A DNA stretch of 44,270 bases. Origin: Cytophagales bacterium. GTDB taxonomy: Bacteria; Bacteroidota; Bacteroidia; Cytophagales; JAAEPT01. Every line of letters begins with the position of its first letter. Positions within the stretch are counted from its first letter, which is position 1. Where the stretch lies: NCBI GenBank assembly GCA_043770215.1, contig JAYVIQ010000026.1, positions 1 to 44,270 of the forward strand, read 5' to 3'. This document shows positions 1 to 44,270 of this stretch, piece by piece. The position numbers and the translations under genes are program-made. Below the pieces are notes generated by a model that saw only the letters and a program-made list of their open reading frames with translations, searched no databases and was not told the DNA's origin.

Positions 1-93
1 TTTGCGAAAAGGATCGAAGCGGAGCTCTTTGTTGCTTTTTCAGCAACAAAAGCGAGAGCGTAGAGCCTGACCCGATAGGGTTTTGCCCAAAAT
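1..93 (-). ncRNA. Structured intergenic RNA/repeat resembling the Bacteroidota Flavo-1-type element (may be truncated by the window edge)
   Basis: GC-rich island in AT-rich DNA. Minus strand reads TTGGGC..CCCTATCGGG-TCAGGCTCTACGCT..TTTGTTGCT-GAAAA-AGCAACAAA-GAGCTCCGCTTCGATCCT. Perfect 9-bp stem 28-36/42-50 and small CCC-GATA-GGG hairpin 71-80. Family assignment is from memory of the consensus, not a search. Confidence 0.5.
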
Positions 94-142
94 CACTAAT
101 CAATTCCACTACTGGTGCTACAACGGATATTCACAAAAATTA

Positions 143-934
143 TTAACGCTTGCTTCCAAAATACCTATCAAATGCTATTTGATACTCTTTGTACTCATTT
201 AACCCATTGTGCATACCTTTTTCTAAAATAACAAGTTCGGTATGATCATTCATTCTACTTAAAAGCAAACTATGATTGTGAGGGGTGAGTTCATCTGCTG
301 TACCGCTTAAAATCAAAATATTACATTTCACCCTTACCACATCCAAATCTTGCCTAAGCGGAAAACGTATAATCCATTGTATAGGTAATATAGGAAAACT
401 TAATTCTGCCATGGCTTTCATACTCAAATAAGGGGTTTCTAAAATCAAAAAAGGAGAGCTATAATTTGCGGTAAGGTATGTAGCTAACGCAGACCCTAAA
501 GATCTCCCATATTGGTAAATAGATTCTTTTGGGTACTTTGTAAGTAAAAACTTATAACAAATTAATGCATCTGAATACAATGAATTTTCTGTAAGTCTGC
601 CTTTACTTTTTCCAAACCCTCTATAGTCATAAAATAAAACATCATACCCTCTAAGGGTAAAATCGGCATAGAAATTCCCCCAATGTTGGATATTCCTAGA
701 ATTGCCATGATGATAAAGCACTACACCTTTGGGATTTGGCACTAAAAACAAAAGTGCGTTTATATTTTTTCTTGATCCCAACCACAATTCTTCAAAAGGA
801 GAATCAAAATGAAACTCATGATCTTCTGAAAGTAAAATGGGTCTAAAAATCATCAGATGCTGATACTTGTATACCAAAACAAGCAACAAAATATAAAATA
901 AAAATACAGAAATAGGTATAATTAAATAAAGCAT
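143..934 (-). CDS. Alpha/beta hydrolase (ABHD13/Bem46-like) with N-terminal membrane anchor
   Basis: HGN oxyanion motif, YDYRGFGKS, GRSLG nucleophile elbow, GTADE Asp and GMHN His; hydrophobic N-terminus. Confidence 0.9.
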   Translation of the reverse strand: MLYLIIPISVFLFYILLLVLVYKYQHLMIFRPILLSEDHEFHFDSPFEELWLGSRKNINALLFLVPNPKGVVLYHHGNSRNIQHWGNFYADFTLRGYDVLFYDYRGFGKSKGRLTENSLYSDALICYKFLLTKYPKESIYQYGRSLGSALATYLTANYSSPFLILETPYLSMKAMAELSFPILPIQWIIRFPLRQDLDVVRVKCNILILSGTADELTPHNHSLLLSRMNDHTELVILEKGMHNGLNEYKEYQIAFDRYFGSKR

Positions 935-1242
935 GTATATTTTAATAATAATGAATTTTACAACTGTCTTAATTACTTTTTTGGTAATGCTTCTATTCTA
1001 TGGTTTCTTGCTTCGTTCAAAAAAAAAATAAACTTTCTAAAATAATAGAGCAACTCCATAGAAAATATTTGATTTATACTATTTTCAAAATTTATATTAT
1101 ACACCACAATTCATACAATTGGTTTGGTAAAGAATAGTTTTTATTTCTTAGACTCTTTATCTCCAACTATGGTGTTGCTTGGTACAGTATTCATTTCTTG
1201 ATTATGTTATCCTTCACAATAGAAAAAGATACAAACAAAAAA

Positions 1243-3015
1243 TCAATATTCTGAATGATTTCTTTTCAAATCTAAGGCTTCTGCCATGCCAGGAAGCAAA
1301 ACATGGTTGCTATCCATAATTCCGAACCATACTTGCCAAGAAATGTCCATTTCTTTAAAAAGCTCTCCCATGGTTTTGAAATAAACGTTTAAATCTTCTA
1401 TTTTGGCAGTATTAGGCAAAGCACCCCACTCATTGCAAATCAGTGGGACTTTATATTCAAATGCCCAATTTTTAACTTTTGCCAATCTATTTTTTATATG
1501 CTGTTTATTCCCCTCTTTGTAATAATTAAGCGCTTGGTCTTTTACCCATTGTGGAGTACCAGAAGTAATACCAAAATCTCTAAATTCTGTAGACCAACGC
1601 TCTGGAGAATAAGGAAATGGAATATTTTTCATAGTACCCATATTGGCCCAAGATGCTCCTTGGTGTGAAAACAAAAATGGATCATACATATGAAAACAAT
1701 AAATGACATAACTATCATTTAAGGGTTTGTTTTTGATCAACTCATCTAAGCTATACCATTTAGTATCTCCAAATATTACAGGCCTACTTTTATCTACTTT
1801 TCTTATAGAATCTATCATTCTCTGGGCTAAAATATTCCAATCTAACTGATCTATATATTCTCCGTCTGCTAAACTTAGCCCTGGTTCATTTGTCAGTTCA
1901 AAAAACAAATCTGGTCTTTTCTCTTTTACAAAATGCTGGGCTATAACCTTCCAAAGGGCTGATGTTGCACCCCTAAATTTTGGGTCTTTAGAAGCTATTC
2001 TGTTGTATGATCCATCATAAGCATGATAATCTATGGTGTATGACAACCCGTATCTTTTGGTCCAAACATTCATAGAATCTAACAAAGTCCACAACATAGG
2101 CTCTATGACTATCTTTTTGTTTGAGCCATTTAAAACATTTATTCTGTCCTCTATATACAAATCAAAGTCTATTGGAAACCGAATGCCCTGCATACCTTGA
2201 TTGGCCTGCAACTTTATTACTTCTTCATTATATTTCCAATTTTTTGGGTTGGTTTCAGTGATCTTATTTGCTTCGCCCCAACTTGCTAAATTCATTCCTT
2301 TGGTTAAATATTTTTTAGACAAATCATTTAATGGAGTATTTAAATTCCCTTTTATTAGTACAGGAGTTGGTATTTCGGAAGCTCTAATAAGCATGTTGTT
2401 TTCCTTTTGGTATTTAATTTCTTTTACAAATTTTATGTCATCAATCATAAAACTACCAGAACTTACTTCTAAATTCCAGACCAATTTGAAAGAATTATCT
2501 AAATTTAGAGCTACTTTTTTTCCCCAACCCCCTTGGTTTAGGGTAGAAAAATCTACTGTTACTAAAGTCCAATCAGAGCTTTCTGGAATTCTTATTTGAT
2601 GATTGTCATAATCTGTTACTTGTGGAATGTCTACCCTAACAGTATGTGCAACCCCTTTGTGCCAATAGGAAATTCCAGCAAAATTTGCTGGATTTATGTT
2701 TGGTTTTTTTTCTATGTTTGTAGCAAATGCAAAATAAGGGCTCCATTGATAATTGGCTTTTTCTAAGCGTACGTCTGCACTTATCATACCCAAAGACTGG
2801 TGCCCACCTGTAGTAACAAAACACTTTTGCCAAGTATCTTGAGCCAATCTTGTCTTGCCTCCATTTGCATTGTCATCAAATGTATACCAATAGGACCCGA
2901 GTGTATTGTTGGTATTTCCATCTTCAAAATCTTCTATAAGCACATTTTCTTGAGCATTTAGGGCATACAAATAAAAACAGAAAAAAGAGGTTATTATAAT
3001 TTGAATTTTTTTCAT
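1243..3015 (-). CDS. GH5 glycoside hydrolase (endoglucanase-like) with N-terminal CBM11/CIA30-like module and signal peptide
   Basis: Signal peptide ending LNA-Q. IEDFEDG...GISYWHKG...WTLVTVDF module. GMNL, IRFPI, IDYH, ELTNEP (acid/base Glu), FHMYDP and NEWG (nucleophile Glu). Confidence 0.88.
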   Translation of the reverse strand: MKKIQIIITSFFCFYLYALNAQENVLIEDFEDGNTNNTLGSYWYTFDDNANGGKTRLAQDTWQKCFVTTGGHQSLGMISADVRLEKANYQWSPYFAFATNIEKKPNINPANFAGISYWHKGVAHTVRVDIPQVTDYDNHQIRIPESSDWTLVTVDFSTLNQGGWGKKVALNLDNSFKLVWNLEVSSGSFMIDDIKFVKEIKYQKENNMLIRASEIPTPVLIKGNLNTPLNDLSKKYLTKGMNLASWGEANKITETNPKNWKYNEEVIKLQANQGMQGIRFPIDFDLYIEDRINVLNGSNKKIVIEPMLWTLLDSMNVWTKRYGLSYTIDYHAYDGSYNRIASKDPKFRGATSALWKVIAQHFVKEKRPDLFFELTNEPGLSLADGEYIDQLDWNILAQRMIDSIRKVDKSRPVIFGDTKWYSLDELIKNKPLNDSYVIYCFHMYDPFLFSHQGASWANMGTMKNIPFPYSPERWSTEFRDFGITSGTPQWVKDQALNYYKEGNKQHIKNRLAKVKNWAFEYKVPLICNEWGALPNTAKIEDLNVYFKTMGELFKEMDISWQVWFGIMDSNHVLLPGMAEALDLKRNHSEY

Positions 3016-3022
3016 GTGGCAA

Positions 3023-3895
3023 TTATTTTAAAATAATATTTGCAATAAACAAAGCACTCATAGATAAAGAACTTACAGCATTCATACGCATGGTATGCTT
3101 AAAATCTGCATTTTCTGGGTTTCTAAAAACTTTTATACTCCACCAACTAAGAAACAAACCTATGGGTAAGGTAAAAATAAAATAATTGATGATTTGGTAA
3201 TTTTGTTGTTCTACATATTTATTAATTACAAATACAAGAGTTGCCAAAGAAAACCCTATGCCAGAAAATAACAAAGTACCTCGTATACCAAGGAGAAGAC
3301 TAAGAGTTTTATCTCCTCGTATTTTGTCTGATTTGTGCTGGTATATTTGAGTAAGAGGATAAGAACCCAATAAAAACATAGAAGCTACACTAGCGTTTAT
3401 GTATGTTTGAACTGGCAAAGCAAAGACATTAACATCAAAAAAGGCAAAAATACTTAGATAAACCCAAAAACCTTGGAAAAAACTAACTACTAATGTACTT
3501 ATAAGAGGGTATTTTTTTAATCTTATTTTGTCCCAGCTATAGGCTTTAGAAACTAAAATATAAATAAGCATCATACATGCAAAAACGGTATTGTAATAAG
3601 CGCTTATAGTTACCGCAAGCACATCAAATAAAGTCACTAAATAAATCAATTCTCTGTTTACTTTTGGCGGTGAGACCAATCCTCCAACTGGGGTTTCGTC
3701 TTTGTCACAATAAGAATTATACCCATTGCTGGCAGGATAAACCAATATATGAATGATTGTAAAAAGCACCACAATTTCTAAAAAATGGTTTGTACCCACA
3801 AAATGTGCATCTGATAATGTAAACCAAAATACTGGCATCAAAAAAATAGAAAAAGGAATTCGCATTAAAAGCCAGGCATCTATCCAATTTCTCAT
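3023..3895 (-). CDS. UbiA-family prenyltransferase (multi-pass membrane); start moved to ATG 3895 (MRNWIDAW)
   Basis: LMRIPFS, YPASNGYNSYCDKD and TQIYQHKSDKIRGDKT motifs correspond to the two UbiA Asp-rich regions; many TM segments. The upstream extension to 3994 looks non-coding. Confidence 0.82.
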   Translation of the reverse strand: MRNWIDAWLLMRIPFSIFLMPVFWFTLSDAHFVGTNHFLEIVVLFTIIHILVYPASNGYNSYCDKDETPVGGLVSPPKVNRELIYLVTLFDVLAVTISAYYNTVFACMMLIYILVSKAYSWDKIRLKKYPLISTLVVSFFQGFWVYLSIFAFFDVNVFALPVQTYINASVASMFLLGSYPLTQIYQHKSDKIRGDKTLSLLLGIRGTLLFSGIGFSLATLVFVINKYVEQQNYQIINYFIFTLPIGLFLSWWSIKVFRNPENADFKHTMRMNAVSSLSMSALFIANIILK

Positions 3896-4377
3896 AATTG
3901 TTTTTTTACTAAAGTAACGCTTTTCTATCAATAATTGAAGCGTAAAAAAAGGAAATAAGTGGGGTTTAGGTATGAAATGGTTTCTAGGTATCATTTACAA
4001 TTACAAAAAATAGTTTAGTAAAAACACAAAAACCATTGCTTGATTTTTATGACTTTTAGATTAAATAGAATCAATAAAAAAATAAAGGACTATTGATAGT
4101 GTCATAAAAATTTATAAAATAAAATTTTGTGTGTTGATGGTTAAGTTAAAAGAAATAGGTAGACTCCAAGTTATAAAAACGCAACTTGTTTTTTTAATCA
4201 CCAGATATTTTAAAAGCACTTAATACACTAATTTCAAAATATTAATAGATTTTTAGTCTCTTAGTTGATGCTCTTAGGTCATAAATTTGCACCTTAAGAT
4301 ACTCATTTTAAATGGAATCTAATTTATTGCTAATCACAATTTAAGTGTAGAGTTGATTTTTTTAAGACAAATAGCAC

Positions 4378-4385
4378 TACCTTTG
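4378..4385 (+). promoter_or_regulatory. Bacteroidota sigma-A -7 element TACCTTTG, 4 nt before the helicase ATG
   Basis: Matches TAnnTTTG; TTG at 4353-4355 is a possible -33. A second TAAATTTG lies at 4282-4289. Confidence 0.5.
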
Positions 4386-4389
4386 TTGT

Positions 4390-5700
4390 ATGTCAGACCC
4401 ACAATATAGTCAAGAATTAATTTTGCAAAAGCTTGGTATCACTTCGCTAAATGCCATGCAAGTAGATGCCAATAAAGCCATACAAAAATACGATAATGTA
4501 GTCATTTTATCTCCTACAGGTACGGGCAAAACATTGGCTTTTTTATTGCCTATTTTACAAAAATTAGATAAAGAGTTGCACCAAGTTCAGGTCCTAATAT
4601 TGGTACCATCTAGAGAACTAGCTATACAAATAGAACAAGTAACCAGAGACATGGGTACAGGTTTCAAAACCAATTGCGTGTACGGCGGCAGACCCATAAG
4701 CAAAGACAAATTAGAATTAAAACATCCGCCAACTATACTTATTGGAACACCAGGCCGTATAGCAGATCATTTAAGAAGAGAAACTTTTAGCAATCAATTT
4801 TTAACTACCCTAGTTCTAGATGAGTTTGATAAATGTTTAGAAATTGGTTTTGAAGAAGAGATGAGCGAAATACTTCATTTTTTACCAAACGTAACCAATA
4901 AAGTACTCACCTCTGCTACGCAAGAATTAGATTTGCCAGACTTTGTAGAGATGAAAGATGCTTTTGAAATCTATTACTTAGACCAAAAAAGCACTACCCT
5001 TGGAATTAAACTTGTTCTTTCAGAAGACAAAGATAAGCTCCCAACTTTAGTAAAATTGCTTTGCAATATTGGTAATGAACCTACTATAGTTTTTTGTAAT
5101 TTTAAGGAAAGCATAGACAGAGTGTGCGAGTATTTAGATGAGCATGGAATTGCAAATGGTTGTTTCTACGGTGGTATGGAGCAAAAAGATAGAGAAAGAT
5201 CTTTAATAAAATTTAGAAATGGAACATATCAAATTCTAATTGCTACAGATTTAGCAGCCAGAGGATTAGATGTGCCAGAAATAAAACACATTATACATTA
5301 CCATCTGCCGCATAAAAGCGAGGAATTTACCCACAGAAATGGTAGAACTGCTCGTATGCACACTGAAGGAACAGCTTATGTTATCAAATGGGAAAAAGAA
5401 CATTTGCCAGATTTTATAGAATCTAGAGAAGAATTTTTTCTTGAAAACATTGCTACTCCAGGACCAACATTATGGTGTACTGTATTTGTTTCAGGCGGCA
5501 GAAAAGATAAAATTTCTAAAGGAGATATAGCAGGATTGTTTTTTAAACAAGGGCAATTAAGCAAAGAACACCTAGGACACATAGAAATGAAACAAGATTG
5601 CGCTTTTGTAGCCGTACAAACTGAAAAAGTGAACCAACTGATACAGTTGGTAGATAACTCAAAACTTAAAAATAAAAAAGTAAGGGTAAACATTATTTAA
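4390..5700 (+). CDS. dbpA: DEAD/DEAH-box RNA helicase with C-terminal DbpA-type RNA-binding domain
   Basis: Q motif, SPTGTGKT, PSRELA, GTPGR, DEFD, SAT, ARGLD, HRNGRTAR; C-terminal GGRKDKISKGDIAG. Confidence 0.9.
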   Translation: MSDPQYSQELILQKLGITSLNAMQVDANKAIQKYDNVVILSPTGTGKTLAFLLPILQKLDKELHQVQVLILVPSRELAIQIEQVTRDMGTGFKTNCVYGGRPISKDKLELKHPPTILIGTPGRIADHLRRETFSNQFLTTLVLDEFDKCLEIGFEEEMSEILHFLPNVTNKVLTSATQELDLPDFVEMKDAFEIYYLDQKSTTLGIKLVLSEDKDKLPTLVKLLCNIGNEPTIVFCNFKESIDRVCEYLDEHGIANGCFYGGMEQKDRERSLIKFRNGTYQILIATDLAARGLDVPEIKHIIHYHLPHKSEEFTHRNGRTARMHTEGTAYVIKWEKEHLPDFIESREEFFLENIATPGPTLWCTVFVSGGRKDKISKGDIAGLFFKQGQLSKEHLGHIEMKQDCAFVAVQTEKVNQLIQLVDNSKLKNKKVRVNII

Positions 5701-5731
5701 ACTAACCGCAGACTAAGGTAAATTTCATAAG

Positions 5732-5771
5732 AAAAAAAAACAGCGAATTTGAACCCAATTCGCTGAATTTT
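5732..5771. terminator. Intrinsic terminator between the convergent helicase and LytTR genes
   Basis: CAGCGAATT(5741-5749)-TGAACCC-AATTCGCTG(5757-5765); the A9 tract at 5732-5740 gives a U-tail on the minus strand. Confidence 0.75.
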
Positions 5772-5806
5772 GCTGGTTAAAGAAAAAATACACACTAAAA
5801 ATAATA

Positions 5807-6430
5807 CTAATAAGCTACTTGATAACTTGTGGCAAGTTCAGATTCTTGCTCTTGTAAAAGGGTGGTTTTTTTTGAATATGTTATAAGATCTTTGTATGCT
5901 ACTCTAGACATAGAGATTTTAGTTTCTATTGAATCTAGTTTCAAAAATAATTTACCAGAATTGAAATGAATAGAATCTAAATAAGCTAGGTTGATGAAAT
6001 TAGATTTATTACATGCAAAAAAGTTTTTAAGCACAAAACAATCTAAATCGTTTACAACATTAATCAAACTATTTCTAATTATTTTCAATCTTACTTCTCC
6101 AGATTTTTGTTTAGTATATGCTTTTACATAACTGCCCATAGATTGTAAGTAAATTAAATCTTGTAAATGTACTTCTAAAACCTCATCTTGATTTTCATTT
6201 TTAAATACAAGCTCCAATGCTTGATTTTTATTGTATTCATTCAACTCCAGATTGAGTTTAGATTTTATGTTTGTAACAATTTTATTGTGATTTGCTGAAG
6301 AAAGATCTTTTTTAAAAATTAAATAAGACATTTTATTGTATAGACCAATAGCTTTTTTTAACAAAAGAAAAACATTTTGCTTGATAGCAACATCAGAAAC
6401 AAAATAAGTGATTCGCATGAGACTTTCCAT
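5807..6430 (-). CDS. LytTR DNA-binding domain protein without an intact receiver domain (degenerate)
   Basis: VHLQDLIYLQSMGSYVKAYT...IIRNSL...FFACNKSNFINL...ISMSR follows the LytTR pattern (I.YIE..GNY...F.RCHRS.IVN...VSR). Confidence 0.72.
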   Translation of the reverse strand: MESLMRITYFVSDVAIKQNVFLLLKKAIGLYNKMSYLIFKKDLSSANHNKIVTNIKSKLNLELNEYNKNQALELVFKNENQDEVLEVHLQDLIYLQSMGSYVKAYTKQKSGEVRLKIIRNSLINVVNDLDCFVLKNFFACNKSNFINLAYLDSIHFNSGKLFLKLDSIETKISMSRVAYKDLITYSKKTTLLQEQESELATSYQVAY

Positions 6431-6506
6431 AAACTATTTGTTTTTTACAATAGCAATTTAGGACAATGATATTTCAAAAAAAACAGCGTAAAACTCCAAT
6501 AATAAA

Positions 6507-6540
6507 AAAAAATTATAGGTATAAATACCTATAATTTTTT
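6507..6540. promoter_or_regulatory. Perfect 16-2-16 inverted repeat with core TAGGTAT-AA-ATACCTA; candidate operator (alternatively a terminator)
   Basis: AAAAAATTATAGGTAT-AA-ATACCTATAATTTTTT, about 75 nt upstream of the LytTR start; a related copy lies at 9326-9357. Confidence 0.55.
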
Positions 6541-6621
6541 AAAAAATTCAAAATTGATTCGTAATTAAAGTGCTGTTAAAATTCTTTAATCCTAATTTTT
6601 TATTCCTTTGGCTCAGAACCT

Positions 6622-6855
6622 CTAGCTTTCATTATAAAAACCCATCCATTGAACATTATTTAATAAATTTACTTTTATGATTTCTGCTTTATCTTGATCA
6701 TAAACCATTTCAACATAAAATCCATAGATACAATACATAGAATATATATTAAGGTCAGTTAGCTTAGTTGCCAAAAGTTTACCATCTTTTTTAATTAAAT
6801 TTAATTTAGATTTTAAATTAAACTGACTAAAATCTACTCTTGTAAGTGTAATCAT
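6622..6855 (-). CDS. Small hypothetical protein (77 aa) of a Bacteroidota-type family
   Basis: ATG 8 nt after the synthase stop. F..FNL..K..LI...G..L...YSMY.I.GFYVEMVYD pattern recalled from other Bacteroidota small proteins. Confidence 0.75.
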   Translation of the reverse strand: MITLTRVDFSQFNLKSKLNLIKKDGKLLATKLTDLNIYSMYCIYGFYVEMVYDQDKAEIIKVNLLNNVQWMGFYNES

Positions 6856-6863
6856 AGGCGCTT

Positions 6864-9281
6864 TTATTTTATGTAATTACTCATTGATTGTATTACAGAC
6901 ATATTATAATGATCTTCCATCTGAACATACGTATACGTAGCTTGTACTGTTGCACCAAACTTTTGTTTTTCAAAAGAAGCTGTAAACCCAAGAAACGCTT
7001 GTTCTGTTTGTAACTCTTCGGCTCTTTGTAGTGCAGTGTGCAGGGTCTGCTGGTAGGGTTTAAATTCTGAATATGAGTAATCTAAACCAATCATCATTAA
7101 ACTATAATTATTGCCGCTTAAATAATTAAAGATAACAGATACAGGCTCGCTAATTACTCCATTGTTAAATTCTGGTTTTATTCTTAATTCAATAATCTCC
7201 CAGTTTGGAGAAATTGCTATTTCTTTAAACAATTTCAATGGCAACTTAAATGTATTTAACTCAGATTTATTGTTCTTTACATTTAAATACAACTGATACC
7301 ATAACTGAATTTGTTTTTCTGTTGCACTTTCAACCAAACTAGACTGAAATTTATGTTGATGATTAAATACCGTTTTTTTAAGACTTGACCTCTTGTTTTT
7401 AGAAACTCTACTTAGCAGGGCATCTCCCGAAACTGGATTTTTAATGGTATTGTTATCCAATAACTCTGTTTTGAAATATCCATTCTTTGTTACTAATTTA
7501 TCAAATTGAATGTTATTTTCAAAAAAATCTCTCAACAATATAGATGTTGCAGATTCTCTTTTTTGGATTTCTGTAAGTTTAGCCAAAAATAATTCTATTG
7601 CTTCTTCAAAGAATTCAGAATCATAATCTATGTACAAATGTTCTCCCATAGTTAAAAAAGAACCTACGGAAAGTACTTTAGAAGTAAGGTAGTAAGGATC
7701 TGTTTTTCTTTTTATTTCTATTTGTTCAGAGATATTTGCATCAGACAACATATCATCTTTAGATAAAGCAGTAGTGGTAAACGTTTTTAAAACGGGGTTT
7801 CCTGTTCTTGTATCTCTAATGGTTAAAAAATCAAATACCCAGTTGTTTTCTACCTCTTGGTTGTTTTTAAATGTGTTTTCTAATAGCTTTATTCCATCCC
7901 AATCAAAACTTCCCTTTCCTTTAAAAATTGTGTCCCATTCTTCTTTACTTACCTTGTTTATAGCGTCTTGGTGTTCTAAAACTAGGTTTGATTTTTTTAC
8001 TAAATTATCTACAGTTTGGTGATGTATTTCTTCATATGATTTAAACCCAAAAGCTGTTTTCACCTCTGATAATGTATATCCCTCTTCGTTTAGTGCTAGA
8101 GGATAATGATGAGCCATGATTTCGGTAAATTGTTCTATTTGCTCAAAGGTATGTAATCTTGTTATTGTAAATCTTACCCCTGTATTTTTCATAGGTACTG
8201 CCGGAAAAATACCAATGTTTGTATATGCGCCTTCGTCCAAAACTCTTTTTACAAGATTGTACCCTACTTTTGGCAATCCTACACCAACAAAAAAGATTGG
8301 GGTATCATTGTTTGCCACTAAAGGAAGCCCACACTTTGTAAACAAAAGATTGGTATATTTTATATTCTCTTGCAAATCCATTTGCATCTCTGAAATTTCA
8401 TGTGATAAGTGAATATCTGCACTAGCAATTGCTGCACCTAAGGCTGCTGGCTGCATAGGCCCTGAAGTAATTAGCGGACCGCCACAATTTCTTACTTTTT
8501 GTGCCATTTCTTTTGTAGGAAAAACAAGCACGGCCCCCCCAGTAGCAAAAGCTTTAGCTAATGATGTAGCTACAATCATTTTATGATGTATCTGTCTATT
8601 GTCTAAAACATACCCTTGTCCACTTGTTCCATAACAGCTCATTCCGTGCGCATCATCTACATAAAAATGAAACTCTGGGTATTTATTCAATAATGTATAA
8701 ATCTCGTCTAGAGGCGCTTTATCTCCAAACATAGAGTATATGCCATCTGCCATATACCAAATTTGTTTGTGTTTTGTACGCAAAAACTTAATTCTATCTT
8801 CTAACATGTCCATTCTATTATGACGGACCATTTCTACATGAACGCCTTTTGGTTTTAATAACTGTACAGCATTTTGTACAGATGCATGTACTTGATGATC
8901 TAAAATTACTGCATCATCGCTCCCAACTAATGTAGGAATTGTAGCAATATGCCCTAAAGTAGTGGTAGGTGAAATTACACAATGGGCATTAAAAATTTTA
9001 TCAAACCTTAATTCTAAATCTGCGTATAAGCCACAGGACACATAGGAGCGAGAGGCTGAAAATTGCGTCCCATAATTTTGCATAGCTTGTATGCCTCCAT
9101 TAATTAATCTTTGGTCAAACTCTAAGCCTAAATAGCTACAAGATCCAAAGTTTACTGCATCCATACCATTTAAAGTTATGCTGTTTGAGGTGTACTTTTT
9201 ATTTTGCGTATACAAATGAGAAATACCTCTTGATGCTGCACTAGTTGCTACTTCATTGATGGAATTGATTATGTTTTTCAT
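6864..9281 (-). CDS. Bifunctional PLP-dependent alpha-oxoamine synthase (BioF/SPT/CqsA fold) with C-terminal GNAT/FemAB-like domain; start probably ATG 9281 (track uses TTG 9299)
   Basis: NFGSCSYLGL, LDHQVHAS, RHN, DGIYSMFGD, VDDAHG, SLAKAF (PLP Lys), PAVP...RF in the first ~415 aa. C-terminal ~390 aa has WYQLYLNV, GLDY and LGFTASFEKQKFGA, typical of Acetyltransf_6/FemAB-like GNATs. Confidence 0.85.
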   Translation of the reverse strand: MKNIINSINEVATSAASRGISHLYTQNKKYTSNSITLNGMDAVNFGSCSYLGLEFDQRLINGGIQAMQNYGTQFSASRSYVSCGLYADLELRFDKIFNAHCVISPTTTLGHIATIPTLVGSDDAVILDHQVHASVQNAVQLLKPKGVHVEMVRHNRMDMLEDRIKFLRTKHKQIWYMADGIYSMFGDKAPLDEIYTLLNKYPEFHFYVDDAHGMSCYGTSGQGYVLDNRQIHHKMIVATSLAKAFATGGAVLVFPTKEMAQKVRNCGGPLITSGPMQPAALGAAIASADIHLSHEISEMQMDLQENIKYTNLLFTKCGLPLVANNDTPIFFVGVGLPKVGYNLVKRVLDEGAYTNIGIFPAVPMKNTGVRFTITRLHTFEQIEQFTEIMAHHYPLALNEEGYTLSEVKTAFGFKSYEEIHHQTVDNLVKKSNLVLEHQDAINKVSKEEWDTIFKGKGSFDWDGIKLLENTFKNNQEVENNWVFDFLTIRDTRTGNPVLKTFTTTALSKDDMLSDANISEQIEIKRKTDPYYLTSKVLSVGSFLTMGEHLYIDYDSEFFEEAIELFLAKLTEIQKRESATSILLRDFFENNIQFDKLVTKNGYFKTELLDNNTIKNPVSGDALLSRVSKNKRSSLKKTVFNHQHKFQSSLVESATEKQIQLWYQLYLNVKNNKSELNTFKLPLKLFKEIAISPNWEIIELRIKPEFNNGVISEPVSVIFNYLSGNNYSLMMIGLDYSYSEFKPYQQTLHTALQRAEELQTEQAFLGFTASFEKQKFGATVQATYTYVQMEDHYNMSVIQSMSNYIK

Positions 9282-9305
9282 AAGCGTTTTTGTTATCAAG
9301 TTCTA

Positions 9306-9373
9306 CAGGTATAACTGAAAAAAAAACAGTATAAAAACCTAAATTTTTAAAAAAATTTTTGTTTTTTTACCTA
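9306..9373. promoter_or_regulatory. Divergent promoter region with three degenerate copies of the TAGGTA-N4-TACCTA motif
   Basis: CAGGTATAA (9306-9314, half site), ACAGTATAAAAACCTA (9326-9341), TTTGTTTTTTTACCTA (9358-9373). Confidence 0.45.
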
Positions 9374-9404
9374 TTGAATTATTGCTGTAATTAAATACAA
9401 TATT

Positions 9405-9788
9405 TTGAGTATTATTAAAATAGAAAATGATATTATTGAATATCAAATAAAAGACAGTGTTTTGTACTGTCAATACAAAATAAAAAAAATTGATTTAGAG
9501 GCCGCAAAAAAAGCAGTCTCGCTAAGAAAAGATTTTACAAATAACTTACCTTACCCAAATCTAATTAGAGGATTTGATGTTATATCTATGGACAAACAAG
9601 CAAGAGACTTTTTTTCTACAGACCAAGGGACAGTAGGGGTTAGCGCAGGTGCTTTACTCACTAATTCTGTTTTTCAGGCTACACTAGCAAACTTTTTTTT
9701 AAAGGTTACAAATCCAAAAATACCAACAAAGTTATTTACTGATGAATCTAAAGCAATATTATGGCTTAAACAGTATATTGCAAAATGA
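9405..9788 (+). CDS. Small STAS/SEC14 (SpoIIAA-like) domain protein; candidate ligand-binding sensor
   Basis: TTG start; IDLEAAK...MDKQARDFF...ALL..S......ANFFL....P..PTKLF..E..A..WL; the F..E..A..WL end is typical of SpoIIAA-like domains; ATGA overlap with the kinase. Confidence 0.7.
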   Translation: MSIIKIENDIIEYQIKDSVLYCQYKIKKIDLEAAKKAVSLRKDFTNNLPYPNLIRGFDVISMDKQARDFFSTDQGTVGVSAGALLTNSVFQATLANFFLKVTNPKIPTKLFTDESKAILWLKQYIAK

Positions 9789-10912
9789 ATAAACGATTGA
9801 TGGATATAAGTAATCTGCTTGCTCAATACTCTTTAGGCAATTTTGATTATGAAATACCCTTATCTAAAAATCTGGATGAAATAGATTCAATCATTTCTAG
9901 TATAAACATGCTTGGCGAAGAGCTAAAAGAAACTACCATTTCTAGAGATTTCTTTTCTAGTATTTATAATGCCGTCTCTAATTTACTTTTTATTATTGAC
10001 GAAAACGGTGTTATTACAGGCACTAACCATACTTCTTCAGAAACATTTCCTCAGAAAAAACTTATTGGAAGCCACTTTAATGACCTCTTAAATGAGGCTT
10101 CTGACCAATATTCTTTAAAAAATTTAAGAAAAAAAATTTCCAAAAAAAATCCTATCTACAAATTTGAGACTGAATTAAAAATAAATGAAAAGAAAATAAT
10201 TTTTGTTTCTTGCTCTATATCTCATATTGAAACCCAAGAAATTAAGGGTTTTTTTATTGTTGCTGAAGACATCACACAGAAAAAAGAAAGTGATCAGAAA
10301 GTCCTAAGGGCAATTATGCAAACAGAAGAAAGTGAAAGAAAAAGAGTTGCAGATGATCTACATGACTCTCTGGGGCAAGGACTATCTAGCATGAAAATGA
10401 TGCTTGGTGTTGCAAAACAAAATGCAGAGAACAACAAACAAAACGAAATAATTAGCTCCTCAATAACCATTTTAGAAAACTCAATTCAAGAATTACGAAA
10501 TATTTGTTTTAACTTGATGCCGTCGATATTAGAAAAAGGTGGTTTAACGTACGCCATAAAACAATTGATAGAAACTACAGCTTTCGAAATCCAATATTTT
10601 TCTAATGTTTCTACACTAAAATTAAACAAAAAACAAGAACTAGCCGTATATAGGGTAATACAAGAGTTTATAAATAATTCTATAAAACATGCTTTTGGAA
10701 CCAAAATTACTATTAAAATTGAAGAATTAGATAACAAAATAACCATTAAAGCATCTGATAATGGAATAGGATTTAAACAAGAAATAAATTTAAAATCAGA
10801 TAGTAGAGGGTTAAACACAATGCGCTCTAGAATTGAGTCTTTTGGAGGTAAATATGAGTTATCTTCTAGCCCTAAACACGGAACTTCATTAAAAATAATG
10901 TTTTTGATATGA
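9785..10912 (+). CDS. Soluble sensor histidine kinase: HAMP-like + PAS + HisKA_3 + HATPase_c
   Basis: N-terminal GNFDYEI...DEID...INML (HAMP-like); FIIDENGVITGTN...EDIT (PAS); ERKRVADDLHDSLGQ (H-box); QEFINNSIKHA, DNGIGF, GL..MRSR; no TM segment. Confidence 0.92.
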   Translation: MNKRLMDISNLLAQYSLGNFDYEIPLSKNLDEIDSIISSINMLGEELKETTISRDFFSSIYNAVSNLLFIIDENGVITGTNHTSSETFPQKKLIGSHFNDLLNEASDQYSLKNLRKKISKKNPIYKFETELKINEKKIIFVSCSISHIETQEIKGFFIVAEDITQKKESDQKVLRAIMQTEESERKRVADDLHDSLGQGLSSMKMMLGVAKQNAENNKQNEIISSSITILENSIQELRNICFNLMPSILEKGGLTYAIKQLIETTAFEIQYFSNVSTLKLNKKQELAVYRVIQEFINNSIKHAFGTKITIKIEELDNKITIKASDNGIGFKQEINLKSDSRGLNTMRSRIESFGGKYELSSSPKHGTSLKIMFLI

Positions 10913-11574
10913 CAAAAAATATAAAGATTTTAATAGTAGATGACCATCACTTAGTCAGACAAGGAATAAAACTTATTTTAAACAACCAAACGGAGTTAAA
11001 CCTAGAAGTAACTGAGGTAGATTGCGGCCAAAAAGCCATTGATTTATACAAAATAAATAAATTCGATTTGATTTTAATGGATATAAACATGGATCAAATG
11101 AATGGCATGGATGCCACAAAAGCCATTATAGAGTATGACAAAAACGTAAAAATTATAGCTCTATCTATGCACAACGAAACGTTTATGATAAAAAAAATGT
11201 TGGAATGTGGCGCATCAGGGTATATACTAAAAGACACTGAATCTACAGAACTCATAAAAGCAATAAAAACCGTTTTGGGTGGCCAGAAGTACTTTACCAA
11301 CGAGGTTTCTTTAAAGCTGATTGGCGAATTTAAAGAAAAACAACGCATAGAATTTAATGATGATTTACCTAATACTTTTAGAATTTCCAAAAGAGAGATA
11401 GAAATATTAACCCTTATTTCTAAACAAATGACCAACGATGAAATTGCGACAGAATTAGATTTAAGCAAACGAACCGTAGATGCTCATAGACAAAAAATGC
11501 TAGAAAAATTAGGCGTTAAAAATACTGCCGGTCTTATTATGTATGGATTAAAAAATCATTTAATAAGTTTATAG
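10909..11574 (+). CDS. NarL/FixJ-family response regulator (REC + LuxR HTH)
   Basis: IVDDH, LMDINM (phospho-Asp), ALSMH, GYILK; SKREIEIL...TNDEIA..L.LSKRTVDAHR...EKLGVKN; ATGA overlap with the kinase. Confidence 0.95.
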   Translation: MTKNIKILIVDDHHLVRQGIKLILNNQTELNLEVTEVDCGQKAIDLYKINKFDLILMDINMDQMNGMDATKAIIEYDKNVKIIALSMHNETFMIKKMLECGASGYILKDTESTELIKAIKTVLGGQKYFTNEVSLKLIGEFKEKQRIEFNDDLPNTFRISKREIEILTLISKQMTNDEIATELDLSKRTVDAHRQKMLEKLGVKNTAGLIMYGLKNHLISL

Positions 11575-11645
11575 GAATTATAAAAAGAACACTTTTAAGG
11601 CGGCAATAAAAAGTAGGTGCTTTTAGGCAAATCTGCACTTTACAC

Positions 11646-12950
11646 CTAGCCGTGTAAAATACTTTTCTTTTGTTTATAATGCTCATACCAAAACAATAAC
11701 CCAACGGATAAGTATTCTAGACCATTTACCCAAATCTGTTGTTGGTACGGAATACTAGCATAGGTAATGTATGACAAAGGAATTAAAAGCAACCACGCCA
11801 GATAATACAAGGGAAATTCTAAAAATATGTAAAACGGCAACAAAGGCAAAATATACCAGGGATGTATGCTTTGAGCACTTAATAAATATATCCATTGGAT
11901 ACCAATAAGCCCTATAATCAATGGCATTCTATTTTTTTTCCAAAACCAAAAAAAGAAAGCCATAACTACCATTACTAGACCTTTATATACAAGTGTTAAT
12001 GATTCTTCAAACCAAAACAAAGGCTTAAAAAGCACATAAAAACTGCTGTTGAATTCAAACGTAGAAAAATAAAGATGCACACTTTTTATAAAAAAAGTAA
12101 AGCCATGGTTATACAACATAGGAAAAACAAGAATGGCACAAAAAAAGATCATACATAAAGAAAAGACCCACTTTTTGCTCACATAAACAAAGAAAAAAGG
12201 CACAAAAAGCAAAGGTGTCAATTTTGTGAAAATGGCTAAAGAAAGACACATAGCTAGCCATATTGCTTTTTGTTGTTTCAAAAAATAAAGTGCCAAAATA
12301 ACAAACAATATCAACCAAAGTTCATGATGCAAATTTCCTGAAAACTCAATCACTATCAATGGACACATCCAATACCAAGCTAATTTTTTGACCTCAATTT
12401 TCAATAAATTCTTTAAAATGAAATATATAGCTACATCTCCAAATACAAATAGAAGTTTCATTAAAAACAAACTGAAAGCTACAGATTTACCAAAAAATAC
12501 ACATAACCAATTCAAAAACATAACAACTGTAGGATATACGGTGTAGTAATTTGGAGAATTTAATGCATAAAATGTACTCTTATACTCTACTTCCATTGCC
12601 CAAGAATGCTGTGCCAATTGGCTTGGTGTAAAAAGGTAAGGATTTATCCCTTCTACCAATAATTTGCCATCCCAAATAAAGCGATTAAAATCATCAGACC
12701 ATTGGGGTATAGACCATAAAAATAAGAGTCTAGAAAATAAACCCGCCACAAATAATATGTTGCTGTTTGAATTGCATTTAATAATAGAAATCCACAAACA
12801 AAACAATAAAAAATAAATGCCATAGTTTAGGCCAAAGTTGGTTCTATCTACACCAAAAGCTAGCACTCCAACGCCTAAAAAATAAAACATAAAAAGTAGA
12901 GGTTGGCCTTTTTCTAAATTGGTTTGTAACCCTTTATCTAAGCTTAGCAT
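11646..12950 (-). CDS. Multi-pass GT-C fold glycosyltransferase (GT87/mannosyltransferase-like)
   Basis: SDDFNRFIWDG...GINPY, TVYP, EFSGNLH, FEFN and HPWY motifs; about 10 or more TM segments. Confidence 0.75.
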   Translation of the reverse strand: MLSLDKGLQTNLEKGQPLLFMFYFLGVGVLAFGVDRTNFGLNYGIYFLLFCLWISIIKCNSNSNILFVAGLFSRLLFLWSIPQWSDDFNRFIWDGKLLVEGINPYLFTPSQLAQHSWAMEVEYKSTFYALNSPNYYTVYPTVVMFLNWLCVFFGKSVAFSLFLMKLLFVFGDVAIYFILKNLLKIEVKKLAWYWMCPLIVIEFSGNLHHELWLILFVILALYFLKQQKAIWLAMCLSLAIFTKLTPLLFVPFFFVYVSKKWVFSLCMIFFCAILVFPMLYNHGFTFFIKSVHLYFSTFEFNSSFYVLFKPLFWFEESLTLVYKGLVMVVMAFFFWFWKKNRMPLIIGLIGIQWIYLLSAQSIHPWYILPLLPFYIFLEFPLYYLAWLLLIPLSYITYASIPYQQQIWVNGLEYLSVGLLFWYEHYKQKKSILHG

Positions 12951-14421
12951 GTTTTATAGAAAGTAAGAAAATACTTGCAAACCCAAAAGTTATTAGACAA
13001 TGTAGCAACAATAAACTAAAATCTTGGTGAAAAACACCCCAAAACAAGCCAAACCCAAAATACAAAGCCAAAACACCTTCTAACCAAGTAAGAGAAGGTA
13101 TTTTTTGAGTCCTATAACTGTTTTCTATCCATTTTTTATTTCCCTTATCTAAACCAATATTGTATTTTGGAGTACGTATAAACGGGGTTTTTTTTCCGGC
13201 ATAACCTTCTAATACAGCCAAAGCATTATGCAAAGACAATCCCATAGACAAGGATAAAAGCATAGGGAAGGTAATGCAAAATTGAAGTAAATTTTTGAGT
13301 GTACCTTTTTTTAATGCAAAAAAAGAACTTGCATAAAATAAGGTTAGTGAAAATATACTAACCAAAAACAAAGAAGATATTTGAAACAAAAATAAATGAT
13401 TGTCTAATCTACTCTTCACAAAAAGAATTGGTACGCTACATATTGCTGCCAACATAAATGCAACAAAAATTGCTGAATTTAATAAATGCATAGTCGCATG
13501 TAATTTGGTACTTATTTTTTGGTCAGATCGCCAAACATTTAAGAGGTGTTTACGGGCTGTTTCTGCGGCGCCTTTTGTCCATCTGCGCTGCTGTGCCTTC
13601 AACTCATTCATGGTTACTGGTAGCTCTGCAGGACTTACTAAATGTTTAAAATACCGAAATTTCCATCCTTTGATTTGAGCCCTGTAACTTAAATCTAAAT
13701 CTTCTGTAAGTGTGTCAGATTCCCAGTTTCCAGCATCTAGAATTGTTTCTTTGCGCCACACACCTGCTGTTCCGTTAAAATTTATGAAATGATTTCCAAC
13801 ATTTCTACCTACTTGCTCTATTACAAAATGAGCATCTAAAGCAAATGCTTGTAATCTTGTAATGATAGAATAATGTTCATTTAGATGCCCCCACCTCGTT
13901 TGTACTAAACCAAGGTTTGGATCCGATTCTAGATACGGTATTAGGTCTAGTAAAAAATTAGCTTTGGGCAAAAAGTCGGCATCAAAAATTGCAATGTACT
14001 TGCCCTTTGCCAACCCTAAGCCATACTTTAACGCCCCTGCTTTAAACCCTTCTCTATTTGGCCTTCTAACCAATTCTATTTGAAAACCTTTTTGTTGATA
14101 CTGATTTATTTTTTGTTGTATTAAGCCTGTTGTTTCGTCTGTACTATCATCTAATACTTGAATCTGTAATTTTTCAATCGGATATTTTAACTTTATAATT
14201 GCATCTATCAAACGCTCTATTACATATTTTTCGTTATAAACTGGCAATTGGATGGTAACAAGTGGCAAATCAATATCATCTATTGGTTCCTGACTTGAAT
14301 CTATTAAACGTTTGCTTTTAAACCAATAATTATATGTGAGCTGAAGCTGTGTAATGCTAAATAAAAAAATGAACGCAAGCGCCAATGTGTAAATTAATAC
14401 CAATACCAGTGCCAAACTCAT
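12934..14421 (-). CDS. Processive-type GT2 glycosyltransferase (cellulose-synthase-like, CslA/CslC-like)
   Basis: VTIQLPVYNE, QVLDDSTD, GFKAGAL, IFDADF, FNGTAGVWR, TEDLDL, QQRRW (D,D,D,QxxRW), FIRTPK; TM helices at both ends. Confidence 0.9.
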   Translation of the reverse strand: MSLALVLVLIYTLALAFIFLFSITQLQLTYNYWFKSKRLIDSSQEPIDDIDLPLVTIQLPVYNEKYVIERLIDAIIKLKYPIEKLQIQVLDDSTDETTGLIQQKINQYQQKGFQIELVRRPNREGFKAGALKYGLGLAKGKYIAIFDADFLPKANFLLDLIPYLESDPNLGLVQTRWGHLNEHYSIITRLQAFALDAHFVIEQVGRNVGNHFINFNGTAGVWRKETILDAGNWESDTLTEDLDLSYRAQIKGWKFRYFKHLVSPAELPVTMNELKAQQRRWTKGAAETARKHLLNVWRSDQKISTKLHATMHLLNSAIFVAFMLAAICSVPILFVKSRLDNHLFLFQISSLFLVSIFSLTLFYASSFFALKKGTLKNLLQFCITFPMLLSLSMGLSLHNALAVLEGYAGKKTPFIRTPKYNIGLDKGNKKWIENSYRTQKIPSLTWLEGVLALYFGFGLFWGVFHQDFSLLLLHCLITFGFASIFLLSIKHAKLR

Positions 14422-15098
14422 TTTCTATATTTAAAAATTAATGTAATTATTTTGTAGGCAGCACCTATTACTCCTTTTATTGTACCAGAGATTTTAGATA
14501 TACCAATTCTATTTTTGTAATCTACAGGCACTTCTGCATACTTTAATTTTAAGTGCAGCGCTTTCAGCTGCATTTCTATGGTCCAGCCATAATTAGTATC
14601 TTTCATAGCCATATCCAAGAGGCATTGGTATTTTATAGCTCTAAAAGGACCTAAGTCTGTATACCTTGCATTATACAATATTCTCATTAGTAGAGTTGCA
14701 AACCAATTTCCAAAAATTTGCGGCCTTGTCATAGACCCTTTTTCTCTAATCCCTAAAGCTCTAGAACCAATAACAAAATCATAACCCGCATTTATTTTCT
14801 CTATCAAAAGACACATTTGGTGAGGATAATCTGAATAATCTCCATCTAAAAAAACAACAACATCTGGTTTAAGTATCTGATTAGCAATTGCTTCTAACCC
14901 TTTTAAACAGGCGTTTCCGTATCCTCTTTTAGGTTGGTGTACAACTAAAGCGCCCGCTTTTTTTGCTATAAAAGCAGTATTGTCTGTAGAGTTATTGTCA
15001 CAAACAATGATTTGGTCTACAAAAGTAGGGATCTCGGCAATTACTTTGGCAATGCTCTGTTCTTCGTTATTGGCAGGGATAATTACTGATATTTTCAA
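14418..15098 (-). CDS. GT2 glycosyltransferase, Dol-P-Man synthase-like; start probably TTG 15098 (MKISVIIPA)
   Basis: VIIPANNE, CDNNSTD, GYGNAC, FLDGDYSD, VIGSR, TDLGPFRAI; 4-nt overlap with the next gene. Confidence 0.88.
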   Translation of the reverse strand: MKISVIIPANNEEQSIAKVIAEIPTFVDQIIVCDNNSTDNTAFIAKKAGALVVHQPKRGYGNACLKGLEAIANQILKPDVVVFLDGDYSDYPHQMCLLIEKINAGYDFVIGSRALGIREKGSMTRPQIFGNWFATLLMRILYNARYTDLGPFRAIKYQCLLDMAMKDTNYGWTIEMQLKALHLKLKYAEVPVDYKNRIGISKISGTIKGVIGAAYKIITLIFKYRK

Positions 15099-15380
15099 GA
15101 TAAGTGCTAAAGTATCATGCAATTTAAAATATTTTGGGTCTATTTACACAATGATTTTTAAGTCATCATTAGATTTGTATCTACAACAACATATTTAGGT
15201 TATTGACCACAATTATATAGGATTTATTTTTAGTAAATACACTATACTAAAAGCCCTACTCATTAGATTATTTGGGCATAAAGTAAAATTTTAAAAGAAT
15301 TAAAAGTATATTAAGGGAAGTATTCGTAAATTTTGGCATTGGTTTTGAACAAAGCATTAGTAAATAAAAAATATAACAGA

Positions 15381-16196
15381 ATGAACATAATTCGTAGTCT
15401 ATATAAAACAGCAATTGTAGCATTACTTTTTGTAATAGCTACTGGCTTTTCTTACCAAGAACTTAATTATGCCATAAGAAATAGCACCATTAAAAAAGGC
15501 GAGAAACTAACATTTCGTTTGCATTATGGGTTGCTTACTGCGGGTTATCCTGTTATGCAAGTATTTGACAAAACATATCCAGTTGATGGAAAAACTTGCT
15601 TTAAAGTAGAAGTAAGCGGAAAAACATATGGTGCCGTACATAAACTATTTCAAATAAAAGACATTTGGAGAAGTTATATGGATACTGCAAACATGTTGCC
15701 TAAATATGCCTATAGAAATATAAGTGAAGGAAATTATAAATTAGTAGAGAACACATATTTAAACAGAGGCGGTTCAAAAACAAAAGTTGTTATAGAAAAA
15801 ACAGAAGGAGATAAAACCAAAGAATATGCTACTCCAGAAGGAATACATGATATAGTTAGCGGTTTTTTCTATTACAGAAATATTGATTACAGTAAAAAGT
15901 CTATTGGAGAAAAAATACCTGTAAAATCTTTTTTTGATGGAGAACTTTATCACCTAAACGTTGTGTACAAAGGAAAAGTAGAATTAAAAACAGCTTTTGG
16001 TAGAATAGATTGTTTTAAGTTATCTCCAGAAGTGCCAGAAAACGAGTTGTTTGATGGCGAGAACTCTGTCCTATTCTACATTACAGCTGATAACAATAGA
16101 ATGCCAGTTAAAATAAAAGCAGATATGTTTGTAGGTTCTGTAGAAATGGATATATCAGAATATCAAAATTTAAGACACTCAATAAAATTTAAATAG
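15381..16196 (+). CDS. DUF3108-domain exported protein; start probably ATG 15381
   Basis: Signal-like N-terminus; GEKLTFRLHYG, DIVSGFFYYR, KTAFGRIDC, ITADNNRMPVKI. Confidence 0.75.
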   Translation: MNIIRSLYKTAIVALLFVIATGFSYQELNYAIRNSTIKKGEKLTFRLHYGLLTAGYPVMQVFDKTYPVDGKTCFKVEVSGKTYGAVHKLFQIKDIWRSYMDTANMLPKYAYRNISEGNYKLVENTYLNRGGSKTKVVIEKTEGDKTKEYATPEGIHDIVSGFFYYRNIDYSKKSIGEKIPVKSFFDGELYHLNVVYKGKVELKTAFGRIDCFKLSPEVPENELFDGENSVLFYITADNNRMPVKIKADMFVGSVEMDISEYQNLRHSIKFK

Positions 16197-16197
16197 A

Positions 16198-17532
16198 ATG
16201 CTAAAGAAAAAAAATATAACAGCAATTATACTCTCTATTTTATGTTGTAGTACTTTTGCTCAAGTTCAATTTAAAGGAGAACTAGACAAAGGCTATACAG
16301 CAAAAGAAGTATATTTATACAAGTACATAGGTGCAAAAGCATATCCTTTTGATACCTTACCAGTTAAAAACTTTTTGTTTAGCGCTAATTATCCAGCCTT
16401 AGAAAAAGGACTTTACCTACTGGGTATAGGAGAACAAAGAGAAGATATTGTTTTAGCAGAAGAAAAAGTGCAAATATTTGTACCAAATACCCAGGAAGAC
16501 ATGCCTTGGAAAAAACAATCTAAAGCCAACGCAGAGTATTTCGAAATTCGTAAAATAATTAGGCAATATGACCAAAAACTCCAAGCCCTAGATGCGGACT
16601 ACAGAGATTTTGAATATTTAGCTCAGACAGATCAAAATGCATTTAATCTAAAAATAAATGTTTTGCGCAAAACCTTAGATTCTCTAAACAAAAGCCAAGA
16701 CATATTCTTTTCTAACATGAGCAAAACAGCTACTAGTGCCTATGCAAGGTCTGTTTCAATGTTTATTGATTGTACAGGAAAAAACAAAACTAATTATTTT
16801 AATGCCTCAGATTTAGAAACTACTATTTTGGCTTCAGGTGATTTCATAAACAGAAAGCTAAATTATTATTTTATGAAGTTTGGCAGATTAGAAGAAAGTA
16901 ACATTGCCCTAGAAAGCCAAACTTTGCTTAATAATGCACCCGTAAAAAACACATCAAGAGAACTTTTGTACGAAGCTATAATTGCTAATGCTCTAATGGT
17001 AAATGAAAACCAGGCAAGGGCTTTACTTATACAATACAAATCTGAGTTTAAAACTCCAACCAGTGTGGGCGATAGAATAAACGCTTTAATACCACCCCCT
17101 GCGCCTACCATTGGTGCCTTTGTACCAGATATAGAAGCTGTAGATAAAGATGGTAAAGTATTTAAGCTATCAGATTTAAGAGGACAAGTAGTACTAATAG
17201 ATTTTTGGGCCTCTTGGTGCGGTCCTTGCAGAAGAGAAAGCCCAAATGTAGTAGCCAATTATATGAAATACAAAGACAAGGGATTTACTATACTAAGTAT
17301 TTCCGCAGATAAAGACAAAAACAGTTGGCTCAAAGCAATAGAACAAGACAATTATTTATGGAAAAACCATTTGCTTTCTGCAGAAAATGGATACAAAGCG
17401 CAAAGAGATTTTCAAGTACAAGGGTATCCAACTATGTTTTTAATAGACAAAGAAGGGAAACTGATAAGTACTGGAAATAACTTAAGAGGCGAAGGATTAT
17501 CTCAAACACTGGCATCTGTATTTGCTCAATAA
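16198..17532 (+). CDS. TlpA/ResA-family thiol-disulfide oxidoreductase, exported
   Basis: Signal peptide (FA-Q); C-terminal thioredoxin fold LIDFWASWCGPCRRE...GYPTMFLID. Confidence 0.9.
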   Translation: MLKKKNITAIILSILCCSTFAQVQFKGELDKGYTAKEVYLYKYIGAKAYPFDTLPVKNFLFSANYPALEKGLYLLGIGEQREDIVLAEEKVQIFVPNTQEDMPWKKQSKANAEYFEIRKIIRQYDQKLQALDADYRDFEYLAQTDQNAFNLKINVLRKTLDSLNKSQDIFFSNMSKTATSAYARSVSMFIDCTGKNKTNYFNASDLETTILASGDFINRKLNYYFMKFGRLEESNIALESQTLLNNAPVKNTSRELLYEAIIANALMVNENQARALLIQYKSEFKTPTSVGDRINALIPPPAPTIGAFVPDIEAVDKDGKVFKLSDLRGQVVLIDFWASWCGPCRRESPNVVANYMKYKDKGFTILSISADKDKNSWLKAIEQDNYLWKNHLLSAENGYKAQRDFQVQGYPTMFLIDKEGKLISTGNNLRGEGLSQTLASVFAQ

Positions 17533-17541
17533 AAAAAATAA

Positions 17542-18261
17542 ATGAAGCCACCAAAATTTAAAGACCTGATTATTTTCGAAGACTTTGATTATATAATCAT
17601 AAACAAGCCTCCTTTTTTATCTACACTAGAAGACAGAGTAGATAACTTTAATGTGTCTTCATTAGCAAAAGAATATTATCCAAATGCAACTCCTTGCCAT
17701 AGATTAGACAAAGATACCTCTGGTGCTTTGGTATTATCTAAAAACGAAAATGCCTATAGAAACTTAGCGATTCAATTTGAGAAAAGAAAAGTAGATAAAG
17801 TATATCATGCCATTTCAGATGGTAGGCATGAAGTAGAAGCTGCATTGATAGAAGCTCCATTAGGAAATTTAATTAGAGGCAGGGTAAAAGTAGATTTTCA
17901 AGACGGAAAACCTTCTTCTACAAAAGTAAGAACAAGCAAGATTTTTAAACAACATACCTTATTTGAGTGCAAACCTATAACAGGAAGGACACACCAAATT
18001 AGGGCCCATTTAACACACATAGGTGCACCTATATCTTGTGATGAAATGTATGGCGGAAAACCTGCATTGCTTTCTCAAATAAAAAAGAAATACAATTTAA
18101 AAAAGGATACAGAAGAGCAACCCATGATCAAACGTTTTGCCTTACACGCTTTCTCTATCACTTTTACAAATGTAAAAGGAGATCCAGTAAGCTATGTAGC
18201 AGAGTACCCTAAAGATTTTTCTGTTTTATTGAGCCAATTGGAGCGAAACGCAAATAAATAG
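17542..18261 (+). CDS. RluA-family pseudouridine synthase
   Basis: INKP, HRLDKDTSG (catalytic Asp), TGRTHQIRAH, ALHA. Confidence 0.93.
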   Translation: MKPPKFKDLIIFEDFDYIIINKPPFLSTLEDRVDNFNVSSLAKEYYPNATPCHRLDKDTSGALVLSKNENAYRNLAIQFEKRKVDKVYHAISDGRHEVEAALIEAPLGNLIRGRVKVDFQDGKPSSTKVRTSKIFKQHTLFECKPITGRTHQIRAHLTHIGAPISCDEMYGGKPALLSQIKKKYNLKKDTEEQPMIKRFALHAFSITFTNVKGDPVSYVAEYPKDFSVLLSQLERNANK

Positions 18262-18265
18262 TATA

Positions 18266-18592
18266 ATGCATAGCGATTTTTTTATTCAAGTGCATGAAGT
18301 GGCCAAGCTTATCCCTAAAGGTAGGGTAACTAGTTATGGAGCAATTGCAACTTATTTGGGTACTAAAAAAGCATCTAGAACTGTTGGTTATGCCATGAAT
18401 GCAGCACATGGCAATAAAGAAATTCCTGCACACAGGGTGGTAAATAGAATTGGATTATTGACTGGCAAAAACCATTTTGATTATCCAGATCAAATGGAAG
18501 AGTTATTAAAAATTGAGGGCATATTAGTTTTTAACAACCAAATTCAAGATTTCACTACCATTTTTTGGGACCCAACTATAGAATTGAGTTAG
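18266..18592 (+). CDS. MGMT-family alkyltransferase-like (ATL) protein
   Basis: IPKGRVTSYGAIA, RTVGYAM, PAHRVV (Ala in place of the catalytic Cys of PCHRV), LL..EG. Confidence 0.85.
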   Translation: MHSDFFIQVHEVAKLIPKGRVTSYGAIATYLGTKKASRTVGYAMNAAHGNKEIPAHRVVNRIGLLTGKNHFDYPDQMEELLKIEGILVFNNQIQDFTTIFWDPTIELS

Positions 18593-18638
18593 AAGGAGTA
18601 CTAGGTAACATGATCCTATTTCATTAAAAATTTAAGCG

Positions 18639-19160
18639 TTATTGGTCTTCTTCGTACCAAGCGGCATACATCCTATAATTGTTGGCTATGCGTTGGATCA
18701 TCTCTAGATTTTTACCAGATTCTATAGACTTAATTTTTTTTGCTGGAATACCTGCATACAAACTATTTGGCTCTACAACCGTATTTTCTAAAACCACAGA
18801 CCCTGCTGCAATAATGCTGTTACTACCTATAATGGCATGATCCATAACTATAGCGCCCATACCTATCAAAACATTGTTTTCTATGGTGCAACCATGTACC
18901 ATAGCTCTATGCCCAATGCTTACATTATCACCTATAAGTAGCTTAGCTGTTAGATAAGAAACATGTAAAATAGCCCCATCTTGTACATTTACTTTGTTGC
19001 CTAAAGTAATAGAATTTACGTCTCCTCTAGTTACTGAATGAAACCAGAAAGTACAGTCTTCTCCACAAACCACATCACCTATGATTACTGCATTTTCTGC
19101 CATCCAAGTATTTTTTCCAATTTTAGGAGTATTACCCCTAATTTTTTTTATGATTGCCAT
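18639..19160 (-). CDS. Gamma carbonic anhydrase family (YrdA/PaaY-like) protein; start probably ATG 19160
   Basis: IIGDV, RGDVN, NVQDGAILH, SIGH.AMVHGC (three Zn-binding His), hexapeptide repeats. Confidence 0.9.
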   Translation of the reverse strand: MAIIKKIRGNTPKIGKNTWMAENAVIIGDVVCGEDCTFWFHSVTRGDVNSITLGNKVNVQDGAILHVSYLTAKLLIGDNVSIGHRAMVHGCTIENNVLIGMGAIVMDHAIIGSNSIIAAGSVVLENTVVEPNSLYAGIPAKKIKSIESGKNLEMIQRIANNYRMYAAWYEEDQ

Positions 19161-19316
19161 ATTTTTGTACTCTAAAGAAATAAGGATCAAAGATTAATAC
19201 AAAGTATTAAAAAAATCTTGTGTCTTAGTTTAAATTCCGAATAAATAATCATTTCATACATCAACTAAAACAGACGAGGTCATGGGCTTGCTTTGCATAA
19301 AAAATAACCACGTTTT

Positions 19317-22300
19317 CTAAGTTAGACTAAATCTGACCCTAACCCCAAAAGCGGTAGTATTTCTACGAAAAGAAGATGAGATAGATGGAATATTGACTGT
19401 ACGCTCAAAGTAAAGTTGCAAATTTAGTTTTCTGTTGTATTGATAACTTAAATTAGGCCTTAATTGAAAACTAAGATTTCCAGCTGTAACTTCTTGGTTA
19501 CCATCTAACAAACGCTGTATTGTTTTCTGATCTCTAATTGTAAGATCCATCTTGTAAGTAAGGTCATTTGGCAATAGCTTTACTGGCTCTCCCTTCCATT
19601 TCCTAATGGGTGGTTTTTTGGTTACGAAACCAAAACCAAAATCAAAATCATTATTTCTAACTTCAGTAATTTGGGAGTTGGTCATATCCAATGCTAAATT
19701 CCTACTTTTATTAAAATTAAATTTAAAACTCATTCCTTCCTTAGTTCTTAAATTTATACCCAAAAGCGGAGTGAATCTTTCACTTATAACTACTTCATTT
19801 ACAATAAGTAATGGCGTATAATTTCCTAAACCATTTGTATCTAAAAATTCAGTATTAGACGATAGATTTGTTCTGAAATCTATATCGTTATATTCTAATG
19901 ATGATTTAAAACTTCTAATTTCATAACTACTCTGGTAGCCATGACTTACACTTATAGAACTAAATCGTTTGCGTAAACTTTTTATTCTTCCTAACCCAGC
20001 ATAATCTATTTTCCAGTTTGGCAAGGGTATTTTAGGTGTCTTTTTCAGTTCTTGGTTGCTTAATTGGTCAGAAGAAGTGATTTCTTTGCCAGAATATGCT
20101 GCTAAGAAAGCAGGTATTAGTACTTCTGGGCTGTTTTTACTAAAGCTACCAATCCCATTATCCTGTGCATTTAGCTTCTGCTGATAAAATTCTCTTGACT
20201 TTTGTAAATTTAAAAAACTTCTATTGCTATTTTGATCGCCATCTTTTACAAAAGCAGTTGGGAAAACTATGTAAGAATACTTTACGCTACCTCCGTAAGT
20301 TGGATTAAGTGTCTCATACCTTCCATCCAATCCATTGTAACGTATAATTTCTTGATATCCTTCTGTTTGTGTATAATCTGCATCTAATTGTACTCTAAAG
20401 TCTTTGAATGGCTCTAAGGACGCTTTTGCACTTATGGTTTCTTTTCTAGTTTGTTGTATGGGGGTATTTATCAAACTACTTTTGGTATATCTATCATTTC
20501 CTATAGCTTCGTTTTTTATAACATTTAAATTCTGACTTCCTGTTAGAAAAGCAAAGCTAGAACTAGATAAGTTTTCAAAGTCTGAACCAAAGAATTTTGG
20601 AGTAGCCAAGAAGCCTGGTAAATCTGTTGATTCATTGCTGCTATATCTTAAAGTAACGTTTTGAACCATTAGTAAGGTACGTATAAGATGTTCATGCGCA
20701 TGAAAATTTATAGGCTTTTTAACTTTCTCTACTTTGCTTGTATCAGACTCTTTAGGAGGTGCCTGCAAACGGGCAGGGTTTTTCTTGTAAGACAACACCT
20801 CTTTCAAATAATTGCTTTTGGTATACCACCTTGTTAAGTTCAGTTTTGTATTTACATTAAAATCTCTAGAATTACCTACAAAATTTCCTACAACATCTCC
20901 GTTTAAATCTTCTAGTATTGTGGGTACTGTATAAGTGCCAGGCAGACCAAACCCAGTTTCAAAAGCAGAGGCATTCCATTTATTGCTAAAATCATATTTG
21001 GCATCTGCGGTAATCCAATTAAAAACAGGTATTTTATCTATTGGTATTTTGTAGGCTAGGTTTACTTTTTGGTCAAAGTTTTTTAATCTGCCCATTTTGC
21101 TAAGGTTATCCCAAATTATCTCATTGTACTGAGATTTAGAAAGTCCTAATTCTCCCTCTTTATTGCCAATAGGTTCATCTATCAATGCATTGGCATTAGC
21201 AGCATAAGAAAGATTTAAGGCTTTTGTAAGATTCCAGCGTAAATTATAGTTTCTATTAAAGGTAAAGCTTTTTTCGTAATTTGGTGTTACACCATTAGTA
21301 TTTGGGTTTGTATTATCTGCTGATCTAAAATCACCATTGTACAACTGACTTCTAAAATATCTTCTGTTAAGTGTCCCTTGTACGCTTAAAGAACTTGGAA
21401 TAGGAGATAAATTAAATTCTTTGAATAAGTCAAAATATTTACTTTTTATTTTAGATTTTTTAAATGGCTCAAAAACTACTGGTTTGAAACTGTAAGAATA
21501 ATTGGCTGAGCCATCATAATTTTGGTCTAGATAAGAAGCTATGGCATTTCCAAAAGATGAGTTCTTTTGCGACCCTTGTCTTTTTTCTTCTTTATATCCA
21601 GCACTTAATGTCAGATTTTCTACATCAAAAAAATGTTTTTTCGAGTCGGTTTTCATTTTGACTTTTTTAACATTTGTAAGATTTATACTTTTTATTGTTC
21701 TGTTATAAGATACGGCTTCTAAGTACTCATCTGTGCGGTCTGTTTCAGAAAGTTTTACGTCAGGGTCAAATGGGTCATACTTTGGTTTTATTAATTCTCC
21801 ATCTACACTTGCAAAAAATGGGAGCTGAAGTCCTATTTTTTCGGGCCCAAATTTATGTAACGATAAGTTTGTTTGTGCTCCATATCCTAAATTTTGGTCT
21901 CGGGTTCTGTTTGCAAATTTAGATTCTATGTCTCCATAGTTTGCAGATGTATAACGCATAGAACCTGAAACACTACCCAAATCTGCCAACTGAACATTTG
22001 TATTCCCTAAACTTGCCCAGCCTGCTCTTTTGTCAAAATCTGTAACACGCAATTCATTAAACCAAACACAAGCACTTTTATAGTCTTTGTTTGCTTTAGG
22101 ATTTGTAACTCCCACCATAGACGTACGAATTGTACTTCTGTCTGGCGAACCAACCACACTGACTATATATTTTCCTACTTGTCTACTGTACTTTTTCCTA
22201 AAATCCACCCCTTTAGAATTTCTTTCTAACTTGGTATCTGTAAGGTCTTGTATGGCAATATCTATTTCATTTGCTGCACGCCAAATATCTTCTTGAGAAT

Positions 22301-25300
22301 TAGGGTTTAAGGAACTAAACTCTAATGGCACTGCTATTTCGTAATAGTTTTGAGTAATGTCTGTACCCAACCTTAAAAATGCAAACAACTCTCCGTCCTT
22401 GGTTCCGCTGGTAACTTCAGTTTCTCCATGAATAAACATTTTTATTCTTTTGTAATTAATTAAATCAGTAGTTATGTTTTTAAATGCTGCAGCACCATCT
22501 CCTGCTTTTATGTCTTCTGCACATATCTGCAAAGATTGTTCGTTTTGTTGTGCATTGTTTATAGATGTTTGATTTCTGTCTCTAACTACACCTGGAGGAA
22601 TCTCATAATTTGCATTTTCTTCTATGTTTACAGTGGATACATATACATTTGGATAGGGATCTACCTCACTTCTACTATCGCTTGTAAGTGCTTCGTCTTG
22701 TAAATTGTTGCCTGTATATTTTCTCCATTGAGAAGCTACTAATTGAAAATTTAACATACGTATAGCTACAGGATGTTTAAAACCTGTCATATACATTCTA
22801 AAATATTTAATGGTATTAAAGTTATTTATACCTCCCACAGAAGTCTGTGGAGACCTTATTGGTATTCTAATCTGATAGTAAGAGACACCGTCTCCGTCTA
22901 CTTTATCTACTACAAAAGGATGATTGGTGGTGCCGTTAAATACATCTTTATTAAACGGTAAATGATATTGGTAGTACCTATCTACTTGATCTAAGGTTTT
23001 GTTATTATTTAAATCTTCATTGTCAGGTGTTGTAGAAGAAGATTCTATAGAGTTCTGAGGCGAATTGTTTTCGTAACCGTTGAAGTTTTTATACCGCTCA
23101 ATGATACTTCTTCCATCGCCAGAAGCAGCCTCATCTTCACTAGTTATGTAATATTTAAAATCATCTGAAGATGGGTCATTTATAAATGATTGTAATCCAG
23201 GAGCATTTGGATCTACAAAGGTTTTGAGAGCGTTTATATATGATCCAAAAAAATCTATTTTTCTCTCAGATTCGTTATTTATACCGTCAAAACCAATGTC
23301 TTGTTGGTTTCTATCAGAACCATTATCAAAAGCATTGGTTAGAAATGTTTTATTTGTTACTATTCCAAATTTTGTAGAATCTATATCTAGTGGCAGTCCG
23401 TTTTCGAAACCATGCTTATTGTCTTTTATAATATCTTCAGATATATCTCCTAAGTTAAAATACAAATCACCACCTAAATCTTTATTGTCTATATCTTTTA
23501 CTTCAGGAAATATTTTTTCTAAATCAGCGTTAAAAGGATCCATTATCCAAAACTCTATAAACTCTACATTAGAATTTTCAAAATCTGTATCAAAAGATAT
23601 ATTTCTTGTTATACCTGCCCAGTTGTTTTCTGGTTTAGAAAAATATCCTGTAACCGGGTCTATCTCTAGTGGATTTGAATTGTAATTATAGGGACCTCTT
23701 TCTTTTGGATAATAGTTTATATCAAAGGTGACCAAAGCATTGTTAATATTATTTGCTTGCTGCTTTCTAGGAAAAACTTCTTGCTGTGCTATTCCTTTTG
23801 TAAACTGATTTTTAGCATGAAATTCAGGATCGCCTATTCCTTTTGCAGAACCGGATCCCGTTCTATAAAAAGACAAATCTGGATTAAACCAAACTAACTT
23901 ACCTCTATGGTCTCCAATACTTGGATCTGTTTTTCTATAATCATCAAAAATATTAAAATTGTCTCCTAGGTACACAGGTGGTGTACTTATGATCCACTGA
24001 GAAATACTTCTAGAAAAATCAAATGGTGTCTCAGCCCCCTCAAAATCATCTATATAACTTGTACCATTTTCGCCTAATACTTTAGAATTGCCTGGTAACA
24101 ATACGGCTGCCTCAAAATTTGAACTTATACTAGAGCTGGCTTTTGTTTGGATAATAGGAAGTTTGTCTACCATTTTGGTTATAAATCTAGAATCTTTAGA
24201 GAAACTAAAATCTGCTCCTATTTGGGTATTGTTTAGAGGCTCATCTCCTACACTTATTCTGGTAACAAGTGGCGCCTCTGCCATTCTCATAAATGTTGTA
24301 CCAAAATTAAAAATTTTACTGTGGTTGTATTCTACACGTGTACCTATCAAAGATTTTGTTCTAAATCTAAATAAATCTGCTTTTTCATACTTAATTTCTA
24401 TGTCTTTTCCAGATGCCATAACACCTGTATTTATTATATTTACACGCCCTGTAGAATAATCTACTGTATAATCAGAACCTTCTCTTAGGGGTATAGAACC
24501 TGCTCTAATACTTACAGAACCCTCTGTAATGTTTAGTCCAGGAAGTGCTATTACAGATGTAGATGCGCTCTGAAATCTACCCTTAACATAAAATTTATTA
24601 AATTCTGTTTCTCTTCTTGCTTGGGCTTGTGTGTTGTCATATAGGTTTTTAAAAACATATTTAGCTTTTAGTCCACCTTCTGAATTGCTAAAAAATTTAT
24701 TTTCTACACCCAAAGCTGGATTTTCATTTCTTGACATAAACTCTCCAAATGGCTCTGGTGTAGGAAAGATGATTAGTCCTTTTTTAGTTAAAACAGTAGC
24801 ATTATCTATAAAGTCAAAATTACCGTCAGAACTCAAATCTCCGTTTGGATTTAATTTATCTAAACCTAACAATTGCAGCAAAGGAACAGACTTAGATTTA
24901 GTTCCGTCTTGCAAACTAGGGTTGTCTATACCTGTAAAATCATCTCTATAAATTACACGCAACTGAAAATCATCTGGTTCTATTTGGTTTGTATTTAATG
25001 AGTAGATGTTTTTCATCATCAAATCCCATGTTTGCAAATTTAAATCTACACGTGCGGGTTTTAGAAGTTTTAAAACAATTACATCTTTTTGTTCTAAGGA
25101 CTGGTAATCTTCCTTTAACTCCCCTACTTTATAATTTATACCATTTAGCGTGTACTCAAAAGATACGGCTAAAGCCTCATCATCTTGCAGTTTGGTATTT
25201 AGAGAAATAAATCCTAGTTCTGGATGAAAAGTAAAATCTCGGCCCTCTTCTAATGCTCTAGCGTTATTGATTTTCTCAAAATCAGAACCTAAAACTAATC

Positions 25301-26585
25301 CTTGAGTACTAAAGAAAGTGTTTGTATTGTCTGAATTTCTAAAGGTTTTATCACTTTTTATAATTTTATCAAGGCTATTTACACCATTGTTCATATACTT
25401 TATGGCATTTGTATCTATACCTACAGCTGGGTTTATAATTTGTGGACTTTGCATGTTTATATCCCTAGCTTCTCCTAAATCTGTAAGGGCTAATACATTA
25501 CGTAAATTTTGAGTATTGGCATTTGAGTTGGTTATATAGACTTCAACTCTGTTTATTTTAAATCCGTTATTTGGGTTTGTAGGGTTGTTTTTATAGGCTT
25601 GTTCAAAAATATCTCTAAAATAATGACCTAAGAAAAAGTGTCTATACGTATCATATTCAGATACGGCAAACTCAAATTCTCTTCCTTGCCCACCGCCTCT
25701 TATAAGTAACGTTTCAGACGCCCCTTGTTGGCTAGAGAAAAAAGAAGTTACGCCCACTTTTCCAAATTGCATCACTGTTTTTACTCCAAATAATTTTTGT
25801 GCACCTCTAATCAACTGAGTGTTTAGTGGTACAGAAATATTACCTGCTTGTATGTCTCTTAACCAATCTTCTGGTTTTGCCTGATAGGCAATTTTAAGGT
25901 TATTATCAAAGTCAAATGTTGCTTTTGTATTCCAATTTGCATTTACTTTTAATCTATCTCCTATGGTACCCAGCAAGTTTAATTGTATTTGCTGATCGAA
26001 GTCAAAACCCCCAGTTCTTTGTAAGTTAACAGGCACCACTGGGTTTTCTGTTTTTTGCCAGCGTCCACCAAAGGTTATGGTCACGTTTCCTGCTGGTATA
26101 ATCTCTACCAATGGGTCTTTTTTAGAGCCTACTTTCCAGCCGCTAAAATTTTGTTCTACCTCTCTTTTTTCTTCTTCTGGAGTTTTAGATATTTTTTTCC
26201 AGTGTTGAGACATTAATTGTTGTCTACGGTATTCTGCATAATCTTCTGGAGACATGCTTGAGGGTGGTCTGTACTGAATGGAATCTCCTACAGTTTCTTT
26301 TATTTCATACCCAGTTAAATCTTGAGACAAATTTATTTTTGGCTCTATATTGCTAGGCTTTATTAAAAAAGGTGATTTAGATTCGGGATTGTTAATTAGG
26401 TCTCCTCTTCTGTCTTTGTATAGGACAGAAGTATCCTTACCAGCATTTTCTATACCAATGATGGTACTGTCTGGAGGTGGGTCTAATGCAAAAGAAGCCA
26501 AATTACTTTTTGCTATAGAAAAATAAGATGCGGAACAAGTTCCAAGCGCCGCTAACAATACTATTTGACGAATTCTTTTTTGCAC
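19317..26585 (-). CDS. sprA: Type IX secretion system outer-membrane translocon SprA (Sov)
   Basis: 2422 aa, GTG start. FDFDQQIQLNL.G.IG..L, HFFLGHYFR, TWDLMMKNIY, SYIDDFEG, YYPKERGPYN, VWFNELR; C-terminal beta-strand GVRVRFSL; follows ruvA. Confidence 0.95.
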   Translation of the reverse strand: MQKRIRQIVLLAALGTCSASYFSIAKSNLASFALDPPPDSTIIGIENAGKDTSVLYKDRRGDLINNPESKSPFLIKPSNIEPKINLSQDLTGYEIKETVGDSIQYRPPSSMSPEDYAEYRRQQLMSQHWKKISKTPEEEKREVEQNFSGWKVGSKKDPLVEIIPAGNVTITFGGRWQKTENPVVPVNLQRTGGFDFDQQIQLNLLGTIGDRLKVNANWNTKATFDFDNNLKIAYQAKPEDWLRDIQAGNISVPLNTQLIRGAQKLFGVKTVMQFGKVGVTSFFSSQQGASETLLIRGGGQGREFEFAVSEYDTYRHFFLGHYFRDIFEQAYKNNPTNPNNGFKINRVEVYITNSNANTQNLRNVLALTDLGEARDINMQSPQIINPAVGIDTNAIKYMNNGVNSLDKIIKSDKTFRNSDNTNTFFSTQGLVLGSDFEKINNARALEEGRDFTFHPELGFISLNTKLQDDEALAVSFEYTLNGINYKVGELKEDYQSLEQKDVIVLKLLKPARVDLNLQTWDLMMKNIYSLNTNQIEPDDFQLRVIYRDDFTGIDNPSLQDGTKSKSVPLLQLLGLDKLNPNGDLSSDGNFDFIDNATVLTKKGLIIFPTPEPFGEFMSRNENPALGVENKFFSNSEGGLKAKYVFKNLYDNTQAQARRETEFNKFYVKGRFQSASTSVIALPGLNITEGSVSIRAGSIPLREGSDYTVDYSTGRVNIINTGVMASGKDIEIKYEKADLFRFRTKSLIGTRVEYNHSKIFNFGTTFMRMAEAPLVTRISVGDEPLNNTQIGADFSFSKDSRFITKMVDKLPIIQTKASSSISSNFEAAVLLPGNSKVLGENGTSYIDDFEGAETPFDFSRSISQWIISTPPVYLGDNFNIFDDYRKTDPSIGDHRGKLVWFNPDLSFYRTGSGSAKGIGDPEFHAKNQFTKGIAQQEVFPRKQQANNINNALVTFDINYYPKERGPYNYNSNPLEIDPVTGYFSKPENNWAGITRNISFDTDFENSNVEFIEFWIMDPFNADLEKIFPEVKDIDNKDLGGDLYFNLGDISEDIIKDNKHGFENGLPLDIDSTKFGIVTNKTFLTNAFDNGSDRNQQDIGFDGINNESERKIDFFGSYINALKTFVDPNAPGLQSFINDPSSDDFKYYITSEDEAASGDGRSIIERYKNFNGYENNSPQNSIESSSTTPDNEDLNNNKTLDQVDRYYQYHLPFNKDVFNGTTNHPFVVDKVDGDGVSYYQIRIPIRSPQTSVGGINNFNTIKYFRMYMTGFKHPVAIRMLNFQLVASQWRKYTGNNLQDEALTSDSRSEVDPYPNVYVSTVNIEENANYEIPPGVVRDRNQTSINNAQQNEQSLQICAEDIKAGDGAAAFKNITTDLINYKRIKMFIHGETEVTSGTKDGELFAFLRLGTDITQNYYEIAVPLEFSSLNPNSQEDIWRAANEIDIAIQDLTDTKLERNSKGVDFRKKYSRQVGKYIVSVVGSPDRSTIRTSMVGVTNPKANKDYKSACVWFNELRVTDFDKRAGWASLGNTNVQLADLGSVSGSMRYTSANYGDIESKFANRTRDQNLGYGAQTNLSLHKFGPEKIGLQLPFFASVDGELIKPKYDPFDPDVKLSETDRTDEYLEAVSYNRTIKSINLTNVKKVKMKTDSKKHFFDVENLTLSAGYKEEKRQGSQKNSSFGNAIASYLDQNYDGSANYSYSFKPVVFEPFKKSKIKSKYFDLFKEFNLSPIPSSLSVQGTLNRRYFRSQLYNGDFRSADNTNPNTNGVTPNYEKSFTFNRNYNLRWNLTKALNLSYAANANALIDEPIGNKEGELGLSKSQYNEIIWDNLSKMGRLKNFDQKVNLAYKIPIDKIPVFNWITADAKYDFSNKWNASAFETGFGLPGTYTVPTILEDLNGDVVGNFVGNSRDFNVNTKLNLTRWYTKSNYLKEVLSYKKNPARLQAPPKESDTSKVEKVKKPINFHAHEHLIRTLLMVQNVTLRYSSNESTDLPGFLATPKFFGSDFENLSSSSFAFLTGSQNLNVIKNEAIGNDRYTKSSLINTPIQQTRKETISAKASLEPFKDFRVQLDADYTQTEGYQEIIRYNGLDGRYETLNPTYGGSVKYSYIVFPTAFVKDGDQNSNRSFLNLQKSREFYQQKLNAQDNGIGSFSKNSPEVLIPAFLAAYSGKEITSSDQLSNQELKKTPKIPLPNWKIDYAGLGRIKSLRKRFSSISVSHGYQSSYEIRSFKSSLEYNDIDFRTNLSSNTEFLDTNGLGNYTPLLIVNEVVISERFTPLLGINLRTKEGMSFKFNFNKSRNLALDMTNSQITEVRNNDFDFGFGFVTKKPPIRKWKGEPVKLLPNDLTYKMDLTIRDQKTIQRLLDGNQEVTAGNLSFQLRPNLSYQYNRKLNLQLYFERTVNIPSISSSFRRNTTAFGVRVRFSLT

Positions 26586-27176
26586 TTATGCTGTTTTCAA
26601 TGCTAATTTAATGAGTGTTTCTAATTCTATGTCTTGTCCTTTGAGTTTAATAATTGAATCCAAAGTTTTTTCTGCACTTGCTTTTGCCATTCCTAAAGTC
26701 ACTAATGCTGTTAACGCTTCTTCTTTAACTCTATTGTTCTGGCTGCTATATTTTTCACTACCTTCTACAGGACCTTCTTTTTGGTATTTATCTTTGAGTT
26801 CTAAAATAATGCGTTGTGCAGTTTTACCTCCAACCCCTTTTATAAGTTGCACTTTTTTTAAGTCTTCTGCGGCTATGGCTTGTTTTATTTCTGCACTACT
26901 CATAGAAGAAAGTGCAGCTAAAGCTGTACTTGGCCCAACACCGCTAATGCTTATCAAATCTAAGAATACTTTTTTTTCTAGCATTGTTACAAAACCAAAA
27001 AGCACGTGAGCATCTTCTCTAACTTGCAGATAGGTAAACAACTGACATAAATCTTGATCACCTAATTGGGTATACGTACTTATAGGGATATTTATTTGGT
27101 ATCCAACACCATTGGCTTCTATGATTGCCATAGAAGCTTCTTTATGTGCTAGTTTACCTTTTATGTATGCAAACAT
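26586..27176 (-). CDS. ruvA: Holliday junction branch migration protein RuvA
   Basis: [55 protein letters not shown]. Confidence 0.97.
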   Translation of the reverse strand: MFAYIKGKLAHKEASMAIIEANGVGYQINIPISTYTQLGDQDLCQLFTYLQVREDAHVLFGFVTMLEKKVFLDLISISGVGPSTALAALSSMSSAEIKQAIAAEDLKKVQLIKGVGGKTAQRIILELKDKYQKEGPVEGSEKYSSQNNRVKEEALTALVTLGMAKASAEKTLDSIIKLKGQDIELETLIKLALKTA

Positions 27177-29452
27177 TATTTTATAGATTTTCGCTGTGCA
27201 TCTACAACAGCTATAGTAATCATATTTACAATATCTCTTACACTACTTCCTTGTTGCAATATATGTACGGCTTTTTTCATTCCTACCAATACTGGTCCTA
27301 TGGCATCTGCACCCCCCAATTCCATAAGTAATTTATATGAAATATTTCCTGAAGCCAAATCAGGGAAAATAAGCGTATTTACATTATCTTCTGCCAATGA
27401 ACTAAATGGATACAATTCTTTTTGTAGTTCCGGGTTTAATGCTACGTTAGCTTGCATTTCTCCCTCTACTTTTATGTCTGGTCTACGTGCATTTACCAAT
27501 TGTAGGGCTGCTGCTGTTTTCTCTGGTATTTCTCCCTTTGCAGAACCAAAATTAGAATAGGATAAGAAAGCCAATTTTGGATCTACATCAAACAATTTTA
27601 CTGCATCTGCCGTCATTATGGCTATTTCTGCTAATTCTTCTGCATTTGGGTTTATGTTTAAGGTAGTATCAGAAAAGAAATAATTGCCTTTCTTGGTCAT
27701 CATAATGTACATACCAGCAATTCTATTTATGCCGTCTTCTCTACCTACCATCTGCAATGCTGGTTTTACGGTGGTTGGATAATCTTTTGTTAGGCCAGAA
27801 ATTAACGCATCTGCTTCTCCTGTTTCTAGCATAGCACAACCAAAATACATCCTATTAGACATTAACTTTGGAGCGTCTTCCCATTTCATGCCTTTTCTTT
27901 TTCTCTTGGCGTATAAAATTTCTCCGTAGTCTTCTCTTTTTTTGCGCTCTGCTAATGGATTAATAATTTGGCATGTAAGCAAACTCTCATCTAAATCATG
28001 TTCTTTTACAAGCTCTTCTATTTGAGCTCTATCTGCCAAAAGAATAGGTTCGCAGACACCATCTTCTTTTGCAATGGCTGCTGCTTTCAGTATTGAAGCA
28101 TTGTTTGCTTCTGTAAAAACAACTTTTTTTGGATCTTTTTTAGCTCGTGTAGATAATAGAGAAATTAATCTTTGGTCTATGCCTATACGCCTAAGGAGAT
28201 CTTCTTTATAGCCTTCCCAATCTTTGATGTGTACTCTAGCCACACCGCTTTCCATGGCAGCTTTTGCTACGGCTGGTGCTATACGAATAATCAACCTTGG
28301 ATCTAAAGGTTTAGGTATTAAATAATGCTCTCCAAATTTTATGTTGTTGTTTCCATACGCTTGGCTTACAATGTCTGGAACAGGCTCTTTGGTAAGGTCT
28401 GCTAATGCTTTTACGGTAGCCAATTTCATGGCCTCGTTTATTTCTGTAGCGCGTACATCTATGGCACCTCTAAAAATAAAAGGAAAACCCAATACATTAT
28501 TTACTTGGTTAGGATGGTCAGACCTACCTGTGGCCATAATGATGTCTTTTCTTGTTTCTAATGCAAGGGTGTATTCTATTTCTGGTTCTGGATTTGCAAG
28601 TGCAAAAACAATTGGCCTGTCTGCCATTGTCAGTAGCATTGCGGGGGTTAGAATATTGCCTGTGCTTAAACCTAAAAAAACTTCTGCACCTTTTAGCGCT
28701 TCTTCTAGAGTATAAATATCTTGTGTGGTGGCAAATTCTGCTTTGCTAGGGTCTAAGTTTTCTCTGTCTTTTCTTATAACGCCTTTGCTATCTATCATTA
28801 TAATGTTTTCCTTTTTTACACCAAGGTCTACATATAATTTGGTACATGATATTGCTGCTGCACCGGCACCATTTACAACTATTTTGGTTTGCTCTATTTT
28901 TCTATTGGTAAGCTCTAATGCATTTAACAATGCGGCAGAAGAGATTATGGCTGTCCCATGTTGGTCATCGTGCATTACAGGAATATTCATTTTTTCTCGT
29001 AATTCTCGCTCGATTTTAAAGCTTTCTGGTGCTTTTATATCTTCTAAATTTATCCCTCCAAAAGTGGGTTCTAAATTCTTTACTGTTTTTATAAATTCAT
29101 CTGCATCTTCGCAATCAATTTCAATATCAAAAACATCTATGCCTGCAAATTTTTTAAACAAAACAGCTTTGCCTTCCATCACTGGTTTAGATGCTAAAGG
29201 ACCTATGTTTCCCAAACCCAAAACGGCTGTTCCATTAGTAATTACACCAACTAAATTGCCCTTGGCGGTATACTTATATACGTCATCTGGGTTTTCGGCA
29301 ATACGTAAACATGGCTCAGCAACTCCAGGAGAATACGCTAGAGCTAAATCCCTTTGTGTACTTACTGGTTTTGTAGGAACAACTTCTATTTTACCTGGTT
29401 GTCCTTGACTATGGTATCTAAGGGCAGCTATTATTTGAGTTTGCTTGCTCAT
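27176..29452 (-). CDS. maeB: NADP-dependent malic enzyme with C-terminal phosphotransacetylase-like domain
   Basis: [58 protein letters not shown]; PTA-like SYSNFGS, EGEMQAN. Confidence 0.96.
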
Positions 29453-29493
29453 TAATTTTTTGTATGCTAGGATGTGTGAAGTAATATAATTTA

Positions 29494-29501
29494 CAAATAT
29501 A
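29494..29501 (-). promoter_or_regulatory. Bacteroidota -7 promoter element TATATTTG upstream of maeB-ruvA-sprA
   Basis: Matches TAnnTTTG about 40 nt upstream of the maeB ATG. Confidence 0.55.
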
Positions 29502-29680
29502 CCGTATAATTATTGTTTAAAAAATAATAGTTAGTGATTTCGGTTTTAGTAAATTAGATTTATGGCTAATTCATACTTGTTCAAAAGTTTATGTAATAGA
29601 TAGATTTATTTTCAACTGTTCAATTTTATATTTATTTGTCTATCTTTTTTAGAAGCATACTAAAAACTGATATGTTTCTT

Positions 29681-30661
29681 TTACAACAACTGTCTCCATG
29701 TGCCTTTTTTTAGATTGTATTTAAGTGTACTTGGTAGCGATGACCAAAAATATTTATTTATATGTGTTAGAAAACTTGGTTGCATATAACAATTAATAGT
29801 ACAAGAGGCGCATGCTTTTGATTTACCTGCTTTGTCTCTTTCCTTTTTTACTTCAAAATCAGAATACAAAGTGTATAGATTATCTTCTATTTTAAACTTT
29901 TTAAGTCCTAGGTGGTAGCATGGAGTAATTAATTCATTTTCTGGACTAATTACTATTGTGTTTTCACCAGCAAAACAAGCGGGATTTTTAATGTCATTGC
30001 CTCCATTTTTTCTTAATTTTATAAATCCTTGGTTTAGGAAAACGTTTTTGAGCTTTCCATATCCGCTCAATTTTTTTAATTGGTCATCAGAAAAATATGC
30101 TTCTGTTTTTACACCTTTATAATCAAATAGTGGATTTAGAATAAGTATGAGTTTTTTAGAGACACAAAATTCATGTATTTCAGGAACCTCATCTAAATTT
30201 TGAGGAGATATTGTAAACAAAATATCTGGTCTTTCTCCTAGGCTTATGGCTAAATCTATACTTTCCATTAGCTGGTCATAGCAGGCAACATTTCTGGATA
30301 AATCATGCTTAGCTTTGTCCAATGAATCCAATGAAAAATGAAGCATATCTATTTTCCCTTTTAGTTCTAAGGCTCTTTTTGAGTATAAAAGCGCATTGGT
30401 TGTTAGAGTAGTAATAAACTTCATTTTTTTAGCTAAGGTCAAAAAATGGCCTATTTCTCTGTGCAAAAGCGGTTCTCCTCCAGTAAAATCTATAACTTTC
30501 ACACCTAATTTTTTTAGATCTATTAAATTTTTTTCAACTTGAGAAAGGGTAACATAAGGTGAGGGCTTCTCCCATATATCACAAAAAGCACATGAAGCAT
30601 TACACCTATAGGTAACATAGTAATTGCATAATACTGGATGTGATAGTAAAGCTATAGCCAC
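29681..30661 (-). CDS. Radical SAM protein with C-terminal SPASM/twitch-like cysteines
   Basis: CNASCAFC (CxxxCxxC), FTGGEPLL, TTN, FSLD; C-terminal PAC..., TPCYH, CASCTINC; GTG start. Confidence 0.9.
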   Translation of the reverse strand: MAIALLSHPVLCNYYVTYRCNASCAFCDIWEKPSPYVTLSQVEKNLIDLKKLGVKVIDFTGGEPLLHREIGHFLTLAKKMKFITTLTTNALLYSKRALELKGKIDMLHFSLDSLDKAKHDLSRNVACYDQLMESIDLAISLGERPDILFTISPQNLDEVPEIHEFCVSKKLILILNPLFDYKGVKTEAYFSDDQLKKLSGYGKLKNVFLNQGFIKLRKNGGNDIKNPACFAGENTIVISPENELITPCYHLGLKKFKIEDNLYTLYSDFEVKKERDKAGKSKACASCTINCYMQPSFLTHINKYFWSSLPSTLKYNLKKGTWRQLL

Positions 30662-30748
30662 TTTATATATATTAGTTAGAACTTAAGAAAACAATACTCT
30701 TTTTAAATATGAGGTTTTACAATTGTTTATTTTAAGATATCGTTTTTG

Positions 30749-30756
30749 CAAAATTA
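30749..30756 (-). promoter_or_regulatory. Bacteroidota -7 promoter element TAATTTTG upstream of the radical SAM gene
   Basis: Matches TAnnTTTG followed by C. Confidence 0.45.
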
Positions 30757-30948
30757 GATTGTGTCTTTTAGACCTGCGGTTGCAAGTTTCTTATTCTTCT
30801 GTTTTTTTTGCCTTAGTATTTTGGCTAAAAAAGCCAAATCACAAAATAGCACCCTAAATAAAAGAACACTTCTCCATTCATTTACACAATAATGATGTAA
30901 AGATTGGAGGTCTTCTTTCTAATCGTTTATGAAAGAAAATTCAAGCAT

Positions 30949-33747
30949 CTACATTTTCAATTTTAAATACTTGGCTGTAAATCCAGAATCTGAGTTAGCC
31001 AAATCTTCTGGTGTGCCCACAAAACATAAGTTCCCCCCTTTATCTCCGCCATCTGGACCTAAATCTATGACCCAATCTGCGCACTTAATCACTTCTAAAT
31101 TATGTTCTATAACCATAACTGTATGGCCAGCATCTACTAATGCTTGCATAGAAGCCAATAGTTTTCTAATGTCATGGAAATGCAAACCTGTGGTAGGCTC
31201 ATCAAATATAAATATGCAATTTTTTGCTTTGTGTTCTTTAGATAAAAAGAAAGCAAGTTTTACACGCTGGGCTTCTCCTCCACTTAAAGTATTGCTAGAT
31301 TGCCCCAAACCTATGTAACCTAAACCTACTTTTTGCAAAGGCAATATACGGTCTATGATTTTTTTCTCCTCTGCAAAAAAATCAATTGCCTCATCTACTG
31401 TAAGGTTCAATACTTCATAAATGTTTAGCCCTTTTTCTATATGCTTTGGCTTGTATTCTACCTCTAGCACTTCGTCTTTGAAACGTTTGCCTTTGCATTC
31501 TTCGCAAGTAAGATGAATGTCTGCCATAAACTGCATTTCTACAGTTATTAACCCTTCTCCTTGGCAAGTATCGCATCTGCCCCCATCTACATTAAACGAG
31601 AAATGTGCTGGTTTAAAACCTCTGTGTTTAGATAAATCTTGCTCTGTATATAAATTTCTTATTGCATCATACGCTTTTAAATACGTTACAGGGTTAGATC
31701 TTGAGCTTTTGCCTATTGGATTTTGGTCTACAAACTCTATGCTTTCTACGGATTTTAATGCTCCTTCTATACCTTTATATTTGGCTTTGGTTTCAGAATA
31801 TTCTCCAATATGTTTTTTAACAGCTGGATAAAATATTTTGTTTACTAAAGTCGATTTTCCGGAACCACTTACTCCTGTGATGGTTGTAAATATATTTAAA
31901 GGGAATTCTACCGTTAGATTCTGTAAATTATTTTCAAAGGCTCCTTTTATGGTGATACTTTGGTTCCATTTTCGTCTGTATTTTGGGATTTCTATGGTTT
32001 CTATGCCATTTAAAAATTTGCCCGTATAACTTTTAGTATCCTTAGCAGAATCTTCTACACTACCCTGAAAAATTAAATGCCCTCCTTTAGTTCCTGCTTC
32101 TGGTCCAATGTCTATAATTTCGTCCGAAGCACGCATCACATCTTCTTCATGCTCTACTACTATTACTGTATTGCCCAAATCTCTTAATCTGTGTAGCACT
32201 TCTATCAGTTTACTGGTATCTCTTGGGTGCAATCCAATGCTTGGCTCATCTAATATATACATAGACCCTACTAAAGCTGAACCTAATGAGGTAGCCAACT
32301 TTATACGTTGAAATTCTCCGCCAGACAAAGTACTTGTTAGTCTATTTAAGGTTAGGTATCCTAGTCCTACTTTTTTTATGAACTCTACTCTAGACTTAAT
32401 TTCTTTTACAATTTTGTTTACTACTTGCTCTTCGTATTCAGTAAAAACTAGATTTTCAAAAAAATGTTCTAGTTGATCCATGGACATCAACACCAAATCT
32501 TGAATGTTTTTACCGCCAACTTTTACATAACCGGCATCTTTTCTTAGTCTTGTGCCTCTACAATCAGGGCACACAGTTCTACCTCTATATCTAGAAAGCA
32601 TAACTCTGTATTGGATCTTGTGAGATTCTGCTTCTAACATGGCAAAAAACTTATTCAATCCTTTAAACTGCTTATTGCCTGTCCATAACAAATCTATTTG
32701 CGCTTGGTCTAAATCTTCAAAAGATCTGTGGATGGGGAAATCAAAATCCATAGACACTTTTACGAGTTTATCTTTCCATTCACTCATTTTCTCGCTTCTC
32801 CAAGGAGCAATAGCCCCTTCAAAAACACTCATTGTTTTGTCTGGAATGACCAAATCTGTATCTATACCCAAAACATGACCAAATCCTTCGCAGGTTCTAC
32901 ATGCACCGTAAGGGTTATTAAAGGTAAAGAAATTGGTAGTGGGTTCTTCAAAGGTAATGCCATCCAATTCAAACCTATCGTTGTATTCTTTCCTCAATAC
33001 ACCTGGGAAATCTATAATACATGTTCCATGTCCTTCAAAAAACGCTGTTTGAACAGAATCTCCCATTCTGAATTGAAATTCTTCGTCGTTTTGTACAGTT
33101 GCTCTGTCTATTAAGATTTCTATTTTAGAATCTGTAGTGGTACTTGGACTTTTTATTACATCTTCTAAAAATGCTGGTTGCCCGTCTACTATTACTCTAG
33201 AGTAGCCTTTTTGCATCAAAAGCTCTAATTCTGTAATTAATTCTCTGCCTTGGGCTACTACCAAAGGCGTTATGATCATAAATTTGCTGCCTAGCTCTTG
33301 TTTTAAAATAAAGTCTACGGCATCTGATACAGAATTTTTCTTTACTTCTTTGCCAGAAATAGGCGATATGGTACGTCCTATTCTAGAAAACAATAATTTT
33401 AGATAATCATAAATTTCTGTGCTGGTACCTACTGTGCTTCGTGCATTTTTGGTGCTTACTTTTTGCTCTATGGCTATGGCTGGCGAAACACCTCTAATGT
33501 AATCTACATCTGGTTTTTCCATTCTACCCAAAAATTGTCTGGCATATGAGCTTAAGCTTTCTACATACATTCTTTGTCCTTCGGCGTATAAGGTATCAAA
33601 AGCCAAACTAGATTTTCCAGAGCCACTTACTCCAGTGATTACAGTAAGTTTATTTCTTTTTATGGCTACGCTTAAATTGTCAAGGTTATTTACCCTAGCA
33701 TTTTTAACAATTATATATTCTTTTGGACTTAAGTCGTCGATATTCAT
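30949..33747 (-). CDS. uvrA: Excinuclease ABC subunit A, second paralog
   Basis: Two ABC cassettes ([26 protein letters not shown]; [26 protein letters not shown]); Zn fingers CRTC/CPDC and CDTC/CEEC. Confidence 0.95.
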   Translation of the reverse strand: MNIDDLSPKEYIIVKNARVNNLDNLSVAIKRNKLTVITGVSGSGKSSLAFDTLYAEGQRMYVESLSSYARQFLGRMEKPDVDYIRGVSPAIAIEQKVSTKNARSTVGTSTEIYDYLKLLFSRIGRTISPISGKEVKKNSVSDAVDFILKQELGSKFMIITPLVVAQGRELITELELLMQKGYSRVIVDGQPAFLEDVIKSPSTTTDSKIEILIDRATVQNDEEFQFRMGDSVQTAFFEGHGTCIIDFPGVLRKEYNDRFELDGITFEEPTTNFFTFNNPYGACRTCEGFGHVLGIDTDLVIPDKTMSVFEGAIAPWRSEKMSEWKDKLVKVSMDFDFPIHRSFEDLDQAQIDLLWTGNKQFKGLNKFFAMLEAESHKIQYRVMLSRYRGRTVCPDCRGTRLRKDAGYVKVGGKNIQDLVLMSMDQLEHFFENLVFTEYEEQVVNKIVKEIKSRVEFIKKVGLGYLTLNRLTSTLSGGEFQRIKLATSLGSALVGSMYILDEPSIGLHPRDTSKLIEVLHRLRDLGNTVIVVEHEEDVMRASDEIIDIGPEAGTKGGHLIFQGSVEDSAKDTKSYTGKFLNGIETIEIPKYRRKWNQSITIKGAFENNLQNLTVEFPLNIFTTITGVSGSGKSTLVNKIFYPAVKKHIGEYSETKAKYKGIEGALKSVESIEFVDQNPIGKSSRSNPVTYLKAYDAIRNLYTEQDLSKHRGFKPAHFSFNVDGGRCDTCQGEGLITVEMQFMADIHLTCEECKGKRFKDEVLEVEYKPKHIEKGLNIYEVLNLTVDEAIDFFAEEKKIIDRILPLQKVGLGYIGLGQSSNTLSGGEAQRVKLAFFLSKEHKAKNCIFIFDEPTTGLHFHDIRKLLASMQALVDAGHTVMVIEHNLEVIKCADWVIDLGPDGGDKGGNLCFVGTPEDLANSDSGFTAKYLKLKM

Positions 33748-33760
33748 GTTTCTTTTTTTC

Positions 33761-33886
33761 GCTTTAAGAGCTTATAGGATTTAGCTATTAGCAGTTCGTT
33801 TTTAGCACTTAGAATCTAGCACTAGCTTTTAGTTATACATAGTTTAGTGGCTTTAAAGAGCTAAAAGCTAATACCTAATAGCTAAA
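33761..33886. repeat. Opposed degenerate heptamer arrays (WTTAGCT / GCTAAWW) forming inverted repeats between the two uvrA genes
   Basis: Perfect IRs TTTAGCTATTAG 33780-33791 / CTAATAGCTAAA 33875-33886 and TAGCTTTTAG 33823-33832 / CTAAAAGCTA 33861-33870; roughly 7-nt periodic TAG/CTA. Confidence 0.7.
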
Positions 33887-36701
33887 CGCTCATTAATTCT
33901 TCTTTAATAAATTTACTTGTAAACCCTTCAGTAATTAAAGCTACTTCTTCTGGTGTGCCTGTAGCAACTATGTTGCCTCCTGCATTTCCGCCTTCTGGCC
34001 CTACGTCTATGACATGGTCTGCAGCTTTTATGATATCTAAATTATGCTCTATTACCAAAACTGTATTGCCTTTGTCTACCAATCTGTCTAGTACTACCAA
34101 CAAATGTAGAATGTCTTGAAAATGCAATCCTGTAGAGGGTTCATCTAAAATATACATGGTTTTTCCAGTATCTCTTTTAGACAACTCTGTCGCCAATTTT
34201 ACACGTTGGGCTTCTCCTCCAGACAATGTAGTTGCATGCTGACCTAAAGTGATATAGCCTAAACCTACATCTTGTAATGTTTTTATCTTCCTGGATATCT
34301 TGGGTTGGGATTCAAAAAAATCTACCGCTTGGTCTACAGTTAAATCCAAAACATCAGAAATACTTTTGCTTTTGAAACGTACCTCTAAGGTTTCTCTATT
34401 GTACCTTTTTCCTTTACAAGTTTCACAAGAAACGTGTACGCTTGGCAAAAAGTCCATTTCTATTACTTTTACACCTCCACCCTCGCAATCTTCGCACCGC
34501 CCTCCTTTTACATTAAAAGAAAACCTACCTACTTTGTAGCCTCTAATTTTAGATTCTGGCATTTGTGCAAAAAGATCTCTAATGTCAGAAAATACACCTG
34601 TGTAGGTAGCAGGATTACTTCTTGGTGTTCTGCCAATAGGCCCTTGGTCTACTTCTATGACTTTATCTATGTTTTTTATGCCTTCTATGCTCTTATAAGG
34701 CAAAGGCGTTTTTACAGATCTATAAAAATATTTAGATAAAATAGGGTGTAGAGTCTCGTGTATTAATGAGCTTTTTCCGCTTCCTGACACCCCTGTGACA
34801 CAAATAAATTTCCCTAACGGAAGAGCAAGATCTACATTTTTTAAATTATGCCCAGTTGCCCCCAATAGTTTAATTTCTAATCCGTTGCCCTCTCTTCTGT
34901 TTTCAGGAATTTTTACTTTTATTCTGTTATTTAAATATTTGGCTGTAGTAGTATCTTCATTAACCAAACTTGATGGATGGCCTTGTGTTACTACATTCCC
35001 TCCTAGTCTGCCAGCACCAGGACCGATGTCTATAAGATAATCTGCTTGCAACATCATATCCTTATCATGCTCTACAACCAAAACAGTATTTCCTAAATCT
35101 CTTAAATCCTTTAAGGCTTTGATAAGTTTTGCATTGTCTCTTTGGTGCAAACCAATGCTAGGCTCATCTAAAATATAGGTTACTCCTACTAGCTGTGTTC
35201 CAATTTGAGTAGCCAACCTTATACGCTGAGATTCTCCACCCGAAAGTGTACGCAAAGGTCTATCTAGGTTTAGATAACTCAAGCCTACATCTAACAAAAA
35301 TGTAATTCTCTTCTTGATTTCTTTTAATACTTGAGTTGCAATTATTTTTTGAACAGAGGTAAGCTTATCTTCTACACCGTCTAACCAAATAGCTAAATCA
35401 TCTAAATTTAGTTTTGCCAGCTGAGAAATGTTTTTATCTAAAATAAAAAAATGTCTAGACTCTATTCTCAAACGCTCGCCATTGCAATCTCTACAGGGTT
35501 TTTCGCAAATATAATCTGAATATTGTCTTTTTTGGGCATCTGTACCTTCTGAATAGTGTCTTTTTAGATAAGAAATAATGCCTTCAAAATTGTATTCATA
35601 GGGTACTGTTTTGCCACCAGAACTTTTTACCATTTGGATGTATTCTCCACCAAAGAGTATAAGATCTAAGCACTCTTTTGGGAAATTATCAATTGCCGTT
35701 ATGGTATTTACATCATATACGGAACAAATTTTTTCTATCTCTGTAAAAACCCAAGCCTTTCTATATTCGCCAAGTGGAGCAAACGCGCCTCTTAAAATGG
35801 TAAGACTAGAATCTGGAATAATGGTTTCTGGGGTAAACTCTTCTATTATTCCTAAGCCGTTGCATGTAGGGCAAGCTCCATAAGGAGAATTGAAAGAAAA
35901 ATTATTTGGAGATGGCTCGTCATACGAAATTCCATTTTCTGCATCCATTAAATTTTTAGAAAAATAATGCAGTTTTTTGGCTTCATCCATTACACAAATG
36001 ACCTCTTTCCCTTGTTTCAAAGCAAGTTGTACAGATTGACTTACACGAAGCCTATCCTCTTTTTCTGGTACAATTCTATCTATAACAATTTCTATATCAT
36101 GTATTTTGTACCTATCTAGTTGCATCCCTGGTACGAGCTCTATAACCACACCATCAATTCTGGCTTTGGTAAAGCCAGATTTTCTTATTTGCACAAATAG
36201 CTCTTTGTAATGTCCTTTTCTGGCTCTTACAACGGGTGCCAACAATATAATCTTTTGGTTCTCAAACTGATCTAAGATGGAGCTAACAATCTGCTCTTCA
36301 GATTGTTTTATCATTGGTTTGCCACTTATGTAAGAGTGTGCCACGCCTGCTCTAGCATAGAGCAAACGCATAAAATCATATATTTCTGTAGATGTACCAA
36401 CTGTAGATCTTGGATTTCTGCCTGTGGTTTTTTGTTCTATAGCTATTACCGGACTTAAGCCCTCTATTTTATCTACCTCTGGCCTTTCCATATCGCCTAT
36501 AAAAGACCTAGCATAGGCAGAAAAACTTTCCATGTACCTTCTTTGTCCTTCGGCATAGATGGTATCAAAGGCCAAACTAGATTTTCCAGAACCACTTACT
36601 CCTGTAATAACCACCAACTGGTTGCGAGGTATATTTACTGAAATATTTTTCAGATTGTTTTCCCTTGCTCCGTAAACTTCTATAAATTCTTGCTTATCCA
36701 A
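33882..36701 (-). CDS. uvrA: Excinuclease ABC subunit A (canonical-type paralog)
   Basis: [92 protein letters not shown]; TTG start. Confidence 0.96.
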
Positions 36702-36987
36702 TGTGTATAAAATATGCTAATTTGTAAATATAGCCAAGTATAGCTGTATTAACAATGAGGTGCTGCAATAAGTTTTAGTTAGATTTGGTTGGTTGTACAT
36801 TCCTGATTTTTAAGATTTTTTTTTGATTTACAAACAAAAGTAACTTATTAATGACCCCAACTAAACAGGTATATATAACCAAAAAATTAAGTTGTTTTCT
36901 AAAACGTGTAAAAAAATAAAAAATATGTGTTTATTACTTTAAAAAAACCATAATTTAGTTTCTTATACAATTTAAACAGTAAAATAA

Positions 36988-37362
36988 ATGAAAAACAAAG
37001 TTTTGATAGGCGCATGTGCCTTATTTGGTGTTGCAATGATTGCTTTTGGAATAAATAAATTAGTTCCGTTTATTCCAATGCCTGAGCTTTCGGCTGAACA
37101 AGTTGCCGTCTTTGGTGCTTTCGGCACCATAAAATGGCTTATGCCCTTAGTAGGAATAGCAGAAATAGTTGGGGGGTTACTTATAGCAATTCCAAAAACA
37201 CGTGCATTAGGTGCTCTAATTATTTTTCCTGTAGTAGTTGGAATTTTTGTGCACAATGCTGTTTTTGAGCCAGAAGGTCTTGGCTTGGCTGGATTCTTTT
37301 TGTCGGTAAATCTTTGGGCAATTGTAGATAGCAAAGAAAAATATACTCCTATGATTGGTTAA
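36988..37362 (+). CDS. DoxX-family small membrane protein
   Basis: FGINK, LVGIAEIVGGLL...RALGAL...PV.VGI..H; four hydrophobic segments. Confidence 0.8.
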   Translation: MKNKVLIGACALFGVAMIAFGINKLVPFIPMPELSAEQVAVFGAFGTIKWLMPLVGIAEIVGGLLIAIPKTRALGALIIFPVVVGIFVHNAVFEPEGLGLAGFFLSVNLWAIVDSKEKYTPMIG

Positions 37363-37377
37363 TACCAAGAATCATTT

Positions 37378-37419
37378 AAAAAAAGGATTGTAACTTATTT
37401 TATTACAATCCTTTTTTTT
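37378..37419. terminator. Bidirectional intrinsic terminator between convergent DoxX and DUF4954 genes
   Basis: AAAAAAAGGATTGTAA(37378-37393)-9 nt loop-TTACAATCCTTTTTTT. Confidence 0.85.
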
Positions 37420-37458
37420 AAATTTTTTCTATCCTATCATTCAAAAACTATTTTTCTT

Positions 37459-39633
37459 TTACAGTTTTTTACATTCACTTTCAAATTGATCTGATTCTGC
37501 CTGTATTAATTTTATAAATTCATTGTCTTCTAAAGCACCTAGTACTTCATTCATTTCTTCTTTAGAATCATACATCATGGCTCTAAAGCTATTTTGATAA
37601 TCTTTGGCTCTTGTTTCGAAGGTATTTTTAGCAATGTGTTTTTGAGTAGCTATTGCAATATCTAAAAGCAACCTAAAATCTACCTCAGTTACTTTACTTG
37701 CATCTATATCTGCAATTTCTAACATAGAGGCAACTGCATGTGCTGTTTTTTGTGTCGAATACTTATCTTGTACAGTATTATAAGCCAAATGAAGAGTTTC
37801 CCAAGAATCTATCTTTCCAGTTTTAATGTCTTTTTTAATGCTCTCTAAGGCATTTTTATCCATTAACTGCCCACCTATATTTATAAATTTCTTACGTTCT
37901 GGGTTATAAAATTTAGTTTTTATGGTGTCTAATCCATTTAAATTTTCAGCTTTGCAGTGATCTAATAAATTTTTAATTCCATAAAGTACTACCATATCTT
38001 TGTAGATTTGGTATGCTTTCACCGCTTTTAAAATTATTACTTTTCTTTTAGAGTTTTCTACACCAGAGGCTAATATTTCTAGCATTTCTACTTCTTTGGA
38101 ATTGGTTTGTAGCTGTTGTTTGCCAATTTCTCTAAAATTATCCGCGTCAAGCCCTTTTGATTTTGTATATGCTTTTCCTATGGCAATTTCTATAAGTTCT
38201 AAGGCTTCAAAAATTTCATTTACAGTATCTGGGGCAAGAAAGTCTTGTTCTATTTTTATAGATTTATCAAACCTTTTGTCTCTTTGGGTGTATTTCCAAC
38301 TATTTCTTGCTAGAGCGTACATATTGTACATAAACCAATAGCCTGGCATAATTTCTAATGCTTCTTTGGCATCATTATTACTTACTAGTGAAAAAGGGAA
38401 TTGTATGTTTAACTCTGCAGGAAAATCTCCTTTAGAAAGCAAAATAAACGAGGCAAATTTAGAATTATGTTTCAAACTTACACATAAACCTGGCCAAAAT
38501 CCTCTTCCAGCCAAAAGTTCTCCGTCTGCTGCTCTAGAATTATGATTAGAACCAATAGTTGCACCGGCAGCAAGGTTTGTTTGTCCCAAAAGAGTGGATG
38601 CACATAAAAATGAATTGTTATGGTGTTGCTCGTGGAATGGATAAATAAAAGAATTTAAAACCTCACAACAAGAAATGGTAGAATTGTCTCCTAAGTAAGA
38701 ATTGATTAATCTAGCTCCATATTTTAACTGGCTACTTTGCCCCATCACAAAACGTACAGCTTTTACACCATAAAATATTCTGCAACCCAACCCTATTATT
38801 CCATTTACAAGTTCTACACCTTCTCCTATTTGGGTTCTAGCATCAGAACTACTGTTTACAGTAAGGTTTTTTAGTTTGTTGGCACCATTTATATATGCTG
38901 CTTCACCTATGTTTACATCCTTTACTAAAATGGTATTTTTTATAATCGTTTGACTACCAATTTTGCCATAATGTCCTCTATTGTCATCAAATTTATTGGC
39001 TGTAAACAGTTCAAAACAAGACATTAACTGCTTATCTCCTCTGAATTTAGACCACAAAAAAATATCTGATGCCAATATTCCATTAAAAGGAAATACTGAT
39101 CTGCCGCCATTTTCATTTCCTAATTCTAACTTTATTCTTGAACTTTCTAACTCTCCTTTTTTAATTATTCCGTTGCCAAATTTAGCAACAGATGTAGTTA
39201 TTAACTCTTTGACATTAAAAATTATACACTCTTCTTCTATTTGATAATGAGCTATGTAACTCACATTATTTATAGATACATTGTCTCCTATGTCACAAGA
39301 AACTAGAGTGGCATCATAAATACCAACTGGCACTTTTAAATCATGATACTCTAGGTAAAAATTTTCTAGTTTTCCTATTCTTACCAATCCTATAAAACGA
39401 ACTCTTTTTACTTGCTTTGGATTAAAACCATCAGTGACTAGTATATTATCCCAATTATCTGAATGGTTGGCATTATTTACTAGCTCTTCTATTTCTGATA
39501 TTTCTAGATTTCGGTATTTTTGTTTGGTATTTACCTCTCTGAGGTAGTATTCATCTTTTCCAGGCGGTATAAACTCTGGCGAAACAAAATTAAAGCCCAT
39601 TTCTTCTATGGGTCTTTTGATGAATTTAATCAT
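37459..39633 (-). CDS. DUF4954-family protein with left-handed beta-helix-like repeats
   Basis: NENGGRSV, IGEGVELVNGIIG, NSYLGDNSTISCCEVLNS, HEQHHNNSFL, AAGATIGSNHNSR, RGFWPGL, MPGYWFMYNMYALARN. Confidence 0.75.
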   Translation of the reverse strand: MIKFIKRPIEEMGFNFVSPEFIPPGKDEYYLREVNTKQKYRNLEISEIEELVNNANHSDNWDNILVTDGFNPKQVKRVRFIGLVRIGKLENFYLEYHDLKVPVGIYDATLVSCDIGDNVSINNVSYIAHYQIEEECIIFNVKELITTSVAKFGNGIIKKGELESSRIKLELGNENGGRSVFPFNGILASDIFLWSKFRGDKQLMSCFELFTANKFDDNRGHYGKIGSQTIIKNTILVKDVNIGEAAYINGANKLKNLTVNSSSDARTQIGEGVELVNGIIGLGCRIFYGVKAVRFVMGQSSQLKYGARLINSYLGDNSTISCCEVLNSFIYPFHEQHHNNSFLCASTLLGQTNLAAGATIGSNHNSRAADGELLAGRGFWPGLCVSLKHNSKFASFILLSKGDFPAELNIQFPFSLVSNNDAKEALEIMPGYWFMYNMYALARNSWKYTQRDKRFDKSIKIEQDFLAPDTVNEIFEALELIEIAIGKAYTKSKGLDADNFREIGKQQLQTNSKEVEMLEILASGVENSKRKVIILKAVKAYQIYKDMVVLYGIKNLLDHCKAENLNGLDTIKTKFYNPERKKFINIGGQLMDKNALESIKKDIKTGKIDSWETLHLAYNTVQDKYSTQKTAHAVASMLEIADIDASKVTEVDFRLLLDIAIATQKHIAKNTFETRAKDYQNSFRAMMYDSKEEMNEVLGALEDNEFIKLIQAESDQFESECKKL

Positions 39634-39654
39634 GGAATAAAGTAATTTTTTATA

Positions 39655-39701
39655 AAAAAACTAAGCAACTATCAGACCATCTTTATGGTATCATAGTTGC
39701 T
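39655..39701 (-). terminator. Hairpin after glmS; probable terminator or processing/stability stem
   Basis: AGCAACTAT(39664-39672)-CAG-ACCAT-CTTT-ATGGT-ATC-ATAGTTGCT(39693-39701); followed by TAGTTTTTT on the minus strand. Confidence 0.55.
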
Positions 39702-39762
39702 CAAGTCAGGAATTAAATATAAATGTTTTCTATTTTTTATAAGAATTATAACAAAACAAAAT

Positions 39763-41598
39763 TTATTCTACAGTTACAGATTTAGCTAAATTTCTTGGCT
39801 GATCTACGTTATAGCCTTTAAGCACACCTACATGATAAGAAAGAATTTGCAAAGGAATTACATTTATCAATGGAGCCAACACTTCATCTGTTTCTGGTAC
39901 AAAGATAACTTCATCGCACATATTAGCTACAGAAAAGTCTCCTTCTGTAACAATGGCTATAACTTTACCGCTTCGTGCTTTTACCTCCTGTATATTGGAT
40001 ACTACTTTTTCATAATGTTTGTCTTTAGTAGCAATAAATATAGATGGCAAACTTGGCTCTATCAAAGCAATAGGCCCATGTTTCATTTCAGCTGCAGGGT
40101 ATCCTTCTGCATGTATGTAAGAAACCTCTTTCAATTTCAATGCCCCTTCTAAGGCTACTGGAAAATTAAAACCTCTACCTAAAAATAAACAACTTGTTGC
40201 ATCTTTGTATTTTTTGGCAATTTCAAGAATGGTATCGTTGAGTAAAAGCGTTTTTTTGATTTTTTCTGGTATGAGCACCAATTCTTCTATTAGCTGGTTA
40301 AACCTTTGAGAAGTTAGCGTACCTTTTCCTTGTCCTATTTTAAGTGCTATCATTGTAAGCACAGTAAGCTGCGCAGTAAACGCCTTTGTGCTTGCAACGC
40401 CTATTTCTGGGCCTGCATGTGTATAAACACCTGCGTGTGAGGTTCTTGGAATTGAAGCTCCTACTGCATTGCACACACCTAAAATCAAAGCGCCCTTTTC
40501 TTTTGCCATTTCTATGGCCACCAGGGTATCTGCTGTTTCGCCAGATTGAGAAATAGCTATTACTACATCTCCTTTTTCAATAACAGGGTTTCTATATCTA
40601 AATTCAGAAGCATACTCTACTTCTACAGGTATTCTACAAAGATCTTCTATAAGGTATTCTGCCACTAAACCAGCATGCCACGAAGTTCCGCAGGCAACAA
40701 TGATGATTCTTTTGGCATTTTTTAATTCTTCTTCATATTTATGAATGCCTCCTAGGGTAAGCTCGTAGGTCTCTTTATTTACCCTTCCTCTTAAACAATC
40801 AAAAACAGAGTTTGGTTGGTCATAAATTTCTTTTAACATGAAGTGTTCATATCCTCCCTTTTCTATTGCCTCTAATTTTAGATCTAAGGTTTGTATGTAT
40901 GGAGTAATTTCTTCGTCTTTCAGGTTTGTTAAAATAAGCTCATCTTTTTTGATGATGGCAATTTCATAGTCATTTACATACACTACTTCATTAGTGTATT
41001 CTATAATAGGTGTAGCATCTGAAGCCAAATAATGTGCATTTTTACCTACACCTATAACTAGTGGACTTCCTTTGCGTGCTGCAAAGAGTGTGTCTGGGTA
41101 TTCTTCAGATACAATAACTATTACATAGGCTCCAATTACTCTTTTAAGAGCAATTTTAATTGCTTTTTGCAATGTACAGTTGTTCTTTTTTAATATCTCT
41201 TCTATAAATTTAAGCAATACCTCACTATCTGTTTCGCTTTGAAAAGTGTAGCCTTGCTCTAACAATTCTTTTTTTAGAGAGTCATAGTTTTCAATAATTC
41301 CATTATGAATCATTGCCATCTTACCATCTGTAGATACATGTGGGTGAGCATTTCTGTCAGAAGGCACACCATGGGTAGCCCAACGTGTGTGACCGATACC
41401 TATAGAGCCGGCCATAGATTTGGTTTGACAAAACTCTTCTAAGTCAGCAACTTTCCCTTGTTTTTTTTGAACATTAAGGGTTTTATCTATCAAGGCTACC
41501 CCAGCACTGTCATACCCTCTGTATTCTAGCCTCTTAAGTCCTTTAAGCAAAATTGGATAGGCTTCTTTTTCGCCTACGTACGCCACTATTCCACACAT
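39763..41598 (-). CDS. glmS: Glutamine--fructose-6-phosphate transaminase (isomerizing)
   Basis: MCGIV, LEYRGYDSAG, GHTRWATHG, HNGIIEN, SQSGETADT, GVASTKAF, EGALKLKE, KHGPIAL, PRNLAKSVTVE. Confidence 0.98.
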   Translation of the reverse strand: MCGIVAYVGEKEAYPILLKGLKRLEYRGYDSAGVALIDKTLNVQKKQGKVADLEEFCQTKSMAGSIGIGHTRWATHGVPSDRNAHPHVSTDGKMAMIHNGIIENYDSLKKELLEQGYTFQSETDSEVLLKFIEEILKKNNCTLQKAIKIALKRVIGAYVIVIVSEEYPDTLFAARKGSPLVIGVGKNAHYLASDATPIIEYTNEVVYVNDYEIAIIKKDELILTNLKDEEITPYIQTLDLKLEAIEKGGYEHFMLKEIYDQPNSVFDCLRGRVNKETYELTLGGIHKYEEELKNAKRIIIVACGTSWHAGLVAEYLIEDLCRIPVEVEYASEFRYRNPVIEKGDVVIAISQSGETADTLVAIEMAKEKGALILGVCNAVGASIPRTSHAGVYTHAGPEIGVASTKAFTAQLTVLTMIALKIGQGKGTLTSQRFNQLIEELVLIPEKIKKTLLLNDTILEIAKKYKDATSCLFLGRGFNFPVALEGALKLKEVSYIHAEGYPAAEMKHGPIALIEPSLPSIFIATKDKHYEKVVSNIQEVKARSGKVIAIVTEGDFSVANMCDEVIFVPETDEVLAPLINVIPLQILSYHVGVLKGYNVDQPRNLAKSVTVE

Positions 41599-41616
41599 AC
41601 ACTAATTATTTTATAA

Positions 41617-41624
41617 CAAATTTA
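41617..41624 (-). promoter_or_regulatory. Bacteroidota -7 promoter element TAAATTTG upstream of glmS
   Basis: Matches TAnnTTTG 18 nt upstream of the glmS ATG. Confidence 0.5.
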
Positions 41625-41696
41625 AAAACAATTGAATCTAAAACTAAATTTATACTCTTTATTGCTGACTGATTTTTATTTGTATCAGAAACGTAC

Positions 41697-42263
41697 TCAA
41701 GCATAATTTTCTATATACCCTTCTAATCCTATTTCTGTTCCTTTACCAACTGCTTTAAACGTCCATTGGTTGCCTTCTCTTTTTAAACAACAAAACTCTA
41801 AATCTGTGGCCTGCTCAAAGCTATTTTCTAAATCAAACCTTAGTATTTCAATGCCAGACTGTAAATCAATAATTCGTAAATAAATATTACAAACCATTCC
41901 AAAATTTTGTTTTTTTAGCAGTCCTTGGTGTATTGTGGTTATGACTACTATTTCTGTCACTTGGCTTTCTACTTGGCTAAGGTTTAAAACAATCATTTCA
42001 TCATCGCCTTCGCCTGCAGTAGATCTATTGTCTCCAGTATGCTCTAAGGATCCTAAGGGAGATTTAAGGTTGTTGTAATAAATGAAAAAGTCATCACTTG
42101 GTATTTTCCTGTTTTCGCCAAGCATAAAAACTGATGCGTCTAAATCTAATTCAGGTTCTAATAAGTCCCACCCTAATCCAATCATTATTTTATTTATCTT
42201 AGGCGCTAAATCTGAAAGCAGGATGGTGTCTCCTTGTTTTAATTCTATGGATCTATTAGGCAT
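41697..42263 (-). CDS. TerD-family stress/tellurium-resistance domain protein
   Basis: GLGWD, DLDASVFML, FIYYNN, HTGDNR..GEGDDE, W.FKAVG. Confidence 0.9.
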   Translation of the reverse strand: MPNRSIELKQGDTILLSDLAPKINKIMIGLGWDLLEPELDLDASVFMLGENRKIPSDDFFIYYNNLKSPLGSLEHTGDNRSTAGEGDDEMIVLNLSQVESQVTEIVVITTIHQGLLKKQNFGMVCNIYLRIIDLQSGIEILRFDLENSFEQATDLEFCCLKREGNQWTFKAVGKGTEIGLEGYIENYA

Positions 42264-42637
42264 TACATATTATTTTTAAAGCTAATCTTAAAGGCAATAA
42301 ACTTTACAATTCTTGTTTTAGTAAAAGTAAGAGGCTTTTAGGCTTTTTATTACTTTCAACGCAATTTTATTATGTAAGGGTATAAATATTATTTTTTCCT
42401 ATAAAAAAATGAGGTATTAGATGATATCTCCACACTAAAAGAGTATGGTTTTGAACATAAAACCCTTTGGGGAAAAAGAAATATTTACAACTAAATAAGC
42501 TTATCAAATGAACCTTTTCTTTTAAATAAAATCAAAGAATAAATTACGGTTTATAATTTAAAAAACATCTATTGCAACCAATTATTTATTTTAACGTTTA
42601 GCTAGCAGCAGGCTTGAAATATTTAAATAATAGAATT

Positions 42638-42736
42638 ATGAAAAATTTATTTGAAAACTCATTTGTTGACTTAGCATTTATAGCTTGTGTAATTGTAGCC
42701 TCAATACTTTTTATAGCCTTTAAGTTTTTTGTCTAA
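42638..42736 (+). CDS. Unannotated 32-aa single-pass membrane peptide MKNLFENSFVDLAFIACVIVASILFIAFKFFV
   Basis: Read directly as ATG(42638)...TAA(42736); A-rich leader with A at -3; 17-residue uncharged hydrophobic stretch (LAFIACVIVASILFIAF). Confidence 0.5.
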   Translation: MKNLFENSFVDLAFIACVIVASILFIAFKFFV

Positions 42737-42780
42737 CCAATAAAAGAATAGTATCTTGCTACTTGATTTAATGACATTGC

Positions 42781-43788
42781 ATGCATACTAATTCTATATC
42801 TCTTACTGATTTAAATACTTTTGGGTTAGAAATATCTGCCTCTGAACTTATAGAAATAAATTCTGAAAAAACCCTTTTAGAAAACTTGGCATATATAAGA
42901 AGCCAAAAATTTCTTATTTTGGGAGGTGGAAGTAATCTTTTGTTTACCAAAAATTTTGATGGATTAATAGTATTGAATAGAATAAAAGGGATTAAACTGT
43001 TAAAAAAACTAGAAAATGAATTTATAGTAGAAGTAGGCGCTGGCGAGCTTTGGCATGATTTTGTGCTTTTTTCTTTAAAAAATAATTGGTTTGGCCTAGA
43101 GAATCTCTCTCTTATTCCTGGTACTGTAGGGGCTACGCCTATACAAAACATAGGCGCATATGGTGTAGAAATTGTAGATGTCTTAGACTCTGTAGATTTT
43201 ATAGACATAGAAACAGGTAAATTGCATACCTTAAGCAACAAGGAATGCATGTTTGGTTATAGAGAAAGTATTTTTAAAAATGAATTAAAAGGTACTTTTA
43301 TTATTACCAAAGTAAGGTTTAAATTAGAAACTTTGCCTAATTTAAAATTAGAGTATGGAGCAATAAAAGAAACCTTAAAAGAAAGGGAAATATCTAATCC
43401 CACGCCAAAAGATGTAAGTGATGCGGTGATATATATAAGAAGCACCAAATTGCCAAACCCCAAAGAAATAGGAAATTGCGGTTCTTTTTTTAAAAATCCT
43501 TTGGTAAGTGTATCATTATTTAATCAGTTAAAAATAAAATACCCTTTGATTCCTTCTTTTTATGTAGATGAAAACCATGTAAAAATACCTGCTGCATGGC
43601 TTATAGACCAACTTGGTTGGAAAGGAAAAACGATTGGTAAAATTGGTGTGCACAAAAATCAAGCATTGGTTTTGGTAAATTATGGCGGAGGTTCTGGCGA
43701 AGAAATAAAAAACTTGGCTTACAAAATTATAGAATCTGTGCATACAGCCTACGGTATTTTGCTTACACCAGAAGTAAATATTGTGTAA
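42781..43788 (+). CDS. murB: UDP-N-acetylenolpyruvoylglucosamine reductase
   Basis: NTFG, LGGGSNLLF, GLENLSLIPGTVGATPIQNIGAYG, FGYRESIFK, GNCGSFFKNP, QALVLVN, PEV. Confidence 0.97.
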   Translation: MHTNSISLTDLNTFGLEISASELIEINSEKTLLENLAYIRSQKFLILGGGSNLLFTKNFDGLIVLNRIKGIKLLKKLENEFIVEVGAGELWHDFVLFSLKNNWFGLENLSLIPGTVGATPIQNIGAYGVEIVDVLDSVDFIDIETGKLHTLSNKECMFGYRESIFKNELKGTFIITKVRFKLETLPNLKLEYGAIKETLKEREISNPTPKDVSDAVIYIRSTKLPNPKEIGNCGSFFKNPLVSVSLFNQLKIKYPLIPSFYVDENHVKIPAAWLIDQLGWKGKTIGKIGVHKNQALVLVNYGGGSGEEIKNLAYKIIESVHTAYGILLTPEVNIV

Positions 43789-43994
43789 TTCTTTTTATGC
43801 TGTTAAAGCACATAAAAAGAATCTTTTCTAACCTGTTTAAATGCCACGAAATTTTAAGTGTCTTTTTCAAAGCATGTTTAAAATTTACACCCTTAGCAAC
43901 TGCGTTTTATTCTCTCAAGAAATTTTTTATTTATTCTCAAAACCCTTTTTTAGCTTTGAGCAAACCAAAAAGTAAACAAAACTATTTTTATGAT

Positions 43995-44002
43995 TACCTT
44001 TG
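43995..44002 (+). promoter_or_regulatory. Bacteroidota -7 element TACCTTTG, 5 nt before the DUF3109 ATG
   Basis: Matches TAnnTTTG. Confidence 0.5.
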
Positions 44003-44007
44003 CTTCT

Positions 44008-44270
44008 ATGATAGAAATAGGCAATACCCTTATAAGTGATGATGTGGTACAAAAACAATTTGTGTGCAATTTGTCTAAATGCAAGGGTGCCTGCTGTGTA
44101 GAAGGAGATTTGGGCGCTCCTTTAGAAGATGATGAAATAGAAATTTTAGATGAAATATACGAAACCGTAAAACCATACCTAAGGCCAGAGTCTGTGGCAT
44201 CTATAGAATCACAAGGAGCATGGGTATTGGATAGATTTAACGAATATTCCACCCCATTATTAGAAAATCA
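44008..44270 (+). CDS. DUF3109-family Cys-rich protein, 5' part (runs off the window; absent from the ORF track)
   Basis: Translated directly: MIEIGNTLISDDVVQKQFVCNLSKCKGACCVEGDLGAPLEDDEIEILDEIY... Confidence 0.82.
   Translation, partial: MIEIGNTLISDDVVQKQFVCNLSKCKGACCVEGDLGAPLEDDEIEILDEIYETVKPYLRPESVASIESQGAWVLDRFNEYSTPLLEN

Follow-up and report, generated by a model that had tools for sequence, protein, structure and literature searches.

We describe a protein of 805 aa in which an α-oxoamine synthase (AOS) domain is followed by a Fem-like tandem-GNAT domain, and whose gene lies in a locus with a sensor kinase and a response regulator. Our analyses establish the folds and conserved residues of the two domains, place the protein outside the housekeeping AOS families, and demonstrate the linkage of these genes and the enrichment of operator-like palindromes across related loci. 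Fusion protein, kinase and regulator together look less like a part of biotin or lipid housekeeping than like an as yet undescribed system that makes and senses a signal. The reading we prefer, to which we give somewhat less than an even chance, is that the fusion protein is a catalytically active two-step enzyme that makes and then caps an aminoketone, and is the probable signal synthase of a Bacteroidota cassette. A literature search, judged partly from abstracts, found no paper on the AOS–Fem/GNAT fusion or on the cassette. Coordinates refer to the window, i.e. the whole stretch of 44,270 nt that was analysed (Table 1).

Results

The fusion protein and its homologues

The minus-strand ORF (6864..9299) opens with TTG and contains an in-frame ATG at 9281 that gives 805 aa; the ATG start is backed by a public protein of 805 aa with 99% identity. 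Scoring of 8000 candidates gave 2351 homologues of the fusion protein at E≤1e-3, the best 120 of which are 780–848 aa long and cover 97–100% of the query. With such full-length homologues among the best 120, the joining of an AOS to a C-terminal GNAT-like region, as claimed in a preliminary description of this DNA, is confirmed as real and far above chance. The enzyme family is uncharacterised and comprises ~500 clusters at 50% identity. The cassette occurs patchily, in 10 of 301 genomes; Ferruginibacter paludis CECT 8366 (locus L061) is a non-pathogenic carrier that has been cultured.

Table 1. Positions of the fusion gene, its domains and the surrounding features in the window
Feature	Coordinates	Strand	Basis
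LytTR-domain protein, 207 aa, without receiver domain	5807..6430	-	PF04397, E 2.8e-9
Perfect 16-bp palindrome TAGGTATAAATACCTA, core of an 18-bp palindrome; putative response-regulator operator	6516..6531	.	Strict scan
Conserved 77-aa ORF, starting 9 nt past the fusion stop codon	6622..6855	-	Sequence, conserved linkage
Fusion gene, 805-aa AOS–Fem/GNAT protein (stop included)	6864..9281	-	ORF, translation, full-length homologues
Fem-like tandem-GNAT domain, ~aa 431–805; Lys772-x3-Gly776-Ala777 invariant, basic helix ~aa 622–645	6867..7991	-	
AOS (PLP) domain, aa 1–400; Lys243 putative Schiff-base lysine	8082..9281	-	PF00155, PRK07505, Alb29, residue conservation
Divergent intergenic region, fusion gene/DUF7793 operon; degenerate half-site-like repeats only	9282..9404	.	
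DUF7793 protein, 127 aa, STAS/SpoIIAA-like fold, divergent from fusion gene	9405..9788	+	
Sensor histidine kinase: HAMP-like N-terminus, PAS, HisKA_3, HATPase_c	9785..10912	+	Pfam
NarL/LuxR-type response regulator, receiver and GerE HTH	10909..11574	+	Pfam

The N-terminal domain is an AOS outside the housekeeping families

Within the N-terminal half PF00155 matches aa 65–385 (Pfam, E 3.9e-22), there are matches to 41 solved AOS chains with E≤1e-10, and H132, D209, D210, H212, K243 and R370 are invariant or at least 90% conserved in 37 sequences; the roles of these residues in forming the Schiff base and binding PLP we take from the AOS family literature. The PLP motifs quoted in the preliminary description (SCSYLGL, QVHAS, SLAKAF and ITSGP) are all present, within NFGSCSYLGL (aa 44–53), DHQVHAS (aa 128–134), TSLAKAF (with Lys243) and PLITSGP (aa 269–275). 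The closest solved AOS is Alb29 (8xha; E 3.8e-38, aligned over aa 38–388), and in this alignment Lys243 corresponds to the lysine of TSLNKGF and DDAHG to DEAHS.

The best NCBIfam model, PRK07505, reaches 264.5 bits, below its cut-off of 342, and other fused and AOS-only relatives score 248–271 bits against it. The BioF equivalog TIGR00858 gives 159.9 bits (cut-off 426.45), the SPT (NF047599/NF047600/NF047603) and KBL (NF005394, TIGR01822) models 111.9–158.3 bits (cut-offs 460–670), and the CqsA model NF005526 75.9 bits (cut-off 428). Distinct paralogs in the same genome are BioF-like (326 bits) and SPT/KBL-like (300 bits); in a quick tree the branch between them and the fused clade is long, with an SH-aLRT of 99%. 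By model scores and by this tree, the domain does not nest within bona fide BioF, SPT, KBL or CqsA proteins, in keeping with its earlier assignment. AOS-only forms nest within the fused clade of the quick tree, which suggests that the AOS is able to work without the second domain; split forms also exist.

The C-terminal domain has a Fem-like tandem-GNAT fold

The C-terminal region of ~400 aa retains 40 invariant columns in 48 sequences of 38–56% identity. Structure prediction and comparison bear out the GNAT-like region proposed beforehand, and find a tandem-GNAT fold, closest to Fem structures, in which the two lobes and the inter-lobe cleft are kept at high confidence. By fold the region is nearest to FemABX, and its 11 best structural neighbours are all aminoacyl-tRNA-dependent, although only 2–5 units of Z separate Fem-type proteins from the remaining tandem GNATs. 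By sequence it falls outside FemABX: no solved Fem protein was matched, and the Pfam matches are to the generic PF13480 and PF04339 only, with no FemAB family. The PF13480 match is borderline (21.6 bits, where 22 are required, or 22.9 bits when the domain is scanned alone), and this family was found in 13 of 18 relatives of the domain. Searches of the C-terminal half by sequence against solved structures gave nothing meaningful, the best E values being 0.58 (single sequence) and 0.15 (profile), to unrelated proteins.

Lys772-x3-Gly776-Ala777 is invariant in 37 of 37 sequences. Lys772 lies at about FemX residue 308 by interpolation between aligned ranges, not by residue-level alignment, and the catalytic lysine of Fem enzymes is given as FemX Lys305/DhpH-C Lys329 in PMC12945691. 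The Q/R-x-x-G-x-G/A pyrophosphate motif of classical acyl-CoA GNATs is not conserved in the C-terminal half; at any column it occurs in at most 1 of 37 sequences, and 35 of the 37 lack it altogether. A BioF2-like arrangement was not seen among the best 150 representatives of the search with this domain. The structural neighbours favour, at the level of modelled fold, aminoacyl rather than acyl capping of the aminoketone; a donor other than aminoacyl-tRNA is possible, given that the domain is without a sequence match to Fem proteins and that its Pfam matches are generic.

The fusion gene is linked to a signalling cassette

The STAS protein, kinase, regulator, operator and small ORF that surround the fusion gene form a signalling cassette that the preliminary description had missed. 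The conservation of this cassette changed our view of the likeliest role of the enzyme, and the interpretation given in the preliminary description is supported in part.

The fold of the DUF7793 protein matches STAS domains, and its gene is absent beside 8 of the 76 fusion genes that have upstream room. A complex of the fusion protein with DUF7793, predicted without controls, scored 0.00, which is neutral on binding. The kinase start overlaps the DUF7793 stop, and the regulator start the kinase stop, by 4 nt each. No membrane segment is obvious in the kinase translation, and the kinase and the DUF7793 STAS protein look like cytoplasmic rather than envelope sensors. Against the NCBIfam MctR, GacA and NarL families every match of the regulator stays below cut-off.

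Linkage of the synthase with kinase and regulator genes is conserved, and the locus shares the layout of a synthase with a two-component system: the canonical gene order is found in 20 of 34 related loci as well as in the window, and in the 14 loci where the canonical kinase–regulator pair is not adjacent, 10 have another kinase within two genes. Two-component genes also adjoin the stand-alone AOS sister forms in 5 of 10 loci. Such linkage demonstrates co-regulation but no ligand role for the product. The window and 32 loci carry the 77-aa ORF family 3' of the fusion gene; this ORF has no Pfam family, and the Atlas returned only Bacteroidota ‘hypothetical protein’ clusters. Related loci elsewhere do not share the LytTR gene at this position, and no terminator-like site was found between it and the 77-aa ORF; it is probably a window-specific target of the cassette. 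Across the related loci, no transporter, resistance or tailoring genes are conserved around the cassette, nor does the fusion gene have a conserved reductase, ACP, flippase or lipid gene as its neighbour.

Palindromes in the promoters of related loci

The palindrome in the window, of the form TAxGT-N6-ACx'TA, precedes the start of the LytTR gene by ~85 bp, and in a strict scan the same class of palindrome shows an enrichment of ~120-fold in divergent promoters across the related loci. The strict definition was adopted because a loose one admitted too many sites in AT-rich DNA (57, with 24.6±4.8 on resampling). The window's own divergent region has no strict palindrome, only AT-rich inverted repeats. 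Palindromes also precede unrelated small ORFs in loci L042, L044 and L045; the small operator-bearing ORFs that follow the regulator in these and other loci were considered as one family, and this was rejected (mean column identity 26%, no invariant column). No Rfam family matched within 5000–12000 at E≤0.1, and a sigma-70 promoter scan was uninformative (25 sites against 30.8 expected).

Discussion

AOS enzymes join an amino acid and an acyl-thioester to give an α-aminoketone, and the N-terminal PLP domain of the fusion protein would do the same. The C-terminal Fem-type domain would then cap the new amine, most likely with an aminoacyl group from aminoacyl-tRNA, the donor to which the fold neighbours and motifs point. 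The product, which may be an N-acylated or aminoacylated aminoketone, would in the latter case be able to cyclise spontaneously to a dihydropyrazinone or pyrazinone, as is the case for DPO. We suggest that the enzyme serves as output, and probably as signal synthase, in a cassette with DUF7793, the PAS kinase and the NarL/LuxR-type regulator; that the binding sites of the regulator are the 7-2-7-like palindromes of the divergent promoter and, in the window, the one upstream of the LytTR gene; that the 77-aa protein is co-transcribed with the fusion gene and completes the cassette; and that the kinase or the STAS protein encoded next door may be the sensor of the product. In its fullest form, which we regard as rather unlikely, this proposal would make the enzyme the first dedicated N-aminoacyl-aminoketone/pyrazinone-type signal synthase with its own cytoplasmic receptor system, serving native cell–cell or autocrine signalling in Bacteroidota; no self-made autoinducer system of Bacteroidota came up in our literature searches, as judged from abstracts.

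If the second domain used acyl-CoA or acyl-ACP, the product would be an N-acyl aminoketone, e.g. an oxidized ceramide-like or lipoamino lipid, and the two-component system would regulate envelope remodelling. We consider this doubtful, since the CoA-pyrophosphate motif is not conserved, all 11 best structural neighbours depend on aminoacyl-tRNA, and the patchy cassette (10 of 301 genomes) is unlike a core membrane-lipid pathway; moreover, no conserved reductase, ACP, flippase or lipid gene adjoins the fusion gene, and neither the kinase nor the STAS protein looks like an envelope sensor. Slightly less probable still is a specialized metabolite (an antibiotic-like pseudopeptide, a cofactor or a pigment precursor), switched by another PAS-sensed cue and not itself sensed by the cassette. 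That the nearest solved proteins, Alb29 and Sbb17/Sba18, are Streptomyces natural-product enzymes, that PAS kinases sense many cues, and that operators stand before lineage-specific genes (the LytTR gene of the window and the small ORFs of L042, L044 and L045) would fit such a product; the cassette, however, is minimal, with one biosynthetic gene and no conserved transporter, resistance or tailoring genes, its synthase, kinase and regulator reproduce the layout of autoinducer loci such as CqsA/CqsS, and even the stand-alone AOS sisters lie beside two-component genes in 5 of 10 loci.

The preliminary description had also allowed that the GNAT region might be a non-catalytic ligand-sensing module, and a wider form of this idea (a ligand-sensing, scaffold or regulatory module, with the AOS alone making the final product) could draw on the AOS-only relatives nested in the fused clade, the split forms, the weak Pfam match of the domain and the frequent inactivity of one lobe in tandem GNATs. 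The invariant residues argue against it: 40 C-terminal columns do not vary in 48 sequences of 38–56% identity, the Lys-x3-Gly-Ala motif is constant in 37 of 37 at the place where, by interpolation, Fem enzymes have their catalytic lysine, and both lobes and the cleft are kept at high confidence in the model, so that we hold a non-catalytic domain to be improbable. Least probable by far is a housekeeping enzyme, be it BioF, KBL, SPT or a capnine-type synthase, that has gained an accessory domain. General AOS similarity (bioF 159.9, SPT 158 and KBL 139.5 bits) is what it has in its favour, whereas the scores lie far under curated cut-offs of about 426–670, and these scores, the separate paralogs in the genome, the long branch that parts them from the fused clade and the patchy distribution effectively refute a BioF/KBL/SPT identity.

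If the two-step signal synthase is borne out, the locus would offer Bacteroidota a testable, self-contained cassette of signal synthase and receptor, with a predicted operator and regulon as entry points, and would add a new one to the non-translational uses of aminoacyl-tRNA. Aminoketone-derived pyrazinone signals, the best known of which, DPO, is reported in PMC12930378 to lack a dedicated synthase, would likewise gain a dedicated enzymatic route. Even on conservative readings, an uncharacterised enzyme family of ~500 clusters at 50% identity is now defined, and three uncharacterised partner families (DUF7793, the 77-aa ORF and the PAS kinase subfamily) are open to joint study.

Comparison with known systems

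In the CqsA/CqsS system of Vibrio and the LqsA/LqsS/LqsR system of Legionella, the gene of an AOS-family PLP enzyme lies beside those of a sensor kinase and a regulator, and the AOS gene described here is likewise linked to kinase and regulator in most loci. Unlike CqsA, however, the fusion protein scores only 75.9 bits with the CqsA model (cut-off 428) and has a Fem-type domain in addition; the kinase here is a cytoplasmic PAS–HisKA_3 protein rather than one of the membrane type of CqsS; and the STAS protein and 77-aa ORF are additions with respect to both systems. The mycobacterial BioF2 joins domains of the fusion protein's two types in a single polypeptide, in the opposite order according to the preliminary description. 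The palindromes, which we take to resemble the 7-2-7 sites of NarL/NarP, share with these two heptamer-like arms, a 2-nt centre and an adjoining gene for a GerE-type regulator, but have a TAxGTAT-like half-site that varies between lineages while remaining palindromic.

FemX/FemA, Sbb17/Sba18, VlmA, PacB and DhpH-C depend on aminoacyl-tRNA; the Fem-like domain described here, for which aminoacyl-tRNA is a putative donor, matches none of the solved Fem proteins in sequence and is joined to an AOS. The N-terminal domain of DhpH is PLP-dependent and is not known to be an AOS. In dehydrophos biosynthesis the C-terminal Fem-like domain of DhpH aminoacylates the amine product of the pathway from Leu-tRNA within one polypeptide (PMC12945691), though in an actinobacterial phosphonate antibiotic pathway without a two-component cassette. 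Alb29, of albogrisin biosynthesis, condenses L-glutamate with several acyl-CoAs, according to PMC11906848; it is a stand-alone Streptomyces enzyme of 401 aa, whereas the AOS here is fused, and its substrate specificity is not transferable, as the relationship is too distant (135 bits). In the bacterial ceramide pathway, as described in PMC11087976, bCerS acylates the product of the AOS enzyme Spt as the ketone, before reduction; there two separate proteins and an acyl donor are involved, and here one fused protein. Finally, for signals of the DPO/AI-3 type, an aminoketone and an activated amino acid give an N-aminoacyl-aminoketone that cyclises to the pyrazinone, and for DPO the aminoketone arises from threonine dehydrogenase and couples spontaneously with aminoacyl-adenylates, with ‘no dedicated synthase’ (PMC12930378). 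The same chemistry is proposed here, with the difference that a dedicated fused enzyme would carry it out.

The fusion gene and its relatives

The alpha-oxoamine synthase (AOS) and the Fem-like tandem-GNAT domain are encoded in the window by a single ORF in translation (see table), in a region whose G+C content (~28–33%) is similar to that of the remainder. All four motifs quoted in the preliminary description (NFGSCSYLGL, DHQVHAS, TSLAKAF and PLITSGP) are present in the fusion protein, to which a public protein of equal length (805 aa) is 99% identical.

Features of the window in and around the fusion gene
Feature	Position	Strand	Remark
Terminator-like hairpin, bidirectional	5741–5765		between LytTR gene and convergent DbpA-type helicase gene; sole terminator-like site at cassette 3' end
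Perfect palindrome	6516–6531		~85 bp upstream of LytTR gene
77-codon ORF	6855 to 6622	minus	begins nine bases past fusion-gene stop codon
Long ORF	6864–9299	minus	single ORF
Fusion gene, 805 aa	6864–9281	minus	in-frame ATG at 9281
DUF7793	9405–9788	divergent from fusion gene	operon gene 1
PAS-HisKA_3-HATPase_c histidine kinase	9785–10912		operon gene 2; no evident membrane segment
Receiver-GerE response regulator	10909–11574		operon gene 3
Three consecutive glycosyltransferase-like genes (GT87-like, GT2, GT2)	11646–15122	minus	directly past response regulator gene
ORF of 2422 aa	19317–26585	minus	
Series of large ORFs (758, 932, 939, 724, 611 aa)	27176–41598	minus	after 2422-aa ORF

Scoring of 8000 candidates gave 2351 homologues at E≤1e-3, the best 120 of which are all 780–848 aa long with 97–100% query coverage; the source names are unspecific ('bifunctional aminotransferase class I/II-fold PLP-dependent enzyme/GNAT family N-acetyltransferase', '7-keto-8-aminopelargonate synthetase-like enzyme'). 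Searched exhaustively on its own, the C-terminal half matched 516 cluster representatives (50% clusters) at E≤1e-3, of which 197 pass E≤1e-30; among the best 150 of the 516, a hand count found 84 of at least 700 aa that match in their C-terminal half, and many of the others, 213–656 aa long, are likely to be fragments or split forms. Besides the window's own genome, 5 of 41 related genomes carry a full-length fused gene (G003 and G024 carry two copies), G006 has a split form and G004 a piece at a contig end, and the C-terminal domain is present in 10 of 301 genomes sampled evenly from the phylum. By their record titles, 80 further loci are mostly from Bacteroidota: Chitinophagaceae (including Ferruginibacter paludis CECT 8366), Crocinitomicaceae, Saprospiraceae, Cyclobacteriaceae and Imperialibacter. 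A few are metagenome-assembled contigs labelled Pseudomonadota or Cyanobacteria (Henriciella, Saccharospirillaceae, Moraxellaceae, Cyanobacteria UBA8530, Reinekea and Alteromonadaceae; loci L046, L065, L073, L074, L075 and L103), which could stem from mis-binning or from horizontal transfer; no DUF7793 is present at L074 and L075, where kinases adjoin the fusion genes. Split or frameshift-like genes at L023 (the G006 form, 460 aa AOS plus 357 aa Fem-like), L036, L040, L067 and G162:C1:1214936-1216109 may be real splits, pseudogenes or assembly errors.

The N-terminal domain

Pfam PF00155 covers residues 65–385 (E 3.9e-22). The top NCBIfam model is PRK07505, an uncharacterised AOS subfamily, at 264.5 bits (below its cut-off of 342), and the curated models of the known enzymes score far under theirs: BioF 159.9 bits (426), KBL 139.5 (460), ALAS 89 (339), CqsA 75.9 (428) and three serine palmitoyltransferase (SPT) models 112–158 (500–670). 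Two further AOS paralogues, with 23–25% identity to the fusion AOS, are encoded in the same genome as the window (2.46 Mb in 231 contigs, 94.7% complete); one scores 326 bits and looks BioF-like, the other scores 300 bits and looks SPT/KBL-like. In a quick maximum-likelihood search on 48 AOS domains, all fused and stand-alone relatives form one clade, split by a long branch (99% SH-aLRT) from the six housekeeping-type paralogues included. Given the model scores and this separate clade, the nesting within BioF or SPT clades that the preliminary description had named as grounds for refutation is not seen, and these comparisons place the fusion AOS in a distinct lineage. The nearest solved structure is 8xha (E 3.8e-38), that is Alb29, a Streptomyces natural-product AOS described as using L-glutamate and several acyl-CoAs (PMC11906848). 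Lys243 aligns opposite the Alb29 lysine and DDAHG opposite DEAHS, and H132, D209, D210, H212, K243 and R370 are invariant or at least 90% conserved among 37 family members.

AOS-only relatives (47–51% identical, including three Sphingobacterium species) are placed within the fused clade, and the starred branches of the tree force at least two changes between the fused and AOS-only states. Two-component genes adjoin the AOS gene in 5 of 10 annotated AOS-only loci (a LytS-type kinase and LytTR regulator in three, a PAS/HisKA or HisKA kinase directly downstream in two), and therefore the whole lineage tends towards wiring with signalling genes. Three of the ten have a divergent MerR regulator. 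At L076, L083 and L086 the stand-alone AOS is followed by a convergent LiaF-TM protein, LytS-type kinase and LytTR regulator; the MerR regulator precedes the AOS at L076 and L083, as it does at L085, but the latter lacks the kinase–LytTR pair.

The C-terminal domain

Residues 401–805 occur once in the window's genome. The C-terminal half has no match by sequence among solved structures, and its PF13480 match is borderline; of 18 stand-alone or cut-out relatives, 13 match PF13480 and four match PF04339 ('FemAB_like'). Forty columns are invariant among 48 sequences of 38–56% identity, and the domain is, judged from sequence, strongly constrained. Conservation is lacking for the classical CoA-binding motif, Q/RxxGxG/A, which no column shows in more than 1 of 37 sequences; Lys772-x3-Gly776-Ala777 is kept in 37/37, and a helix at ~622–645, at the beginning of lobe 2, has net positive charge in 37/37. 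A review describes Lys305 as the FemX catalytic residue, with Lys329 as its DhpH-C counterpart, and a positively charged helix of GNAT domain 2 as touching the tRNA acceptor stem (PMC12945691). Interpolation of aligned ranges (model 36–395 to FemX 1–331), which is not a residue-level alignment, puts Lys772 at about FemX residue 308, a suggestive proximity to the catalytic lysine.

Gene neighbourhood and putative operator

A three-gene operon with overlapping stop and start codons runs divergently from the fusion gene. Local HMMs built from sequences of this analysis were run on the window and 88 loci, together containing 90 genes of the AOS clade (69 fused, 3 split, 4 cut by a contig end, 14 AOS-only). 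Of the 76 genes that are fused, split or cut, 65 have DUF7793 no more than 1.2 kb away (61 upstream divergent, 2 downstream convergent, 2 downstream on the same strand), three of the 76 having no upstream sequence and eight having room yet no DUF7793; DUF7793 adjoins 0 of the 14 AOS-only genes. It exceeds the cut-off in 15 of the 301 phylum genomes, including all ten with the C-terminal domain, and in the nine of these other than the window's genome the contig with the fusion gene carries a copy a few hundred bases upstream of that gene. Most carrier genomes have 1–5 copies and one has 18; 14 control genomes have none. The 18-copy genome is G003, neither of whose fusion genes (L020, L021) adjoins DUF7793.

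Among 34 loci with Pfam-annotated flanks, 20 repeat the window order, ten more have another kinase within two genes, and the outer flanks are unrelated to one another; the glycosyltransferase-like trio is not in the conserved cassette of other loci. Blast clustering places homologues of the 77-codon ORF at the equivalent position in 29 of 64 downstream regions; its HMM finds the window and 32 loci and no other place in the 89 sources scanned, no Pfam family matches it, and its ESM Atlas clusters are Bacteroidota-only and named 'hypothetical protein'. Some loci vary. At L039 (4662-7774) the fusion gene has four DUF7793 genes in tandem on its upstream side and, downstream, a GerE response regulator and PAS sigma-54 activator replacing the usual kinase. 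The Imperialibacter locus L094 (7467-17137) has two hybrid histidine kinases between a pair of fusion genes, both of which have a divergent DUF7793 of their own. At L017 (5923-7893) the fusion gene has a SpoIIE-type PP2C phosphatase with a YfiR/HmsC-like domain immediately upstream and two DUF7793 genes downstream, which hints at partner-switching regulation.

A palindrome, TAxGT-N6-ACx'TA (for example CTAGGTAT-TT-ATACCTAG and TACGTCTTTATACGTA), is shared by the regions between the divergent genes of 40 loci; its central bases vary by lineage with the symmetry retained, and it is comparable to NarL 7-2-7 sites. Perfect copies number 15 in 9,714 nt of divergent regions (11/40 loci), where composition-preserving resampling predicts 0.09 ± 0.3; flanks totalling 717,210 nt contain 9. 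Allowing one mismatch gives 30 copies (20/40 loci), with 2.36 ± 1.48 expected. No strict copy lies in the divergent region of the window itself. One of the nine flank palindromes precedes the window's LytTR gene and others precede unrelated small ORFs just past the regulator gene; the palindromes fit candidate binding sites of the neighbouring GerE-type regulator together with lineage-specific extra targets.

Proposed function

AOS enzymes condense an amino acid with an acyl-thioester to give an alpha-aminoketone. By this chemistry the N-terminal domain would supply an aminoketone whose amine the Fem-type domain may cap. The donor would most probably be an aminoacyl group from aminoacyl-tRNA, as indicated by the nearest folds, the invariant lysine motif, the basic helix and the lack of a CoA motif. 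The tight linkage with the STAS-like DUF7793 protein, cytoplasmic PAS kinase, DNA-binding regulator and shared-promoter operator fits a synthase–receptor cassette. We put forward the whole chain tentatively, at somewhat short of an even chance; its specific aminoacyl-tRNA/pyrazinone version is rather unlikely.

An acyl-CoA- or ACP-dependent enzyme producing an N-acyl lipid is improbable, and the lack of a conserved CoA motif speaks against it. Kinship with Alb29 would agree with a specialised metabolite whose production is regulated but which is not sensed itself, and the linked kinase and regulator speak for sensing; we think this reading improbable too, slightly more so. A non-catalytic C-terminal domain might explain the borderline Pfam match, and is made quite improbable by the invariant columns and lysine motif. 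A housekeeping AOS, suggested by general AOS similarity, is very improbable given the model scores and the long branch.

Our search found no literature description of the fusion, DUF7793 or the cassette. For the Vibrio autoinducer DPO, one account states that N-alanyl-aminoacetone cyclises to it and that it has 'apparently no dedicated synthase' (PMC12930378). If the fusion is an AOS joined to an aminoacyl-transferase, it would, in contrast, provide a dedicated route to this class of molecule.
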